Shown here piece by piece: positions 1 through 64,000 of a DNA stretch of 64,000 nt; the first letter of the stretch is position 1, and each line of letters starts with the position of its first letter. Source of the stretch: an uncultured Actinomycetes bacterium (GTDB lineage Bacteria; Actinomycetota; Thermoleophilia; Gaiellales; JAICJC01); assembly GCA_963760755.1 (NCBI GenBank), contig CAVXEE010000003.1:525634-589633 (forward strand). The letters are read 5' to 3'. The translations under genes and the position numbers were made by a program. The notes beneath the pieces were generated by a model that saw only the letters and a program-made list of their open reading frames with translations, did no database searches and was not told the DNA's origin.

Positions 1-1217
1 GTGTTGGCCGGGTCGAGATCCGCGCGGGCCTGGTCGACGTATGCGAGCTGCACCGACGGGCCGACGCGCAGGGCGCCGCCGTCGGCCTCCTCCTGGCCGG
101 CGATCATGCGAAAGAGCGTCGTCTTGCCGGCCCCGTTCGGGCCGATCACGCCGACGATCCCGCCCGCGGGCAGCGAGAAGTCGAGATCGTCGATCAGCAG
201 GCGGTCGCCGTAGCCCTTGCGCAGCCCGTCGGCCTCGACGACCACGTCGCCGAGCCGCGGCCCGGCCGGGATGTGGATCTCGACGGTGTCGAGCTTCACC
301 GCGGCGTCCTCGGCCAGCAGCTGCTCGTAGGCGGCCACGCGGGCACGGCTCTTGGCGTGCCTGGCCCGCGGTGCCATCCGCACCCACTCGAGCTCGCGCT
401 GCAGCGTGCGCCGGCGAGCGGACTCCTGCTTCTCCTCGACCGCCAGGCGGGCCTGCTTCTGCTCGAGCCACGACGAGTAGTTGCCCTGGAACGGGATGCC
501 GTGGCCCCGGTCGAGCTCGAGGATCCAGCCGGCGACGTTGTCGAGGAAGTAGCGGTCGTGCGTGACGGCGAGGACGGTGCCGGAGTACTCGTCGAGGAAG
601 CGCTCGAGCCACGCCACCGACTCGGCGTCGAGGTGGTTCGTCGGCTCGTCCAGGAGCAGCAGGTCGGGCGACTGCAGCAGCAGGCGGCACAGGGCGACGC
701 GACGCCGCTCACCGCCCGAGAGGTTGGTCACCTCGGCGTCGGCCGGCGGCAGGCGCAGCGCGTCCATGGCCACATCGAGCATGCGGTCGAGGCTCCAGGC
801 GTCGGTGCGGTCGATCCGGTCCTGCACCTCTCCCTGCTCGTCGAGCAGCGTCTGCATCTCGTCGTCGGACATCGGCTCGGCGAAGCGCGCCGAGATCTCG
901 TTGAACCGGTCGAGCAGGGCGCGCTTCTCGGCGACGCCCTCCTCGACGTTGCCGCGCACGTCTTTGGCCGGGTCGAGCGCGGGCTCCTGCGGCAGGTAGC
1001 CGACGGTCGCGCCGGGCGCGAGCCGGGCCTCGCCGTTGGACGGCTCGTCCAGGCCGGCCATGATCCGCAGCAGGGTGGACTTGCCCGCGCCGTTGGGGCC
1101 GAGCACGCCGATCTTCGCGCCGGGCAGGAACGACAGCGAGATGTCGCGCAGCACCTGGCGCTCGGGCCCGAAGAACTTGTTGCACCGGTACATGGAGTAG
1201 ACGTACGTCTGGTTCAT
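1..1217 (-). CDS. ettA: ABC-F family ATPase, EttA-like translational throttle (N-terminal ~405 codons; C-terminus runs off the left edge)
   Basis: Absent from the ORF track because there is no stop inside the window. The reverse complement from ATG at 1217 reads MNQTYVYSMYR. Walker A GVLGPNGAGK (~1120-1090), ABC signature LSGGERRR (~722-699) and the second Walker A GVIGPNGAGKTT (~152-117) all lie in one frame. Confidence 0.85.
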   Translation of the reverse strand, partial: MNQTYVYSMYRCNKFFGPERQVLRDISLSFLPGAKIGVLGPNGAGKSTLLRIMAGLDEPSNGEARLAPGATVGYLPQEPALDPAKDVRGNVEEGVAEKRALLDRFNEISARFAEPMSDDEMQTLLDEQGEVQDRIDRTDAWSLDRMLDVAMDALRLPPADAEVTNLSGGERRRVALCRLLLQSPDLLLLDEPTNHLDAESVAWLERFLDEYSGTVLAVTHDRYFLDNVAGWILELDRGHGIPFQGNYSSWLEQKQARLAVEEKQESARRRTLQRELEWVRMAPRARHAKSRARVAAYEQLLAEDAAVKLDTVEIHIPAGPRLGDVVVEADGLRKGYGDRLLIDDLDFSLPAGGIVGVIGPNGAGKTTLFRMIAGQEEADGGALRVGPSVQLAYVDQARADLDPAN

Positions 1218-1266
1218 GCCGGGCAGGATAGGCGCAGGATGAACATCCGGCGTTTGGCACCGGTAT

Positions 1267-1662
1267 TCAGCGCTTGCGGGAGCCCCAGGCGAGGCCGAGC
1301 AGGGCCGCGGCGCTGAAGCCGATCGCGCCGGACAGGACGCCGACCGCGAGGCCGCCGCCGAGGTAGTGGACGCCGACCAGGCCGGGCCCTGCGATCAGGA
1401 AGAGCGGCGTCAGGACGATGATGCGGTCGCGCAGGTAGATGCGCGGGCCCGCCGCCCACGACCAGATGCAGACGACTCCGACGATCATGGCCGTGACGAC
1501 GACGACCCGGCCCGCCGTCAGCTCTGAGATGACGCCGACGCGCGCGGCGATGACGAGCGCGAGCGCCCACATCGCCAGCAGTGCACCGGCGCCGGCCACG
1601 ATCACGTCGCGCCTGACCAACCGCCGGAGCTGGTCGGGGGGCAGCGTCATCGTGGACGCCAC
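1267..1662 (-). CDS. small integral membrane protein, unknown function
   Basis: Track ORF of 131 aa with 3-4 hydrophobic helices (AGAGALLAMWALALVIAA, VVVVTAMIVGVVCIWSW, LTPLFLIAGPGLVGV, GVLSGAIGFSAAALLGLAW). No family recognised. Confidence 0.5.
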   Translation of the reverse strand: MASTMTLPPDQLRRLVRRDVIVAGAGALLAMWALALVIAARVGVISELTAGRVVVVTAMIVGVVCIWSWAAGPRIYLRDRIIVLTPLFLIAGPGLVGVHYLGGGLAVGVLSGAIGFSAAALLGLAWGSRKR

Positions 1663-1678
1663 CCCCCGGACAGCGTGA

Positions 1679-3229
1679 TCAATCGCCCTCGGCCGCGACC
1701 GTCATGTCGGCGCGGTGCTCGGCGAGCACCGTCCCGTGGTACTGCTGGCGGCCGTAATACAGCGCCAGCCCAACGATCGCCACGGTGGCGACACCGATGA
1801 TCGGCCCGTACTGCTGGTACCACTTGGTGCCGTAGAAGTAGTCGCGCGGCCAGGCGAGGTTGACCGCCATCGCTGCCCCGTAGGCGATCGCGATGACGTT
1901 GGTAACGACGCCCCAGCGGCCGAGCTTGAACAACCCGGCTCCATCGTTCAAGGTGCCGGGCCACCCCTTGAGGCGCTGCTGCAGGAGCGGGATCGTCACC
2001 CCGAGGTACGCGAGGTACATGAAGATGATGCCGAGGGCGACGATGACCTCGAACGCGTACTGGTTGTAGATGTTGAACGCCAGGACGACCATCGCGATCA
2101 CCCCCACCAGCACGGCCGGGAACACCGGCACGCGGCGCACGCCGGACACGTGCGCCAGCCGCGCGCCGCCGGGCAGGTTGTCGTCGCGGCCCATCGCGAA
2201 CAGGATCCGCACCGACATGGCATGGATCGCAAGACAGCAGACGAAGATCGCCACGGCCACGTCGGCCAGGAAGATCTTGCCCCAGGTGGATCCGAGCACG
2301 TCCGTCGTAATGACCGTCAGGCCGAGCGATGTGGGCGTCTTGAACAGGGCGCTGCTGACGGCCATGGTGCCGAACAGGATGAGCAGGAAGCCCATCGTGC
2401 CGGCGGTTGCCAGGGCCTGCAGAACCGCCCTGGGCGCCGTGCGGCGGGGGTCGTCGGTCTCCTCGGCCAGCGACCCGGCGCTGTCGAACCCGTACATCAC
2501 GTACAGCGGCATGATCGCGCCGACCAGCAGTGCTCCCAGGTAGCCCCAGGCGTGGTGGACGGGGACGTTGGCGGTGTTGGCGGTCGTCGTCAGCACCGTC
2601 ACCGGGCTGCGGGTGGTGTGAATGAGGAACAGGATGATCAGGCCCGACGCGCCCACGAGCTCGGCGATGACGCCGATGTTGTTGATGCGGGCGAGCAGGC
2701 GCACGCCCGTGGCGTTGATGAGCGTCGTGAAGAACACCATCACCATTGCGAGGATGATCGCGTTCTCGGCGAAGTCCTTGCTGTACAGGTTGAGCGAGTT
2801 GGCCGGCGACCCGACGATCTGGAACTTGGTCGAGATCTGGGGCAGGATCACCTGCCAGGCCAGCGCCACCGCCGGCACCGTGATGATCTGGGCACACAGG
2901 TACATCCAGCCGGTGTTCCACGACCAGGCCTTGGAGGCCAGGTTCTTCGACCACTGATACACGGACCCCGCGAGCGGGTAGTGCGCCGAGAGCTCGGCGA
3001 ACTGGAGCGCGACCATGAACTGGCCGAACATGACGAAGATCCAGGCCCACACGAATGCGGGGCCGGCGAAGAAGAATCCCAGCGCCGACGTCTGGAACAT
3101 GCCGGTCAGGATCGAGATGTAGCTGTAGCCGGCGGCGAACGACGAGAAGCTGCCGAGCGTGCGGTGCAGCTCCTGGCGATACCCGAACTGGGCCAGCTGG
3201 GCGCTGTCCGACTGCGTGCCTTCTTGCAT
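1679..3229 (-). CDS. APC-superfamily amino acid/polyamine permease
   Basis: Track ORF of 516 aa with about 12 hydrophobic segments. N-terminal GSFSSFAAGYSYISILTG and AELSAHYPLAGSVYQW are typical of amino-acid permeases. Confidence 0.85.
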   Translation of the reverse strand: MQEGTQSDSAQLAQFGYRQELHRTLGSFSSFAAGYSYISILTGMFQTSALGFFFAGPAFVWAWIFVMFGQFMVALQFAELSAHYPLAGSVYQWSKNLASKAWSWNTGWMYLCAQIITVPAVALAWQVILPQISTKFQIVGSPANSLNLYSKDFAENAIILAMVMVFFTTLINATGVRLLARINNIGVIAELVGASGLIILFLIHTTRSPVTVLTTTANTANVPVHHAWGYLGALLVGAIMPLYVMYGFDSAGSLAEETDDPRRTAPRAVLQALATAGTMGFLLILFGTMAVSSALFKTPTSLGLTVITTDVLGSTWGKIFLADVAVAIFVCCLAIHAMSVRILFAMGRDDNLPGGARLAHVSGVRRVPVFPAVLVGVIAMVVLAFNIYNQYAFEVIVALGIIFMYLAYLGVTIPLLQQRLKGWPGTLNDGAGLFKLGRWGVVTNVIAIAYGAAMAVNLAWPRDYFYGTKWYQQYGPIIGVATVAIVGLALYYGRQQYHGTVLAEHRADMTVAAEGD

Positions 3230-3259
3230 GCCCCTCCCCTCCTCTACGGAGACAGGTTG

Positions 3260-3271
3260 TGGTCTAGACCA
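3260..3271. promoter_or_regulatory. 12-bp perfect palindrome TGGTCTAGACCA, GntR/HutC-type operator candidate
   Basis: Lies in the 120-bp gap upstream of permease 1679..3229. The core GTcTAgAC fits the HutC-subfamily motif GT-M-TA-K-AC as I recall it. Confidence 0.45.
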
Positions 3272-3278
3272 GGGAAAT

Positions 3279-3301
3279 CTTCCCCGACTTGCGCGGGGAA
3301 G
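3279..3301 (-). terminator. hairpin (8-bp stem CTTCCCCG / CGGGGAAG, 7-nt loop) downstream of permease 3350..4993
   Basis: Read directly from the sequence. Followed on the minus strand by ATTT. The stem is weak. Confidence 0.35.
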
Positions 3302-3349
3302 TCAATACGCTCGGCACCGCTTGCGCCGACTCCGGCCTGCCAGCGTGGG

Positions 3350-4993
3350 CTACTCAACCGGGATCTCCGAGTTGATCATGGCGAGGTCGATGCCCTCGCG
3401 CCTGCGGACGATGCGCGAGCCGACGTAGATCGCGAGCGCGACCGCGTACAGCACGAGCATGTAGATGAGCGAGTTCTTGTGGTTGATGCCGTACGCGTCG
3501 GTCGAGAACCACTTGTACCCGCAGAACGCCAGGAACGCCGCGAAGATGACGCCGGTGAGGGTCACAAGCGGGATCCCCGCGAGCTCGTACTTGGCGATCG
3601 GCGACGCCTTGTAGATGTCGCGCCGGCGCCACGGCAGCACGATGGCGGAGAGCGTCGTGACGAAGTAGGTGATCGCGATCACGACCGTCGCGTCGAGCGT
3701 GTAGCCGTAGAAGTTGGTGTTGTACGCGTACAGGTAGCTGATGGGGATCGAGGGCACGAGCATGAGCAGGAGCGCCGCCACCGGCACGTGGGTGCGGTCG
3801 TCGACCTTGGCCGCCCACTCGGGGAGGATGCGGTCGAACGCAGCCGCGAAGATCACCCGCGTCGAGCTCAGGAACACGCTCCCCGCCCAGCCGAAGAACC
3901 ACAGCGACAGCAGCGTGAGCAGGATCAGCTGAAGGATCTCGTTGTGGAGGAACATCGCCGCGAGCATGCCCGGGTACGGGAACCAGTAGGTCGGTGCCTT
4001 GGTCACCGCCGCCCAGTACTCGCCGCTGAGGACGCCGTAGAAGCGGTAGCCCATGGCGTGCGCCATCGCCGCGAACGTGATGATGACGGTGACGGTGGTG
4101 AAGAGCAGCGCACCGCCCATGGCGTAGATGTTCTTGCGGAAGTCGGACGCGCCGCGCACCTCGCCGTACAGGGTGGCGCCCCAGTTCGGCCACAGGTTGA
4201 AGAACAGCATGAACGGGACGAGCAGGAGCGTCGCCCGCAGCGGGGCCGAGCCGAAGCTCTTGTAGCTCACCCCCGCCGATGCCGCCGCGGCCTTGGTCTT
4301 CGCAAAGGCGTTGGGGTCGTGCGAGCCGTAGATGTCGGTCTGGCGGTTGAACGCCGCGGCGAAGTCGCCCTTGGAGTGGAACAGGAACAGGCCGAGCATG
4401 ATCACGAGCCCCGCCATCGCCCCGTAGAAGCACATCTTCTGGAACCGGGCGTAGTTGCGCATGCCTATCGAGACCACGACCGTCGCGATCGCGGCGGTCG
4501 CAAGCGACGCCACGAAGATGCCGGTGCCGTGGATCGGGTTCCACCAGGCCGCGTGGAACGTGCTCGCGCCGTTGTAGCCCAGCACGTTCAGTACCGGCTG
4601 GATGAACTCGAGGATGAGGATGTTGGCGTAGATGGGGACCCAGTGCCAGAGGATGAACCACCAGCCGGTGGCGGCGAACACGAAGCCGACGCCGCCGCCG
4701 AACACGCGGCTCTGCCACACGTAGTCGCCGCCGGCTCTGGGCATGACCGCGATCAGCGACGCGTAGGTGATGACCTCGAAGACGATGAACAGGCCGGAGA
4801 GGATGATGGCGGCGATCAGGCCACCCTCCGGGAAGACCGCGATGCCCGTGAAGGCGTACCCGAAGCCGAGCGCCATCAGGTTGATGGCGAAGGCCGAGTA
4901 GATGAAGGCGTCGAACACCGACCACCCCTTCACCAGTCCGGTGGCCTTGCGCACGAACATCGTGCGCTCGGCGGGCATGTCTGCTGCAGCCAT
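3350..4993 (-). CDS. APC-superfamily permease (second, divergent paralogue)
   Basis: Track ORF is 3350..5407, but its first 138 codons are Arg/Pro-rich read-through. ATG at 4993 opens MAAADMPAERTMFVRKATGLVKGWSVFDAF, followed by multiple TM helices. Confidence 0.8.
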   Translation of the reverse strand: MAAADMPAERTMFVRKATGLVKGWSVFDAFIYSAFAINLMALGFGYAFTGIAVFPEGGLIAAIILSGLFIVFEVITYASLIAVMPRAGGDYVWQSRVFGGGVGFVFAATGWWFILWHWVPIYANILILEFIQPVLNVLGYNGASTFHAAWWNPIHGTGIFVASLATAAIATVVVSIGMRNYARFQKMCFYGAMAGLVIMLGLFLFHSKGDFAAAFNRQTDIYGSHDPNAFAKTKAAAASAGVSYKSFGSAPLRATLLLVPFMLFFNLWPNWGATLYGEVRGASDFRKNIYAMGGALLFTTVTVIITFAAMAHAMGYRFYGVLSGEYWAAVTKAPTYWFPYPGMLAAMFLHNEILQLILLTLLSLWFFGWAGSVFLSSTRVIFAAAFDRILPEWAAKVDDRTHVPVAALLLMLVPSIPISYLYAYNTNFYGYTLDATVVIAITYFVTTLSAIVLPWRRRDIYKASPIAKYELAGIPLVTLTGVIFAAFLAFCGYKWFSTDAYGINHKNSLIYMLVLYAVALAIYVGSRIVRRREGIDLAMINSEIPVE

Positions 4994-5004
4994 CACGTCT
5001 CCTT

Positions 5005-5943
5005 TCAGCCGCTCGTGAGCACGAAGTTCTTCACCTTCTTGCCGTTCAGCTCGATCAGCGCGCCCATGAGGTCGCCCTGCTCGTATGCGCTGCCCGGGTT
5101 GATGCACAGGGTGCTGCCGATGCGCGTGTGCCCGCGCGCCTCGTGGATGTGCCCGTGCAGCGAGAGCACGGGGTGCGTCTCCTCGATCGCAGTGCGCACG
5201 GCCGTGGAGCCGACGGGCTCGGGCGCGTGGCCGCCGTGCTTGGGCTTCAGGTTCTCGTCGAGGCCGGGGGCGTCGTCGAGGCCGGAGCCGTACGGCGGGC
5301 AGTGCAGGTTCAGGATGGTGCGCTCGGGCGGCGCGGTCAGCTGCGACGTGACCGCCCGGATGCGGGCGAGGAGCACGTCCTCGGGCTCCTCGCGGTAGGT
5401 GTGCCACGGGGTCGGGTTGGCCCAGCCGGTCGACGCCATCTGGAAGTCGCCGATGTCGACCACCCGCCCCTCGGCCAACTCGACGCGCGTCGCATCCGCG
5501 AGGATCTGGTCCACCTCGAACTGGTCGTCGTTGCCGGGGCAGACGAACATGCGCTGCGGCTGGCCGGCCAGCTTCTCGGCGGCCATCTGCATCCAGCGCT
5601 CGACCGTGCCCAGCATGTGGCTGTGGAACAGGTCGTCCAGCCGCTCCGAGTCGGCCTCGAGCTCGGCCAGCTCGTCGGGCGTCGTGCGGAACGGGTAGTA
5701 GCCGCGCCGGATCACGTCCTGCTCGAAGGCGACGACCTGATCGTCGCCCTGTAGGTCGCGGCGCTGCTCCTGCAGCGTGCCGTGCCAGCGCTCGCCGCCG
5801 TCATGGATGACCGGGACGAGCGCCTTCCCGGTCATGTCGCCGCCGAGGATCATCACGTCGGCCTTGTAGTGCGTGCCGGAGTTCAGGAACTTGCGCCAGC
5901 ACGTCTCCGACCCATGGATGTCCGTGGCAAAGAACACACGCAC
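5005..5943 (-). CDS. calcineurin-like metallophosphoesterase
   Basis: Motifs ATDIHG, ILGGDMTGK, CPGNDD, LHCPP and LHGHIHE. Start set at GTG 5943 (VRVFFATDIHG) because codons 5944-6000 have poor third-position GC. ATG 6000 is the alternative start. Confidence 0.8.
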   Translation of the reverse strand: MRVFFATDIHGSETCWRKFLNSGTHYKADVMILGGDMTGKALVPVIHDGGERWHGTLQEQRRDLQGDDQVVAFEQDVIRRGYYPFRTTPDELAELEADSERLDDLFHSHMLGTVERWMQMAAEKLAGQPQRMFVCPGNDDQFEVDQILADATRVELAEGRVVDIGDFQMASTGWANPTPWHTYREEPEDVLLARIRAVTSQLTAPPERTILNLHCPPYGSGLDDAPGLDENLKPKHGGHAPEPVGSTAVRTAIEETHPVLSLHGHIHEARGHTRIGSTLCINPGSAYEQGDLMGALIELNGKKVKNFVLTSG

Positions 5944-6015
5944 GTCTCGGGATTCTGCCCGCCGCGCAGGACGGAAGTCAAGACGGCCCGAACCACCCAT
6001 CCCGCTGGAGTCGGT

Positions 6016-6049
6016 AGGTGCCTGGCACCGCATGCGGTGCCAGGCACCT
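6016..6049. promoter_or_regulatory. 34-bp perfect palindrome AGGTGCCTGGCACCGCA|TGCGGTGCCAGGCACCT between divergent genes
   Basis: Base-by-base check shows 17 + 17 nt with no mismatch and no spacer. It lies between the phosphoesterase start (5943/6000, minus) and the TMADH-like start (6086, plus). Confidence 0.6.
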
Positions 6050-6085
6050 GCAGGGGCCGCAGACGGGCGCGTATAGTCGCGCGTC

Positions 6086-8170
6086 ATGCCACCCGACGGT
6101 CGCTACGACATTCTGTTCGAGCCGGTCCAGATCGGCCCGAAGACGCTGCGCAACCGCTTCTACCAGGTGCCGCACTGCACGGGATTCGGCGTCGAGAAGC
6201 CGTGGTCGCAGGCGGCCCACCGCGCGGTCAAGGCCGAGGGCGGCTGGGCGGCCGTGTGCACCGAGTACTGCACCGTGTCGGCCGACGCCGACGAGACGCC
6301 CTACATCTCGGCGCGGATGTGGGACGACCACGACCTGCGCCACCTGGCGCTCACCTGCGAGGCGGCCCACGCCCACGGCGCGCTCGCCGGGATCGAGCTC
6401 TCGCACTCGGGCGCCCACGGCGAGAACGGCGAGACGCGCCTGCCGCCGCCGGCCCCCTCGCAGATCCCGAGCGACTTCTCCGGGATCACCCCGAAGGCGA
6501 TGGAGCAGGTCGACATCGACCGCATCATCTCGGACTGGGTCACCGCCGCCGTGCGCTCGCGCGACGCCGGCTTCGACATCGTCTACGTCTACGGCGGCCA
6601 CTCCTACCTGCTCGGGCAGATGCTCTCGCCCTTCTACAACCAGCGCACCGACGCCTACGGCGGCTCGCTCGCAAACCGCGCGCGGATGTGGATCGAGACG
6701 CTCGCGGCCGTGCGCGAGGCGGTCGGCTCGGACTGCGCGATCGCCTGCCGCATGGCCGTCTCGGACGGCGGCGGTGCGAGCGTGTCCGTCGAGGAGGGGC
6801 TCGAGTTCGTGCGCATGGCCGACGGCCTGGTCGACCTTTGGGACGTGCACCTGGGATCGATCCTGGAATGGTCGCTCGACTCCGGTGCGTCGCGCTTCTT
6901 CGCGGAGGGCTGGCAGCTCGAGTGGACCGGGCGCATGCGCGAGGCGACGCAGAAGCCGATCGTCGGCGTCGGCCGGCTGACGACGCCTGACCGGATGGTC
7001 GAGATCATCGAGTCGGGCGTGTGGGATCTGATCGGCGCCGCGCGCCCGAACATCGCCGACCCGTTCATCCCCGAGAAGATCCGCACCGGCCGCATCGACG
7101 ACATCCGCGCGTGCATCGGCTGCAACATGTGCATCTCCAAGGGCGACGTGCGCCGCCACATCGGCTGCACCCAGAACGCGACCGCAGGCGAGGAACACCG
7201 CCGCGGCTGGCATCCCGAGCGGTTCGACCGCGCCCGCAACGCCGACCGTGAGGTGCTGGTGGTGGGCGCAGGGCCCGCCGGGATGGAGTGCGCCCTCGTG
7301 CTCGGCCGCCGCGGCATGCGCCGCGTGCGCCTGGTCGACGCTGCCGCCGAGCCGGGCGGGATCACCCGCTGGGTGCCGCGCCTGCCCGGCCTTGCCGAGT
7401 GGGATCGGCTGCGCACGTGGCGGCTGAGCCAGCTCTCCCAGCTCCGAAACGTTGAGATCGAGACCGGCGTGCGCCTCGACGCGGCCGGTGTGCGGGCCGC
7501 CGGCGCCGACCTGGTCGTGGTCGCGACCGGCGCCGCCTGGGCGGGCGACGGCCGAAACGGCATCACCCGCGGGCCGATCCCCGGGGCCGACGCCTCGCTG
7601 GGCCACGTGCTCACCCCGGAGCAGATCATGCTCGCGGGCAAGCGGCCACCCGGCTCGCGGGTGGTCGTGCTCGACTGCGACGGCTACTTCATGGGCGCGG
7701 GCATGGCCGAGCTCCTGCGCGCCGACGGCCACGAGGTCGAGCTCGTGACGTCATGCGAGAAGGTCGCGCCGCGGTGCGACGAGACGCTCGAGGGCCCGCT
7801 CCTGCGCCGCCGCCTGCACGACCTCGGCATCGGCATGCGCGCCGAGACGTGGCTCACACGGATCGAGCCGGGCGGAGTGGCCTGCGAGACCGAGCTCGGC
7901 GACACGTTCGAGCTCGAGGCCGATGCCGTCGTGCTCGTCACCCAGCGCCTCTCGCAGGAGGCGCTCTACCTCGAGCTTGCGGCCGACCCGGGCGCGGCCG
8001 TGGAGCGCGTGCTGCGGATCGGCGACTGCGTCGCGCCGCGGCTGATCGCCGACGCGATCTTCGACGGCCACCGGCTGGGGCGCGAGATCGACTCGCCCGA
8101 CCCCGCGCTGCCGCTGCCGCACCTGCGCGAGCGTCCATCCTTGGAAGCCGACCCGCTCGCGGTGCGATAG
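6086..8170 (+). CDS. trimethylamine/dimethylamine/histamine dehydrogenase-family FMN + [4Fe-4S] + ADP-binding flavoprotein
   Basis: 694 aa. DILFEPVQIGPKTLRNRFYQVPHCTGFG, DAGFDIVYVYGGHSYL, NRARMWIETL, IGAARPNIADPF, CIGCNMCISKGDVRRHIGC (4Fe-4S) and VLVVGAGPAGME match the Methylophilus TMADH sequence as I recall it. This includes the Cys of VPHC that carries 6-S-cysteinyl FMN. Confidence 0.85.
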   Translation: MPPDGRYDILFEPVQIGPKTLRNRFYQVPHCTGFGVEKPWSQAAHRAVKAEGGWAAVCTEYCTVSADADETPYISARMWDDHDLRHLALTCEAAHAHGALAGIELSHSGAHGENGETRLPPPAPSQIPSDFSGITPKAMEQVDIDRIISDWVTAAVRSRDAGFDIVYVYGGHSYLLGQMLSPFYNQRTDAYGGSLANRARMWIETLAAVREAVGSDCAIACRMAVSDGGGASVSVEEGLEFVRMADGLVDLWDVHLGSILEWSLDSGASRFFAEGWQLEWTGRMREATQKPIVGVGRLTTPDRMVEIIESGVWDLIGAARPNIADPFIPEKIRTGRIDDIRACIGCNMCISKGDVRRHIGCTQNATAGEEHRRGWHPERFDRARNADREVLVVGAGPAGMECALVLGRRGMRRVRLVDAAAEPGGITRWVPRLPGLAEWDRLRTWRLSQLSQLRNVEIETGVRLDAAGVRAAGADLVVVATGAAWAGDGRNGITRGPIPGADASLGHVLTPEQIMLAGKRPPGSRVVVLDCDGYFMGAGMAELLRADGHEVELVTSCEKVAPRCDETLEGPLLRRRLHDLGIGMRAETWLTRIEPGGVACETELGDTFELEADAVVLVTQRLSQEALYLELAADPGAAVERVLRIGDCVAPRLIADAIFDGHRLGREIDSPDPALPLPHLRERPSLEADPLAVR

Positions 8171-8179
8171 TTCGGCGCG

Positions 8180-8977
8180 GTGACCCCCGAAGAGCACCCC
8201 GCGCTCACCTACTCCTCGTACCTGCACATCGACGAGCTGCTCGCGTGCCAGGAGCCGCTCTCGGACGGGCCGGAGCACGACGAGCTGCTCTTCATCGTCA
8301 TCCACCAGGTGTACGAGCTGTGGTTCAAGGTGCTGCTGCACGAGCTCGCGCGGCTGCAGGACCGGCTCGAGATCGGCGACCGCGGCTCGGCGCTGCAGAC
8401 GATGAAGCGGATCCTGACGATCCTGAAGACCGTCGTCGCCCAGATCGACGTGCTCGAGACGATGACGCCGCTCGGGTTCTCGAGCTTCCGCGGCCGCCTG
8501 GAGCGAGCGAGCGGCTTCCAGTCGGCCCAGTTCCGTGAGCTCGAGGCCGTGCTCGGCGCCCGCGACGCGCGCGTGCTCACGCACCATCCGCCCGGGCCGG
8601 CCCGCGACCGGATCGAGGCGGCGATGTCGCGCCGCAGCCTGTGGGACTCGTTCCTGCTGCACCTCGACCGGCTCGGCCACTGGATCCCGGCCGAGGTGCT
8701 CGAGCGCGACCCCTCCCAGCCGATCGCGGCATCGGAGAAGGTGCAGGACGTCCTGGTCGAGGTGTACCAGTCAGACCCGGCGAGCGCCCAGGTGAGCGAG
8801 CGCATGGTCGACATCGACGAGGGCGTCCAGGAGTGGCGCTACCGGCACGTGAAGATGGTGGAGCGCACGATCGGCCAGAAGCCGGGCACCGGCGGCTCGT
8901 CCGGGGTCGGCTACCTGGCGACGACGATCGGCCGGCAGTCGTTCCCCGACCTGTGGGCGATCCGGTCGCGGCTCTAG
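8180..8977 (+). CDS. kynA: tryptophan 2,3-dioxygenase
   Basis: 265 aa with a GTG start. YSSYLHIDELL, HDELLFIVIHQVYELWFK, SGFQSAQFRELE, WRYRHVKMVERTIG-KPGTGGSSG are hallmark bacterial TDO motifs. Confidence 0.85.
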   Translation: MTPEEHPALTYSSYLHIDELLACQEPLSDGPEHDELLFIVIHQVYELWFKVLLHELARLQDRLEIGDRGSALQTMKRILTILKTVVAQIDVLETMTPLGFSSFRGRLERASGFQSAQFRELEAVLGARDARVLTHHPPGPARDRIEAAMSRRSLWDSFLLHLDRLGHWIPAEVLERDPSQPIAASEKVQDVLVEVYQSDPASAQVSERMVDIDEGVQEWRYRHVKMVERTIGQKPGTGGSSGVGYLATTIGRQSFPDLWAIRSRL

Positions 8978-9056
8978 CGGCCGCGGCCGCCGAGCGCGCC
9001 CGGCGCTTGGGCTGACGCTGGGCGAGCCCTACCCGCAGGGCGCGGCCGGATACGCG

Positions 9057-9761
9057 GTGCGCGCCACGGCGGCCGACGGGACGCCCGCCGTGCTCAAGCT
9101 GATCCATCCTCACCGCGAGTCCGAGCACGAGGCCGACGCGCTCGCGCTCTGGGGCGGCGCCGGCGCGGTGCGGCTGCTCGACCGCGACGACGAGTCGAAC
9201 GCGATCCTCATCGAGCGGTGCGAGCCCGGGACGCCGCTCTCGGCGGCGGGTCCGGATCGCGCGCTGGACGTCCTCGTAGGCCTGCTGCCGCGGCTGTGGC
9301 TGCCGGCGGGCGAGCCGTTCCACACGCTCGCCGCCGAGGCGGAGTGGTGGATCGGCTACCTGCCGGGTGAGTGGGAGGCCGCCCGGCGCCCGTTCGAGCG
9401 CCGCCTGCTCGACGCCGCGATCGACGCCCTGGCGGCGCTCGCACCGACCCAGGGCGAGCAGGTGCTGCTGCACCAGGATCTGCACGGCGACAACGTCCTT
9501 CGAGCGCAGCGCGAGCCGTGGCTTGCGATCGACCCCAAGCCGCTCACGGGCGAGCGCGAGTTCGCGGTCGCGCCGATCGTGCGCTCGACCGAGCTCGGCC
9601 ACAGCCGCCGCGCCGTCGTGCGTCGCCTCGACAGGCTCACGGCGGAGCTGGGCCTCGACCGCGACCGCGCCCGCGGCTGGACGATCGGGCAGACGATCGC
9701 GTGGGCGATCGGCGGCCCGCCGGAGCACCTGGAGGTCGTGCGCTGGCTGCTCGCCCCGTGA
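9057..9761 (+). CDS. aminoglycoside/streptomycin 6-kinase-like phosphotransferase (APH family); N-terminus probably disrupted by a frameshift
   Basis: DGTPAVLKL, LIERCEPGTPL, LLHQDLHGDNVL (Brenner motif) and WLAIDPKPLTGEREF. No ATG/GTG lies in frame between the upstream stop (8850) and 9057. The expected N-terminal ~20 aa (VGDPVAALAAAAAERARRLG, GTG 8953) sits in another frame, see findings. Confidence 0.7.
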   Translation: MRATAADGTPAVLKLIHPHRESEHEADALALWGGAGAVRLLDRDDESNAILIERCEPGTPLSAAGPDRALDVLVGLLPRLWLPAGEPFHTLAAEAEWWIGYLPGEWEAARRPFERRLLDAAIDALAALAPTQGEQVLLHQDLHGDNVLRAQREPWLAIDPKPLTGEREFAVAPIVRSTELGHSRRAVVRRLDRLTAELGLDRDRARGWTIGQTIAWAIGGPPEHLEVVRWLLAP

Positions 9762-10265
9762 CGATCCGCGCGCCGCAGGCCGGCCGAGCTCGCGCTGCTC
9801 GTCGAGATCGAGCGCGCGGCCGGCCGCGCGTTCGCAGACCACGGCATGCCCGACATCGCCGCCGCCGACCCCGGCAGCGTCGCCGAGCTCGAGCCGTACC
9901 TGGCGGCGGGCGCGGCGTGGGTGGCGGTGGACGACGCGGACGCCCCGATCGCCTACATCCTCACGGCCGCAGTCGACGAGGGCATCCACATCGACCAGGT
10001 GAGCGTCGCCCCCACCCACGCCCGCAGGGGGATCGGCGCGGCGCTGATCGACCACGTCGCCGGCCTCGCCCGGGCGTCTCGCCGCACCGCGCTCACGCTG
10101 ACCACCTTCCGGGACATCCCCTGGAACGCGCCCTACTACGCGCGCCTGGGATTCCGCGAGCTGGCGGAGCAGGAGTGGGGGCCCGATCTGCGTGCGCGCG
10201 TCGCCCACGAGCACGCGGTGATCCCCGGCGACGCCCCGCGGGTCGCGATGAGCCGCCACCTCTAG
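9758..10265 (+). CDS. GNAT family N-acetyltransferase with an apparent 1-nt frameshift near 9778-9783
   Basis: Track ORF 9846..10265 contains the acetyl-CoA motif QVSVAPTHARRGIGAALI. Family-like N-terminal sequence AELALLVEIERAAGRAFADHG continues upstream in frame without a start codon. GTG 9758 (GTGA overlap with the APH stop) opens VTIRAPQA in the +2 frame. Confidence 0.65.
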
Positions 10266-10270
10266 GTGCG

Positions 10271-10882
10271 TCAACCGACCACGCGGCGCACGAAGGCCGC
10301 GGCCGGCTCCGCCAGCGCGGCGGCGTTCACGACGGCGTCGCGCGGGCCGCCGGGCACGCGGAACGAGTGGTCGCCGCCCACCACCTCGACGTACTCGGCC
10401 CGCGGCCCAAGCCGGGCGATCACCGCCGCGAGCAGATCGGGCCGCGCGAACGTGTCGCGCGTGCCCTGCAGGAAGAGCATCGGCACCGGCACGGCGTCCA
10501 GGTGCGTGTCGCGGATCTTGTCCGGCCGCCCCGGCGGGTGCAGGGGATAGCCGAGGAACACGAGCCCCGCAGCCGGCATGCCCTCGGCCACGGCCATCGA
10601 CGCGATCCGGCCCCCCATCGACTTGCCGCCCGCGAACACCGGCCTCCCGCCGGCGCGGCCGACCGCATCGGCGAACGCGTCGTTCCAGGCGGAGAGGAGC
10701 ACCGGCGCGCGATCGGGCGCCTTCCGCCCCGCCCGCATGTACGGGAAGTCGAAGCGCAGCGTGGCCACCCCGAGCTCGCCGATCGCCTCGGCGAAGCCGG
10801 CCATGAAGGGCGAGCGCATGCCGGAGCCGGCGCCGTGGCCGAGCACGAGCACCGCGTCGGCTCCGGGCGGGTCGATCCACAC
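10271..10882 (-). CDS. alpha/beta hydrolase (dienelactone hydrolase / KANL3-Tex30-like)
   Basis: 203 aa. LVLGHGAGSG, nucleophile elbow GKSMGG, FLQGTRD and GGDHSF. Confidence 0.7.
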   Translation of the reverse strand: MWIDPPGADAVLVLGHGAGSGMRSPFMAGFAEAIGELGVATLRFDFPYMRAGRKAPDRAPVLLSAWNDAFADAVGRAGGRPVFAGGKSMGGRIASMAVAEGMPAAGLVFLGYPLHPPGRPDKIRDTHLDAVPVPMLFLQGTRDTFARPDLLAAVIARLGPRAEYVEVVGGDHSFRVPGGPRDAVVNAAALAEPAAAFVRRVVG

Positions 10883-10895
10883 GCGGCGGAATCTA

Positions 10896-11732
10896 CTAGG
10901 CGTGCGCGAGCTTGCCCGACTCGGCCCGGTAGCGGTCGCTCCACTGCCGCGACAGGTCGTCGGACTGCGGCCGCTTGTGCGGCGCCGCGATGGCGGCCGT
11001 CTCGGCCTCGGGGATCTCCAGGTGGCGCAGGATGTCGCGCACGGTCTCCTCGTAGCGCCCGGCGAAGTCCTCGTACACGATCGTGAGCGGCTCGACGCCG
11101 CACTCGCGGAAGTAGGCCCGCCACTCGTACTCGTGGGCCTCGATGTCGCGGATCAGGTGGGCGATGGCGGCATGGCTGTACACGAGGTGCTCGGTGCCGA
11201 CCGCGGGCACCTGGTCGCTCGACCAGCTCCAGGTCTGCAGCGCGCGCCACAGCGAGACGGCCTGGCGCACCTTGTCGCGCCGGGTCACCGAGAGGTAGCG
11301 CAGGTCCGGGAACACGGAGGGCGCGAGCTCGCACACCGACAGCCGCTGCCTGCCGGGCACCGCCCATCGCAGCCCGGTCACGAAGCCGTTGAAGTAGCCC
11401 CACATCACCTTGGCGCCGAAGACGCCGTTGGGCGTCGTGCCCGCGTCGAGCGCCCACGCCAGGTAGCCCTCGTAGCGCTCGAACCGGCTCGGGTCATAGC
11501 TGGCCTCGTCGTCCTCGACCCGCGTCCGCGGCCCCAGGATGTCGAAGATCTCGGCGTCGCCGGCCCCCTCGAAGTACTCCTGCGGCCGGCGCGGGAAGCC
11601 CGTGCGGGCGCGGAACTGGAAGTACTCCTCGGGCCGGCCCGCCACGCCGGTGGCGGTGAGCGCGTCGCAGAGCAGGCTCGAGCCCGTCCGGGGCGTCGAG
11701 CAGATCAGGTAGGACTGGTGCGGAACGGGCAT
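10896..11732 (-). CDS. Stf0-type sulfotransferase (trehalose 2-sulfotransferase family)
   Basis: 278 aa. SYLICSTPRTGSSLLCDAL (PAPS 5'-phosphosulfate loop), GVFGAKVMW, YLSVTRRDKVRQAVS and IVYEDF match the Stf0 family as I recall it. Confidence 0.75.
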   Translation of the reverse strand: MPVPHQSYLICSTPRTGSSLLCDALTATGVAGRPEEYFQFRARTGFPRRPQEYFEGAGDAEIFDILGPRTRVEDDEASYDPSRFERYEGYLAWALDAGTTPNGVFGAKVMWGYFNGFVTGLRWAVPGRQRLSVCELAPSVFPDLRYLSVTRRDKVRQAVSLWRALQTWSWSSDQVPAVGTEHLVYSHAAIAHLIRDIEAHEYEWRAYFRECGVEPLTIVYEDFAGRYEETVRDILRHLEIPEAETAAIAAPHKRPQSDDLSRQWSDRYRAESGKLAHA

Positions 11733-11741
11733 CGCACCGTC

Positions 11742-11779
11742 ACCATACCCACAAGTTTTCCACTATGTCAATAGACATA
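11742..11779 (-). promoter_or_regulatory. sigma70-like promoter of the Stf0 gene (TTGACA-18-TATGGT) with overlapping palindrome TATGTC-AATA-GACATA
   Basis: The -35 is at 11771..11766 and the -10 at 11747..11742. ATG 11732 is 9 nt after the -10, so the mRNA has little or no leader. The palindrome is at 11764..11779. Confidence 0.5.
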
Positions 11780-11787
11780 AAGGAATA

Positions 11788-13098
11788 TTAGCCCGAAGCA
11801 GCGGACGAGACGGTCACCGGATCGCCGGCGGAGCGCTGTCCGGGATCGTTCCACTCGGCCCCCGGCGGCGGGGCGACCGGCCCGTCGAGCAGCGGGTCGC
11901 CGGTGTCGCGCATCCACCGCTCCAGGCGCTCCCCGAGGTCTGTGGCGACGGCAGCGTGCTCGGGCCGATCGACCACGTTGCAGGCCTCGTTGGGGTCGAA
12001 GACCAGGTCGTAGAGCTGCAGCGGCGCGATCTCGCGCTCGGCGTAGCCGTGCCGCAGCCAGAGCTCCTTGCTGGGGCTGTCGTCGATGTTCGGCAGCACC
12101 GGCAGGCGGCGGTCGCCGAACCGGCGCACGAGCTTCCAGCGCTGGGTGCGGATCGCCCGCTGCGGCTCGTAGGCCGCGTGGTAGGTGCCCTCGGCGTAGA
12201 CGGCGTCGCGCACCTCGGCCGCCGAGCCGGTGACGAGGGGCAGGAGCGAATGGCCCTGCAGCCAGCCGGGGCGGCCGATCTCGAGCACGTCGCAGATCGT
12301 CGGGAAGAGGTCGATGTGCGACACGAGCGCGTCCGAGGCCTTCCCGCCCGCAAAGCCGCCCGGCCCGCGCAGGATCAGCATGACGCCGATGCCGCGGTCG
12401 CTCATCGTGGCCTTGGCGCCCGGGAAGGCGATGCCGTGGTCGGTCGTGCAGATGACGAGCGTGTTGCGGGCAAGGCCGGTGTCGTCAAGGGCGTCGAGCA
12501 CGGCCCCCACGCCGCGGTCGAGCGAGCGCGCACTGGCGGTGAACGCGGCCATGTCGGACCGCGTCTCGGCGGTGTCGGGCACGTTCGCGGGCGGGCGCAC
12601 GTAGTGCTCGTCGCCTGCCACGGCCGGGAAGAACTCGCGGTGCGTCTCGAAGAACCCGACCGACAGGAAGAACGGCTCCGCCGGGGCGTTGCGGAGGATG
12701 TCGATCGTGACCGGCGCGACGTCGTCGACGCGCGTCGTCGGGATCTTCACCACCCGGTCGTAGCCGATCACGTCCGGGCGCTTGGAGATGTGCTGCTCCC
12801 CGATCAGGGTCGAGTGATACCCGACGTCGCGCAGGGTGTGGACGATGTGGTGCGTGTAGTCGTGCAACGACCAGCCCCGGTGCGCGAGGCCCAGCATGCC
12901 GTTCGTGTGCGCGTACTGGCCGGTGAGCAGGCAGGCGCGGGCCGCCGAGCAGGTCGACGCGGCGCAGAACGCCTGCCGGAACAGGATCCCCTGCTCGGCC
13001 AGGCCCTGGATGCGCGGAGTGGGGATGCCGAAGCCGTACGGCTGCACGTAGCGGCCGGTGTCGTGCGAGTGCACGTACAGGATGTTGGGACGACTCAC
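11788..13098 (-). CDS. sulfatase (alkaline-phosphatase superfamily)
   Basis: 436 aa. PNILYVHSHDTG and the formylglycine-type motif TCSAARACLLTGQY (C-x-A-x-R instead of C-x-P-x-R). Also TTDHG and DLFPT. Confidence 0.85.
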   Translation of the reverse strand: MSRPNILYVHSHDTGRYVQPYGFGIPTPRIQGLAEQGILFRQAFCAASTCSAARACLLTGQYAHTNGMLGLAHRGWSLHDYTHHIVHTLRDVGYHSTLIGEQHISKRPDVIGYDRVVKIPTTRVDDVAPVTIDILRNAPAEPFFLSVGFFETHREFFPAVAGDEHYVRPPANVPDTAETRSDMAAFTASARSLDRGVGAVLDALDDTGLARNTLVICTTDHGIAFPGAKATMSDRGIGVMLILRGPGGFAGGKASDALVSHIDLFPTICDVLEIGRPGWLQGHSLLPLVTGSAAEVRDAVYAEGTYHAAYEPQRAIRTQRWKLVRRFGDRRLPVLPNIDDSPSKELWLRHGYAEREIAPLQLYDLVFDPNEACNVVDRPEHAAVATDLGERLERWMRDTGDPLLDGPVAPPPGAEWNDPGQRSAGDPVTVSSAASG

Positions 13099-13122
13099 CG
13101 GGCGGGAACCGTACCGGCCGGC

Positions 13123-13320
13123 TCAGGCCGCGGGCGCCGCCACGACGACGGCGGCGGGCGCGAGCCCGGTCGCGACCGCGCCGCACATCGGGCAGTGGTC
13201 GAGCGGCCGGAACACGATCACGCGGTAGCCGCAGGCGTCGCAGGCGTCCTCCGCCGGCCCCGGCTCCACGTGTGGGAGGGCGTACAGCTCAGGGGCCAAC
13301 GGAGACGCCGGCGATCGCAA
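13123..13320 (-). CDS. small zinc-ribbon / rubredoxin-like protein
   Basis: 65 aa containing CDACG-x15-CPMCG. Its stop lies 25 nt upstream of the sulfatase start. The true start is uncertain because the ORF overlaps the micro-ORF 13289..13384. Confidence 0.45.
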   Translation of the reverse strand: MRSPASPLAPELYALPHVEPGPAEDACDACGYRVIVFRPLDHCPMCGAVATGLAPAAVVVAAPAA

Positions 13321-13384
13321 GCAGGACGACGACCGCCACCGAGACGTTCAGGGCGATCGCGAGGGCCCGTCCTGCATTGTTCAT
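13289..13384 (-). CDS. candidate 31-aa hydrophobic micropeptide (MNNAGRALAIALNVSVAVVVLLAIAGVSVGP)
   Basis: Not in the track. ATG at 13384 lies about 20 nt downstream of a TTGACA-17-CATATT promoter. The peptide has a single predicted TM helix and is the first ORF of the sulfatase transcription unit. Confidence 0.35.
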   Translation of the reverse strand: MNNAGRALAIALNVSVAVVVLLAIAGVSVGP

Positions 13385-13404
13385 AAAATCCATGGACATA
13401 GTGC

Positions 13405-13435
13405 ATAATATGCCGCGCCGACACCGGCCTGTCAA
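13405..13435 (-). promoter_or_regulatory. sigma70-like promoter (TTGACA-17-CATATT) for the micropeptide / zinc-ribbon / sulfatase unit
   Basis: The -35 is at 13435..13430 and the -10 at 13412..13407 (or TATTAT at 13410..13405). It sits in an AT-rich island in otherwise GC-rich DNA. Confidence 0.5.
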
Positions 13436-13473
13436 GCCTCACCTGGGCGAACCTCGACCCGGGCGAGGCGGAG

Positions 13474-13508
13474 CGGGGACTGTCCCCGGTTGATGGGGAC
13501 AGTCCCCG
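13474..13508. repeat. paired-palindrome element A: cGGGGACTGTCCCC-ggttgat-GGGGACAGTCCCCg
   Basis: 14-bp inverted arms with a 7-nt loop, 10 nt downstream of the CDO stop codon (13518). Member of a 4-locus family. Confidence 0.8.
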
Positions 13509-13517
13509 TGTTGCCGG

Positions 13518-14075
13518 CTAGCAGAACTCCTCGCGGTAGTCACCCGTGCGGCGGCCGAGCAGGCCGTCGGACGCGACCTCGTAGAAGCCCATCTCGCCCA
13601 GGGGAGGCGAGTAGACGTGCAGCGAGGTGGCGAGGCCGGGGCCGGTCTGGGAGACATCGTGGATGTGGGTCGCCCCGAACGAGAAGCTCGCTCCCGTGGG
13701 GTGGATCGCGGTCGGCGGAGGCGGGCCGCCCACGGCCAGCCGCCGCTCCAGCAGCGCGCCGCCGACCACGGACACGGCCCCGCGGCTGCGGTCGTGATCG
13801 TGGAATCCGGTGTCCTGCCGCTGCGACCAGCAGATCAGCCACACCTCCAGGTGCTCGTCCAGGTGCAGCCGCACGTACAGACGCTCGACCGGTGAATGGC
13901 GGACGTGCTGCCGCCACAGATCCGGCCGCGCGGCGAGCTCGCGGACGAGCTGCTCCAGCTCCTCCCGGGTCGACTCGCGGCCGCGGTCGTGCGCGTCCAT
14001 CCACACGTCCAGCGCGGCGTCCGCCGCGAACATCTCGCTGGCCCCCTGGGCCTGGTCTCGGGCAAACGTCGCCAT
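13518..14075 (-). CDS. cysteine dioxygenase type I-like cupin
   Basis: The last 185 codons of track ORF 13518..14978 are coding and the rest is out-of-frame overlap. ATG 14075 opens MATFARD. Cupin metal motif GFHDHDRSRGAVSVVGG ... ATHIHDV. Confidence 0.75.
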   Translation of the reverse strand: MATFARDQAQGASEMFAADAALDVWMDAHDRGRESTREELEQLVRELAARPDLWRQHVRHSPVERLYVRLHLDEHLEVWLICWSQRQDTGFHDHDRSRGAVSVVGGALLERRLAVGGPPPPTAIHPTGASFSFGATHIHDVSQTGPGLATSLHVYSPPLGEMGFYEVASDGLLGRRTGDYREEFC

Positions 14076-15145
14076 CACGCCACCTCCTTCACGGTCACCG
14101 TCACGCGGTGGACGGCGCTGACCGCGTAGCCACGCCGGTTCCAGGTCGGCTGCTCGGGCTGCACGGCGCCGCTCGCGTCGCGGGCGCGCACGGCGATCGT
14201 GTGCGTGCCCGGGGTCGCCTCCCACTCGTGCTCCCAGAACGTGCGGCCGTGGCGGCCGGTGCGGGCGACGATCGCCGCGCTCGTCCAGGGCCCGCCGTCG
14301 ACGCGTACGTCGACGCGGGTGACGGCGCCCCCGCCGCTCCACGCGATCCCGCGGACGCGGGCCGCCCCGGGGAGCAGAGCGGCCGCGTCGGCGGGGTCGG
14401 TCACGAGCGAGTGCACCGGCATCCGCTCCATCCGCGATCCCGGCCCGGGGTCGTCGAGGGTTGCGAACCGGTAGTCGATCGCCTGGAACGGGCCGTCGAA
14501 CTCGCCGGCCGACACGTGGACACGCTCGAGCCACTTGACCGAGTCGGTGGCGTACCAGCCGGGCACGATCGCGCGCACCGGGCCGCCGTGCTCGGGCGGG
14601 ATCGGGCGGCCGTTCATCTCGAATGCGAGCAGCGTGTCGGGGTCGAGCGCCTTGCGCAGCGGGAGCGCACGGCCGTAGCGGTGCCTGGTCGCGCTGCCCT
14701 CGAACGGGCCCCGGTCGGCGCCGAGCAGGACGACCTCGGCGGCGCGCCCGTCGACGCCCGCGCGCTGCAGGAGATCGCGCAGCGGGACTCCCGTCCAGGT
14801 GGCCTCGGACACGGCGCCCGGCCCCCACTGCAGTCCGGGCGTGGCGGGTACGAGCTCGGCGCGGCGATGGCCGGCGCACTCGAGCACGACGGCGGCCGTC
14901 CGCTGGGGCATGGTCACGAGCTCGGCCAGCGTGATGATCGCCGGAGTGCGCACGGCGCCGGCCAGGCGCAGGCGCCACTCGGCCGGATCGAGATCCGGGA
15001 CGGGGAAGTGCTCGCGGCGGAAGTGGGCCTGCGTGGGCATGTGCCGCTCGCCGAGCGCCGTGAGCGTCGCGGGGAGGTTGTGGACGCCGGGCGCGGGCGA
15101 TTGCCGAAGCGGCGCGGTGGCCGTAGGCTCGAGGTGGGGTTCCAC
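14075..15145 (-). CDS. sulfite oxidase-like molybdopterin oxidoreductase (catalytic + dimerisation domains)
   Basis: 356 aa. FRREHFPVP, VLECAGHRR (Mo-ligand Cys region), LAFEMNGRPIPPEHGGPVRAIVPGWY and SVKWL. The stop overlaps the CDO start by 1 nt (TGATG). GTG start at 15145; ATG 15040 is the alternative. Confidence 0.8.
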   Translation of the reverse strand: MEPHLEPTATAPLRQSPAPGVHNLPATLTALGERHMPTQAHFRREHFPVPDLDPAEWRLRLAGAVRTPAIITLAELVTMPQRTAAVVLECAGHRRAELVPATPGLQWGPGAVSEATWTGVPLRDLLQRAGVDGRAAEVVLLGADRGPFEGSATRHRYGRALPLRKALDPDTLLAFEMNGRPIPPEHGGPVRAIVPGWYATDSVKWLERVHVSAGEFDGPFQAIDYRFATLDDPGPGSRMERMPVHSLVTDPADAAALLPGAARVRGIAWSGGGAVTRVDVRVDGGPWTSAAIVARTGRHGRTFWEHEWEATPGTHTIAVRARDASGAVQPEQPTWNRRGYAVSAVHRVTVTVKEVA

Positions 15146-15181
15146 GGCTAGTTTCCTATAAAGTCGATTGCCATACTTGAG

Positions 15182-15210
15182 AATATAGGTGTGGTCCGGG
15201 AAGCCGTCAA
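15182..15210 (-). promoter_or_regulatory. sigma70-like promoter (TTGACG-17-TATATT) upstream of the sulfite oxidase-CDO operon
   Basis: The -35 is at 15210..15205 and the -10 at 15187..15182, about 37 nt upstream of GTG 15145. Confidence 0.45.
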
Positions 15211-15234
15211 CCTCGAACCGTCAAGAACGGGTGC

Positions 15235-15966
15235 CTAGGCGGTCTGGCGGGCGTGGCCGCCCAGGTAGAGCTGGGCCATGCGCGGGTCGGCCAGGAGCTC
15301 CGCCCCGGTCGCCGCGATGGCCACCGTCCCTGCGTCCATGACCGCCCCGCGGTGGGCGATGCCGAGGCCTGCGCGGGCGTTCTGCTCGACGAGCAGGATG
15401 GTGTGGCCCTCGTCGCGGTTGAGCGCCGTGATCGTCTCGAACACGAGGTGGCGCGCCTTGGGATCGAGCCCCATCGACGGCTCGTCCATCAGGATCAGCC
15501 GCGGCTCGAGCATCAGTGCGCGGGCGATCTCGACGATCTTCTGCTGGCCGCCCGAGAGCGATCCGGCCCGGTCGCCGCGGCGATTGGCCACGAGCGGGAA
15601 GCGCTCGGCCACCGCCTCGGCCCGCCGCCGCACCTCGGCCGAGTCGCGCAGGATGTGCGCGCCCATGAGGATGTTCTCCCACACCGTCATCCCGGCGAAG
15701 AGGCCGCGCTCCTGCGGCACGTGCACGACGCCGCGGCGCAGCACCGCGCCGGGCGAGAGCCCCGCGATGTCCGTGCCGTCGAGCAGGATCTGACCCTGAC
15801 GCGGTCGCAGCAGGCCGGAGATGGTGCGAAGCACGGTCGACTTGCCGGCGCCGTTCGGCCCCACCAGGCATGTGATCGTGCCGGGCGCGAGCGCGAGCTC
15901 GACCCCGCGCAGCACGTCGGCCGCGCCGTAGCCCGCCCGCACCTCGCGCAGCTCGAGGACGCTCAC
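15235..15966 (-). CDS. livF: branched-chain amino acid-type ABC transporter ATP-binding protein
   Basis: GPNGAGKST, LSGGQQKIVEIARAL and LILMDEPSMGL. GTG start at 15966 overlaps the livG stop (GTGA). The track ORF extension to 16068 is read-through. Confidence 0.85.
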   Translation of the reverse strand: MSVLELREVRAGYGAADVLRGVELALAPGTITCLVGPNGAGKSTVLRTISGLLRPRQGQILLDGTDIAGLSPGAVLRRGVVHVPQERGLFAGMTVWENILMGAHILRDSAEVRRRAEAVAERFPLVANRRGDRAGSLSGGQQKIVEIARALMLEPRLILMDEPSMGLDPKARHLVFETITALNRDEGHTILLVEQNARAGLGIAHRGAVMDAGTVAIAATGAELLADPRMAQLYLGGHARQTA

Positions 15967-16694
15967 GTGCCCAGGTACGCGTCGAGGACGGCCGGATCCT
16001 GCTGCACCGCCGCGGGTGGCCCCTCGGCGATCTTGGAGCCGTGGTCGAGCACGATCACCGGATCGCACAGCCGCATGACCGTCGGCATCGCGTGCTCGAC
16101 GATCAGGAGCGTCAGGCCGCGCTCGTGCAGCTCGCGGATGTGGCGCTCCATCGTCTCGACCATCACCGGATTCACACCCGAGGTCGGCTCGTCGAGCAGC
16201 ACCAGGCGCGGCCGGCCCATCAGCACCGACGCGAACTCGAGCAGCTTGCGCTGGCCGAACGAGAGCTGGTCGGCGCGGGCGTCCCGCAGGCCCGCGAGGC
16301 CGAACTCGTCGAGCAGCTCGACGGCGCGCTCGCCGTCCGCGCGCGGTGCGGCGGCACGCAGCAGGCTGCGGCGCGGCTGCTGGATCGCCGCGATCATGTT
16401 CTCGACCAGCGTCAGGGAGCCGAACACGCGCGCCTGCTGGAACGTGCGCGTGAGCCCCCGCCGGCAGAGCGCCGTCGGATCGGCCCGGCGCACGCGCCGC
16501 CCGGCGAACGTGACCGAGCCGGCGTCGGCCTTCATGTAGCCGGTGATCAGGTTGAAGAGCGTCGTCTTGCCCGAGCCGTTGGGGCCGATCAGCGCGGTCA
16601 CGGTGCCCTCGGCAACGGCGAGCGAGCAGCGGTCGACGGCGGCGACGCCGCCGAAGCGCTTCGTCAGGCCCTCGACCTCGAGGATCGCGGTCAC
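15963..16694 (-). CDS. livG: branched-chain amino acid-type ABC transporter ATP-binding protein
   Basis: C-terminal 243 codons of track ORF 15963..17840. GPNGSGKTT, LSFGQRKLLEFASVL and LVLLDEPTSG. GTG 16694 overlaps the livM stop (GTGA). Confidence 0.85.
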   Translation of the reverse strand: MTAILEVEGLTKRFGGVAAVDRCSLAVAEGTVTALIGPNGSGKTTLFNLITGYMKADAGSVTFAGRRVRRADPTALCRRGLTRTFQQARVFGSLTLVENMIAAIQQPRRSLLRAAAPRADGERAVELLDEFGLAGLRDARADQLSFGQRKLLEFASVLMGRPRLVLLDEPTSGVNPVMVETMERHIRELHERGLTLLIVEHAMPTVMRLCDPVIVLDHGSKIAEGPPAAVQQDPAVLDAYLGT

Positions 16695-17710
16695 GTCGCC
16701 GCCCCGGTCATCTCGGCCCTCGGCCCGTCGGCGGTGTGCGCCCCGTTCGGCGAGCGCCGGGCGGCGACCAGATCGCGCAGCGACGGAAGGATCCCGCGCG
16801 GCAGGAGCAGCATGACGACCAGGAAGATGGCCGCGTACGCGACCAGGTAGAGCTCGCTCGCGCCCTGGCTGAACGCCAGGTACTGCTGCGCGGGGACGAG
16901 GATGAGCGCGCCCAGCGTCGGCCCCCAGATCGTGCCGCGACCGCCGAGGAAGGCCATCAGCACGACCCCGATCGTGACGAGCGGGTCGACGGCGAACTGC
17001 GGGTAGATGAAGCCGATGTAGTACGCCCAGATGCCGCCGGCCATCGCCGTCAAGCCCGCGCTGAGCGCGAAGGCGACGAGCTTCGCGTAGGTCACCTGCA
17101 CGCCGAGGCCGCGCGAGCGGTCCTCGTCGTCGCGGATCGTGAAGAGCATCAGGCCGAGCTTGCCCGTTGCGACGTACCACGAGATCAGGACGGCAAGCAC
17201 GTACACGGCCACCATCGCGAGGTAGAACGGCCGCTCGAAGGTCGAGTTGGGGAAGGGCGGCAGCGGCATCACGAGGCCCTGGGCGCCGTTGGTGAGCGAG
17301 TGCAGGTTGAAGGCGAGCTGCTGGACGATGAAGAGCATCGAGATCGTGACGATGGCGAACGTCGCGGCCCGCGTGCGCACCGCCACCCACGCGAACGGCA
17401 GGGCGACGACGGCGACCCCGAACCCGACCGCCGGCAGCACGGCGAACGGGCGGTACCCACCGCCGATGCCGATGTGCTGGAACACGATCGCCTCGCCGTA
17501 GGCGCCCATCCCGAAGAAGGCCGCATTCCCGAGGGACAGGTAGCCCGAGAAGCCACCGAGGATGTTCCAGGCCGTCGCGAGCGCCGCGTACATCACCGTG
17601 AAGATGGCGATGTTCACGACCCACGGCTCGGTGAACAGGAACGGGAACGCCAGGAAGACGGCGGTGAAGCCGATGCCGCGGGCCAATCCGAGCCGGGTCA
17701 GCGGTCTCAC
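16691..17710 (-). CDS. livM: branched-chain amino acid-type ABC transporter permease
   Basis: Track ORF is 16691..17866. Hydrophobic LivM-like sequence starts at VRPLTRLGLARGIGFTAVFLAF (GTG 17710). Codons 17711-17866 have low third-position GC and a junk-like sequence, so the start is uncertain. Confidence 0.75.
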   Translation of the reverse strand: MRPLTRLGLARGIGFTAVFLAFPFLFTEPWVVNIAIFTVMYAALATAWNILGGFSGYLSLGNAAFFGMGAYGEAIVFQHIGIGGGYRPFAVLPAVGFGVAVVALPFAWVAVRTRAATFAIVTISMLFIVQQLAFNLHSLTNGAQGLVMPLPPFPNSTFERPFYLAMVAVYVLAVLISWYVATGKLGLMLFTIRDDEDRSRGLGVQVTYAKLVAFALSAGLTAMAGGIWAYYIGFIYPQFAVDPLVTIGVVLMAFLGGRGTIWGPTLGALILVPAQQYLAFSQGASELYLVAYAAIFLVVMLLLPRGILPSLRDLVAARRSPNGAHTADGPRAEMTGAAT

Positions 17711-17891
17711 AAGAGCACGTCCGCCCGTGGGATTCGTCGTGAGGCGCAGGGTGCGGTGGCTGCGGGAAGGATCGAAAGGCGAGCGGAGCGCAGACGTGGC
17801 CGGAGGCCACGATGAGCACCGCACGCCGCGTGGGACGCACCCGCAGACGGCGCGAACCAGCCGCAACAGAAGCCGACGGGCGGATGGGCTC

Positions 17892-18770
17892 TCACAGCCG
17901 GCCTCTCTCGCTCGTGCCGAAGAGCCCCTGCGGTCGCACGACGAGCACCGCGATCAGGATGACGAAGAACACCATCGACGACCACGTGGGCGAGATCGTC
18001 GCCGCCAGCACCGACTCGGACACGCCCATCACGAGCGCCGCCACGACCGCGCCGGTGAGGCTGCCCAGGCCGCCGAGCACGATGATCGTGAGCAGCCGCG
18101 AGATCAGGTCGTAGTGGCTGCCCGGGTTGAACGGCTCCACCATCCCGAACACCGCGCCCGCGGCCGTCGCCGTGGCGACGCTGATGCCGAAGCCGTAGGC
18201 CGACACGCGCTCGGCGTCGACGCCGAGGAGGCGGGCCGAGGTCGGGTTCTGCACCGTCGCCCTGATCGCCCGGCCGAGCCGCGTGCGGTGCAGGACGAGG
18301 TAGAGGGCCGCCAGGACCACGCCCGACACCCCGAACGCGGCCAGCCGCACGACCGCGATCCGGTAGGCGCCGATCGTCAGCGTGTCGTTCACGTAGCTCG
18401 GCAGGGTCGCCCGGTATGTGGTCGTGTAGATGACGCTGAGGATGCCCTCGAACGCGAGCGCGATCGCCCACGTGACGAGCAGCGACAGCTCCTCGCGCTC
18501 GTCTGAGCGCAGCGGCCGGAGGAAGACGTACTGGAGCACGACCCCGACCGCGAAGGCGGCCGGGGTCATGAGCAGGATCGAGACGAACGGGTCGATGTGG
18601 AAGTCGGTGAAGAGCGTGTAGCTGACGTACGCCCCGGCGACGATCATCGCCCCTTGGGCGACGTTGATCACCCGCATGACCCCGAAGGCCAGGGTCAGGC
18701 CGCTCGCCATCAGGGCATAGACGCCGCCGGTGAGCAGGCCGAGGATGACCGCCTGAATGACGAGGTGCAA
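17892..18770 (-). CDS. livH: branched-chain amino acid-type ABC transporter permease
   Basis: 292 aa. MHLVIQAVILGLLTGGVYALMASGLTLAFGVMRVINVAQG is a typical LivH N-terminus. Confidence 0.85.
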   Translation of the reverse strand: MHLVIQAVILGLLTGGVYALMASGLTLAFGVMRVINVAQGAMIVAGAYVSYTLFTDFHIDPFVSILLMTPAAFAVGVVLQYVFLRPLRSDEREELSLLVTWAIALAFEGILSVIYTTTYRATLPSYVNDTLTIGAYRIAVVRLAAFGVSGVVLAALYLVLHRTRLGRAIRATVQNPTSARLLGVDAERVSAYGFGISVATATAAGAVFGMVEPFNPGSHYDLISRLLTIIVLGGLGSLTGAVVAALVMGVSESVLAATISPTWSSMVFFVILIAVLVVRPQGLFGTSERGRL

Positions 18771-18795
18771 CCGACTTGCCTCGAGCTATGGGTGC

Positions 18796-20061
18796 CTAGC
18801 CGCCCCACGGCGGCTTGGGGATGACCGGGGCCGCCAGCGCCTGGGCGGGCGGGTACACCGGCAGGAGCTTGCCGCCGATCCACTCGGTCAGGATCGCACT
18901 GCCGGACGGCGCGCCGTACTTGTCCCAGCTGAGGTTGCCCTCGACCGTCGGCCACGATCCGGAGTGAAGCGACTTGATGATGGTGGCATTGTCGATCTTG
19001 CCGGTCTTCTTCGCCACCTCGGCCACGACCTCGCCGACGGCGTACGCCTCGGCCGAGCCGGAGTCGATGTTGGCCGGCGTGCCGCCGTACTTGGCGTTGT
19101 AGGCCTTGATGAACGCCTGGTTGCCGGGCGCCTTCGAGTTCGGGAACCAGTCGCCGCAGCTGAAGATGCCGTTGACGTTCTTGGCACCGACCTTGCTGGG
19201 GAACTCCACCGGCGAGTTGGCGCCGTTGGCCTGGAACAGGAACTTCGGGCTGAACCCGAGCTGTACCATCGCGTTCACCATCGAGTAGGCGTCGTCGGAC
19301 TGCGTACCTGCGAACACCATGTCCGGCTTGGCGGCGGCCATCTTCTCGACCACCGGCGTCAGGTCGGACATCTCGGGCGGGTAGACCTCCTTGAACACGG
19401 TCTTGATCCCCGCCGCCTCGAACTGGAGGCGCGCGCGCTCGGCGATCGGCGCCGAGAACGGGTCGTCGAGCTCGGGATATGCGGCCGTCTTCGGCCGCTG
19501 GCTCGCGGGCAGCGAGAGGATGTACTTGACGAACGGGTCGCCGCAGTTCACGACGGGCGCCGGCTGGACGAAGAACACGTTTCCGAGCTTCTCCTGGAAC
19601 ACCAGCGGGCCGCCGCCCGAGGGCTCGGGGAAGGCATAGTTGTACCGCGAAGCGACGCGTGCCGCCGGGGCCGTGAGAAGCGTCGAGAACGGCCCGAAGA
19701 CGAGGTCGACCTTGTCGCGCGTGATCAGGGTCTGGTAGTTCGTGACCACCTGGTTGGGGCTCGATGCGTCGTCGACGATCTTCAGCTGCACCTTGCGCCC
19801 GAGGATGCCCCCGTGGGCGTTCACCTGGTCGGCCCAGAGCTTGTACCCGAGCTCCGCCGCGTGGCCCGGATCCGAGAAGTCGCCGGAGAACGACAGCGAG
19901 ATGCCGATCACGAGCGGCTTCGTCGTGCCCGCGCTCGAGCCGCCCCCCGATCCCCCGCCGCACGCCGCAGTTGCCACGATGGCCAGTGCGGCCAGCGCCA
20001 GTGAGACCTTGTGTGATGCGACCCTCACGACGACTCCTCTCCCGTCGGGGAGGCGACGCAC
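18796..20061 (-). CDS. ABC transporter substrate-binding lipoprotein (LivK/Leu-Ile-Val-binding family fold)
   Basis: 421 aa. Lipobox LAIVATAAC-GGG, then PLVIGISLSFSG, GGILGRKVQL and DLVFGPFST. A start at a downstream GTG (near 20025) is possible. Confidence 0.8.
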   Translation of the reverse strand: MRRLPDGRGVVVRVASHKVSLALAALAIVATAACGGGSGGGSSAGTTKPLVIGISLSFSGDFSDPGHAAELGYKLWADQVNAHGGILGRKVQLKIVDDASSPNQVVTNYQTLITRDKVDLVFGPFSTLLTAPAARVASRYNYAFPEPSGGGPLVFQEKLGNVFFVQPAPVVNCGDPFVKYILSLPASQRPKTAAYPELDDPFSAPIAERARLQFEAAGIKTVFKEVYPPEMSDLTPVVEKMAAAKPDMVFAGTQSDDAYSMVNAMVQLGFSPKFLFQANGANSPVEFPSKVGAKNVNGIFSCGDWFPNSKAPGNQAFIKAYNAKYGGTPANIDSGSAEAYAVGEVVAEVAKKTGKIDNATIIKSLHSGSWPTVEGNLSWDKYGAPSGSAILTEWIGGKLLPVYPPAQALAAPVIPKPPWGG

Positions 20062-20090
20062 CGGGTGGTGACGCCGCCTGCAACACGTCT

Positions 20091-20104
20091 TGCAATCGGT
20101 TGCA
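20091..20104. promoter_or_regulatory. LacI-type operator O1 TGCAATCGGTTGCA
   Basis: 6 of 7 symmetric pairs. It starts 2 nt downstream of a TTGACA(20135..20130)-17-TAGGGT(20112..20107) promoter that reads into the liv-type operon. Confidence 0.6.
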
Positions 20105-20149
20105 TAACCCTAGTTCCTTGGCCCGTGCATGTCAACGGCATCCGCATGT

Positions 20150-21112
20150 CTACGCCCGCACGCCGCTTGCGGGGGTGCCGAGACCGTCTGCGACAGGGTC
20201 GGCGTCATCCGCCATCTCGAACCCGGACCGGCCCGCCTCGACCTCGAGCAGCGAGGCGAAGTCGACGCCCGTGTGGCCGGCGTCGATCGCCTCCTGCACC
20301 AGCCCGCGCACGAGCTGCATCGTCGGCAGAGGGACGCCCATCTCGGCGCCGGCGTCGAGGCCGAGGTCGAAGTCCTTGCGCAGGAGCTCGAGGGTGAACG
20401 TGGGCGTGTAGGTGCGGTTGACATAGGCGGGCGTCTTGTAGCGCGTGAAGGTGGAGCCCATCACGCTCGCGTTGAGGAACTCAAAGAACTCCCGCCGCGG
20501 CACTCCGCCCCGCTCCGCCAGCACCGCGATCTCGGCCAGCGACTCGGCGACGACGCCGAGGAACAGGTTGTGGCAGATCTTCACCAGCCGGGCGGCATCG
20601 CCCTCGCCGACGTAGGTCACGCCCTCGCCGAAGTGCTCCAGGTACGGCAGGGCGGCCTCGTAGGCGCCCCGCGGCCCGGACGCCACCACGGTCAGGCGGC
20701 CGGCCGCGACGACCTTCGGGTTGCCGCTCACCGGCGCTGCCAAAAGCGCCGTCCCGCGCGTGCTGGCGACGGCGCGCACGGCCGCCGACGCATCCGCCGA
20801 CACCGTCGAGGAGTCGACCAGCACGGCCGGCGCCGCGTCGGCCCGCGTGAGCACGCCGCCAGGCCCCGTCGTGACCGCCTCGAAGTCGTCCGAGCCGGCC
20901 ACCATCGTGAAGACGATGTCGCGGTCGGCGAGATCGGCCGGCGTGTCGACGATCGTGGCGCCGAGCCCGGCCAGGGGCTCCGCCTTCTCGCGGGTGCGGT
21001 TCCACACCGCCACGTCGCAGCCCGCGGCCAGCAGCCGCTCGGCCAGCCGGTACCCCATCCTGCCGGCGCCGATCCAGCCGACCGCCCCGGTTGCCGCCCT
21101 TCCGTCGTTCAC
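20150..21112 (-). CDS. beta-hydroxyacid dehydrogenase family oxidoreductase (3-hydroxyisobutyrate / 6-phosphogluconate dehydrogenase-like)
   Basis: Rossmann motif VGWIGAGRMGYRLAERLLAAG and the downstream PVSGNP. Start set at GTG 21112, preceded by GGGGAGGGGAG. The track ATG 21196 adds 28 unlikely codons. Confidence 0.75.
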   Translation of the reverse strand: MNDGRAATGAVGWIGAGRMGYRLAERLLAAGCDVAVWNRTREKAEPLAGLGATIVDTPADLADRDIVFTMVAGSDDFEAVTTGPGGVLTRADAAPAVLVDSSTVSADASAAVRAVASTRGTALLAAPVSGNPKVVAAGRLTVVASGPRGAYEAALPYLEHFGEGVTYVGEGDAARLVKICHNLFLGVVAESLAEIAVLAERGGVPRREFFEFLNASVMGSTFTRYKTPAYVNRTYTPTFTLELLRKDFDLGLDAGAEMGVPLPTMQLVRGLVQEAIDAGHTGVDFASLLEVEAGRSGFEMADDADPVADGLGTPASGVRA

Positions 21113-21150
21113 GTCCTCGATCTCCCCTCCCCGGACGCGGCCGGTGTCGC

Positions 21151-21164
21151 AGCAATCGATTGCA
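21151..21164. promoter_or_regulatory. LacI-type operator O2 AGCAATCGATTGCA (12-bp perfect core)
   Basis: Lies in the divergent region between the dehydrogenase (start 21112, minus) and the lacI-family gene (21229, plus). Confidence 0.6.
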
Positions 21165-21228
21165 ACTACTATATCGATGGCGCTCGCGGGCGTCAAACAC
21201 CCTGTTCCCGGCGAAAGTAGAGTGAGGC

Positions 21229-22326
21229 ATGTCGCAAAGGCCGGTCACGATGCGCGACGTCGCCCGTACGGCCGGGGTGCACCCCGGCACGGTCTCGCGC
21301 GTGCTCAACCCGCGCACACGCGCCCTCGTGAACCCGGCCACCGCCGACCGCGTCGAGCGCGTCGCCCGCGAGATGGGCTACTCGCTGAACCCGATCGCAC
21401 GCGGCCTGAAGACGCGGCGCACGTTCAGCGTCGGCGTCCTCATCCCCGATCTGACGAACCCGCTCTTCCCGCCGATCATCCGCGGCATCGAGCGCGTGCT
21501 CGACGCCGCCGGCTACACGGCGCTCGTCGCCTCGACCGACGGCGAGCCCGCCCGCGAGCGCCAGCGGCTCGAGGCGCTGATTGCGCGCCAGGTGGACGGC
21601 TTCGTGATCGCGACCGCCGTGCGCCACCACCCCGTGGTGGCCGAGGCGATCGCGTCCGACCTGGCCGTGGTGCTCGTGAACCGCACGATCGAGGGCGAGG
21701 GCGTCTTCGCGGTCGTCCCCGACGACCGCCGCGGCTCGGCGCTCGCGGTCGACCACCTGGCGACGCTCGGCCATGCCCGTATCGCGCACATCGCCGGCCC
21801 GCAGGCGACCACGACCGGCCTCCTGCGGTACCGCGGCTTCGTCGAGGCGATGGAGGACGCTGGCCTGCCGGTCGACCGCACCCTGATCGCGCAGGGGGAG
21901 GCGTTCACGATCGCCGCCGGCACGACGGCCGCGCGCGACCTCCTGGCCGCGGCCGACCCGCCGACCGGGATCGTGGCGGCAAACGACCTGCTCGCGCTCG
22001 GCGCCTACACCGCGCTGCACGAGGCCGGTCTGCGCTGTCCGCACGACGTCTCGGTGGTCGGCTTCAACGACATGCCCTTCGCCGATCGCTTCGCCCCGCC
22101 GCTCACGACCATCCACATCCCCCACGGCCAGATCGGCGCCCGCGCCGCCGAGCTCCTGCTCGAGCGGATCGAGGACCCGGCCGCGACCCCGCAGACGCTC
22201 GTGTTCGAGCCGACCGTCAGGGTGCGGGGGTCGACGGCGGCGCCGCCGCGGGCCCGGCGTCCGCGCCCGGGCGGTTCAGGTGCGACTGCGTCTCGCGGAT
22301 CCCCGGAAGCTGGCCCGACACGGTGA
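21229..22326 (+). CDS. LacI/GalR family transcriptional regulator
   Basis: 365 aa. N-terminal HTH VTMRDVARTAGVHPGTVSRVLN followed by a periplasmic-binding-fold sugar-binding-like domain. Confidence 0.9.
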   Translation: MSQRPVTMRDVARTAGVHPGTVSRVLNPRTRALVNPATADRVERVAREMGYSLNPIARGLKTRRTFSVGVLIPDLTNPLFPPIIRGIERVLDAAGYTALVASTDGEPARERQRLEALIARQVDGFVIATAVRHHPVVAEAIASDLAVVLVNRTIEGEGVFAVVPDDRRGSALAVDHLATLGHARIAHIAGPQATTTGLLRYRGFVEAMEDAGLPVDRTLIAQGEAFTIAAGTTAARDLLAAADPPTGIVAANDLLALGAYTALHEAGLRCPHDVSVVGFNDMPFADRFAPPLTTIHIPHGQIGARAAELLLERIEDPAATPQTLVFEPTVRVRGSTAAPPRARRPRPGGSGATASRGSPEAGPTR

Positions 22327-23557
22327 AGTAGTTGCTGCGGCCGGCCACGAGCAGATCCTCGGCCGGGAAGCGCGTGATCACCTCGCAGCCGGTGTCGGTG
22401 ACCACGAGCTGCTCCTCGATCCGGGCGGCGCCGAAGCCGTCGGACGTGGGCCAGAACGTCTCGAGCGCGAACACCATCCCCTTCTCGATCACCTCGGGGT
22501 GGTCGAGCGACACGAGCCGGCTGATGATCGGCTTCTCCCAGATCGAGAGACCCACGCCGTGCCCGAACTGGAGCGCGAAGGCGGCCTCCTCGTTCGGGAA
22601 GCCGAACTCCTGCGCGCGCGGCCACACGCTCGCCACCTCGCCGGTGGTGACGCCCGGCTTGACCAGGGCGATCGCACGGTCGAGCAGGTCGCGGCAGCGG
22701 CGGTAGGCGTCGACCTGCGCGCGCGAGGCGCTGCCGATCGCAAACGTGCGGTAGTAGCAGGTGCGGTAGCCGAGGTGGCTGTGCAGGATGTCGAAGTAGG
22801 CCGGGTCGCCGGGCCGCAGAACACGGTCGGAGTAGACGTGCGGGTGCGGGTTCGCGCGCTCGCCCGAGATGGCGTTCACGCCCTCGACGTGCTCGGAGCC
22901 GAGGTCGTAGAGCACCTTGCTGACGAGGCCGACGCACTCGTTCTCGCGCATGCCCGGCCGCATGCTGCGGTAGAGCTCGTCGTAGGCGGCGTCGACCATC
23001 ATGCACGCCGTGTCGAGCAGGGTGATCTCGTCGGCCGTCTTGATCACCCGCGCGGACTGCATCAGCTGCTGGCCGTCGACGACCTGCAGGCCGCGGGCCT
23101 GGAGGGCGAAGAGCACGGCCGGCTCGACCACGTCGACGCCGACGGGCTCTGCCTGCAGCCCGCGCTCCTCGAGCGCACGCCAGATCTTCTCGGCCACGTC
23201 CTCCGCGCGTCCGCTCTCGGGCGACATCGCCCCGCGCATCGTCGAGATGCCGGCGGGCGTGCGCCCCTCGAGCCACGGGCAATAGAGCTCGTGGTGGCGG
23301 GCGGCCGACCCGAAGTCCCACACGATCGGCTCGGCGCCGCGGGCAAGCAGCGAGAAGCGGGCCAGCTTGTCCATCGCCCAGGTGCCGATGTGCGTGGCGG
23401 TGACGTAGCGGATGTTCACCATGTCGAAGCAGAGCAGTGAGCCCATCTCGGAGCGCTCGAGCAGGCCGCCGATCCGCTCGAGTCGCTGCCGCCGCAGCCG
23501 GTCGACGTCGACCCGCTGCTCCCAGTCGACCGCGTTCAGCCCGAACGTCTTGCCCAT
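22217..23557 (-). CDS. M24 (pita-bread fold) hydrolase, creatinase / Xaa-Pro dipeptidase / ectoine-hydrolase-like
   Basis: 446 aa. GDPAYFDILHSHLGYRTCYYRTF, FGHGVGLSIWE and VFALETF ... ARIEEQLVVT (metal ligands of M24). Confidence 0.75.
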   Translation of the reverse strand: MGKTFGLNAVDWEQRVDVDRLRRQRLERIGGLLERSEMGSLLCFDMVNIRYVTATHIGTWAMDKLARFSLLARGAEPIVWDFGSAARHHELYCPWLEGRTPAGISTMRGAMSPESGRAEDVAEKIWRALEERGLQAEPVGVDVVEPAVLFALQARGLQVVDGQQLMQSARVIKTADEITLLDTACMMVDAAYDELYRSMRPGMRENECVGLVSKVLYDLGSEHVEGVNAISGERANPHPHVYSDRVLRPGDPAYFDILHSHLGYRTCYYRTFAIGSASRAQVDAYRRCRDLLDRAIALVKPGVTTGEVASVWPRAQEFGFPNEEAAFALQFGHGVGLSIWEKPIISRLVSLDHPEVIEKGMVFALETFWPTSDGFGAARIEEQLVVTDTGCEVITRFPAEDLLVAGRSNYFTVSGQLPGIRETQSHLNRPGADAGPAAAPPSTPAP

Positions 23558-23573
23558 CGTGCCACCTCTCCAG

Positions 23574-24551
23574 TCAGGCCGGCTCGCCGACGCCGAGCCG
23601 CTCGCGCACGCTGCGGGCGATCGCGTCGGGGCCCGGCAGGTATGCGTCCTCGAGCGGGGGGCTGTAGGGAATGGGCGTGTCCGGTGTCGTCAGCGTCCAC
23701 ACGTCGTCGAGGTCGCCGAGCGCGCGCTCGGCCACGGCCCCCACGAGGCCGCTCGCCCAGCCGCCGAGCTCGGGCCCCTCCTCGACGGCGACCATCCGGC
23801 TCGTCTTGCGCACCGACGCGACGACCGTGTCGTGGTCGAGCGGGCGCAGGCTGCGCAGATCGATCACCTCGGCGTCGACGCCGGCGGCCGCGAGCGTCTC
23901 GGCGGCCGCGAGCGCGTCGTGCACGCCCCGCATCACCGAGACGATCGTGACGTCGGTTCCCGGCCGCACCACCCGCGCGGCGCCGATCGGCACGGGCGCG
24001 TCGCCCACATCGCCGGTCACCGGGTAGAGGCGCTTGTGCTCGAGCACGATCACCGGATTGTCGTCGCGGACCGCGGCCTCGATCAGGCCGCGGGCGTCGT
24101 CGGGGAACGCCGGGGCGACGATCTTCAGGCCGGAGACGCCCTGCAGCCACGTCGCCGGCGTCTGCGAGTGGATCGCGCCGAACCGGCCGCCGCCGCCGAC
24201 CGCGCAGCGCACGACGAGCGGCACGGGCGCCTGCTCGTTGGACATGTACCAGTACTTGGCGGACTGGTTGACGAGGCTGTCCATCGCCAGGGCCATGAAG
24301 TCGCCGAACATGATCTCGACCACCGGGCGCAGGCCGGTGACGGCGCTGCCGAAGGCCGCGCCGGCGAGCGCGAGCTCCGAGATCGGCGTGTCGAACACGC
24401 GCTCGTCGCCGAACTCCTCGGCCAGGCCGGGGGTGGCCTTGAAGACGCCGCCGGCGGCCGCGATGTCCTCTCCGAAGAGCACGACGCGCTCGTCGCGACG
24501 CATCTCGGCCGCCAGCGCGTCGCGCACGGCGGTGCGCATATCGGTGCTCAT
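23574..24551 (-). CDS. thiamine-diphosphate-dependent 2-oxoacid/acetoin dehydrogenase E1 component, beta subunit
   Basis: C-terminal 325 codons of track ORF 23574..25361. MSTDMRTAVRDALAAEM, VFDTPISELALAG and the transketolase-like pyrimidine and C-terminal domains. ATG 24551 overlaps the E1-alpha stop (ATGA). Confidence 0.85.
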   Translation of the reverse strand: MSTDMRTAVRDALAAEMRRDERVVLFGEDIAAAGGVFKATPGLAEEFGDERVFDTPISELALAGAAFGSAVTGLRPVVEIMFGDFMALAMDSLVNQSAKYWYMSNEQAPVPLVVRCAVGGGGRFGAIHSQTPATWLQGVSGLKIVAPAFPDDARGLIEAAVRDDNPVIVLEHKRLYPVTGDVGDAPVPIGAARVVRPGTDVTIVSVMRGVHDALAAAETLAAAGVDAEVIDLRSLRPLDHDTVVASVRKTSRMVAVEEGPELGGWASGLVGAVAERALGDLDDVWTLTTPDTPIPYSPPLEDAYLPGPDAIARSVRERLGVGEPA

Positions 24552-25534
24552 CCGGCGTACTCCGCGGCGGCGACGGCCGGATCGGGGTACGGGTCGCCGA
24601 CCGCGGCCGCGACACCCGCCTCGACCTCGGCGCGCACGGCGGCCTCGCAGGCCGTGATCTCCTCGAGCGCGACCCCGGCCTCGGAGAGCCGGGCGGCGGC
24701 AACGGTGAGCGGGTCGCGCACGAGCCACTCGTCCAGCTCGCCCTCGGGGCGGTAGACGCCCGGGTCGGTCTTGGAGTGGCCCAGGTGGCGGTAGGTGAGG
24801 CACTCGAGGAACGCGGGCCCGTCGCCGCGGCGGGCGTGGTCGACCGCCCGCTCGGCCACCGCGTGCACCAGCTCGACGTCGTTGCCGTCGACCTTCTCGG
24901 CCGGGATGTCGTAGGCGGCGGCGCGGGCGCGGATGTCGCCGCCGGCCGTGACCGCTGCCATCGGCGTGAACTCGCCGTAGAGGTTGTTCTCGCACACGAA
25001 CAGCACCGGCAGGCGGCGCACACGGGCGAAGTTCAGGCACTCGTGGAAGTAGCCGTGGTTGGTCGCGCCGTCGCCGAAGAAGGCGACCGCGACGCCGCCG
25101 GTGCGCTGCAGCGAGAGCCCGGCGCCGGTGGCGGCGGCGATGCTCCCGCCGACGATTCCGAAGCAGCCGATCAGGCCGTGGTCGAGGTCGATCACGTTCA
25201 TCGACCCGGCCCGGCCACCGCAGACACCGGTGCTGCGCCCCATCAGCTCGGCCGCGAGCGCGCGCGGCTCGGTGCCCATCGCGAGCGCCGCGCCATGGCC
25301 GCGGTAGGTCGCGGCCACGCGGTCGCCGGGCGCGAGCGCGGCACAGACGCCGACGGCGCACGCCTCCTGGCCCGTGTACAGGTGCACCGTGCCGTGCACC
25401 TCGCCGCGCAGGAACAGGCGCTGCATCTCGTCCTCGAACGCGCGGATGCGCACCATCTGCCCGTACAGGTCGAGCGGGCTGCCCCGCTCTGCGGCCGCCA
25501 CGGCGGGGCTCGCCCCACCCGAAGCTTCACTCAC
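24548..25534 (-). CDS. thiamine-diphosphate-dependent dehydrogenase E1 component, alpha subunit
   Basis: YRGHG and the TPP motif GDGATNHGYFHECLNFA ... ENNLYG. Start set at GTG 25534, preceded by GGAAGGAGA. The track ATG 25573 would lie inside the operator. Confidence 0.85.
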   Translation of the reverse strand: MSEASGGASPAVAAAERGSPLDLYGQMVRIRAFEDEMQRLFLRGEVHGTVHLYTGQEACAVGVCAALAPGDRVAATYRGHGAALAMGTEPRALAAELMGRSTGVCGGRAGSMNVIDLDHGLIGCFGIVGGSIAAATGAGLSLQRTGGVAVAFFGDGATNHGYFHECLNFARVRRLPVLFVCENNLYGEFTPMAAVTAGGDIRARAAAYDIPAEKVDGNDVELVHAVAERAVDHARRGDGPAFLECLTYRHLGHSKTDPGVYRPEGELDEWLVRDPLTVAAARLSEAGVALEEITACEAAVRAEVEAGVAAAVGDPYPDPAVAAAEYAG

Positions 25535-25568
25535 CCGGTCTCCTTCCGCGGTTGCGGCCTGACGTCCA

Positions 25569-25582
25569 TGCAAACGATTGCA
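25569..25582. promoter_or_regulatory. LacI-type operator O3 TGCAAACGATTGCA
   Basis: 6 of 7 symmetric pairs. It lies 35 nt upstream of the E1-alpha GTG (25534, minus), in the divergent region towards the lyase-like gene. Confidence 0.6.
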
Positions 25583-25746
25583 AAGCGCTCCCGGGTTGTC
25601 AAGCCGCCAACCGCAACGCGACTCCGGTTGCGGCCGGCGCGAGCACCGCGAAAGCGCGTGCGTGTGCGATCAAGAACTAGATTGCGGCCATCGCCGCGCC
25701 GCCGAACACGCTGCTCGTCTCCGGGCACACGCTGACACCGGCCGAC

Positions 25747-27231
25747 GTGGCCGACGTCGCGCTGCGCGGCCGCCCGGTGCAGATCGCCCCGGCGGCGCGC
25801 GGGCGCATCGAGGCTGCTCGGGGCATGCTCGAGCGCGCGCTGGCCGAGGGCCGCCCCGTCTACGGCCTGACGACGGGACTCGGCGCGCGTGTGAGCGAGC
25901 CGGTGGCGCCCGAGCACGCGGCCGCGCAGGCCGCCCGGATCGTGCGCGGCCGGGCGACGGCCGTCGGCGAGCCGCTGCCCACAGCCGCCGTGCGGGCGAC
26001 GCTGCTCGCCCGCCTGAACGGACTCTGCGCGGGCGGGGCCGGGGTCTCGCCGGCGGTCGCCGACACGCTGGCCGCCATGCTCAACGCCGGCGTGCACCCG
26101 GTCGTGCCGCGGACAGGCTCGATCGGCGCCGGCGACCTGTGCCTGCTCGCCCACGTCGCGCTCGTGGTGCTCGGCGAGGGCGAGGCCGATGTGGGCGGGA
26201 CGCGCCTGGCGGGCGCCGAGGCGCTGCGGCGGGCGGGGATCGCGCTCCCCGTCGTCGGCGCCGGCGACGGCCTGGCGCTCTGCAACGCCTCGTCGGTCTC
26301 GGCCGGGGCGGCGGCGCTCGCAGTCGATGCGGCCGACCACCTGCTCGACGCCGTCCAGATCGCGGCGGCGCTCTCGATGGAGGGCTTCCGCGCGGCGGCG
26401 ACGCCGATCCACGCCGACGTGGCCGGCGCGCATCCGGCCCCGGGACAGGAGTGGGAGGCAGCCGGCCTGCGCGAGCTCCTGCGCGGCGGCAGCCTGCTCG
26501 ACGCGGGCGCCTCGCGGCGGCTGCAGGATCCGCTCAGCTTCCGCTGTGCGAGCCACGTGCACGGCGCCCTGCGCTGGGCGCTCGACGTGCTCGCGACGGC
26601 CGTGCTCGGCGCCCTGAACGGCGCGGGCGATAACCCGCTCGTGCTCGGCACGGGGGGTGTCGTGTCGACCGGCAACTTCCACACGCCGGCGCTCGCGCTC
26701 GCACTCGACACGGCCGCGATCGCGGTCGCCCAGACCGCCGGCCCCGCCGCCGAGCGGCCGGCGCGACTGGCCACCGAGCGCCTGAGCGACCTGCCCGCCA
26801 ACCTCACCCGGGGCGGCGAGGGCCGCTCGGGCATCGCGCCGCTCTTGAAGACTGCGCAGGCGATCGCGGTCGAGATCCGCCACCTCGCCGCACCGCTCGC
26901 CATCGACCCCCGCTTCGGGGCCGACGGTGTCGAGGACGACTCGACGAACGCCGCCGCGGGGGCGCTGCGGCTGCAGGCGCAGCTCGGGCTGCTCGAGCGC
27001 CTGATCGCGCTCGAGCTCCTGTGCGCGGCGCAGGCGGTCGACCTGGCGGCGCCCGATCGGCTCGGCAACGGCACGGCGGCAGCGCAGGCCTGCGTACGCG
27101 AGCTGGTGGCGCCGCTCGACGACGACCGGCCGCTCGGCGCCGAGGTCGAGCGGGTGGCGCGCGAGCTCGTGGCGTCGGGCGTCCTGCGCGAGCGCGTCCG
27201 CGAGGCGGTGCGGTGGCCGGACTCGAGCTGA
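25747..27231 (+). CDS. histidine/phenylalanine ammonia-lyase-family protein lacking the canonical Ala-Ser-Gly (MIO) triad
   Basis: 494 aa. VYGLTTGLG, GSIGAGDLCLLAH (HAL has GSVGASGDLAPLA), QDPLSFRC, GDNPLV and TGNFH. Family-like N-terminal residues (TLLVSGHTLTPADV) continue upstream to 25681 with no canonical start. Confidence 0.75.
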   Translation: MADVALRGRPVQIAPAARGRIEAARGMLERALAEGRPVYGLTTGLGARVSEPVAPEHAAAQAARIVRGRATAVGEPLPTAAVRATLLARLNGLCAGGAGVSPAVADTLAAMLNAGVHPVVPRTGSIGAGDLCLLAHVALVVLGEGEADVGGTRLAGAEALRRAGIALPVVGAGDGLALCNASSVSAGAAALAVDAADHLLDAVQIAAALSMEGFRAAATPIHADVAGAHPAPGQEWEAAGLRELLRGGSLLDAGASRRLQDPLSFRCASHVHGALRWALDVLATAVLGALNGAGDNPLVLGTGGVVSTGNFHTPALALALDTAAIAVAQTAGPAAERPARLATERLSDLPANLTRGGEGRSGIAPLLKTAQAIAVEIRHLAAPLAIDPRFGADGVEDDSTNAAAGALRLQAQLGLLERLIALELLCAAQAVDLAAPDRLGNGTAAAQACVRELVAPLDDDRPLGAEVERVARELVASGVLRERVREAVRWPDSS

Positions 27232-28217
27232 CCTATCTGAGCGGGGCAGACATCGACCGCCTGGCGCTCGGCGCCGACGAGATCCTGGCGGCCGTGTCAG
27301 ACGTGCTCGCCGCGCACGGCCGCGGCGAGACCGTGATCGAGCCGCGCGTGCACCTGTTCCCCGGCGGCGGTGCCGACGGGCACTTCAACGTGCTCCGCGG
27401 CGCGCTGCCGCGTGCGGGCGTCGCCGGCGTGAAGGTCGTCGGCGACTACGTCGGAAACGGCGCGCGCGGGCTGCCGTCGGAGCTCGCGCTGCTGACGCTC
27501 CACGACACGGCCACCGGCGCCCCGACGGCGATCCTCGACGCGACCGCCATCACCGCGATGCGCACGGGCGCCGTGACCGCGATCGGCGCCCGCCACCTCG
27601 CCCGGCGCTCGAGCCGCGTGCTCGCCCATATCGGCAGCCGCGGGACGGCCGAGTGGAACGTGCGCCTGCTCTGCGCCGTCCTGCCCGGGATCGAGGAGGT
27701 GCGCATCCACTCGAGCACGCACGAGAACCGCACCGCGCTCGCCGGGCGCCTTGCCGCCGAGCTCGGCCCGCGCGTGCACGCCGTGGACGGCTGGGAGGAG
27801 TGCGTGCGCGGCGCCGACGTCGTGGTCGAGGCCACCCGCCTGGTGACACCCGAGCCGCTGCTGCGCACCGAGTGGATCGCCCCGGGCGCGCTCGTCGTCC
27901 CCTACGGCACGGTGAGCGCCGTCGCCCTCGACCTGACCGACGTGATGGACAAGGTGGTCGTCGACGACTGGGGCCAGGCGCGGTCGGGCCCGCTCGGCGC
28001 GCTGCGGGCGCATGTCGACTCCGGCCGCCTGTCGCAGGACACCCTGCACGCCGAGCTCGGCCAGATCGTGGCCGGCCTGCGGCCGGGCCGCGAGACCGAC
28101 TCCGAGCGCATCCTGCTGTGGCACCGCGGGCTCAGCCTGACCGACATCGCGCTCGGCCGGGCGATGCTCGCGCGGGCGCAGGAGCGGGGCATGGGGACGC
28201 GGCTGCCCTACCGCTGA
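27213..28217 (+). CDS. ornithine cyclodeaminase / mu-crystallin family protein
   Basis: Part of track ORF 27021..28217. GTG 27213 overlaps the lyase gene by 19 nt. AITAMRTGAVTAIGARHLA and LAHIGSRGTAEW (Rossmann). Confidence 0.8.
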   Translation: MAGLELTYLSGADIDRLALGADEILAAVSDVLAAHGRGETVIEPRVHLFPGGGADGHFNVLRGALPRAGVAGVKVVGDYVGNGARGLPSELALLTLHDTATGAPTAILDATAITAMRTGAVTAIGARHLARRSSRVLAHIGSRGTAEWNVRLLCAVLPGIEEVRIHSSTHENRTALAGRLAAELGPRVHAVDGWEECVRGADVVVEATRLVTPEPLLRTEWIAPGALVVPYGTVSAVALDLTDVMDKVVVDDWGQARSGPLGALRAHVDSGRLSQDTLHAELGQIVAGLRPGRETDSERILLWHRGLSLTDIALGRAMLARAQERGMGTRLPYR

Positions 28218-28224
28218 AATGCCA

Positions 28225-28258
28225 AGGCCGGCCGGGGAGCGGACTCCCCGGCCGGCCT
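28225..28258. terminator. bidirectional hairpin (15-bp GC-rich stem, loop CGGA) between convergent genes
   Basis: AGGCCGGCCGGGGAG-cgga-CTCCCCGGCCGGCCT, between the OCD stop (28217) and the beta-propeller stop (28272). Confidence 0.7.
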
Positions 28259-28271
28259 CGTTGGCTCTGGG

Positions 28272-29795
28272 CTAGAAGGTCGCCCGGGCCGCGGGCGAGA
28301 AGCCCGACGAGTTGCCGCCCTTGTTCGTGCGAACCTGGAACTTGTACACCCCGGTGCCTGCGCTGGGCGTGTACGTGTAGGTCAGGCTCGTCAGGCCGGT
28401 GCCGGCCGGCGCCGGGTTGAACGTGGTGCTACCAGGAAGCGCGACCTGGACGTCCAGCGTGACCCCGGCGGGCACGGAGGTCGCGATCGTGACGGTGATC
28501 GCCGTGTGGGCGCCGTTCACCGTCGCAGAAGGCGTCACCTTGATCTGCGGGGTGCCGCCGAACGCCGTGCCGACGGTCGAGTTGTAACCGAACGTCCCCG
28601 CCGTGGTGAAGGTGAACGGGAACGAAGTCCCCGGCGCCTGGGAGCCGGAGTCGAACAGGTTCATGCCGCTCGTGTCGGTGATGCTGTGCGCATCGCCGGT
28701 CGCGAACACCCACCGCACCGTGGTCGGCTTCTTCGTCGTACCGGTCGCGAGCGGGATGCCCTGCTGCGACGGCACGGGGCCGCCGTCGTGCACGATCACG
28801 TAGCTCGAGTGGCCCTGCAGAGACGTGAGCCGGCCGATCTTGTTGCCGACGTTCTCGCTGAACCAGGTGTTGCCGTCGGCCCCGGTCACGATGCCGCCCG
28901 GGGACGAGCCCTTCGTCGTAATGCCGAACGACGTCACGGCGCCGGCCGTGGTGACACGGGCGATCGCGTTGGCGCCCTGCTCGGTGACCCAGAGGTTGCC
29001 GTCGGGGCCGCTCGTGATGCCGGTCGGCTTGCCGGGGACCGAGATCTGGGTCACGACCGGGGTTGCGGCGGTCGTGATCTTCGCGACGTGGTTGATGCCG
29101 GGCTCGGCGACCCAGATGTTGCCGTCGGGGCCGCTCGTGATCCGCGCGGGCGATGCCGAGCCGGCAAGGGCGACCCGAGTCTGGACGCCTGCGGGGGTGA
29201 CCCGGAAGACGTCGTTCTTCGAGGTGCCGCTGACCCACAGGTTGCCGTCGGGGCCTGCAGCGATCCGGGTCGGACCGGTGCCCGCGGGCAGCTGCGCCAG
29301 CAGGGTGAACGCATGCGTGTGCACGTCGAACTTGACGACCCTGCTCTGCGCATTCGACACGAAGTAGAGGAAGCCGCCGGGCCCGGCCGTGATGCCGCGC
29401 GGGCTGGTGCCGTCGGCCGCCGGGATTGCGAACGACGTGAACGTCGGCCCGCCGACAACGCGGCCGATGCGGTTGGATGCCGACTCGGTGAACCAGACGG
29501 CGCCGTCGGATCCGGTCGTGATCCCGACCGGGTTGCTCTTGGCCGTCGGGATCGTCGCGAGGGTCACCGCGCCCGTCTTGTTGATGTGGCCGAGCTTGTT
29601 GCTGCCGGCGTTGACGAACCACACATTGCCGTCGCCGCCGACCGTCAGGTCGCCGGGCTGGTTGTTTGTGCCTGGAATCTTGAAATCCACGATCGCGTGC
29701 GTTGCAGCCCCCGCTGGGCCTGCCGAGGCGACCGCGGCCACCGCGAGCAACACGATCGACGCCAGCGCTTTGCCGGCGTGTCGACGATGCGACAT
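28272..29795 (-). CDS. secreted beta-propeller protein with Vgb (virginiamycin B lyase)-like repeats plus a C-terminal beta-rich (cupredoxin/Ig-like) region
   Basis: ATG 29795 is preceded by AGGAGGGAAGG, with signal peptide MSHRRHAGKALASIVLLAVAAVASAGPAGA. Seven or more repeats of G(S/P)DG(N/A)(V/L/I)W(F/V). Confidence 0.7.
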   Translation of the reverse strand: MSHRRHAGKALASIVLLAVAAVASAGPAGAATHAIVDFKIPGTNNQPGDLTVGGDGNVWFVNAGSNKLGHINKTGAVTLATIPTAKSNPVGITTGSDGAVWFTESASNRIGRVVGGPTFTSFAIPAADGTSPRGITAGPGGFLYFVSNAQSRVVKFDVHTHAFTLLAQLPAGTGPTRIAAGPDGNLWVSGTSKNDVFRVTPAGVQTRVALAGSASPARITSGPDGNIWVAEPGINHVAKITTAATPVVTQISVPGKPTGITSGPDGNLWVTEQGANAIARVTTAGAVTSFGITTKGSSPGGIVTGADGNTWFSENVGNKIGRLTSLQGHSSYVIVHDGGPVPSQQGIPLATGTTKKPTTVRWVFATGDAHSITDTSGMNLFDSGSQAPGTSFPFTFTTAGTFGYNSTVGTAFGGTPQIKVTPSATVNGAHTAITVTIATSVPAGVTLDVQVALPGSTTFNPAPAGTGLTSLTYTYTPSAGTGVYKFQVRTNKGGNSSGFSPAARATF

Positions 29796-29953
29796 GTGCC
29801 CTTCCCTCCTGTATGTGCTCGACCCGTCCAATCGCGCCGAGAATGTCCACCTCAAGGGTACGTCCGACTTGACGCAGGGCAACCCCCTGCCAACGAACCC
29901 TTAACAGACGCGGTGGCCCGCCCGCGCCGGTGGTGTTAGCCTGGATAGCCGAG

Positions 29954-30274
29954 ATGCCGTTCCAGCTGGGCCTTCCCGAAATCGTCCTCGTCCTCGTGAT
30001 CGCCCTCGTGTTCCTGGGGCCGAAGCGGCTGCCAGAGGCGGGCCAGGCGCTCGGCAAGGGCATGCGCGAGTTCCGACACGGGCTCGACAGCGTGAACCCT
30101 CTGCACGACTCCCAGCCTGCGGCCGAGCTGCCGCCGGCGCTGCCCGTGTACACCCCGCCGCCGGCCTATCTGCCGCCGCCCGGCGAGCAGTCCGCGGTCT
30201 ACACGCCGCCGGCCGCCCACCCCGCTGCGGCGCCCGCCGCCGGCGAGGGCACGCGCCAGCGCGAGAGCCAGTAG
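29954..30274 (+). CDS. tatA: twin-arginine translocase subunit TatA/E
   Basis: MPFQLGLPEIVLVLVIALVFLGPKRLPEAGQALGKGMREFR followed by a Pro/Ala-rich tail. The track start 29930 adds 8 codons. Confidence 0.85.
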   Translation: MPFQLGLPEIVLVLVIALVFLGPKRLPEAGQALGKGMREFRHGLDSVNPLHDSQPAAELPPALPVYTPPPAYLPPPGEQSAVYTPPAAHPAAAPAAGEGTRQRESQ

Positions 30275-31005
30275 ACGAGCTCGAGCCGGCGCCCGTCCGG
30301 CCCATCGACCACGCGGAAGACCTCGGGCGCGGGCACCTGCTCGGCCAGGGCGGCGGCGATCAGGCCGCGGGCGGCCTCGCCGCCGCTGCCGCGGGCGATC
30401 CACTCCTCGAAGTCGATCCGAAGCGGCGCCGTCGCGGCATGCTCGAGCACCAGGCCGGCCCGCTCGCCCAGCGCACGCAGGCGGGCCGGGGTCAGGCAGG
30501 CCCAGTGGGAGGGGTCGCGCAGGCGCTCGATCTCCTCGTGCCAGGCGGCCACGTCGGCGTCGGCCGCGGTGACGTGGTCGGCCAGGACGACCGCACCGCC
30601 GGGCCGCACGACCCGCGCGAGCTCGGCCACGACGCGGCCGGGCCGGGGGATGTGGTGCAGGCTGAAGCGGGTCACGGCGCCGTCGAAGCTGTTCGCCTCG
30701 AACGCGAGCGCAGTGGCGTCGCCGAGCGAGAACGACGCGTTGCGCGCGCCCTCGCGCTCGGCCTCACGGCGGGCGAGCTCGACCATCGCCGGCGTCATGT
30801 CGACGCCGTGCACCTCGGCCACCCGCGCCGCGAGGCCGCGGGCGACGAGCCCCGGCCCGCAGGCCGCGTCGAGCCAGCGCTCGTCGGGCGCGGCGGGGAT
30901 CAGCTCGAGCAGGCGCCCGAGAGCCTCCTCCGAGCGCATCGCCGGGGCGGCGTTGAACGCCTCTGACTGGTGCGTGAACTCGCGCACGATCGGGTCTTCG
31001 TCCAC
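30199..31005 (-). CDS. class I SAM-dependent methyltransferase
   Basis: 268 aa. Motif I WLDAACGPGLVA and post-I VHGVDMTPAMV. Methyltransf_11-like. Confidence 0.8.
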   Translation of the reverse strand: MDEDPIVREFTHQSEAFNAAPAMRSEEALGRLLELIPAAPDERWLDAACGPGLVARGLAARVAEVHGVDMTPAMVELARREAEREGARNASFSLGDATALAFEANSFDGAVTRFSLHHIPRPGRVVAELARVVRPGGAVVLADHVTAADADVAAWHEEIERLRDPSHWACLTPARLRALGERAGLVLEHAATAPLRIDFEEWIARGSGGEAARGLIAAALAEQVPAPEVFRVVDGPDGRRLELVYWLSRWRVPSPAAGAAAGWAAGGV

Positions 31006-31042
31006 GCCCGTGTTCTACCGCCGCGCGTCATACTGGGCGGCG

Positions 31043-31876
31043 ATGACGGAGGAGCGCTTCACCGTCTCGACGCCCGCGGGCGAGATCGCCGCCTGGCGCG
31101 GCGGACGCGGGCCCGAGACCGCCGTGCTCCTGCACGGCGGGCCGGGCATGAGCGACTACCTGGAGACGCTCACGCCGCTGCTCGGCGACCGCTTCCGCAC
31201 GATCCGCTACCAGCAGCGCGGCGTGCCGCCGACCACCATCGGCCCGCCGTTCGCCGTCGAGGCGCACGTCGAGGACGCGATCGCCGTGATCGACCACGAG
31301 GCCGCCGGCCGGGCCTGGATCGTCGGCCACTCGTGGGGCGGGCACCTCGCCCTGCACATGCTCGTGGCGTGCCCGGATCGGCTCGCCGGCGCGGTGATCG
31401 TCGATCCGCTGGGCCCTTACCTGGACGTGATGGAGCCGTTCGGCGCCCGGCTCCAAGCCGGCCTCACGGATGCGCAGCGGCAGCGGTCCGACGAGATCGA
31501 GGCGCGCGAGGACGCCGGCGAGGCGACCTCCGAGGACTCGCGCGAGGCGCTCGCGATGGTCTGGCCGAACTACTTCGCAGACCCCGCGACCGCGCCGTCG
31601 ATGCCGCCGCTGGAATTCGGCGGGGCCGTGTACGCCGAGACGATGGCGTCGATCGCCGGGCACGCCGAGCGCGGCACGCTGGTGGACGGCCTGCCGCACG
31701 TGCCGGCGAGCATCCCCGTCGTCTTCATCCACGGGGAGCGCAGCCCGATGCCGGTGCGGGCGAGCACCGCGTCCGCAGCGCTGATCCCGCACGCACGGGT
31801 GGCCGTGATCGCCGACGCCGGCCACTTCCCGTGGCTCGAGCAACCCGAGGCGTGCATGTCGGCGCTTGACATGTGA
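31043..31876 (+). CDS. alpha/beta hydrolase (proline iminopeptidase-like)
   Basis: ATG 31043 lies within track ORF 30569..31876. LLHGGPG, nucleophile elbow GHSWGG and C-terminal AGHFPWLEQP. Confidence 0.8.
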   Translation: MTEERFTVSTPAGEIAAWRGGRGPETAVLLHGGPGMSDYLETLTPLLGDRFRTIRYQQRGVPPTTIGPPFAVEAHVEDAIAVIDHEAAGRAWIVGHSWGGHLALHMLVACPDRLAGAVIVDPLGPYLDVMEPFGARLQAGLTDAQRQRSDEIEAREDAGEATSEDSREALAMVWPNYFADPATAPSMPPLEFGGAVYAETMASIAGHAERGTLVDGLPHVPASIPVVFIHGERSPMPVRASTASAALIPHARVAVIADAGHFPWLEQPEACMSALDM

Positions 31877-31895
31877 CTATTTAGTCACCTATTAT
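31866..31895 (+). promoter_or_regulatory. sigma70-like promoter TTGACA-18-TATTAT with ArsR operator palindrome GTGACT-ATTT-AGTCAC in the spacer
   Basis: The -35 is at 31866..31871, the palindrome at 31873..31888 and the -10 at 31890..31895. The arsR ATG at 31902 implies a leaderless mRNA. Confidence 0.6.
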
Positions 31896-31901
31896 CCGGC
31901 C

Positions 31902-32216
31902 ATGGACGACGACCTGGTCTTCAAGGCGCTCGCCGACCCCAGCCGCCGGCTCCTGCTCGACCGGCTCTTCGAGCGTGACGGCCGCACGCTCACCGAGCTC
32001 GAGTCGCAGCTCGACATGACGCGGTTCGGGGTCATGAAGCATCTGAAGGTGCTCGAGCAGGCCGGACTCGTCGTTCCCCGTAAACAGGGCCGGAAGAAGC
32101 TGCACTACCTGAACCCGGTGCCGATCCGCCAGATCCTCGACCGCTGGATCGGCAAGTACCGGGAGCGCGAGGTGTCGGCGCTTCTCGACCTCAAGGCCAC
32201 GCTGGAGGGAACATGA
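31902..32216 (+). CDS. ArsR/SmtB family transcriptional regulator
   Basis: MDDDLVFKALADPSRRLLLDRL ... LTELESQLDMTRFGVMKHLKVLEQAGLV. ATG 31902 lies 6 nt after a -10 box, so the transcript looks leaderless. Confidence 0.85.
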   Translation: MDDDLVFKALADPSRRLLLDRLFERDGRTLTELESQLDMTRFGVMKHLKVLEQAGLVVPRKQGRKKLHYLNPVPIRQILDRWIGKYREREVSALLDLKATLEGT

Positions 32217-32674
32217 CCACCATGACCGCAAGCACGACGCAGGTGTACCAGCTCTACATCCGGGCGACGCCCGAGCAGGTGTGGGACGCGATCACGAACC
32301 CGGACACGATCGCGCGCTACTTCCACGGGGCACAGATCGACGCCGGCCCGCTCGAGGCCGGCGCGCCGTTCCGGAGCTGGTCTCCCGACCGCACCCGCAT
32401 GTGGGGCGACAACACCATCCTCGAGTGCGATCCGCCCCGCCGGTTCGTGCACACCTGGCGGAGCCTGTACGACGACGAGATGGCCGCCGAGGACGAGAGC
32501 CGGGTGACGTGGGAGATCGAGCCCGCCGACGGCGGCACGTCGCGGCTGACGCTCGTCCACGACCGGCTCGAGGGCGCGCCGAAGACCGCGGCGAGCGTCA
32601 CCGGGTGGACGTACATCCTGAGCAACCTGAAGACGCTGCTCGAGACGGGCGAGGCCTTCCCCGTCGCCGAGTAG
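32213..32674 (+). CDS. SRPBCC / AHSA1-domain protein
   Basis: 153 aa with an ATGA overlap with arsR. ATPEQVWDAITNPD and TRLTLVHD. This is the typical ArsR partner. Confidence 0.75.
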   Translation: MTTMTASTTQVYQLYIRATPEQVWDAITNPDTIARYFHGAQIDAGPLEAGAPFRSWSPDRTRMWGDNTILECDPPRRFVHTWRSLYDDEMAAEDESRVTWEIEPADGGTSRLTLVHDRLEGAPKTAASVTGWTYILSNLKTLLETGEAFPVAE

Positions 32675-32780
32675 CCGGGGCGATGACAGGTTCATGACAC
32701 CGGCCGTGCGCCGGTTTCGCGGCCTCCCGGGGCGGGTAGGCACCAGTGATTCCACCACTCCACCCCGGGAGGTCATCCAC

Positions 32781-33071
32781 ATGCAGGCCACGATCAGGAT
32801 CTACAACCAGCCCGAGCTCGCCGACGAGCTGGCCGCGCACGCCGACGAGATCCAGGCGCTGATGGCGGGCGTCGACGGCGTGCGCTGGTACTGCCTGTTC
32901 CGCACCGATGCGGGCTGCGCGAGCGTGTCGGTGTGCGAGACCGCGGCGGCCGCCGAGGCGTCGACCGACACCGCCGCGGCCTGGTTCCGGGAGCGCACCG
33001 GCGAGATCACCGAGCCCGAGCCGATGATCGCCCGCGGCGAGGTGATCGCCGCCGTCGCCGCGGGCATATGA
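32781..33071 (+). CDS. small dimeric alpha/beta-barrel (ABM-like) protein, unknown function
   Basis: ATG 32781 is preceded by GGGAGG, within track ORF 32694..33071. 96 aa. Confidence 0.45.
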   Translation: MQATIRIYNQPELADELAAHADEIQALMAGVDGVRWYCLFRTDAGCASVSVCETAAAAEASTDTAAAWFRERTGEITEPEPMIARGEVIAAVAAGI

Positions 33072-33078
33072 TCGGCCG

Positions 33079-33474
33079 ATGCAGCCACGCCGGGCGGCGG
33101 ATCTGAAGGACGGCCCGGTCGGCCTCCCCGACGGCGACGTCGTCATGGTCGAGTGGGGCGACCCGGGCGGCGTCACCGGACCCGACCGGCCGATCGCGGG
33201 CCTGCACGTCCACCACTCGGACGACGAGGCCTGGTACGTGCTCTCAGGCACGCTCGGCTTCCGCCTCGGCGACGACACGGTCGAGGCGGGGCCGGGAGCG
33301 GTCGTCCTCGCCCGCCGCGGCACGGCCCACAGCTTCTGGAACGCGCGGCCGGAGCCCGCCCGCTACGTGCTCGTGACGGCGCCGCGGATCCACCGGCTGG
33401 TCGCCGCCCTGCACGCCGAGGGCGCGACCGACTACGCCGCCATCTTCCGCGACCATGCGTCCGAGCTCCTCTGA
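33079..33474 (+). CDS. cupin domain protein
   Basis: 131 aa. GLHVHHSDDEAWYVLSGTL ... GTAHSFWN is a cupin two-motif signature. Confidence 0.7.
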   Translation: MQPRRAADLKDGPVGLPDGDVVMVEWGDPGGVTGPDRPIAGLHVHHSDDEAWYVLSGTLGFRLGDDTVEAGPGAVVLARRGTAHSFWNARPEPARYVLVTAPRIHRLVAALHAEGATDYAAIFRDHASELL

Positions 33475-33508
33475 CGCCTGCGGGCGGCGGCCTGGATAGG
33501 CTGGGCCC

Positions 33509-34363
33509 GTGCTCGTCGTCACCGGATCGACCGGTCACGTCGGCCGCCTCGTGGCCGAGGAGGTGGCCGTGCGCGGCCATCCCCAGCGGCTGCTGGTGCG
33601 CGACCCCGGCCGGGCGCCGCAGCTGCCCGGAGCCGAAGTCGTCGCCGCCGACTACGCCGACCCGGCGTCGCTGCGGGCCGCGCTCGGCGAGGGCGATCGC
33701 GTCTTCATGGTCTCGCTGCACGAGGGCCCGGCAGACCGCGTGCCCCAGCACCGCAACTTCGTCGAGGCGGCCGCCGCCGCCGGGGTGGCCCAGGTCGTCT
33801 ACCTGTCGTTCGTCGCCGCCGGCCCTGACGCGATCTTCCTGCACGCGCGCTCGCACGGCGAGACCGAGCGCATGCTGGCCGACGCGGGCCTGCAGTTCAC
33901 CGCGATCCGAAACTCGATGTACGCAGACGACATCCCCGGCTGGTTCGACACCGAGGGCACAAACACGGTCCCGGGCGGGGACGGCCGCATGAGCTTCTCC
34001 TACCGGCCCGAGCTCGCCCGCGCGATCGCGGTCACCCTCACCGAGCCCGGCCACGGCGGGAAGGTCTACAACATCGTCACGCCGCAGTCGGTGAGCATGA
34101 CCGAGCTGGCCGAGATCGCCTGGGCCGTGAGCGGCGCCAACTACCGCTACGCGCCGACCAGCGACGCGGCGTGGGAGGTGCGCTGGCGGGCGCGCGGCAA
34201 GGAGGAGTGGGCGATCGAGGCCGGGCTGTCCTCGTATGCCGCCCTGCGCGCCGGCGAGTTCGACGTGACGAGCGACGACTACCGCACCCTGACGGGCGAG
34301 GATCCGCTGTCGGTCTCGGACATCGCCGCCCTCCTGGCCGACCGCCTGCCGCTGCACGCATGA
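33509..34363 (+). CDS. NmrA-like / atypical SDR NAD(P)-binding protein
   Basis: 284 aa with a GTG start. VVTGSTGHVGRLVAEEV is the Rossmann motif. Confidence 0.8.
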   Translation: MLVVTGSTGHVGRLVAEEVAVRGHPQRLLVRDPGRAPQLPGAEVVAADYADPASLRAALGEGDRVFMVSLHEGPADRVPQHRNFVEAAAAAGVAQVVYLSFVAAGPDAIFLHARSHGETERMLADAGLQFTAIRNSMYADDIPGWFDTEGTNTVPGGDGRMSFSYRPELARAIAVTLTEPGHGGKVYNIVTPQSVSMTELAEIAWAVSGANYRYAPTSDAAWEVRWRARGKEEWAIEAGLSSYAALRAGEFDVTSDDYRTLTGEDPLSVSDIAALLADRLPLHA

Positions 34364-35604
34364 GCCTCGCCGAGGCGCTCGGCGTGCGCAGCTACCGCGA
34401 CCTGTTCGCCGGCGGCGAGGCCCGGCGGGTGGTGTCGTGGGGGCTCCTGGCGCGGATGCCGATGGGCATGAGCTCGCTCGCGTTCGTGCTGCTCGTGCGC
34501 AGCGAGGGCGGCTCCTACACCGCCGCCGGCATCGTGACCGGCGCGTACACCGTGGCGGCAGGCGCAGGCGCGGTGGTCGGCGGGCGCCTGGTCGACCGCC
34601 GCCGGCCCGCGCCCGTGCTGATGGTCTACGGCATCGCCTACGCGGTCGCGCTGGCCGGCCTGCTCGCGCTCGCCCACGCGCGCGTGCCCGAGGCGGCGCT
34701 CGTCGGCGCGGCGCTCGTGGCGGGCGTGCTCGCGCCGCCGATCGGGCCGACGATCCGGATGATGTGGCCGGCGATGCTGCCGCGGCCCGACCTGCGCACG
34801 ACGGCGTTCGCGCTCGAGGCGACGATCCAGGAGGTGATCTTCGTGGTCGGGCCGTTGCTCGTGGCGGTGCTGGCGGCGACAGTCTCGGCGAGCGCGGGCG
34901 TCATCGCCGCGGCGCTCGCCTGCCTGGTCGGCACGCTCGGATTCATCGCCACGCCGGCCGTGCGGGCGCGACGGCCCGACCCGGGCCACGACCGCTCCGG
35001 CCACCACGTGTTCGAGGCGCTCATCCCCTGGGGCGTGCGCCGCATCCTCCTGCTCGGCGGCGCGTACGGGATCGCGTTCGGCGCCGCCGAGGTGTCGATG
35101 CCGGCGTTCGCCGAGGGCCACGGCGGCCGCTCGCTGGGCGGGATCGCCCTGGCGGCGTTCTCGGGCGGCAGCCTGACCGGCGGCATCCTGGCCGGGGCGG
35201 CGTCGTCGCAGGAGGGCGGCCTCAACCGCCGCCTGCAGCTCGTGAGCGCGGCGTTCGCGGTCGTGCTCGTGCCCCCGCTCCTGGCCGGGTCGATGGCGCA
35301 GATGGCGGTGGTCATGTTCGTCGCCGGCCTGCCGATCGCGCCCAGCGTCGCCATCGCCTACAACCTGATCGAACGGGCCGCGGTGGCAGGCACGCAGGCC
35401 GAGGTGTTCGGGTGGCTCTCGACGGCCGTGACGGCCGGCATCGCGGTCGGCACGGCCGGCGGCGGCAGCCTGATCGCGCACGGGAGCGTGCACCGCGCGC
35501 TCGCGCTTGCGATCGTCGGTGCGACGCTCGGCTGGGCGATCTCGCTCACCCGCGAGAGCGGGGACAGTCCCCGCCGTAGCGGGGACTGTCCCCGGGTCGC
35601 CTAG
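34360..35604 (+). CDS. MFS transporter
   Basis: ATG 34360 (ATGA overlap with the previous stop) lies within track ORF 34171..35604, with about 12 TM segments. The last 15 codons (ESGDSPRRSGDCPRVA) are supplied by repeat element B. Confidence 0.8.
   Translation: MSLAEALGVRSYRDLFAGGEARRVVSWGLLARMPMGMSSLAFVLLVRSEGGSYTAAGIVTGAYTVAAGAGAVVGGRLVDRRRPAPVLMVYGIAYAVALAGLLALAHARVPEAALVGAALVAGVLAPPIGPTIRMMWPAMLPRPDLRTTAFALEATIQEVIFVVGPLLVAVLAATVSASAGVIAAALACLVGTLGFIATPAVRARRPDPGHDRSGHHVFEALIPWGVRRILLLGGAYGIAFGAAEVSMPAFAEGHGGRSLGGIALAAFSGGSLTGGILAGAASSQEGGLNRRLQLVSAAFAVVLVPPLLAGSMAQMAVVMFVAGLPIAPSVAIAYNLIERAAVAGTQAEVFGWLSTAVTAGIAVGTAGGGSLIAHGSVHRALALAIVGATLGWAISLTRESGDSPRRSGDCPRVA
35559..35594. repeat. 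paired-palindrome element B: cGGGGACAGTCCCCgc-cgta-gcGGGGACTGTCCCCg
   Basis: 16-bp inverted arms with a 4-nt loop. It lies inside the last codons of the MFS gene and 7 nt from the stop of the convergent phosphoesterase gene. Confidence 0.8.
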
Positions 35605-36431
35605 TTGATCGGGAGCGGCGTCGCCGTCTGGGCGGCGTTTACGAGCGGGAGCCCGAAGTCGTCCTCGAGCCCGGCCAGAAGGCCGAAGTGCGTGTAGGCG
35701 GTGCCGTCCTTCACGCCCGCCTTGGCGCTGCCGCCGATCGCGATCGTCGCGATGTGCTCGTTGCTCCGCGTGCCCTCGTCCCAGGTCACGATCACCTCGG
35801 CCCCACCCGCCAGCATGGCGGGGACGTTGCCCTTGAGCCAGGCGTCGCCGGCCTTGATCTGCGCCGTCTTGCTCGACCCGTCGTGCATGTCGTCCGCGTC
35901 GTTCGGGACGACGTAGGAGAAGGCGCGCAGGTGCGCCGGATCGAACGCCGCGTAGGGCAGCATGTTGGCGCAGGCGGCCTTGTTCGAGGTGATGTCCTGG
36001 TACCAGACAGCCGCGTTGTGGTTCTTGTCGTAGGGCGCCGGCCCGGACTTCGAGTAGCAGGCGCTCGGCATCGCCTCGTTGTACTGCCCCCAGCTGATGT
36101 CGGCCTTCTGGAGCTGGTCGAAGATATTCTCGGAGTTCTTCGCCTGCGAGGTCGTTGCGATCCCGCCGGTCATGCGCAGGTAGTCGGGCAGGCTGCCAGG
36201 CGCGGCCTGGTAGTTCGTGTAGAGCGTGCCGGCCGCGATCAGCGACTGGATGTAGGGCGCGTTCGCGTTGCCGACGATCGTGTCGTACGTCTTGTTCTCG
36301 AGCACGATCACCACGATCGGATGCGACGGCGCCGCCTGGGCGACCGCCGTCCCGATGCCCGCCGGAGCCGCCACCACGCACATGAGCCCCGCGGCGGCCG
36401 CCGCCGCCCGTCTCCGCATGCCACCACTCAT
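35601..36431 (-). CDS. secreted phosphoesterase-family protein (AcpA / phospholipase C-like)
   Basis: 276 aa. Signal MRRRAAAAAAGLMCVVAAPAGIGTAVAQA, then HPIVVIVLENKTYD, PNDADDMHDG and VTWDEG. Confidence 0.75.
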   Translation of the reverse strand: MSGGMRRRAAAAAAGLMCVVAAPAGIGTAVAQAAPSHPIVVIVLENKTYDTIVGNANAPYIQSLIAAGTLYTNYQAAPGSLPDYLRMTGGIATTSQAKNSENIFDQLQKADISWGQYNEAMPSACYSKSGPAPYDKNHNAAVWYQDITSNKAACANMLPYAAFDPAHLRAFSYVVPNDADDMHDGSSKTAQIKAGDAWLKGNVPAMLAGGAEVIVTWDEGTRSNEHIATIAIGGSAKAGVKDGTAYTHFGLLAGLEDDFGLPLVNAAQTATPLPIN

Positions 36432-36525
36432 CGCACGACCTCCCCGGTCACCCGCCGAATGTCCCCCCGGTCCACGGTACTCGCTGCAAGCGAAGTTGCA
36501 ACCACACCACCCCGGCTGGGTGGGG

Positions 36526-37476
36526 TCACTCCCGGCCCAGGTCGGCCCCGATCCGCTCCATCACCGCGGCGGCCGGCTCGATCGACGTGATCGCCCCCGC
36601 GCCCGTGCCGGCGTAGAGGCACATCGCCTCGATGTCGCCGGTCGTCTCGCGCCTGGGGTCGTCGGCCGAGTAGCGCGGGATCGGGACGCCCGCGTGCTCG
36701 CCGAGGATCTCGCCCTCTCCCGGGCGCTCGCCCGGCGGTTTGCGGCCGAGCCGCGCCCAGCGCTCGTAGGTGCTGTTCACGAGCACCCGGTGCGGCGCGT
36801 CCGGCCAGCCTCCGTCGAAGAGGAGCGTATGCACGGTGTCGGAGCCGGCCACGACCCGCGCGGCGTACTGCGGATGCACGTCCGCCTCGTCGGTGGCGAC
36901 GAACCGCGTGCCCATCATCGCCCCGGCCGCGCCGGCCGCGATGGCCGTCTGGACGCCGGCGGCGTCGACCAGCCCGCCGGCGGCGATCACGGGGAAGCCG
37001 ACGGCCGCGGTCACCTGGCCGATCAGCGCCGCGCGCGCGGTCGTGCCCTGCACGTGCCCGCCCGCCTCGACGCCCTGGGCGATGACGACGTCGCATCCGG
37101 CCTGTGCACCCGCCACCGCCTCGGCGACCGAGCCGGCCTGGACGAGCACGCGGCAGCCCGCAGCATGCGCGCGCGCCACGAGCTCCGGCGCGACGCCCCA
37201 CGAGAACGACACGAGCGCGACGCGCTCCTGGGCGCACACCTCGAGCCGCTCCGCCTGCTCGAACGCGAGCACGAGGTTGACGGCGAACGGCCGGTCGGTC
37301 AGCCGCCGCACCGCGCCGATCTGCTCACGCAGCCCGGCGGGATCCGTCCACGACGCGCCTAGGCAGCCGATGCCGCCCGCGCCGCTGACGGCGGCCACGA
37401 GCTCCGGGGTCGCGGCGGGTCCGATCGGTGCCTGCATGACCGGCACCGTCCAGGGGAGCTGCGCGGCGGTCGGCAT
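36526..37476 (-). CDS. nitronate monooxygenase (NMO / 2-nitropropane dioxygenase family, FMN)
   Basis: The last 316 codons of track ORF 36526..39111 are coding. ATG 37476 opens MPTAAQLPWTVPVMQAPIG. Also VIAQGVEAGGH and GTRF. Confidence 0.8.
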   Translation of the reverse strand: MPTAAQLPWTVPVMQAPIGPAATPELVAAVSGAGGIGCLGASWTDPAGLREQIGAVRRLTDRPFAVNLVLAFEQAERLEVCAQERVALVSFSWGVAPELVARAHAAGCRVLVQAGSVAEAVAGAQAGCDVVIAQGVEAGGHVQGTTARAALIGQVTAAVGFPVIAAGGLVDAAGVQTAIAAGAAGAMMGTRFVATDEADVHPQYAARVVAGSDTVHTLLFDGGWPDAPHRVLVNSTYERWARLGRKPPGERPGEGEILGEHAGVPIPRYSADDPRRETTGDIEAMCLYAGTGAGAITSIEPAAAVMERIGADLGRE

Positions 37477-37515
37477 CGCTGCGATCGTAGCGGCGCCCAC
37501 CCGGCCTGGCAGGAT

Positions 37516-39024
37516 GTGCGCGTGAACCGGCGTGAGCTCCTCCTGCGCGCGGCCGCCGTGCCGATGGCGGGCGGCCTCGCCGCGTGCTCCTCGGGCGGGT
37601 CGTCGTCGAGCCCCGCGAAGGTCGCGCCGCCCACCACGGGGCAGATGACGCTCGCCGATCTCGCGGCGCGGCTGCAGGGCCCGCTGCTGCGGCCGGGGAC
37701 GTCGCACTACGACACGGCGCGCGTGATCTCGAACGAGCGCTACACGGCCCGGCCGCAGGCGATCGCGCGCGTCGTCTCCGAGGCGGACGTCGTCCAGTGT
37801 GTGCGCTTCGCGGCCGGCGGGACGCTGCCCTTTGCGGCCCGCTGCGGCGGGCACAGCTACGCGGGCTACTCCACGAACCGGGGCCTCGTGTGCGACGTGC
37901 GCCGGCTGAACGCGATCGCCGTCGCCGCCGACGGGCGGTCGGTCACGGTGGGCGCGGGCGTGCTCGCGATCGATCTCGTCACCGCCCTCGCGGCCAGGGG
38001 CCTGGCGGTGCCGACCGGGTCGTGCCCAACGGTCGGCATCTCGGGCCTCGCCCTCGGCGGCGGCGTCGGGTTCGCCGCCCGCGTCCTCGGGGCGACGTGC
38101 GACAACATCCTCGCCGTGCGGATCGTCACGGCCGCCGGCCGCGTCGTCACCGCCGATCCGGCGACGAACTCCGACCTCTACTGGGCCTGCCGCGGGGGCG
38201 GCGGCGGCAACTTCGGCGTCGTCACCGCGCTCACGCTCGCCACCCACCCCGTCAGCACGGCCGCCTACGGCTTCTGCGACTTCCCCTGGTCGCAGGCCGG
38301 CGCCGCGCTGGCCGCGTGGCAGGCGCTCGCCCCGCACGGGCCTGACGACCTGTACCTGATCTGCGCCCTCGAGACGGGGACGAGCGCGCCGGTCGTGCGC
38401 GTCTTCGGGCAGCTGCTCGGAGGCAGCGAGGCGGCGCTGCGCACGGCGATGGCGCCCATCACCGCGGTCGCGGGCGCGTCGCTTCGGACCGGCCACGGCG
38501 GCTACCTCGACGTGCAGCGGATCTGGGCCGGATGCGCGACCGAGACCGCCGCCCAGTGCCGCACGATCCAGCCGGCCAGCTTCGCCGCCCGGTCGGCCTA
38601 CGTCGCCGACCCGCTGCCGGCGCGGGCCGCACAGGCGATCGTGACAGCGGTCGAGGCCCGCCAGGCGCAGGGCGCAGGATCGGGCGCCGTGCTGCTCGAC
38701 CCCTACGGCGGCGCGCTCAACCGCGTCGCCCCCGACGCGACCGCGTTCGTCCACCGCGACCAGCTCTTCTCTGCGCAGATGCTCGCCTACTGGGGCTCGG
38801 CCGGCGGCGGCTCGCCGGCCGGCGCGTGGCTCAACTCGCTGCACGCGTCGCTCGCGCCGTTCACCTCGGGCCAGGCCTACCAGAACTACATCGACCCCGG
38901 CCTGGCCGGCTGGCAGGAGGCCTACTACGCAACCAACCTGGCGCGGCTGCGCGCGGTCAAGCGCACGTGGGATCCCGACCAGGTGTTCCGGTTCCGCCAG
39001 GGCATCCGCCCCGCCGCCGCCTGA
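37516..39024 (+). CDS. Tat-exported FAD-binding oxidase, berberine-bridge-enzyme-like
   Basis: 502 aa. Tat signal VNRRELLLRAAAVPMAGGLAAC, ARCGGHSYAGYS (covalent FAD His) and C-terminal BBE motif YQNYID ... VFRFRQGI. Confidence 0.8.
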   Translation: MRVNRRELLLRAAAVPMAGGLAACSSGGSSSSPAKVAPPTTGQMTLADLAARLQGPLLRPGTSHYDTARVISNERYTARPQAIARVVSEADVVQCVRFAAGGTLPFAARCGGHSYAGYSTNRGLVCDVRRLNAIAVAADGRSVTVGAGVLAIDLVTALAARGLAVPTGSCPTVGISGLALGGGVGFAARVLGATCDNILAVRIVTAAGRVVTADPATNSDLYWACRGGGGGNFGVVTALTLATHPVSTAAYGFCDFPWSQAGAALAAWQALAPHGPDDLYLICALETGTSAPVVRVFGQLLGGSEAALRTAMAPITAVAGASLRTGHGGYLDVQRIWAGCATETAAQCRTIQPASFAARSAYVADPLPARAAQAIVTAVEARQAQGAGSGAVLLDPYGGALNRVAPDATAFVHRDQLFSAQMLAYWGSAGGGSPAGAWLNSLHASLAPFTSGQAYQNYIDPGLAGWQEAYYATNLARLRAVKRTWDPDQVFRFRQGIRPAAA

Positions 39025-39050
39025 GCCCGGGGCGGCGATACCCTGGCGGC

Positions 39051-39557
39051 ATGCACGAGACCGCCGCCGACCTGGCCGCGCTGCAGCGCCTGCTCGACCA
39101 GAGCTATGCACACGCCGGCCGCCACCTGCGCGACGTCATCTCGCCCGAGCGGCGGGTCACCGCGGCGCAGCTGGCCGCCCGGCTGACCGGGATGCGGCTG
39201 CTGGTGCTCGCGACCGTGACGGCGGACGGGCGGCCGATCGCCGGGCCGGTCGACGGCATCTTCTACCGCGGCGCGTTCTGGTTCGGGTCGGCGCCCGACT
39301 CGCTGCGCTTCCGCCATATCCGCGCCCGCCCCGACGTGAGCGCGACGCACCTCGAGGGCGAGCCGTTCGCCGTCACCGTCCACGGCCGCGCGCACGAGGT
39401 CGACCTGCGCGACCCGGACGTCGCCGCGTTCCGCGCGACGCTCGCGGAGGTGTACGCGCCGCGGTACGGCGCCGCCTGGATCGAGTGGGCCGAGCGCAAC
39501 CCCTACGCCCGCATCGACGCGCGGCGGATGTTCACGTTCAGCTTCGACGAGCCCTGA
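39051..39557 (+). CDS. pyridoxamine 5'-phosphate oxidase-like split-barrel flavin/deazaflavin-binding protein
   Basis: ATG 39051 lies within track ORF 38532..39557. 168 aa, [19 protein letters not shown]. Confidence 0.6.
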
Positions 39558-39576
39558 GCACCTATCCTCCCGGTCG

Positions 39577-40608
39577 ATGCGCGCGCTGCGTAAGAGCCGG
39601 GCCGAGCCGGGTCTCTGGCTGGAGGACGTCCCCGAGCCCGAGCACGGCATCAACGACGTCCTGATCCGGGTGCGCCGCACCGGCATCTGCGGCACCGACG
39701 TGCACATCGAGCGGTGGGATCCGTGGGCGCAGCGGACGATCCCGGTGCCGCTGGTGATCGGCCACGAGTTCGTCGGCGAGGTGGTCGCCGTCGGCTCGAA
39801 CGTGAGCGACTTCCACCCCGGCGACCTCGTCAGCGGCGAGGGCCATGTCGTCTGCGGCCGCTGCCGCAACTGCATGGCCGGCCGCCGGCACCTGTGCGCG
39901 CACTCCCAGGGCGTCGGCGTGAGCCGCCCGGGGGCGTTCGCCGAGCTGATCGCCCTGCCGATGACGAACATCTGGCACCACTGGCCGGGCGTCGACGAGG
40001 ACGTCGCCGCGATCTTCGACCCGTTCGGAAACGCGGTGCACACCGCGCTCGCATTCCCGGTGCTGGGCGAGGACGTGCTCATCACCGGCGCCGGCCCGAT
40101 CGGCTGCATGGCGGCGGCGGTCGTGCGCCACGCCGGCGCGCGCCACGTCGTCGTCAGCGACCCCAACGCCTACCGGCGCGACCTGGCCGAGCGCATGGGC
40201 GCGAGCCTGACGGTCGACCCGGCCGCGCGCGGCCTCGATGACGTGCAGCGCGAGCTCGGCATGACCGAGGGCTTCGACGTCGGCCTCGAGATGTCGGGCA
40301 GCTCCGCGGCCCTGCACCAGCTGCTCGCGAACATGTCCCACGGCGGCCGCATCGCCCTGCTCGGGATCCCCACCGAGGAGATCGCGATCGACTGGACGCA
40401 GGTCGTCTTCAACATGCTCACGCTGCGCGGGATCTACGGGCGCGAGATGTACGAGACGTGGTACCAGATGACCGTGATGCTGCAGTCGGGCCTCGACATC
40501 ACGCCGGTCATCACCCACCGCATGCCCTATACCGACTTCGCCGAGGGGTTCGCGATCGCGGGCTCCGGCCAGTCCGGCAAGGTCGTCCTCGACTGGACAG
40601 GAGCCTGA
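39577..40608 (+). CDS. tdh: L-threonine 3-dehydrogenase
   Basis: 343 aa. [18 protein letters not shown], the structural zinc motif [15 protein letters not shown] and [12 protein letters not shown]. It is followed directly by kbl. Confidence 0.9.
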
Positions 40609-40610
40609 CG

Positions 40611-41792
40611 ATGGATGGAGCGCTTCGCGACGACCTGCGCAGCCGCCTGGAGGAGCTGCGCACGGCCGGCCTGTACAAGGGCGAGCACCTGATCCAGACG
40701 CCCCAGTCGGCCCACGTCCGGGTGGCCGACCAGGGCGAGGTGCTGAACCTCTGCGCGAACAACTACCTCGGACTGGCCGACCACCCCGAGATCGTGGCGG
40801 CCGCGCGCGAGGCGCTCGAGCGGTGGGGCTACGGCATGGCGTCGGTGCGCTTCATCTGCGGCACCCAGCAGGTGCACCGCGAGCTCGAGGAGCGGCTCGC
40901 GACGTTCCTGGGCAGCGAGAGCGCGATCCTGTACGGATCGTGCTTCGACGCCAACGGCGGCCTCTTCGAGGCGCTGCTCGGGCCCGAGGACGCCGTCATC
41001 TCCGACGCGCTCAACCACGCCTCGATCATCGACGGCATCCGCCTGTGCAAGGCCCGCCGCCTGCGCTTCGCAAACGGCGACATGGACGAGCTCGAGGCGC
41101 GCCTGCGCGAGGCGGCGGACGCCCGCCACCGGCTGATCGCGACCGACGGCGTTTTCTCGATGGACGGCTACCTGGCGAAGCTGCCCGAGATCTGCGACCT
41201 GGCCGAGCGCCACGACGCGATCGTGATGGTCGACGACTCGCACGCGGTCGGCTTCATGGGCGCGGGCGGCCGCGGCACGCACGAGCTGCACGACGTGATC
41301 GGCCGCGTGGACATCCTCACCGGCACGCTCGGAAAGGCGATGGGCGGGGCCAGCGGCGGCTACGTGGCGGCGCGCTCCGAGGTCGTCGAGCTGCTGCGCC
41401 AGCGCTCGCGGCCGTACCTCTTCTCGAACAGCCTGGCGCCGCCGATCGCGGCCGCGAGCCTGCGCGCGCTCGACCTGATCGAGCGCTCGAGCGAGCTGCG
41501 CGAGCAGCTGTCTGCGAACACCGCCCGCTTCCGCGCCCGCATGGCCGACCTGCGGTTCGACATCCTGCCGGGCTCGCACCCGATCGTGCCGGTGATGGTC
41601 GGCGACGCCGTCCGCGCCGCGAGCCTCGCCGACGGCCTGATCCGCCGCGGCGTCTACGCCGTCAGCTTCTCCTATCCCGTGGTGCCGCAGGGCACCGCCC
41701 GGATCCGCACGCAGATGTCGGCGGCGCACACGGCGGCCGACATCGACTTCGCGGCCGACCAGTTCGCGGCCGCGCGCGCCGAGCTCGCCTAG
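40611..41792 (+). CDS. kbl: glycine C-acetyltransferase (2-amino-3-ketobutyrate CoA ligase)
   Basis: ATG 40611 lies within track ORF 40458..41792. [27 protein letters not shown] and [14 protein letters not shown] (PLP lysine). Confidence 0.9.
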
Positions 41793-41801
41793 AGACGACG
41801 C

Positions 41802-41842
41802 GGGGCCTGGCCCCGGTTCGCGAGGAACCGGGGCCAGGCCCC
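41802..41842. terminator. bidirectional hairpin (17-bp perfect stem, 7-nt loop) after kbl
   Basis: GGGGCCTGGCCCCGGTT-cgcgagg-AACCGGGGCCAGGCCCC, between the kbl stop (41792) and the convergent beta-propeller remnant (41864). Confidence 0.75.
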
Positions 41843-41863
41843 AGTGCTACCTATGCCGAGCAG

Positions 41864-43130
41864 CTACTCGTGGAAGAGCGTGAAGTGCTGCTGGGTGACA
41901 CCGCCGGCCTTCGTGAGCTCGCCGCCGATGGCAACCACGCCCGTGCCGGCCGAGCCGCCCGTCGCGACGGCCTCGATGCCGAGCGTCGTGTTCACGGCCG
42001 GATTCCACGTGGAGAGCGTGGTGCCGAAGGTCTCGTCGACGGCCGTCAGCTTGTCGCGGGTTGCGACCGGGGTGAGGAAGTTGCTCCCCGGGATCGGCCC
42101 GTCATAGCCGGTGAAGTGGCCGCCCATGTAGAGGATGCCGTCCGCCACGCCAACGCCGACGACGTTGCCGTTGAAGCCCTCGATGTAGTTGAGCTGGCCC
42201 GTCTCGATGTTCCAGGACATGGCCGAACCGCCGTTGCCGGTGCCGGCGCCGAACAGGTTCTCGCCGTCCTGCGAGAAGGCGAGCAGCTGGAACGGCCGGA
42301 ACGTCTGCAGGTCACTGGTGTGCCAGGCCAAATGGGAGCGATGCTCCGGTGTTGGCATCGACCGCGCCGACGCCGAGGTTCGTCGTGTTCGGATCGCCGG
42401 GCGCGCCGCTGTTCAGCTGGTTGAAGAATCCGCCCAGGATCACCCGGGTGCTGGTCGGGTTGACGGCGATCGCGCGCACCTCGGGGCTCGTGCCCAGCGA
42501 GTTCGAGATCACGGGCGCGAACGCCGGGATCAGCGTGCCGGAGGTCGCATTGGCCTCGAGCGCGTAGTGCCGCGGGGTGGTGAACGCGCCGCCGACGTAC
42601 AGGTTGCCCGCCGACGAGACGGTCAGACCGCGCACCGCCTTGTTCGGCTTGAGCGAGTTGCCGAACGCTGCGACCGGCGCACCGCTCGTCCCGTCGACCT
42701 CGACCAGGTTCTTGTGAGCCGCGTTCGTGGCGCCCGCGGTGGTGAACGTGCCGCCGATGTAGATGTCCCCGTTGGGGTTCGCGGCCAGCGCGTACACGTT
42801 GCCGTTCACGTTCGGATCCCACGAGAGCAGCGCGCCGGTGGCGGTGTTCACCGCGGCGACGTGGTTGCGCGTGACGGCCGTGCCGCCGGCGTTCGGCACC
42901 ATCGCCGTGAACTGTCCGCCCAGGTACGTCACGTTGCCGACGATCAGGATCGTCCGCACCGTTCCGTTCGCCCCGTAGAGCGAGGAAGGCTTCTTCTGGA
43001 CGACGGCCGCGGATGCCGCAGACGCGAGCACACCCATCGTCACCAGCACAGCCACCGCCGTGCCACACCAGCCAAAGATCCTGCGCCTGCCTGCGAGCAG
43101 GGTCTCTGCTCCGCTACCCATCTGCCTCAT
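41864..43130 (-). pseudogene. secreted beta-propeller (delta-60/PQQ-like repeat) protein interrupted by a single frameshift at 42330-42332
   Basis: Track ORFs 42312..43130 and 41864..42358 are two halves of one repeat protein. Deleting one base of the run ccAAAtgg joins ...VDANTGASLP to LAWHTSDLQTF. Confidence 0.7.
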
Positions 43131-43293
43131 GTCCAGCCTCTCGTCGAAGGAACGCGCCGCTTACACATTATCGAATGTACCGCCTGCAACACGGCTGTCA
43201 ATCTCACCCAGCCCGCGGTCGCGCCAAAATGCGGACTCAACCGCCGCCCGGGAAGGCCGATGACCCTCCAATGCCCTCTCCCGCTCGTGCCGC

Positions 43294-44382
43294 GTGATCA
43301 ACCTGCGCGCCTTCGCCGCCGCCCTCGACTGGAGCGACCCCGCCGCGCCGGCGTTGCTGACCGGCTTCGCGGCCCGGTTCGGGCCGGCCGACGACGCCAC
43401 GCTCGTCATCCACGGCGGCGCGGAGGCCGAGGTTGTCGCGGCCGCCGACGCGCTCGGCGAGGACAGTCCCGACATGGTGCTCGTGGCCGCCGAGGGCCTG
43501 ACCGCAACGGCGCCCCACCTGGCGGCCGTGCTCGGCAGCGGGCGGCCGCAGGGCGACCTGGCCGACCTGCCGTGGGTGGCGCCGGCCGAGCTGCGCAGCC
43601 TCTACGACCTGCGCATGACCGGCCCGTACCCGCGCCTGCACCGGTTCACGTGCAACCTGTGCGGCTCGGAGGGGGTCGCCGAGAATCGCGGCTGGCCGCG
43701 CGACACGGCCACCTGCACGGTGTGCGGATCGGCGGCCCGGTTCCGCTGCCTGGCGGACATCATCGCCCGCGAGCTGTTCGGAGCCGATGTCCCGATCTCA
43801 GCGCTCCCGCACCGGCCCGACCTGGTCGGCGCCGGGATGAGCGACCACCACGCGCTCGCCGCCGCGCTCGGCCGCCGGATGACCTACACGAACACCTTCT
43901 ACCACTGCGAGCCGCGCCTCGACGTGTCGGCCCCCGGCGAGCACGCCGGCCGCTACGACCTGGTCGTCTGCAGCGAGGTGCTCGAGCACGTGCCGCCGCC
44001 GGTCGATCCGGCGTTCACGGGCCTCTTCGAGCTCCTGCGCCCCGGCGGCCTGCTCGTGTTCAGCGTCCCCTACGCCGCCGACGGCGAGACGCGCGAGTTC
44101 TTCCCCGACCTGCACCGGTACGAGGTCGTCGCCGTCGACGGCGGTCACGTGCTGCGCAACACCACGAGCGACGGGCGGGTGCAGGAGTTCTCCGACCTGG
44201 TGTTCCACGGCGGCCCGGGCGAGACGCTCGAGCTGCGCGCGTTCGCCCTCCCCGACCTGCTCGCGCGGTTCGCCGCCGCGGGCTTCACCGACGTCCAGGT
44301 GCGGCGCGAACCGAACTTCGCGCACGGCGTGTGGTGGCCGGGGTGGGACGGCTGGCCGATCACGGCCCGCCGTCCCGCCTGA
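43294..44382 (+). CDS. class I SAM-dependent methyltransferase with an N-terminal extension and a zinc ribbon
   Basis: 362 aa with a GTG start. CNLCG-x17-CTVCG, then DLVVCSEVLEHV and GGLLVFSVP (Methyltransf_23-like). Confidence 0.65.
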   Translation: MINLRAFAAALDWSDPAAPALLTGFAARFGPADDATLVIHGGAEAEVVAAADALGEDSPDMVLVAAEGLTATAPHLAAVLGSGRPQGDLADLPWVAPAELRSLYDLRMTGPYPRLHRFTCNLCGSEGVAENRGWPRDTATCTVCGSAARFRCLADIIARELFGADVPISALPHRPDLVGAGMSDHHALAAALGRRMTYTNTFYHCEPRLDVSAPGEHAGRYDLVVCSEVLEHVPPPVDPAFTGLFELLRPGGLLVFSVPYAADGETREFFPDLHRYEVVAVDGGHVLRNTTSDGRVQEFSDLVFHGGPGETLELRAFALPDLLARFAAAGFTDVQVRREPNFAHGVWWPGWDGWPITARRPA

Positions 44383-44389
44383 CCTCTCG

Positions 44390-44902
44390 CTAGCTCGTGG
44401 TCGCCGCCGAGGCGATCTCGGTCTCGGGCGCAGGAGCGGTGTCGCCGGCGAACAGGTCGTCGACGTTCGAGTCGAGGTCCTCGACCACGATCTGCTTCGC
44501 CCCGAGCACGGTGAGCAGCTGCTTGGCGGTGTCGACGGCGTCGGCCGAGATCTCGAGCACGGTGGCCGAGCTGCCCGGCGTCATCGACTTGCCGAGCGCC
44601 TCGAGCTGGTCGTTCTTGAACCCGGAGTCGCGCAGCTTCGACGCGAGCGCCCCGATGCTGCCGCCGGCGAGGATGCCGATCGGGCCGCCGAGGATGCCGA
44701 TCACGCCGCCGACGAGCGCGCCGCGGCCGGCGCCCCAGTCCTTCGACTCGACGAACTTGACGTGGCCGTCCTCGCGGACGACCAGGACGGCGGTGTTTCC
44801 GACCCGGTCGGGGAAGGCGCCGCCGACGGAGCCGGCGCCCCGTGAGCCCGCCTCGACGGTCGAGAAGCTTGCGGCCAGGATCTTGCGGTTGGAGTCAGCC
44901 AT
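44390..44902 (-). CDS. DUF1269-like membrane protein
   Basis: ATG 44902 is preceded by GGAGG. Glycine-zipper segment GALVGGVIGILGGPIGILAGGSIGALAS. Confidence 0.6.
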   Translation of the reverse strand: MADSNRKILAASFSTVEAGSRGAGSVGGAFPDRVGNTAVLVVREDGHVKFVESKDWGAGRGALVGGVIGILGGPIGILAGGSIGALASKLRDSGFKNDQLEALGKSMTPGSSATVLEISADAVDTAKQLLTVLGAKQIVVEDLDSNVDDLFAGDTAPAPETEIASAATTS

Positions 44903-44984
44903 GGTCGGCCTCCGGTTTCGATTGGGAAGCCACACCTTAGCCCCCGCTCGTTGAATCCGGCATTAGGATCGGGACCGTCCGCGC

Positions 44985-45974
44985 GTGAAGATCGACGCCT
45001 TCGCACACATCTCTCCCATCCGCCACCTGGAGCGGGTCGAGCGCATCCTGGCGAGCCCCGGTGTGAGCGCCGCCGTGCGCGAGCACGGCCCGTGGCTGCG
45101 CGCCGACCCGGTGCTCTTCGACCTGGACGCTCGGTGGCGTGCGCTCGAGCCGTTCGACGACTACCGCCAGGTGCTCGTGCTCGCCGCGCCGCCGCTCGAG
45201 GAGCTCGGCCCTCCCGCCGCCACGGGCGACCTCGCGCGGGCGGTGAACGACGACATGGCGGCGCTCGTCGCCGCTCACGACCGCTTCGTGGGCTTCGCCG
45301 CCGGCCTGCCGCTGAACGACGTCGACGCGAGCCTCGCCGAGCTCGATCGCGCCGTCTCCGAGTTGGGCGCGCTCGGCTTCCAGGTCTCGTCCAATATCAA
45401 CGGCCGGCCGCTCGACGACGCCCGCTACGCGCCGCTCTTCGCCCGCGCGGAGCAGCTCGGTGCGGCGATCTGGCTGCACCCGACCCGCAGCCCGGCGTGG
45501 CCCGACTACCCCTCCGAACACGAGTCGCAGCACGGCATCTGGTGGTCGATCGGCTGGCCGTACGAGACGGCCGCGGCGATGTGCCGCCTGGTCTACTCCG
45601 GCGTGCTCGAGGCCCATCCCGGGCTGCGCATCGTCACCCACCACGCCGGTGCGATGATCCCGTACTTCTCGGGCCGCTTCCGCGAGATCCAGACCGAGGA
45701 TCAGCGGCCCGCGCTCGCACGGCTGCCGCACGAGCCGCTCGACTACTTCCACCGCTTCTACGCCGACACGGCCCTCTTCGGCGCGCCGCACGCCCTGCGC
45801 TGCGCGATCGACTTCTTCGGCGCCGGCCACGTCCTCTTCGGCACCGACATGCCGCTCGGCGGGCCGGGGGTCGTCGGCGAGACGATCGCCGACATCGAGT
45901 CGCTCGGCCTCGCCGCGGCCGACCGCGAGCGCATCTACGCGGGCAACGCGCGCGAGGTGCTCGGCGTCGGCTGA
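44985..45974 (+). CDS. amidohydrolase-2 family protein (ACMSD-like decarboxylase/hydrolase)
   Basis: 329 aa with a GTG start. IDAFAHI, WLHP, VTHHAGAMIP and LFGTDMP. Confidence 0.75.
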   Translation: MKIDAFAHISPIRHLERVERILASPGVSAAVREHGPWLRADPVLFDLDARWRALEPFDDYRQVLVLAAPPLEELGPPAATGDLARAVNDDMAALVAAHDRFVGFAAGLPLNDVDASLAELDRAVSELGALGFQVSSNINGRPLDDARYAPLFARAEQLGAAIWLHPTRSPAWPDYPSEHESQHGIWWSIGWPYETAAAMCRLVYSGVLEAHPGLRIVTHHAGAMIPYFSGRFREIQTEDQRPALARLPHEPLDYFHRFYADTALFGAPHALRCAIDFFGAGHVLFGTDMPLGGPGVVGETIADIESLGLAAADRERIYAGNAREVLGVG

Positions 45975-45994
45975 GGCGTGGCAGCGCAGCCGCT

Positions 45995-46028
45995 GGGGAC
46001 AGTCCCCGCCGAAGCGGGGACTGTCCCC
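45995..46028. repeat. paired-palindrome element C: GGGGACAGTCCCCgc-cgaa-gcGGGGACTGTCCCC
   Basis: 15-bp inverted arms with a 4-nt loop, between the convergent amidohydrolase (stop 45974) and VOC gene (stop 46037). Differs from element B at one loop position. Confidence 0.8.
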
Positions 46029-46036
46029 GGTTGTCG

Positions 46037-46453
46037 CTAGCCCATCTGCGCCATGCGCATCTGGTTGCCGGACGGGTCGCGGAAGCCGGCGTCGATGCCG
46101 TACGGCTGCTGCGTCGGCTCCTGGCTGAACTCGACGCCGCGCGCGCGCAGCTCCTCGAAGCTCTTCTGGCAGTCGTCGACGCTGAAGAAGAGCCCGCCCG
46201 CGGCCCCCTTGGCGAGCAGCGCGTGCAGCTGGTCGCGCGTCTCCTCGTCGAACACCGGCGGGCCCGGCACCGGCAGCAGCGCGAGCGCGACGTCGTCCTG
46301 GCCGGGCAGGCCGACGGCGAGCCAGCGGAAGCCGCCCATCTCGGGCACGGTCACGTCGGCGCGCACCTCCATCCCCAGCTTCTCGGTGTAGAAGGCGAGC
46401 GCCTCGTCCTGGTCGTGCACCCACACGTTCACGTTGGTCAGCTTGCTCAGCAC
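46037..46453 (-). CDS. VOC (glyoxalase/bleomycin-resistance) family protein
   Basis: GTG 46453 is preceded by GAGGAGGGA. 138 aa, VNVWVHDQDEALAFYTEKLG ... FRDPSGN. Confidence 0.75.
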   Translation of the reverse strand: MLSKLTNVNVWVHDQDEALAFYTEKLGMEVRADVTVPEMGGFRWLAVGLPGQDDVALALLPVPGPPVFDEETRDQLHALLAKGAAGGLFFSVDDCQKSFEELRARGVEFSQEPTQQPYGIDAGFRDPSGNQMRMAQMG

Positions 46454-46491
46454 GTGTCCCTCCTCGGGGTCGGTCCGTTTCGAGAGGGACG

Positions 46492-46926
46492 CTAACCAGC
46501 CGCCGCGGCCCTGTCTTCTCGAAAGCTGCTCGACCGCGGCCGCCCCCATGCGAGCAGCAGGCAGCCCGGGATCGGCACCTGCCAGGCGCCCGGCGGATGC
46601 ATGGCCCGGTAGGCGGTCGGCGTGACGCCGTACGCGCGGCCGAAGCTCGTCGTGAACGAGCCGACGCTGCGCAGGCCGACGGTCATGCAGATGTCGGCCA
46701 CCGAGTGGTCGGTGTTGCGCAGGAGCGCCGCGGCCCGCTCGAGCCGGCGCGTGAGCAGGTACTGGTGCGGCGTCTCGCCGAACGCGCGCTTGAACTCGCG
46801 GCTGAAGTGCGCCGGCGAGCAGTGCGACGTCCGCGCGAGCGCCTCGACGTCGAGGCGCTCGCGATAGCGGGCGTCGATCAGATCCTTCGCCCGCAGGAAG
46901 TGTCTGGCGGGTGGGACGGCGCTCAT
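46492..46926 (-). CDS. AraC family transcriptional regulator (HTH domain only)
   Basis: 144 aa. LDVEALARTSHCSPAHFSREFKRAFGETPHQYL ... VADICMTVGLRSVGSFTTSFGRAYGVTP. Confidence 0.8.
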   Translation of the reverse strand: MSAVPPARHFLRAKDLIDARYRERLDVEALARTSHCSPAHFSREFKRAFGETPHQYLLTRRLERAAALLRNTDHSVADICMTVGLRSVGSFTTSFGRAYGVTPTAYRAMHPPGAWQVPIPGCLLLAWGRPRSSSFREDRAAAAG

Positions 46927-47516
46927 GCGGCGGTGGGGGCGTCTCCTTCGCGGACCGTGTGCAGGGTCATGATCGCAACCGCGCCGGTCTGGCGGGCCTC
47001 GGCCACCGAGTAGGCGGCGGGCCGGGCGCCGTCGCGGAAGAGCCGCTTGCCGCTGCCGAGCACGGTCGGGTACACCATCAGCCGGTACTCGTCGATCAGG
47101 TCGGCGTCCTGCAGGGCGTGCACGAGGCTCGTGCTGCCCGCGACCAGCAGGTCGCCGGCGATCGACGCGCGCAGCTTGCCGACCTCGGTGGCGACATCAC
47201 CGCGCACGATCGTCGAGTTCTCCCACTCGGCCTTCTCGAGCGTGGAGGAGACGACGTACTTCGGCATGCCGTTCATCTTCGCGGCGAAGCCGACCTCGTC
47301 GGTCATCGACGGCCAGGCCTTGGCGAACCCTTCGTAAGTGACGCGGCCGAGCAGCATGACCTCGGCGCTCATGAGCTCGTCGAGCTTGTAGCGGTCACCG
47401 TCGGCTCCGCGCTCGAACTTGAACGCCCAGCCTCCGTACGACGTGCCCTCGGCGCCGCCAGGGTCCTCCATGACGCCGTCGAGCGAGACGAACTCCGATA
47501 CGACGATCCTTCCCAT
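46923..47516 (-). CDS. dihydrofolate reductase-like / RibD C-terminal domain protein
   Basis: ATG 47516 is preceded by GAGGAGGG. IVVSEFVSLDGV, LLGRVTYEGF and DEYRLMVYPTVLGSGKRLF. The stop overlaps the AraC start (ATGA). Confidence 0.75.
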   Translation of the reverse strand: MGRIVVSEFVSLDGVMEDPGGAEGTSYGGWAFKFERGADGDRYKLDELMSAEVMLLGRVTYEGFAKAWPSMTDEVGFAAKMNGMPKYVVSSTLEKAEWENSTIVRGDVATEVGKLRASIAGDLLVAGSTSLVHALQDADLIDEYRLMVYPTVLGSGKRLFRDGARPAAYSVAEARQTGAVAIMTLHTVREGDAPTAA

Positions 47517-47614
47517 GAGCCCTCCTCGAAATTGTCTGCGTGCCGGGAAGAGACTCACTCACCCGGGGGAACTCATCGTCGCCGATCTCGCGCGATGCCG
47601 TAGGCTTCACCGTT

Positions 47615-47631
47615 GATGAATTTGCGATGAA
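47615..47631 (+). promoter_or_regulatory. direct repeat GATGAA-tttgc-GATGAA (11-bp period), candidate response-regulator box
   Basis: Lies 25-40 nt upstream of the RR GTG (47656). OmpR-family regulators typically bind direct repeats at 10-11 bp spacing. Confidence 0.35.
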
Positions 47632-47655
47632 CGCCGACGGAGAGGAGGGAGGGCC

Positions 47656-48336
47656 GTGCGCGTGCTGGTGGTCGAGGACGAGCCCCACATGGCAGACCTG
47701 ATCCGGCTCGGCCTCTCCAAAGAGGGCCTGGCGGTCGACGTCGCCGGCGACGGCGAGCAGGGCATGACGATGGCCGCCGCGACCGGCTACGACGCGGTCG
47801 TCCTCGACATCATGCTCCCCGGGATCAGCGGGTTCGAGGTCTGCCGACGCATCCGTGCGGCCGGGGTGTGGACGCCGGTGCTGATGCTGACGGCGCGCGA
47901 CTCCGTGTCCGACCGCGTCACCGGCCTCGATGCCGGCGCCGACGACTACCTGGTGAAGCCGTTCGCCTGGCCGGAGCTGCTCGCTCGGCTGCGCGCGCTG
48001 ATCCGCCGGGGGGAGCCCGAGCGGCCCACCGTGCTCGCCGTCGGCGACCTGCGCCTCGACCCGGCCACCCGCACGGTCCACCGCGGCGACGTCGAGATCC
48101 ACCTGTCGGCCAAGGAGTTCGCGCTGCTCGAGGCGTTCATGCGCCGCCCGGGGGACGTGCTGCCACGGGCGCACCTCCTCGAGCACGCGTGGGACGTGAG
48201 CTACCGCAACCGCTCGAACGTCGTCGACGTCTACATCGGCCACCTGCGCGCGAAGATCGACACCCCGTTCGGGCTGCGGACGCTCGAAACCGTGCGCGGC
48301 GCCGGCTACCGGCTGCGGGCCGAGCGCGACCCGTGA
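47656..48336 (+). CDS. OmpR/PhoB-family response regulator (CusR/CopR-like)
   Basis: 226 aa with a GTG start. Receiver domain VLVVEDE ... DAVVLDIMLPG ... DDYLVKPF and winged helix LSAKEFALLE ... VRGAGYRL. Confidence 0.9.
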   Translation: MRVLVVEDEPHMADLIRLGLSKEGLAVDVAGDGEQGMTMAAATGYDAVVLDIMLPGISGFEVCRRIRAAGVWTPVLMLTARDSVSDRVTGLDAGADDYLVKPFAWPELLARLRALIRRGEPERPTVLAVGDLRLDPATRTVHRGDVEIHLSAKEFALLEAFMRRPGDVLPRAHLLEHAWDVSYRNRSNVVDVYIGHLRAKIDTPFGLRTLETVRGAGYRLRAERDP

Positions 48337-49718
48337 TGAGCCTGCCGATCCGCGTGCGCGTCGCGGCCGCGTTTGCCGCGGCGATGACGCTCGTGCTGCT
48401 CGGCACCGGCTGGTTCCTGTACGTGCGCATCGGCGCCGAGCTCGAGACGGCCCTCGACCGCGAGCTCGAGCTGCGGGCGTTCGATCTCACCGCCGTCGTC
48501 CGCGACCCCGACGCCTCGCTCGCAGCGGCCGGAGGGCGCCGGTTCGTCGAGAAGGGCGAAGCCTACGCGCAGCTGCTGGACGCGCGCGGGCACGTGGTCG
48601 ACGCGACGGCACCGCTCACGACGGCCGTGGTGCTCCCGCCGGCCGACCTGCGTGCCGCCCGTCGCGGCACCGTGTTCGCGAACGTCCCCGCGCTGCCGGG
48701 CCTGAACGAGCCGTCCCGGCTGCTGGCGACGCCGGTCGTCCGCGGCGGCCGCCGGCTCGTGCTCGTGGTCGGCGCCACGCGCGAGAACCGCGCCGAGACG
48801 CTCGCCCGCCTCCGCGACGAGCTCCTGATCGCCGGGCCGGTCGCGCTCGTCCTCGCCACCCTGTCGGGGTACCTGCTCGCCGGCCTCTCGCTGCGCCAGG
48901 TGGACTCGATGCGGCTGCGGGCCGCGTCGATCTCGGCGGCGACGCCGGGCGAGCGCCTGCCGGTGCCGCACACGCGTGACGAGATCGAGCGCCTCGGCGA
49001 GACCCTGAACGCCATGCTTCAGCGGCTCGAGGCGGGGCTCGAGCGTGAGCGCGGGTTCGTGGCCGACGCCGGCCACGAGCTGCGCACGCCGCTCGCGCTC
49101 CTGCGCACCGAGCTCGAGCTGGCGCTGCGCCACGCCGAGTCGGCCGACGAGCTGCGCGAGGCCGTGCGGCGCAGCTCGATCGAGGTCGACCGGCTCGCCC
49201 AGCTGGCCGAGGACCTGCTGCTGATGGCGCAGTCGCATGCCGGCCGGCTCGCGCTGCGGGTCGAGCCGCTCGACGCCGCCGACGTGGTCGTGTCCACGGC
49301 CAGCCGATTCGAGTGGCGGGCGCAGGAGACGGGCCGGGCGATCACGCTCGCGTCGAGCCCGGCGGTCTCGCTGCAGGGCGACCGGGTGCGGCTCGAGCAG
49401 GCGCTCGGGAACCTGATCGACAACGCCCTGCGCCACGGCGAGGGCGACGTGGGCCTCGCGGTCGTCGAGTCGGGCAGGGCGGTCGAGTTGCACGTCGCCG
49501 ACTCAGGCCCAGGCCTGCCGCCTGACTTCCTCGATCGCGCGTTCGAGCGGTTCTCACGCCCCGACGCGGCCCGCGGGCCGGGCGGCGGCGCCGGCCTCGG
49601 GCTCTCGATCGTGCGCATGATTGCCGAGGCCCACGGCGGCAGCGCGCACGCACGCAACCGTCCCGAGGGCGGGGCGGACGTGTGGGTGGCGCTGCCGCGG
49701 GACGGCCCGGCCGTTTGA
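48336..49718 (+). CDS. sensor histidine kinase (two TM segments, HAMP, HisKA, HATPase_c)
   Basis: ATG 48336 overlaps the RR stop (TGATG). H-box ADAGHELRTPL, N-box LIDNALRH, DSGPGL and GGAGLGLSIV. Confidence 0.9.
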   Translation: MSLPIRVRVAAAFAAAMTLVLLGTGWFLYVRIGAELETALDRELELRAFDLTAVVRDPDASLAAAGGRRFVEKGEAYAQLLDARGHVVDATAPLTTAVVLPPADLRAARRGTVFANVPALPGLNEPSRLLATPVVRGGRRLVLVVGATRENRAETLARLRDELLIAGPVALVLATLSGYLLAGLSLRQVDSMRLRAASISAATPGERLPVPHTRDEIERLGETLNAMLQRLEAGLERERGFVADAGHELRTPLALLRTELELALRHAESADELREAVRRSSIEVDRLAQLAEDLLLMAQSHAGRLALRVEPLDAADVVVSTASRFEWRAQETGRAITLASSPAVSLQGDRVRLEQALGNLIDNALRHGEGDVGLAVVESGRAVELHVADSGPGLPPDFLDRAFERFSRPDAARGPGGGAGLGLSIVRMIAEAHGGSAHARNRPEGGADVWVALPRDGPAV

Positions 49719-49766
49719 CGCGCAGGCGCCGGCCGAATATCGTTCGGCCAAGGAAGATGAAGATTC

Positions 49767-50495
49767 ATGAATGCAGCTACCCTCCAGCTGCTGCACTGCT
49801 TCCACCTCGCCGTCGCCGGCCGCACCGTCGCGCTGCCGATGAGCGCGCAGCGGGTGCTCGCCTTCCTCGCTCTGCATCCGCACGCGCTTCGGCGCGTGCA
49901 CGTGGCCGGGTCGCTGTGGCTCGACAGCCCCGAGGAGCGCGCGTCCGCGAGCCTGCGCTCTGCGCTCTGGCGGCTGCAGCAGGCGGGCGGCGACGTCGTC
50001 GAGGCAAACGGCGCCCTGCTCGGCCTGGCGCCGTGGGTGCGGGTGGACTTCCGCGAGGCCGCCTGCCTCTCGCGCGCGCTGCTCGACGCGGGCGGCGCCG
50101 ATCCGCGGCCGCAGGTGGAGTGGGGCGTGCTCTCGGGCGAGCTCCTGCCCGACTGGGACGACGAGTGGGTGATCGTCGAGCGCGAGCACCACCGCGGCCT
50201 CTCGCTGCAGGCGATGGAGCGGCTGTCGGAGCGCCTGCTCGGCGCCGGCGCGCTCGCCCAGGCGCTCGAGGTGGCGCTGGCCGTGTACGTGCGCGAGCCG
50301 CTGCGCGAGACGGCGCACCGGCTGATGATCCGCGTGCACCTGGCCGAGGGCAACGCCTACGAGGCGATCCGCCAGTACCGCCTGTACGAGCGGCTCGCGC
50401 TCACCCAGCTCGGCCTGCCGCCCTCGGCGCAGATGGCCGCGCTCGTGCGCGACCTCCTGCCCGGCGACGTGCTCGTGCCGGGCGCCGCCGCCTGA
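49767..50495 (+). CDS. SARP/AfsR-type transcriptional regulator (winged helix + BTAD)
   Basis: 242 aa. RVLAFLALHP, SLRSALWRLQ, and the BTAD region ETAHRLMIRVHLAEGNAYEAIRQYRLYERLALTQLGLPPS. Confidence 0.75.
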   Translation: MNAATLQLLHCFHLAVAGRTVALPMSAQRVLAFLALHPHALRRVHVAGSLWLDSPEERASASLRSALWRLQQAGGDVVEANGALLGLAPWVRVDFREAACLSRALLDAGGADPRPQVEWGVLSGELLPDWDDEWVIVEREHHRGLSLQAMERLSERLLGAGALAQALEVALAVYVREPLRETAHRLMIRVHLAEGNAYEAIRQYRLYERLALTQLGLPPSAQMAALVRDLLPGDVLVPGAAA

Positions 50496-50510
50496 TCAGC
50501 GTCGTGGTAT

Positions 50511-50537
50511 GGGACTGTCCCCTGGGGGACAGTCCCC
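50511..50537. repeat. paired-palindrome element D (compressed): tGGGACTGTCCCC-tg-GGGGACAGTCCCC
   Basis: Lies between the SARP stop (50495) and the RND start (50584/50611). There are only 2 nt between the two 13-mers, and the left copy matches 12 of 13. Confidence 0.75.
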
Positions 50538-50610
50538 GGTTCTCGGCCGCCCAACACCCCGGTGACGGCACCGTGACGGCGCGGTGACGGCGGCCTGGTA
50601 CGACCTGCGC

Positions 50611-53600
50611 ATGTTGCGCTGGGTGGTGGATGCGAGCATGCGGTTCCGGCTGCTCGTGGTCGCGGTCGCGGCCGGCGTGCTGGTGGCCGGCGTGCAGCAG
50701 TCGCGGACGATGGCGGTCGACGCGCTGCCCGAGTTCGCACCGCCGTCGATCGAGGTGCAGACCGAGGCCCTGGGCCTCTCGGCGCCCGAGGTCGAGAGCC
50801 TGGTGACCCTGAACCTCGAGGAGCTCCTGAACGGCACCCCGTGGCTGCGGTCGATCCACTCCACCTCGGTGCCGGGGCTCTCGTCGATCGTGCTCACGTT
50901 CGAGCCGGGCACCGACGTGCTGCGCGCCCGCCAGCTCGTGCAGGAGCGGCTCACGCTCTCGTTCGCGATCCCCAACGTCGCCAAGCCGCCGATCATCATC
51001 CAGCCGCTCTCGACGACGAACCGGGTAATGATGGTGGGCCTCTCGTCGCGGACGGTCTCGCCGATCGAGATGGGCGTCCTCGCCCGCTGGAACATCCGCC
51101 CAGCGCTGCTGGCCGTCCCCGGCGTCGCCAACGTCGCTATCTGGGGCCAGCGCGAGCGCCAGCTGCAGGTGCAGGTGCAGCCGCAGAAGCTGCTCGCCGC
51201 GGACGTCACCCTCGACCAGATCGTGCGCACGACCGGCAACGCGATGTGGGTGTCGCCGCTGACGTTCCTGCAGGCCTCGACGCCGGGCAGCGGCGGCTGG
51301 ATCGACACGCCCCAGCAGCGGCTCGAGGTGCGGCACATCTTCCCGATCTCGACAGCCGCCGACCTGGCGAAGGTCGGCGTCGACGGGGCGGCGCCGCTGC
51401 GCCTGAGCGACGTCGCAAACGTCGTCGCCGACCACCAGCCCCTGATCGGCGACGCGCTGCTCGGAGGCGACGAGGACAGCATGCTCGTGATCGAGAAGTT
51501 CCCGAACGCGAACACGCTCGAGGTCACGCGCGGCGTCGACGAAGCGCTCGCTCAGCTGCAGCCGGGCCTCGCGGGCATCCAGATCGACACGTCGGTGTCG
51601 CGCCCCGCGACCTACATCGACGACTCGATCTCGAACCTCGAGATCGCCCTGCTGATCGGCGCCGTGCTCCTGATCGCGTGCCTCGCGGCGCTCGTGCGCG
51701 GCTGGCGCAGCGCGCTCATCGCCGTCGTCGCGATCCCGCTCTCACTCGCGGCGGCGCTGCTCGTGCTCGACCTGGCCGGGCACGGCGCGAACCTCATGAT
51801 CTTCGCGGGCCTGCTGGTCGCGCTCGCCGTGCTCGTCGACGACGCGGTCACCTGCTCGACGGCGGCGGCCGGTGGACGCGAGCGCCTGCTGGCGGCGCGC
51901 CGCAGCGTCGTCTACGTGACCCTCGTCGCGCTCGCGCCGCTCCTGCCGTACCTGTTCGCCGAGGACGTCGCCCAGGCGGTCGCCGAGCCGCTCGTGCTCG
52001 CCTACCTGCTGGCCATCATCGCATCGGTGGTCGTCTCGGTCACCGTCACGCCGGCGCTCGCCCTGCTCCTGCGCCCGCGCACCCCGGGCGCGGAGGCGGG
52101 CGGCTCGCCGCTCCTGCGCCGGCTCGAGGCGCGCTACACCCCGCTCGTCCAGCGGGTCGTGCGCGCGCCGCGGCCGGCGTTCGGGGCCTCGGCCGCCGTG
52201 CTCGTGCTGGCGCTCGTCCTGACTCCGGTGCTCCCGCAGTCGCTCTTGCCGTCGTTCCGCGACCGCGATCTCGTGGTGCGCTGGGAGGCGGCCCCGGGGA
52301 CGTCCGAGCCCGAGATGGCGCGGCTGACGGCGCGCGCAAGCGACGAGCTGCGGGCGATCCCGGGCGTGAGCCACGTCGGCGCGCATCTGGGCCGGGCCGT
52401 GCTCGGCGACCAGATCGTCGACGTCAACTCGGCCGAGCTGTGGGTGACCGTCTCGGGCTCGGCCGATTACGGCGCAACGGTCGCCGCCGTCAAGGACGCC
52501 GTTGCCGGGTACCCGGGCGTCACCCAGAGCGTCAGCACCTACCTCGACGACCGCGTGAAGCAGTTCGACACCGGCGCCACCCACGACATCACCGTGCGCG
52601 TGTTCGGGCCGGCCTTCGGGACGCTGCGCGCGACGGCGGCCCACGTGCGCGACATGCTCACCCACGTCGACGGCACGGCCGACGTGCGCATGGAGCAGCC
52701 GCCCGAGCAGCCGAACATCGAGGTCGAGGTCAACCTCGCCCGGGCCAAGCGCTATGGCCTGAAGCCCGGCGACGTGCGCCGCGCCGCGGCGACGATGCTC
52801 GCCGGGCTCGAGGTGGGGAGCCTGTTCGAGGAGCAGAAGGTGTTCCAGGTCGTCGTGTGGAGCACGCCGGATGCGCGCAGCAGCCTGACGGGGATCAAGA
52901 ACCTCCTGATCGATACGCCCACGGGCGGGCACGTGCGGCTCGAGGACGTCGCGGACGTGCGCATCAGCCCGACGCCGACGGTGATCGAGCGCGACGCCGT
53001 CTCGCGCCGCATCGACATCGGCGTGAACGCGCACGGGCGCGATCCGGGCGCCGTCGCGGCCGACATCGACCGCCGGCTGGCCGCGACCCCGATGCCGCTC
53101 GAGTACCACGCCGAGGTCGTCGGCTCCTACCGCACCGCCGAGACCCTGCACCGGCGCATGCTCGCGTCGGGCCTCGCGGCCGCGATCGCGATCTTCCTGC
53201 TGCTGCAGGCGGCGTTCGGGAGCTGGCGGCTCGCGGCCCTCCTCACCCTCACGCTGCCCGTGTCGCTCTCGGGCGGCGTGCTGGCCGCGGTCATCACGAG
53301 GGCGGACATGTCGCTGGGCGCGCTGGCCGGCTTCCTGGCGGTGCTCGCGATCGCGGCGCGCGGCGGCGTCACCGTCATCACGCGCGCCCAGGAGCTCGAG
53401 CGCGACGGCGGCGCGGCGCGGGCCGCGGCGGTCGTGCAGGCGGCCGGCGAACGGCTGGGGGCGACCGTCACGACGGCCCTCGCCACCGCCGTCGCGCTCG
53501 TGCCACTGATCGTCACCGGGACGGTCCCGGGCCAGGAGATCGCACAGCCGATCGCCGTCGTCGTCGCGGGCGGCCTGGTGACGGCGGCGCTCGTGACGGC

Positions 53601-53679
53601 GTTCCTCGTGCCAGCCGTCTATGCCGCCTCCGGTCGGCGCCCGGCGGCCCGCAGCCACTCCACCGACCCCGCCACATAA
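50611..53679 (+). CDS. RND superfamily efflux permease (CzcA/CusA-like by sequence pattern and context)
   Basis: Track ORF is 50584..53679 and the likely start is MLRWVVDASMRFRLL (50611). 12-TM RND architecture with LPEFAPPSIEVQTEALG, FPNANTLEV and LVDDAV (TM4). Paralogous to the remnant at 54424..57545. Confidence 0.85.
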   Translation: MLRWVVDASMRFRLLVVAVAAGVLVAGVQQSRTMAVDALPEFAPPSIEVQTEALGLSAPEVESLVTLNLEELLNGTPWLRSIHSTSVPGLSSIVLTFEPGTDVLRARQLVQERLTLSFAIPNVAKPPIIIQPLSTTNRVMMVGLSSRTVSPIEMGVLARWNIRPALLAVPGVANVAIWGQRERQLQVQVQPQKLLAADVTLDQIVRTTGNAMWVSPLTFLQASTPGSGGWIDTPQQRLEVRHIFPISTAADLAKVGVDGAAPLRLSDVANVVADHQPLIGDALLGGDEDSMLVIEKFPNANTLEVTRGVDEALAQLQPGLAGIQIDTSVSRPATYIDDSISNLEIALLIGAVLLIACLAALVRGWRSALIAVVAIPLSLAAALLVLDLAGHGANLMIFAGLLVALAVLVDDAVTCSTAAAGGRERLLAARRSVVYVTLVALAPLLPYLFAEDVAQAVAEPLVLAYLLAIIASVVVSVTVTPALALLLRPRTPGAEAGGSPLLRRLEARYTPLVQRVVRAPRPAFGASAAVLVLALVLTPVLPQSLLPSFRDRDLVVRWEAAPGTSEPEMARLTARASDELRAIPGVSHVGAHLGRAVLGDQIVDVNSAELWVTVSGSADYGATVAAVKDAVAGYPGVTQSVSTYLDDRVKQFDTGATHDITVRVFGPAFGTLRATAAHVRDMLTHVDGTADVRMEQPPEQPNIEVEVNLARAKRYGLKPGDVRRAAATMLAGLEVGSLFEEQKVFQVVVWSTPDARSSLTGIKNLLIDTPTGGHVRLEDVADVRISPTPTVIERDAVSRRIDIGVNAHGRDPGAVAADIDRRLAATPMPLEYHAEVVGSYRTAETLHRRMLASGLAAAIAIFLLLQAAFGSWRLAALLTLTLPVSLSGGVLAAVITRADMSLGALAGFLAVLAIAARGGVTVITRAQELERDGGAARAAAVVQAAGERLGATVTTALATAVALVPLIVTGTVPGQEIAQPIAVVVAGGLVTAALVTAFLVPAVYAASGRRPAARSHSTDPAT

Positions 53680-53690
53680 CGGAGGCAGCC

Positions 53691-54413
53691 GTGTCGCGCC
53701 GCACACCCACCATCCTGCTCCTGACCGCGGCGGCGCTCGTGCTGCCCGCATGCGGCTACTCGGCGGCGGCGGACGAGGAGGGCGACGGGCCGGCCAGCGT
53801 CGAGCAGGTCGACGGATCCGACCAGGCCCGGGTCGTCGTGAAGCCGGCCGCCGCGAGGCGGATCGGCCTCGAGACCGCGCCGGTGGCGCTGGGGCAGGTC
53901 GACCGCAACCTGGTCGTGCGGGGGACGGTGGTGGCAGGCGACGGGGGCACGTTATCGGTGCGGGTGGCACTGCCGAGCGCTTCGGCAGGGAGCGTCGATG
54001 CGTCACGTCCGGCGCGCATCCTCGACCTGGGCGGCCGGGCAGGCCTGGTCGCACCGGCGACAGCGCCGCCCTCGGGCCCCGGAGTGCCCGGGGGCGGCGG
54101 CGCGCGCTACTACCGGCTCGCCGGCGCGGGCGCCGGCCTGCACGCGGGCGCGCGGCTGCGGGTGCAGCTCGCGCTGCACGGCAGCGGCCAGCGCAAGACC
54201 GTGCCGTACTCGGCCGTGATCTACTGGATCGACGGCGGCACGTGGGTGTACGCGCGCACCGGGCCGCTCACCTTCATGCGCCGGCCGATCGCAGTCGACG
54301 AGGTCGACGGCGACGTCGCCGTGCTCACGAGCGGCCCGCCCGCGGGAACGCAGATCGTGAGCGTCGGCGGCGAGGAGCTGCTCGGCACCGAGTTCGAGAT
54401 CGAAGGGGAGTGA
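53691..54413 (+). CDS. short lipoprotein resembling an RND periplasmic adaptor (beta-barrel / membrane-proximal parts only)
   Basis: GTG 53691 is preceded by ACGGAGG, and the ORF is the last 240 codons of the artefactual track ORF 50841..54413. Lipobox LVLPAC-G. The C-terminal KTVPYSAVIYWIDGGTWVYART ... RPIAV ... GTQIVSVGGEELLG is adaptor-like. Confidence 0.6.
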   Translation: MSRRTPTILLLTAAALVLPACGYSAAADEEGDGPASVEQVDGSDQARVVVKPAAARRIGLETAPVALGQVDRNLVVRGTVVAGDGGTLSVRVALPSASAGSVDASRPARILDLGGRAGLVAPATAPPSGPGVPGGGGARYYRLAGAGAGLHAGARLRVQLALHGSGQRKTVPYSAVIYWIDGGTWVYARTGPLTFMRRPIAVDEVDGDVAVLTSGPPAGTQIVSVGGEELLGTEFEIEGE

Positions 54414-54423
54414 CCCCGCAGCC

Positions 54424-57400
54424 GTGATGCGCTTCGTCGTCCGGTCGAGCCTGCGCTTCCGCTTCATTGTGGTGGCGCTCGCCGTGGGGATGATGGCGCT
54501 CGGGGCGACGCGTGTGAAGGACATGCCGGTGGACGTGTTCCCCGAGTTCGCACCGCCGTTTGTGGAGGTGCAGATCGAGGGCCTCGGCATGTCCACGCAG
54601 GAGGTCGAGCAGCTGATCACGATCCCGATGGAGCAGTCGCTGAACGGCACGCCCGATCTCGACGTGATGCGGTCGAAGACGGTCCCGGCCTCTCGTCGAT
54701 CACGCTGTTCTTCAAGCGCGGCACCGACAGCCTGGTCGCCCGACAGCTCGTGAAGGAGCGCGTGGCGATCGCGATCCCCGGCCTGCCACGTGGCCGGCAC
54801 CCGTGGGTTCTGCAGCCGCTCTCGGCCACGAGCCGGGTGATCAAGATCGGACTCTCGTCGACCTGCTACAACCTGACCGACCTCTCGATGATCGCCTACT
54901 GGACGATCCGGGCGTCTGATGGCGGTGCCCGGCGTCGCCAACGTGAACATCTGGGGCGACCGCTGGAACCAGCTGCAGGTGCAGGCTCGACCCCGAGAAG
55001 CTGCGCGCCCACCACGTCACGCTCGACGACGGCCATGCCGGTCACATCCGACGCGCTGGACTTCGGCCTGCTCCAGTACACCGACGGCGCGAAGAACCGC
55101 ATCGGCGGGTTCATCGAGACCGCCAACCAGCGACTGGCATCCACCCGTGCGCCAGTTCGTCGAGCCGGCCGAGCTGGCCCAGATGCCGGATAGCGACAGC
55201 CGCAAGGCCGACGGCACGCCGCTGCCGCTCGGCGACGTCGGCACGATGACGTGCCGCCGCTGTTCGGCGACGCGGTCATCAACGACGGCCCCGGCCTGCT
55301 GCTCGTGGTCGAGAAGTTCCCGTGGGCGAACACACTCGAGGTCACCCGCGGCGTCGAGCGGCGCTGATGAGATGCGCCCCGGGCTACACGGGCATCCACA
55401 TCGACCCCACATCTTCCGGCCGGCCGACTTCATCGAGCAGTCGATCGACAATCTGCCCGAGGCGCTGTTGTTCGGCTGCCTGCTGGTCTGGTCGTGCTCG
55501 TCCGCGTTCCTGTTCGAGTGGCGAACGGCACTCATCAGTCTGGTGGCGATCCCGCTGTCGCTGGTCGCGGGGGCGGTGGTGCTGCAGGTGCGGGCGCGAC
55601 GATCAACACGATGATCCTGGCCGGGTTCGTGATCGCGATCGGAGTGGTCGTCGACGACGCGATCATCGACGTCGAGAATATCGTGCGCCGATTACGCCAG
55701 CATCGCGGCGACGGGCAGCCGCGCCACGTCCGTCGGCGGTCGTCCTCGAGGCGTCGCTCGAGGTGCGCCAGGCCATCGTCTACGCCACGCTGATCGTCGC
55801 GGTGGTGCTGATGCCGGTGTTCTTCATGGGCGGCGTGTCGGCCGCGTTCTTCCGGCCGCTGGCGGTGTCCTACGGCCTGGCCGTCCTGGCGTCGATGGTG
55901 GTCGCGCTCACGGTCACGCCGGTGTGCGTCTGTTGCTGCTCTCGAAGGTGCAGCTCGAGCAGCGGCGATCGCCGCTGGTGCAGTGGCTGCAGCGGGTTTA
56001 CGGGTCGTGCTGGCCACATCATCCGCCGGCCGCGACCGTGTCTGGTCGCGACGGCGGTGCTGGTGGGCATCGTGGTGCTGCCCGGCCCTGGGCGAGTCGC
56101 TGTTCCCGGACTTCAAGGAGCGGGACTTCCTGATGCACTTCGTGAACAAGCCCGGCACGGGCGGATCAGGAGGATGATGCGCATCACCGAGCGCGTCAGC
56201 CGCGAGTTCGCGCGCCATCCCGGGCGTGCGCAACTTCGGCTCCCACATCGGCCAGGCCGTCTGGCGAGGAGATCAACGGCGTCAACTTCGCCGAGGACTG
56301 GATCAGCCTCGACCCCAAGGCCGACTACGCGAAGACGCTCGACCGGATCGCGGGTGGTCGCCGCATACCCGGGCATCTTCCGTCGAACGTCGACGACGTA
56401 CCTGAACGAGCGCATCGACGAGGTGCTCGCCGGGTCGAGCGACGCGGTCGACCGTGCGCATCTTCGGTCACGACCTGAACGTCCTTCGCGACGAGGCAGC
56501 GGAGGTGCACGACGCTCTGCGCGGGATCCCGGGCGTCGTCGACCTGCGCACCGAGCTCCAGGTCGAGGTGCCCTTCAGTCAGCGTCAAGCCCGACCTCGA
56601 GAAGGCGGCCCCGTACGGCTTAAGCCCGGCGACATCCGCCGCGACGCGGCCACGATCGTCGCCGGCGAGGAGGTCTCCGACCTGCATTTCGGAACGACAA
56701 GGTCTACGACGTGATCGTCGTGGAGCACGCCGAGCGCGCGCCGCGACGTGCAGAGCATCCGCGATCTGCTCCTGGACACGCCGAGCGGTGGCCACGTGCG
56801 CCTGGCCGACGTCGCCGACGTGCACATCGGCTCGACGCCGAACCAGATCTCGCGCGAGGACGACTCGCGCCGCATCGACGTCGGCCTGAACGTGAAGGGC
56901 CGCGACCTCGGCGCCGTCGTGCACGACGTGAACGAGCGCCTCGGCGAGCTGGGCTTCCCGCGCGAGCTACCACGCCGAGGTGCTCGGCGAGTTCGCCGAG
57001 CGCCAGGCGGCCGCAGGGCGCATCTTCGTCGTTCGGGATCGCCGCGGCGATCGGGATCTTCCTGCTGCTGCAGACGTGCGTCGGCAGCTGGCGGGTGGCG
57101 ACGTTCTCGTTCCTGACGCTGCCGCTCGCGCTCGTCGGCGGCCTGCTCGCTGCCTTCGCGACCGGCGGCCTCGATCTCTCTCGGCTCGCTGGTCGGCTTC
57201 CTGACGGTGTTCGGCATCGCGGCCCGCAACGGCATCCTGCTCATCAACCACTACCAGCACCTCGAGCGCGAGGAGGGCGAGCCCTTCGGCGCCGGGCTCG
57301 TGCTGCGCGGCTCGCGCGAGCGCCTGGCGCCGATCCTGATGACCGCGCTCGCGACCGGCCTCGCGCTCGTGCCGCTCGTGATCTCGGGCGAGATCCCCGG

Positions 57401-57545
57401 GGCCGAGATCGAGTATCCGATGGCGATTGTGATCCTCGGCGGCCTGGTCACCTCGACGCTCCTGAACCTGTTCCTCGTGCCGGCGCTCTACCTGCGCACG
57501 CGCCGCCCCAGCGCCTCGGCGATCGACCCCCAGCCCGCCTCGTAG
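54424..57545 (+). pseudogene. RND efflux permease remnant broken by at least 20 frameshifts
   Basis: Track fragments 54424..54753, 54750..55193, 54919..55614, 55494..55793, 55322..56623, 55924..56133, 55983..56177, 56454..56714, 56748..57116 and 57207..57545 each carry RND segments. Examples are [31 protein letters not shown] and [18 protein letters not shown]. They are collinear with 50611..53679 but hop between frames. Confidence 0.85.
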
Positions 57546-57913
57546 GACGAGAGCCACTCCCGCGGCAGGCGGGTGTGGGTGATCGTCATGCGCGTCTCGG
57601 CCTCGCCGTACGGCTCGAGGGCGACCGTGACCACGCTGTCGAAGCCGGCCCGCAGCGGCCGCCAGCTGAAGCTGATGCGGTGCGGCCGGTCGAGCACGAG
57701 GTACTCACCCTCGATCTCGGTGGTGCGGTCGGGGAAGGTCATCACGATCCGCAGGCGCCCGCCGACGCGCGGGTCGAGCTCGACCGCCGCCGTCCCCTGC
57801 GGCGCGATGAAGCGGGCCAGGACGGCCGGATCGACCCAGGCCGCGTAGGCCTCGGCGGGCGAGGCCTCGAGGACGCACTCGACGCGCGCGGTGGCGAGGT
57901 CGTCCGCCGTCAC
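57488..57913 (-). CDS. SRPBCC / AHSA1-domain protein
   Basis: 141 aa. [19 protein letters not shown] and [16 protein letters not shown]-type overlap with the upstream arsR. Confidence 0.7.
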
Positions 57914-58251
57914 GCGCGCTTCTCGGCCAGCTGCTCGGCCAGGGCGTCGGCGCGCAGGCCCCAGAACGCGGTCTGCTGCGCGATCCAGCGCTCGGCGTCG
58001 GTGAGCGCCCCGGCGCGCACCGTCAGCCAGTGCTCGCGCCCGCGCACGTGACGCTCGATCAGCCCCGCACGCTCGAGCACCGAGACGTGCCGGGCGACGG
58101 CGGCAAACGACATCGGCAGCGGCGCGGCCAGGTCGGTGATGCGGGCGGCGCCGGCGTCGAGCTGCGCCAGCAGCCTCCGCCGGGTGGCATCGCCCAGGGC
58201 GCGGTAGACACGGTCGAGCGTGGCGGTATCCTCAACCATCCGGTTGAACAT
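57910..58251 (-). CDS. ArsR/SmtB family transcriptional regulator
   Basis: LDRVYRALGDATRRRLLAQL ... ITDLAAPLPMSFAAVARHVSVLERAGLI. ATG 58251 is chosen; the track uses TTG 58257 and ATG 58239 is also possible. Confidence 0.8.
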   Translation of the reverse strand: MFNRMVEDTATLDRVYRALGDATRRRLLAQLDAGAARITDLAAPLPMSFAAVARHVSVLERAGLIERHVRGREHWLTVRAGALTDAERWIAQQTAFWGLRADALAEQLAEKRA

Positions 58252-58287
58252 TACCAAGCGGCGTGATATTTAACCCTGATGTTGAAC
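58243..58287. promoter_or_regulatory. divergent arsR / DUF899 control region: two GTTGAAC boxes and a TTGAAC-17-TATTTA promoter
   Basis: GTTGAAC occurs at 58243..58249 and 58281..58287. The -35 is at 58244..58249 and the -10 at 58267..58272. The DUF899 ATG at 58279 is 6 nt after the -10, so the transcript looks leaderless. Confidence 0.4.
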
Positions 58288-58986
58288 GACTCCGCACACA
58301 CCGTCGTCCCGCACGGGGACTGGATCGCCGCCCGCACCGCCCTGCTCGCGAAGGAGAAGGAGTTCACCCGCCTGCGCGACGAGCTCTCGCAGGCCCGCCG
58401 CGACCTGCCGTGGGAGGAGGTCACCAAGGAGTACGTGCTCACCGGGCCGGACGGCCCCGAGACGCTCGCGGACCTCTTCGCCGGCCGCAGTCAGCTGATC
58501 GTCTACCACTTCATGTACCCCGAGGACTGGGACGACGGCTGCAGCCACTGCTCGTTCTGGGCCGACAACTTCGACCCGATCATCGTGCACCTGAACGCGA
58601 ACGACGTGTCGATGGTCGCCGTGTCCATCTCCCCCATCGCAAAGCTCGAGGCCTATCGCAAGCGCATGGGCTGGAGCTTCCACTGGGCCTCGGCGCACGG
58701 CAGCGACTTCAGTCGCGATTGCGGCGTCTCGTTCACGCCGGAGGAGCTCGCGGGCGAGGTCGTCTTCAACTACCGGCCCCAGCAGGTCGGGATCAGCGAG
58801 CGCGAGGGCATGAGCGTCTTCTTCAAGGACGCCGACGGCCGCATCTTCCACACCTACTCCGCCTATGCGCGCGGCATCGACATGTTCAACACCGCCTACC
58901 ACTACCTCGACACCGTGCCGCTCGGCCGCCGGGAGGACGAGGGCCGCGGCAACCAGTGGTGGGTGAAGCGGCACGACGAGTACTGA
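58279..58986 (+). CDS. DUF899 thioredoxin-fold protein
   Basis: 235 aa. WIAARTALLAKEKEFTRLRDELSQARRDLPW, LIVYHFMY, CSHCSFWADNF and FHTYS match DUF899 as I recall it. Confidence 0.75.
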   Translation: MLNDSAHTVVPHGDWIAARTALLAKEKEFTRLRDELSQARRDLPWEEVTKEYVLTGPDGPETLADLFAGRSQLIVYHFMYPEDWDDGCSHCSFWADNFDPIIVHLNANDVSMVAVSISPIAKLEAYRKRMGWSFHWASAHGSDFSRDCGVSFTPEELAGEVVFNYRPQQVGISEREGMSVFFKDADGRIFHTYSAYARGIDMFNTAYHYLDTVPLGRREDEGRGNQWWVKRHDEY

Positions 58987-59050
58987 GCGGGTGTAAGCGG
59001 CGCGCGCCGTCCCGCGACCTCTGCGGTATGTGCCCTAGCATCTGCCCATC

Positions 59051-59644
59051 GTGGGCACCGGCAGGCCACTCTCGCATGAGGAGCTCGAGCGCATGTCCGA
59101 CGCGGCGCTCGTCGCCCGCGCCCGCGCCCGCGAGCTCTACGGCACGGGCGAGCCCGGCCACGAGACGGCCAGACGCTGCGTCGCCCTCGTCTACGAGCGC
59201 CACCGCAACCTCGTGCGGGCCACCATCGCGTCCAGGGTGCCGCTGCAGGCGGTCGACGACCTGGAGGGCGAGGTGTACCTGCGGTTCGTGCGCACGGTCT
59301 ACCTGCGGCGCAGGCCGATCGACGTCCCGGCCGGGCTGCTCGTGATCATGGCGCGCCGGGTCGTCGCCACCTTCCACGACCGGCGCAAGCCGACGCCCGC
59401 CTCGCTCGACGAGCTCGACGACGTCGCGGCCGGCGAGGACGGGTATGACGAATTGGCGGCGGCAGAGGTTGCCGAACAGCTGCTGTCCGTCCTCTCCGAC
59501 CGCCAGCGGGAGGTCGTGTGGGGGCGGCTGTGGCAGGGACTCACGAGCGCCGAGGTCGCACAGCGCCTGGAGACGACGCCCGGCAACGTCGATGTGATCT
59601 TCTTCCGGGCGATGCGGCGGCTACGCGAGGAGCTCGAGCGGTGA
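59051..59644 (+). CDS. sigma-70 family (ECF-like) RNA polymerase sigma factor
   Basis: 197 aa with a GTG start (ATG 59093 is the alternative). Region 2-like VYERHRNLVRATI ... DDLEGEVYLRF and region 4 LSDRQREVVWGRLWQGLTSAEVAQRLETTPGNVDVIFFRAMRRLRE. Confidence 0.75.
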   Translation: MGTGRPLSHEELERMSDAALVARARARELYGTGEPGHETARRCVALVYERHRNLVRATIASRVPLQAVDDLEGEVYLRFVRTVYLRRRPIDVPAGLLVIMARRVVATFHDRRKPTPASLDELDDVAAGEDGYDELAAAEVAEQLLSVLSDRQREVVWGRLWQGLTSAEVAQRLETTPGNVDVIFFRAMRRLREELER

Positions 59645-60237
59645 GCGCGGAGCGCGGCTTCGCCGACTTCACGGCCGCGTGGGAGCGCGGCGAGCGGCCC
59701 GACCCGGCGGCGGCGATCGCCGCGGCGCCCGCGGGCGAGCGCGAGCCGCTCGCGGCGATGATCGCCGCCTACCTGGCCGCGCACCCCCGCACCGACGTCT
59801 CCGCCGCCGAGGTGGCCGCGCGCGCCGCCGATCCCGCGAGCGCGCCGCCGGTCGCGTGGCCGGAGCTGCTGCCGGCCCTGCGCGAGCGCACCGGCACGAC
59901 CAGGGGAGTGCTCGTGACCGAGCTGGCCGCAGCGCTCGGACACCCCGAGGCGCACGCGCAGGTCGAGGAGCACGTTCACGGCCTCGAGACCGGACAGCTG
60001 CCGGCCCGGCGCGTGCGCCCGCCGGTGGTCGCCGCGCTCGCGCGCATCCTGCACGTCCCCGAGGCGGTGCTCGAGCTGGGCCGGCGGATGCCGCCGCAGC
60101 GGCCGGCGTTCGACCTGGCCGCGCCGATGTTCCAGCGCCAGGCGCCGCTCGGCGCTCCCGAGCCGGCCGCGGCGGCGCCTGAGCCGGCCGAGCGGGTGGC
60201 GGCGATCGACGACCTCTTCACCGGCGCCGATGGATGA
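59641..60237 (+). CDS. XRE-type helix-turn-helix protein with Ala/Pro-rich flanks
   Basis: GTG 59641 overlaps the sigma stop (GTGA), within track ORF 59518..60237. HTH-like LRERTGTTRGVLVTELAAALG ... VEEHVHGLETGQLP ... VVAALARILHV. Confidence 0.6.
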   Translation: MSAERGFADFTAAWERGERPDPAAAIAAAPAGEREPLAAMIAAYLAAHPRTDVSAAEVAARAADPASAPPVAWPELLPALRERTGTTRGVLVTELAAALGHPEAHAQVEEHVHGLETGQLPARRVRPPVVAALARILHVPEAVLELGRRMPPQRPAFDLAAPMFQRQAPLGAPEPAAAAPEPAERVAAIDDLFTGADG

Positions 60238-60774
60238 GATCGCGGCGGCCCGGGCGGCGCTCGCACGGTTCACGACCACATACCGCGCCTCCGTCCCGCC
60301 CGTCGACGTCGAGGAGCTCGCTGCGAGCCTGTGCCGCCTGCGCGTGTGCGACGCCGACGACCTGTGCCCGATCGCGGGCATCGCGCCGCCGACGCCGCTC
60401 TCGGGCCTGCTGCTGCCGGCGCGGTGGGAGATCTGGGTGCGCCGCGGCGGCGCTTCACCGTCGCGCACGAGGTCGGCCACCACCTGCTGCACTCCGACGG
60501 GGCGGCGGTGCTGTGCCGGCCGGCCGACGTCGAGACCGCCGCAGGCCACGAGCGGACGCGCGAGCGCGAGGCAAACCGCTTCGCCGCCGAGCTCTTGATG
60601 CCCGAGCCGCTCGTGCGCGATGCGGCCGACCGGGACGGGCCTGACCCGATCGCGCTCGCGGAGCGCTTCGGCGTCTCCGACGTCGCCATGGGCTTTCGCC
60701 TGGTCACGCTCCGCTACCTGGAGGCGCTCCCGGTCGCGCTCCAGGCCGAGGTCGACCGCTGGCGGGGCATGTAA
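60230..60774 (+). CDS. ImmA/IrrE (COG2856) HEXXH zinc metallopeptidase with an apparent frameshift at about 60434-60456
   Basis: Track ORF 60230..60598 gives the N-terminal VDVEELAASLCRLRV ... LSGLLLPARWEIWV. Track ORF 60331..60774 gives RRRFTVAHEVGHHLLH ... EREANRFAAELLMP. Together they make a normal ImmA protein. Confidence 0.7.
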
Positions 60775-60829
60775 GGACTGGGCCTCCGGCGCGGACGTCT
60801 CCTGCACACGAACGAGGAGACGCCGCACC

Positions 60830-61714
60830 ATGCCGATGCCGCTGCCCGCCCAGCTCGACGAGCCCACCATCCACCGGGGGATCGCGGTCGTGCCGCTCTT
60901 CCCGCGCCGCGACCCGGTCGCGGCCTACACGACGCTCGACCCGGCGCTCCGACGCGGCCTGCGCATCACCGAGACGAGCGCGGCCGGCAGCGTGCCCGAG
61001 CTCGTGGTCGCAAACCCGCTCGACGAGTGGGTGCTGCTCTACGACGGCGAGGAGCTCGTCGGCGCCAAGCAGAACCGCATCCTCAACCTGACCGTGCTCG
61101 TGGCGGCCGGCTCCGTGACGCCGATCCCGGTGAGCTGCGTCGAGGCGGGCCGCTGGGATCGCCGCTCGCAGGCGTTCGCCGCCGCCCGCCACACCGCGGG
61201 GCCAGGGCTTCGGCTGCGCAAGGCGCGGGCGCTGGGCGCAGACGCGCTCGAGCGCGGCCGCGGCCAGCACGAGGTGTGGGACGCGGTGGCCGAGCAGGCA
61301 ACCCGGCGCGGCGTCGCCTCGCCGACCGCCGCGCACGCCGACATGTTCGCCCAGCACGAGGGGACGCTGGCCGAGCTGCGCGAGGCCTTCCCGGCCAGGC
61401 CGGGGCAGTGCGGCGTGATCCTCGTCCTGCCCGACGGCCATGTGTGCCTCGACTACCTGTCGCGGCCCGACGCCTACGCCGAGCACCACCGCAAGCTCGT
61501 CGACGGCTACCTCATGGACGCGCTCGACCAGCTCGATCTGCCCGCGGCCGGCATCGAGCCGGCGAACCGGCTGCTGCACCGGCTCTCGCTCGTGCCGCTC
61601 ACGCGGAGCCCGTCAGCGGGCCTCGGCATCGACCTGCGCGCCCAGACGAAGAGCGTCTCTGCGACCGGTCTCGAGCACGAGGGCGAGCTGCTGCAGCTCT
61701 CGGCATACGCCTGA
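60830..61714 (+). CDS. DUF6569 / ARPP-1-like protein (assignment from memory)
   Basis: ATG 60830 is preceded by ACGAGGAGA, within track ORF 60620..61714. HRGIAVVPLF, LRITETSAAGSVPELVVANP, VLLYDGEELVGAKQNRILNLTVLV and IPVSCVEAGRW. Confidence 0.55.
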   Translation: MPMPLPAQLDEPTIHRGIAVVPLFPRRDPVAAYTTLDPALRRGLRITETSAAGSVPELVVANPLDEWVLLYDGEELVGAKQNRILNLTVLVAAGSVTPIPVSCVEAGRWDRRSQAFAAARHTAGPGLRLRKARALGADALERGRGQHEVWDAVAEQATRRGVASPTAAHADMFAQHEGTLAELREAFPARPGQCGVILVLPDGHVCLDYLSRPDAYAEHHRKLVDGYLMDALDQLDLPAAGIEPANRLLHRLSLVPLTRSPSAGLGIDLRAQTKSVSATGLEHEGELLQLSAYA

Positions 61715-61776
61715 GCAGGGGTTTCTGATAACCCGTCATGCTGAGCCCGGGCCGATGCTAGAGTCTGGCCCCTCTC

Positions 61777-62469
61777 ATGCAGAGCCGCCTCGAAGAGCTG
61801 CTGGGCCGCGTCGAGGAGCTGACGAGTCGGCTCCTCGGGCGGGCCCAGGGGGTGCGCGGCCGCCGGCCGAACCTCGACGGCGTGCGCGACCGGCTGCACG
61901 ACCGCTCGCGCGGGTTCCCCGACCTCGGCCCCAAGCTCGGCGACGTCAAGGAGCGGCTGCGCGAGAGCGACGGCTGGCTGCTTGCGCTGCGGGCACGCGT
62001 GCGGCCGTGGCACGCCCTGCCGGCGGCGCTCGCGGCGCTGGCGCTGATCGTGGGCGGCTTCTGGCTCGGTGGCGCGGTGGGTGGCCATGCGAGCGCGGCG
62101 GCGCTCACGCGCACGGTCAAGATCAAGGGCAAGGTGATCACGATCGACGGCGCCCGCTACGTCTCGACGCCGGCGCTGACCGTGAAGGTCAAGGGCAAGA
62201 CCGTGCACATCCCCGCGCGCACGGTGAAGCTGCCCGCGAGCACCGTGATCTCCGGGACGACCGTCGCGGTCAAGGTGAACCACACCGTCTCGGTGCCGCT
62301 GACGATCTCGGTGCCGACCACGCGGACGAACACGACCACGATCAACAACACGGTCGTGACGACCGTGTTCCGCACGCAGACGCAGACTCAGACCGTCACC
62401 GGCACGACGACCGCCATCATCACCGTCACCGGCCCGACGACCACGGTCACGGTCACCGTGACGACGTAG
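61777..62469 (+). CDS. single-pass membrane protein with a coiled-coil head and a Thr/Val-rich beta tail
   Basis: 230 aa. MQSRLEELLGRVEELTSRLLG, TM helix ALPAALAALALIVGGFWLGGAVGG, then TVKIKGKVITIDG ... TVTGTTTAIITVTGPTTTVTVTVTT. Confidence 0.55.
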   Translation: MQSRLEELLGRVEELTSRLLGRAQGVRGRRPNLDGVRDRLHDRSRGFPDLGPKLGDVKERLRESDGWLLALRARVRPWHALPAALAALALIVGGFWLGGAVGGHASAAALTRTVKIKGKVITIDGARYVSTPALTVKVKGKTVHIPARTVKLPASTVISGTTVAVKVNHTVSVPLTISVPTTRTNTTTINNTVVTTVFRTQTQTQTVTGTTTAIITVTGPTTTVTVTVTT

Positions 62470-62499
62470 CTCCCGGCGCCGTCTAGGATCGGAGGCGGC

Positions 62500-64000
62500 A
62501 TGGAGAGTCGTAACGGCGAGCTGCGGTTCTCGCCCTCTGACCTGACCGAATACCTCGCCTGCGAACACGCCTCGGCGATGTCGCGCGCGGCGGCGAGGGG
62601 CGAACGGGCAAAGGCGTATGTCGGGAGCGCGTACGCCAGGCTGATCTTCGACAAGGGCGACGACCACGAGGCCGCGTATCTCGCGCGACTGCAAGCCGCT
62701 GGCCGCGACGTAGTCGAGGTGGGGCGATCCGGCGACTTCGCGGTCGGCGCGGCGCGCACGGCGGAGCTGATGCGCCGGGGCGTCGATGTGATCTACCAGG
62801 GCACCTTCGTCGTCGGCGCGTGGCGCGGTCTGGCCGACTTCGTCGAGCGCGTGGAGGCGCCCTCGGATCTGGGCGGCTGGTCATACGAGGTCGTCGACAC
62901 GAAGCTCGCCCGCGCGCACGCGGCGCCGTCGCACGTGCTCCAGCTGTGCTTCTACAGCGAGGGGGTTGCGGGCGTTCAGCGTGTGGCGCCGACGTACGCG
63001 CACCTCGAGCTCGGCTCGGGCCTGCGAGAGACGATCCGGCTGCACGAGGTGGCGCCGTACTTCCGGCGGGCCCGAGCAGGGTTCGAGGAGGCAGTCCGAT
63101 CGGAGCGGCCGACCGAGCCGTTTCCGTGCGAGCATTGCGGGTTCTGCGCGTTCCGGCGCGAGTGCGGCGAGTGGTGGCGCGCCGAGGACCACCTCTCGCT
63201 CGTCGCGTGGATCGGCCGTGGGCAGATTGGCCGGCTGACCGCCGCGGGCATCTGCACCCGTCGGGCGCTCGCGGCGCTGCCCGATGGAACGAGCGTTCCC
63301 GACCTGCGTGCACCGACGCTCGCGAACCTGCACATGCAGGCCCGGCTCCAGGTCGAGGCCGACACGGCCGAGCGCACACCGTACGAGGTGCTTCCACTCG
63401 ACCCCGATCGTGGCTTCGCGCGCCTGCCGGGCCCCTCACCGGGCGATGTCATGTTCGACCTCGAGGGTGACCCTCTGTGGACGCCGAGCCGGGAGCTGAC
63501 GTTCCTGTTCGGCCTGCTGCTTGCCGAGGAGGGCGGCTGGCGCTACGAGCCCGTGTGGGGCCACTCGGTGGACGAGGAGCGCGCGGCGTTCCAGCGCGTC
63601 GTCGATCTGCTGACGCAGCGCCTTGCCACGTATCCCGACATGCACGTCTATCACTACAGCCCTGCCGAGCCGGGTGCCCTCCAGCGCCTGATGGCCGAGC
63701 ACGCCACCCGCGAGCTCGAGATCGACGACCTGCTCCGCCGCAAGGTCATGGTCGACCTGCTCACCATCGTCCGGCAGTCGATGCGCGTCGGCGTGGAGTC
63801 GTACTCGCTGAAGCAGATCGAGCACCTTGCGGGCTTCGTGCGCGCGGCCGACATGGGCTCGGGCGCGGATGCCGTGCTCGGGTACGAGCGCTGGATCGAC
63901 TCTCGGGACGGCGCCGAGCTTGAAGGGATCGCCAGATACAACGAGGAAGACTGCCGAGCCACGCTCGCCCTGCGCGACTGGCTCGTCTCGATCCGGCCGG
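62500..64000 (+). CDS. RecB/Cas4-like PD-(D/E)xK nuclease with a 4-Cys cluster fused to an RNase H-like (DEDD) exonuclease domain; continues beyond the window (TM0106-type, usually helicase-fused)
   Basis: Absent from the ORF track because there is no stop before the window end. ATG 62500 is preceded by GGAGG. YLACEH, DFVERV, YEVVDTKLAR, CEHCGFCAFRRECGEWW, MFDLEGDP, HVYHYSPAEP and YNEEDCRAT. Confidence 0.8.
   Translation, partial: MESRNGELRFSPSDLTEYLACEHASAMSRAAARGERAKAYVGSAYARLIFDKGDDHEAAYLARLQAAGRDVVEVGRSGDFAVGAARTAELMRRGVDVIYQGTFVVGAWRGLADFVERVEAPSDLGGWSYEVVDTKLARAHAAPSHVLQLCFYSEGVAGVQRVAPTYAHLELGSGLRETIRLHEVAPYFRRARAGFEEAVRSERPTEPFPCEHCGFCAFRRECGEWWRAEDHLSLVAWIGRGQIGRLTAAGICTRRALAALPDGTSVPDLRAPTLANLHMQARLQVEADTAERTPYEVLPLDPDRGFARLPGPSPGDVMFDLEGDPLWTPSRELTFLFGLLLAEEGGWRYEPVWGHSVDEERAAFQRVVDLLTQRLATYPDMHVYHYSPAEPGALQRLMAEHATRELEIDDLLRRKVMVDLLTIVRQSMRVGVESYSLKQIEHLAGFVRAADMGSGADAVLGYERWIDSRDGAELEGIARYNEEDCRATLALRDWLVSIRP

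Follow-up and report, generated by a model that had tools for sequence, protein, structure and literature searches.

We analyzed a 64,000-nt stretch of DNA (the window), searching its encoded proteins with Pfam, NCBIfam, PADLOC and PHROGs profiles. The related loci L001–L080, which were analyzed in bulk, all come from one bacterial class, so that part of the synteny described here reflects shared ancestry. In a survey of neighbors, those in the window (DUF899, ArsR, AHSA1 and RND pumps) were ordinary, and the upstream genes were housekeeping-like. The window has these features:

58992..59021, + strand: ECF-type promoter of the sigma operon (TGTAAG, 18-nt spacer, GACCTC; pattern search)
59051..59644, + strand: ECF-like sigma-70 family factor, 197 aa (profile matches, GC3 frame)
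59641..60237, + strand: XRE-fold partner protein, 198 aa (GTGA overlap, AF2/Foldseek, family alignments)
60230..60774, + strand: ImmA/IrrE-family (Peptidase_M78, CapP-like) metalloprotease gene, disrupted (GC3 switch, two ORFs)
60439..60447, + strand: 16-nt deletion junction with a single GCGCCGCG (DNA alignment with L001–L004 and L006)
60770..60799, + strand: ECF-type promoter of ARPP-1 (TGTAAG, 18-nt spacer, GACGTC; pattern search)
60791..60826, + strand: inverted repeat between the −10 region (ACGTCTCC) and the ARPP Shine–Dalgarno sequence (GGAGACG) (RNA fold)
60830..61714, + strand: ARPP-1 (formerly DUF6569), 294 aa, cytoplasmic (PF20208, alignment, AF2)
61777..62469, + strand: membrane protein, single-pass; N-terminus coiled-coil, C-terminus rich in Thr/Val (sequence features; no profile match)
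62500..64000, + strand: TM0106-family RecB-like nuclease, N-terminal 500 aa, cut by the window end (TIGR03491, RNase_H_2)

The sigma factor matched Sigma70_r4_2 (1.9e-10), Sigma70_ECF (2e-4) and TIGR02937 (47.8 bits against a cut-off of 42.9), its reading frame is backed by the GC3 plot, and a sigma gene is present in 49 of 78 related loci. The initial annotation had claimed that its TGA stop overlaps the GTG start of the XRE gene, and this overlap can be read in the sequence as GTGA at 59641–59644. An ATGA or GTGA stop–start overlap joins the two genes in about 31 of 41 loci; the sigma and XRE-like genes are translationally coupled in most loci. The partner had been called an XRE-type HTH protein, a description that fails by sequence (HTH_31, E = 0.033, 14.9 bits against a cut-off of 27) but holds by fold. 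In an AF2 model (pLDDT 86.7), residues 73–148 resemble C.AhdI, the CapH N-terminal domain, DdrO and the 434 repressor, with Foldseek TM values of 0.6–0.74. This XRE-type HTH is preceded by an N-terminal four-helix domain (residues 1–62) and followed by a disordered linker, which carries a conserved [F/Y]xR motif (F164–R166; nt 60130–60138), and by a conserved C-terminal helix, IDDLFTG (189–195). Within the variable linker, the family alignment keeps R166 in 39 of 42 sequences, most of them with an aromatic residue shortly before it. The family has 590 representatives among 1.84e9 proteins, all of about 200 aa; the protein is acidic (pI 4.5–5.7) and found no match in PADLOC or PHROGs.

The XRE ORF ends 8 nt inside the ATG at 60230, as previously noted. 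However, a COG2856 ImmA protein with its HEXXH motif does not run from this ATG: this frame is open for 122 aa, to 60598, and HEVGH (60466–60480) sits in the frame of 60331 instead. The GC3 plot shows the coding frame switching inside the gene, and DNA alignment reveals a 16-nt deletion at ~60439–60447 between two 8-bp direct repeats; L001–L004 and L006 (5/5) read GCGCCGCG-ACGAGCCG-GCGCCGCG, where the window has one copy only. Consequently, the gene is frameshifted and HEVGH lies out of frame. Unless this is an assembly error, the window copy has lost its adjacent trigger through the deletion.

In relatives, intact ImmA is a continuous ORF of about 181 aa (range 165–190 aa). Only the reconstructed window protein matched Peptidase_M78 (1.7e-16); its best PADLOC match is CapP (5.6e-24), of which it covers only positions 19–170 of 242. 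HExxH is invariant across the family, LEREAN is conserved, and so is a CRPxD cysteine 12–18 residues beyond HExxH, at the position of the ‘cysteine switch’ of CapP, whose C114 lies 13 residues after H101 (PMC13228613). In contrast to CapP and IrrE, the 181-aa ImmA is without their ssDNA-binding HTH and GAF domains, and its signal may therefore differ from theirs. ImmA is absent beside about one quarter of the sigma/XRE pairs in related modules, so the pair may still work with a protease encoded elsewhere; given this absence and the break in the window, the adjacent protease may be accessory.

ARPP-1, already recognized as a DUF6569-like protein of 294 aa, matches PF20208 over its full length (2.1e-77). 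It starts at 60830 behind a GAGGAG Shine–Dalgarno sequence and after the TAA at 60772–60774, in agreement with the 55-nt gap and good ribosome binding site reported earlier. C103 and Q81 are among its invariant residues in a 24-sequence alignment. The protein shows good conservation throughout the order, where it is frequently present in several copies, and its 51–59% identity with about 80 invariant columns indicates that it is not fast-evolving. Its AF2 model (pLDDT 90.1, pTM 0.89) had no meaningful fold match in the PDB. ARPP has been predicted to act on ribose or sugar moieties (Iyer et al. 2022).

The sigma operon and ARPP-1 are each preceded by the motif (C/T)GTAAG-N18/19-GAC(G/C/T)(T/C)C, for which pattern search of the 64-kb window found two matches against 0.00 expected. 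The first ends 29 nt before the sigma GTG start, while the −35 element of the second includes the ImmA TAA stop codon. Of 81 loci, 73 have the motif 5′ of ARPP, its spacer being invariably 18 or 19 nt, and ARPP copies without a nearby sigma gene still carry it. In 37 related loci it also stands 5′ of sigma, lying on the other strand where the arrangement is divergent, and the remaining matches (30 in 2.55 Mb) are near the ~33 estimated from base composition alone. In the divergent class, the sigma start follows the −10 region by about 6 nt, suggesting that these mRNAs are leaderless. ARPP is placed as the output, its promoter being of the same type as that of the sigma operon. The promoter pair follows from motif conservation, and we infer its recognition by this sigma factor.

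Co-occurrence of the sigma, XRE and ARPP genes, usually with ImmA, is borne out by synteny in three gene orders and by the motif shared across 80 related loci. The order is colinear (sigma>xre>immA>arpp) in the window, L001–L012 and L061; divergent (immA<xre<sigma / >arpp) in about 35 loci; and arpp>sigma>xre in the distant locus L081. Among the 47 loci whose sequence extends 7 kb or more upstream of ARPP, an XRE-like gene lies within 7 kb of ARPP in 36, accompanied by ImmA in 27 of the 36. Judged by these sequences, the sigma–XRE–ImmA cassette is conserved in Gaiellales-type actinobacteria. Between two paralogous modules in one MAG, identity is 57% for sigma and 49% for XRE, compared with 70% for ImmA and 68% for ARPP.

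The housekeeping-like upstream genes, and the inconsistent linkage of the membrane protein and nuclease, would suit an accidental neighborhood of a housekeeping ECF sigma operon. Linkage in three gene orders and a promoter shared in 73 of 81 loci argue against it, and the toxin–antitoxin-like character once suggested found no support, as no toxin family was matched by any of the six proteins in Pfam, NCBIfam, PADLOC or PHROGs. We regard an accidental neighborhood or a three-component toxin–antitoxin system as highly improbable. Linkage and the shared promoter support the claim of a real functional unit of sigma, XRE-like protein, ImmA and ARPP-1. Its architecture is apparently undescribed, as had been supposed: our literature search found no published description of a sigma–XRE–ImmA–ARPP arrangement, and the contexts listed for ARPP in the one paper found on it (ARG-centered, HIRAN, WYL and deacetylase) do not include a sigma, XRE or ImmA context (PMC9503650).

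We favor, with slightly better than even confidence, a dedicated transcriptional switch made of three proteins, whose single conserved output gene is ARPP-1. The sigma factor would recognize the shared motif before its own operon, creating positive autoregulation, and before ARPP-1. The XRE-fold protein, made in fixed proportion to sigma by virtue of the overlapping codons, would keep the system off, probably by binding sigma directly in an anti-sigma-like manner or, alternatively, by repression at the DNA. By analogy with IrrE, CapP and ImmA, the trigger would be DNA damage or ssDNA arising from stress or infection, upon which the CapP/ImmA-like Zn-protease would cleave the XRE-fold linker, plausibly at [F/Y]xR, and detach the IDDLFTG helix. 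The freed sigma factor would then amplify its own operon and drive a burst of ARPP-1, which is cytoplasmic and enzyme-like. The candidate site recalls CapH, in which cleavage is reported at F82-R83 (PMC13228613); the XRE-like linker offers an aromatic residue and R166, and the modeled fold resembles the CapH N-terminal domain and DdrO.

Alternatively, the XRE-fold protein may repress by binding DNA in the conventional manner of ImmR, DdrO or CapH, occupying the ARPP promoter or a site close to it, with ImmA cleaving it for derepression and sigma acting simply as an activator. The PBSX element of Bacillus is an example of such a repressor-to-sigma-to-target cascade, with Xre and the sigma-like Xpf. 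An XRE/Cro-C1 fold at TM 0.6–0.74 to DNA-binding repressors agrees with this alternative, as does the fact that all characterized ImmA-family substrates are DNA-binding repressors (PMC13228613). In the divergent class, the HTH is mildly basic (net charge +1 to +6), with recognition helix KVRRYYQQLEGG and a K/R/Y/Q-rich third helix, which fits DNA binding; however, the colinear-class ‘recognition helix’ QVEEHVHxLETG is acidic, within an HTH of net charge −3 to +2. A DNA palindrome, GACTCC-N11-14-GGAGTC, overlaps the ARPP −10 region and Shine–Dalgarno sequence in many loci (60791–60826 in the window; perfect over 10 bp in L030). Yet about two helical turns separate its half-sites, an unusual spacing for XRE dimers, and part of the complementarity is automatic when the −10 region has CTCC and the Shine–Dalgarno sequence GGAG. 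The sigma promoter has no comparable palindrome, and comparison of the window and related loci yielded no conserved operator common to the sigma and ARPP promoters. A protein partner accounts better for the strict sigma/XRE overlap and for the additional conserved domain at the N-terminus. The acidity of the XRE-like protein also counts as an anti-sigma-like trait, as does the greater divergence of sigma and XRE than of ImmA and ARPP between the two paralogous modules. We consider the conventional repressor rather unlikely; the XRE-fold protein, a putative anti-sigma factor or repressor and a putative protease substrate, probably acts like an anti-sigma factor.

As RNA, the inverted repeat folds with −29.3 kcal/mol (z = −4.04; 0/200 shuffles as stable), and comparable complementarity occurs in many related loci. 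The hairpin could arise solely in transcripts that read through from the operon upstream, and there it would cover the ARPP ribosome binding site. In colinear loci, it would thereby keep read-through ARPP untranslated, and only transcripts initiating at the ARPP promoter would be translated.

Downstream, a Cas4/RecB-type nuclease had been proposed that the gene track missed. The uncalled long ORF from 62500 is present and RecB-like (TIGR03491, TM0106 RecB-like, 262 bits against a cut-off of 97; RNase_H_2, 1.1e-24), but the Cas4 assignment was rejected, its model reaching only 24.7 bits where the cut-off is 65. Full-length relatives have about 1100 aa and include an SF1 helicase; AAA_11, AAA_12 and AAA_30 domains were matched in relatives. 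Among the 31 loci with enough flank, 6 (~20%) have the nuclease downstream of the triad, and the window pattern search found no ECF-type promoter motif upstream of it. The nuclease–helicase is a loosely associated neighbor of the module.

A switch of this kind could plausibly serve either a DNA-damage response or defence. The former would be a LexA-independent, IrrE/DdrO-like damage or stress response of Thermoleophilia, in which ARPP-1 repairs or detoxifies the sugar of damaged or modified DNA or nucleotides; we hold it tentatively, at well under an even chance. The ssDNA that arises from damage is a signal for IrrE, CapP and WYL-type regulators alike (PMC13228613), and ARPP is linked with HIRAN, which binds 3′ DNA ends, and with WYL transcription factors (PMC9503650). 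DNA-metabolism genes recur as neighbors, comprising the TM0106 nuclease–SF1 helicase, RecX (at −1 in six loci) and, at L084, a large SF1 helicase divergent from the triad that is RecD2-like by reading of its translation; the module itself is chromosomal, vertically conserved and order-wide. However, these neighbors vary between loci and may be a matter of synteny, no sigma-type promoter precedes the nuclease in the window, and the protease is without an ssDNA-binding GAF groove.

The defence role would be that of an anti-phage or abortive-infection module, with ARPP-1 as effector (with or without the nuclease–helicase) and the triad as a sensor of infection or DNA damage like CapH/CapP. The CapP match of the reconstructed ImmA speaks for the initial defence reading; against it, neither PADLOC nor PHROGs gave a match to ARPP, to its XRE-like regulator or to the membrane protein. 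ARPP was defined within predicted ARG-centered conflict systems with REase and helicase genes (PMC9503650), and on the Pimelobacter plasmid pA-N39, an independent recurrence, the TM0106 nuclease, ARPP (DUF6569) and ARG lie side by side. Toxin–antitoxin genes (PIN and antitoxin-like by reading of the sequences) are inserted around modules and a transposase near one, and the regulators are displaced between lineages, from WYL in the literature to the sigma triad here. Against this, ARPP was not found in 50,697 phage records or in IMG/VR and occurs in three plasmids only, ARG is present in 1 of 81 loci and not in the window, and neither the slow divergence of ARPP nor the ordinary window neighbors favor defence. 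We consider this role possible but doubtful.

The membrane protein has the coiled-coil head and Thr/Val tail ascribed to it, together with one transmembrane segment, but is not a core member of the module. It had no Pfam, NCBIfam, PADLOC or PHROGs match, and it occupies +1 only in 12 colinear loci (12/78) of one clade. Its restriction to this clade and its own promoter place it outside the core, as a clade-specific neighbor and probably a separate transcription unit; the promoter is a conserved, housekeeping-type TGGTAnAGT extended −10-like element located 12 nt before the ATG.

Six genes run in the same direction from 59051 to the window's end, as read from a GC3 frame plot, an ORF listing and translation of this DNA of about 72% G+C:

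59051-59644, + strand: sigma factor
59641-60237, + strand: XRE-like protein
60230-60774, + strand: ImmA protease, frameshifted
60830-61714, + strand: ARPP-1 protein (formerly DUF6569)
61777-62469, + strand: membrane protein
62500 to the window's end, + strand: TM0106-family nuclease

The junctions lie exactly where the initial annotation had placed them. The first two ORFs overlap in the GTGA at 59641-59644, the TGA at 60235-60237 lies 8 nt inside the frame opened by the ATG at 60230, and a 55-nt gap separates the TAA at 60772-60774 from the ATG of a 294-aa ORF, which is preceded by a GAGGAG Shine-Dalgarno sequence. A 523-aa antisense ORF at 59299-60870, favoured when ORFs are ranked by length and GC3, was rejected as spurious.

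We now turn to the conservation of this arrangement. An alignment scan for ARPP, taking one genome per GTDB species, yielded 504 confirmed places, and the best 80 of the 504 all lie in Gaiellales/Thermoleophilia-type MAGs. Synteny of the related loci (L001-L084) was followed by tblastn and iterated HMMs, with genes called by codon log-likelihood and interval scheduling. The expected co-occurrence of sigma, XRE, ImmA and DUF6569 genes was confirmed, their synteny being kept in related loci in three gene orders. The colinear order, sigma>XRE>ImmA>ARPP>membrane protein, is shared by the window with L001-L010 and L061, and an insert interrupts it in L011 and L012; the divergent order, ImmA<XRE<sigma facing away from >ARPP, occurs in about 35 loci; and the third, ARPP>sigma>XRE, occurs in L081. 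L083 and L084 read sigma>XRE>small ORF>M78, with ARPP absent nearby. Where at least 7 kb of flank is available, an XRE-like gene lies no more than 7 kb upstream of ARPP in 36 of 47 loci, 27 of which also carry ImmA. Because the contexts differ in distant members of the XRE-like family (L081, L083, L084), the sigma/XRE pair is the core, often joined by ImmA as a third member and usually partnered by ARPP. The proposal of an undescribed conflict module thus stands in part: a sigma factor and an XRE-like protein, usually joined by ImmA and with ARPP as their output, form a real, conserved and apparently undescribed module, but the membrane protein and the nuclease are peripheral to it and a defensive role is not established.

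Several individual loci depart from these patterns. In L084 (GCA_038207745.1), from a distant lineage, the sigma>XRE>small ORF>M78 cassette is divergent from a helicase in ARPP's place, a 693-aa SF1 protein (1-2079, - strand) that we take, from its translation only, to be RecD2-like. Two complete divergent-type modules, L021 and L043, occupy one MAG (assembly CAZOMP01) and share 57% identity in sigma, 49% in the XRE-like protein, 70% in ImmA and 68% in ARPP; by these identities the regulators have diverged faster than the enzymes. In the colinear-type L011, sigma, XRE and ImmA are all in fragments (73, 65 and 86 aa; 6736-8100), and a second, intact sigma of the same family is divergent from ARPP, reflecting either regulator decay and replacement or sequencing errors. 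One database protein, P0250 (684 aa), was considered as an XRE-ImmA-ARPP fusion and rejected as a frameshifted read-through call from an error-rich contig, its segments lying in shifted frames.

The membrane protein, which had been counted as part of the module, matches no family by profile, is confined to the 12 colinear loci and has a -10-like element of its own. The spacer that separates it from ARPP (61715-61776) contains an extended -10-like TGGTA(C/G)AGT 12 nt before its ATG, also present in L001-L011, and, about 35 nt upstream, the conserved box GATAACC(C/A)GTCA. These point to a separate promoter for the membrane protein and perhaps to a site for a regulator. Because the divergent class lacks the membrane protein and it has a promoter-like element of its own, we rejected an anti-sigma or sensor role for it. 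The nuclease, cut by the window's end, matches TIGR03491 (TM0106 RecB-like; 262.1 bits, cut-off 97.45) together with RNase_H_2, and its full-length relatives of about 1100 aa add an SF1 helicase. Its earlier assignment to Cas4 failed (TIGR00372, 24.7 bits against a cut-off of 65), and no cas genes were seen among the neighbours. Its inclusion in the module fared no better: a nuclease-helicase follows the triad of sigma, XRE-like and ImmA genes in only about 20% of loci with enough flank, and the window's copy is without the sigma-type promoter motif. On the Pimelobacter plasmid pA-N39, DUF6569, a hypothetical gene, an ADP-ribosylglycohydrolase (ARG) and a TM0106 nuclease lie in a row; therefore, the ARPP-TM0106 pairing recurs in an unrelated lineage, matching the 'REase plus helicase' accessories of ARPP systems (PMC9503650).

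Profile searches placed four of the proteins in the sigma, M78, ARPP-1 and TM0106 families, but left the XRE-like protein below threshold and the membrane protein without a family. The sigma-70/ECF-like assignment was borne out, a sigma-4 domain (Sigma70_r4_2, 40.7 bits, cut-off 25.7, E 1.9e-10) and ECF profiles (TIGR02937, 47.8 bits, cut-off 42.9; Sigma70_ECF, 21.7 bits, cut-off 21.1) all exceeding curated thresholds. For the sigma-2 domain, PF04542 has no match in the window protein at E <= 0.1, the TIGR02937 alignment covers residues 47-195, and precomputed PF04542 matches exist in the sigmas of distant cassettes (L083; weak in L081). Aligning the regions upstream of sigma and ARPP revealed a common element:

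58992-59021, + strand: predicted sigma promoter, TGTAAG-N18-GACCTC, by motif
60770-60799, + strand: predicted ARPP promoter, TGTAAG-N18-GACGTC, by motif, with the ImmA TAA stop inside its -35

This pattern has 2 matches in 64 kb, against 0.00 expected. Divergent loci carry CGTAAG-N19-GACTCC on both strands of their short intergenic region, one copy facing each gene, and the spacer is invariant within each class (18 nt colinear, 19 nt divergent). Across 81 loci, a relaxed pattern precedes ARPP in 73 and sigma in 37; the remaining 30 matches in 2.55 Mb compare with 33 expected from composition, and we claim no further regulon members. Consensus sigma-70 promoters and intrinsic terminators were not found in scans of 58800-62700. 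The predicted promoters bear the signature expected of an ECF sigma factor that would regulate itself, with ARPP as its principal target and the sole one in the vicinity. The motif is also kept at ARPP copies that have no neighbouring sigma, and such copies are thus probably controlled in trans. Divergent-class sigma genes begin about 6 nt past the -10 heptamer, which implies leaderless mRNAs. Between the sigma -10 and its GTG start, the window carries a block, ATGTG(G/C)C(C/T)TAGCATCTG (59030-59047), that is conserved in the colinear class only (L001-L010, L061); the TAGCAT within it could serve as a second, housekeeping-type -10 giving a near-leaderless transcript.

The ARPP leader may add a further layer of control. 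The ARPP -10 region, ACGTCTCC, is complementary to the Shine-Dalgarno sequence GGAGACG, and the RNA of 60776-60835 folds with a free energy of -29.3 kcal/mol (z = -4.0). Transcription from the ARPP promoter would start within the 5' arm or beyond it, leaving the Shine-Dalgarno sequence free; an RNA reading through from the sigma operon would carry the two arms together, so that the Shine-Dalgarno sequence would be masked. In the colinear class, the hairpin would then insulate ARPP from basal operon transcription. However, the complementarity between -10 and Shine-Dalgarno is also found in divergent loci, where operon read-through cannot account for it. The inverted repeat (6-10 bp) pairs a -10 of GACTCC or GACGTCTCC with a Shine-Dalgarno sequence of GGAGTC or GGAGACG, lies at 60791-60826 in the window, and recurs in L030, L029, L038, L015 and others. 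By our own count, about one-third of divergent-class leaders read GGAGTC, against roughly 5% estimated by chance. The repeat could be a DNA operator, or two motifs that coincide.

The partner protein is harder to place by sequence. Neither Pfam HTH_3 nor HTH_31 reaches the gathering score (HTH_31, E = 0.033, 14.9 bits against a cut-off of 27), and 119 of 120 homologues, among the matches listed, are without a precomputed Pfam domain. A profile search of 1.84 billion representatives gathered 590 family members, nearly all about 200 aa long and matched end to end; the family profile found only a designed helical protein among PDB sequences (E = 1.6). An AF2 model (pLDDT 86.7 overall, above 90 over residues 73-148) gives the following layout:

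Residues 1-62: N-terminal four-helix domain
Residues 73-148: five-helix domain
Next: disordered linker
Last: short C-terminal helix

Foldseek matches the middle domain only, to XRE-type repressors (C.AhdI, the CapH N-terminal domain 7t5u, 434, P22 and SinR) with target-normalised TM of 0.6-0.74 and probability of 0.9-0.99, at E of only 0.3-1; the TM to DdrO (6jq1) is 0.39, and the Foldseek list contains no known ASD fold. Two of these matches, CapH and DdrO, are cleaved by CapP and IrrE, respectively. Consequently, of the XRE-type HTH assignment it is the five-helix fold that stands, but not a match to Pfam HTH profiles. Alignments show that the N-terminal domain is conserved across the colinear and divergent classes and that the C-terminal motif D-x-LF-x-G is invariant, with or without an adjacent ImmA. 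Inside the otherwise variable linker, R166 is kept in 39 of 42 sequences, with Phe or Tyr before it. Because CapH is reportedly cleaved at F82-R83 (PMC13228613), this [F/Y]xR is by analogy a plausible cleavage site.

How would such a protein act on its operon? A conventional XRE repressor would bind DNA at an operator, and this is the main rival to a protein that binds sigma itself. We retain it since the divergent-class HTH is basic and a palindrome overlaps the ARPP -10 region and Shine-Dalgarno sequence. Against it, the XRE-like protein is acidic (pI ~5) and the sigma and ARPP promoters have no operator in common. The colinear-class 'recognition helix' reads QVEEHVHxLETG, and the XRE-like start overlaps the sigma stop in most loci. 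Taken with the divergence of the sigma/XRE pair, these features favour protein-protein regulation over operator binding, and point to the XRE-like protein as a putative sigma-binding regulator.

The protease expected to act on this partner had been described as an intact HEXXH ImmA/IrrE protein beginning at 60230. Its reading frame is broken in the window: the N-terminal part, in the 60230 frame, ends at 60598, and the part with HEVGH lies in a separate ORF in the 60331 frame, the GC3 plot changing frame near 60430. In the DNA alignment, five relatives read GCGCCGCG-ACGAGCCG-GCGCCGCG and the window has one GCGCCGCG only: a deletion of 16 nt between direct repeats of 8 bp, as is typical of slippage. 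All relatives encode a single continuous ImmA protein of 165-190 aa; together with the deletion, this led us to reject programmed frameshifting. The window holds no second ImmA copy. The closest loci come from nanopore-era MFD MAGs, so the deletion may be an assembly error, which a reading of ACGAGCCGGCGCCGCG at 60400-60480 would mark. Real pseudogenes also occur in the window, as a frameshifted RND-pump gene beside an intact paralogue indicates.

Once reconstructed, the ImmA protein matches Peptidase_M78 (PF06114, 60.5 bits, cut-off 22) and contains HEVGH and EREAN, invariant across the family; its best PADLOC match is CapP (5.6e-24). The family keeps HExxH, LEREAN and the Cys of a CRPxD motif, which lies 12-18 residues past the second His of HExxH in 30 of 30 aligned homologues. 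In CapP, the autoinhibitory cysteine switch is C114, 13 residues after H101 and followed by D117/D118 (PMC13228613). The CapP profile is covered over positions 19-170 of 242 only, and E. coli CapP is 288 aa long with a GAF domain at 182-288 (PMC13228613). We do not class the protein as CapP because the ssDNA-binding HTH and GAF domains of CapP and IrrE are absent.

For the predicted output, the DUF6569/ARPP-1-like assignment was upheld by a full-length match to PF20208 (260.8 bits, cut-off 27, E 2.1e-77, profile positions 3-297 of 297), and C103 and Q81 are invariant in alignment A1. Its AF2 model (pLDDT 90, pTM 0.89) returned only noise from the PDB by Foldseek (probability <0.5, TM <0.3), in agreement with the description by Iyer, Burroughs, Anantharaman and Aravind (2022), who noted a conserved Cys and Gln and predicted an enzymatic activity towards ribose or sugar moieties (PMC9503650). 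The contexts they report are ARG-centred, HIRAN, WYL and deacetylase, and sigma/XRE/ImmA is not among them. A tblastn search with the Pimelobacter ARG found ARG in 1 of 81 loci and none in the window, which also has no rhodanese-phosphatase and no Nudix or WYL regulator; a Tc-R-P/DSP-type cysteine phosphatase occurs at +2 in only 6 Gaiella loci. The single ARG lies about 1.3 kb downstream of ARPP in L016, and L015, L032, L049, L073 and other Gaiella loci have a sigma-less ARPP with the phosphatase at +2 and RecX at -1; these neighbours echo the ARG/phosphatase contexts of the literature.

Only ImmA (CapP, RmrA) and, weakly, the nuclease (Cas4/DruK) are matched in PADLOC-DB v2; sigma, the XRE-like protein, ARPP and the membrane protein are unmatched there, and no catalogued system is complete. 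ARPP has no match in PHROG and is absent from 50,697 phage records and IMG/VR. The suggested toxin-antitoxin character was not borne out, as profile, PADLOC and PHROG searches with all six proteins turned up no toxin family. A role in the response to DNA damage or stress is at least as probable as one in defence.

On this combined evidence we favour a protease-gated switch of the sigma/anti-sigma-like kind, as judged from conserved features of the sequence and by analogy. Among its closest known relatives is CapH-CapP (Lau et al. 2022, bioRxiv 10.1101/2022.04.27.489752; PMC13228613). Both have an M78 zinc peptidase with HExxH and a glutamate third ligand, a Cys 12-18 residues past HExxH at the CapP cysteine-switch position, an XRE-fold partner built as HTH, linker and C-terminal helix (here the putative substrate), and a place beside the operon controlled. 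In contrast to CapP, the protease here is about 180 aa long, without the HTH and GAF domains of the ssDNA groove; unlike CapH, the partner is acidic, carries a further conserved domain at its N-terminus and is coupled in translation to sigma; and the output is ARPP-1 rather than CBASS, through a predicted sigma-specific promoter rather than simple derepression. In IrrE/PprI-DdrO, the radiation-response pair of Deinococcus, and in ImmA-ImmR of ICEBs1 and phages, a COG2856 protease likewise cleaves an XRE repressor near its C-terminal domain to release a regulon. Neither has a sigma factor, however, and DdrO and ImmR bind defined palindromic operators, none of which is evident at the sigma promoter here; IrrE has a GAF domain that this protease is without. 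ImmA is similarly small, at about 170 aa.

The other half of the switch resembles SigD-RsdA-type pairs, actinobacterial ECF sigma/anti-sigma partners with GTAAC...GAT promoters. The cassette resembles them in a putative two-domain sigma, in the GTAA-type -35 and short GA-type -10 of a promoter predicted to be autoregulated, and in a partner gene that is co-transcribed and translationally coupled. Regulated proteolysis of the partner is a common way of activating such sigma factors. The anti-sigma factors known so far adopt ASD, zinc-ASD or membrane-anchored folds, and their degradation falls to site-1/site-2 or Clp proteases; here, by contrast, the partner has an XRE fold and the protease is of the ImmA family. 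A literature search found no published precedent for an ECF sigma with ImmA, COG2856 or M78. The ARG-centred ARPP, ARPP+WYL and ARPP+HIRAN systems (PMC9503650) share an ARPP-1 with invariant Cys and Gln, an adjoining dedicated negative or inducible regulator and, at times, an REase-fold nuclease and helicase (TM0106 in the window and pA-N39). They differ in that ARG and the R-P phosphatase are rare beside ARPP here, and in that the regulator is the triad rather than a one-component Nudix or WYL protein. The PBSX defective prophage of Bacillus subtilis has an Xre repressor, a sigma-like Xpf and an ImmA-like XkdA; it is a prophage late-gene switch in which Xre represses xpf transcription at operators. 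It thus also places an ImmA-family protease, an XRE protein and an ECF-like sigma in a damage-inducible cascade, but its gene order differs and it has no ARPP.

A bolder form of the favoured switch, which we consider rather unlikely, would make the XRE-fold protein a new cytoplasmic class of anti-sigma factor that an ImmA/CapP-type cysteine-switch metalloprotease destroys upon damage or infection, releasing a self-amplifying burst of ARPP-1, a previously unseen fold acting on the sugar moiety of damaged or modified nucleic acid. If true, ImmA/IrrE/CapP derepression and ECF sigma/anti-sigma signalling, separate so far, would merge.

The cassette appears to wire two well-studied switches, XRE-repressor proteolysis and ECF sigma release, in series. 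An XRE-fold anti-sigma factor would be a new class in that family, and if the module protects against phage, the defence catalogue would gain a type of regulator as well as an effector. The read-out is testable: a defined promoter, whose spacer does not vary, occurs in two copies, and only one target gene is conserved. ARPP-1 has hitherto been described only computationally and has no solved structural relative, and its position as the sole conserved output of a dedicated inducible switch offers a direct way to learn what it does. Gaiellales/Thermoleophilia, soil actinobacteria that are widespread and poorly studied, carry the module in abundance.

Finally, the surroundings of the module are variable. 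Small pairs resembling TA genes (by eye, from their translations, PIN/VapC-like plus an RHH- or AbrB-like partner) and other variable genes have been inserted repeatedly, separating either sigma from ARPP or ImmA from the nuclease (L014, L022, L026, L028, L033, L036, L039, L041), and the module's borders appear to be insertion hot spots. Upstream of sigma in the window, an RND/CzcA-like efflux gene (54424-57545, + strand) is split over three frames (54424-54750, 56454-56711 and 57207-57545) and is likely a decayed pseudogene; an intact 1031-aa paralogue lies directly before it (50584-53676), and L007 has an intact orthologue whose end lies just ahead of the sigma promoter.
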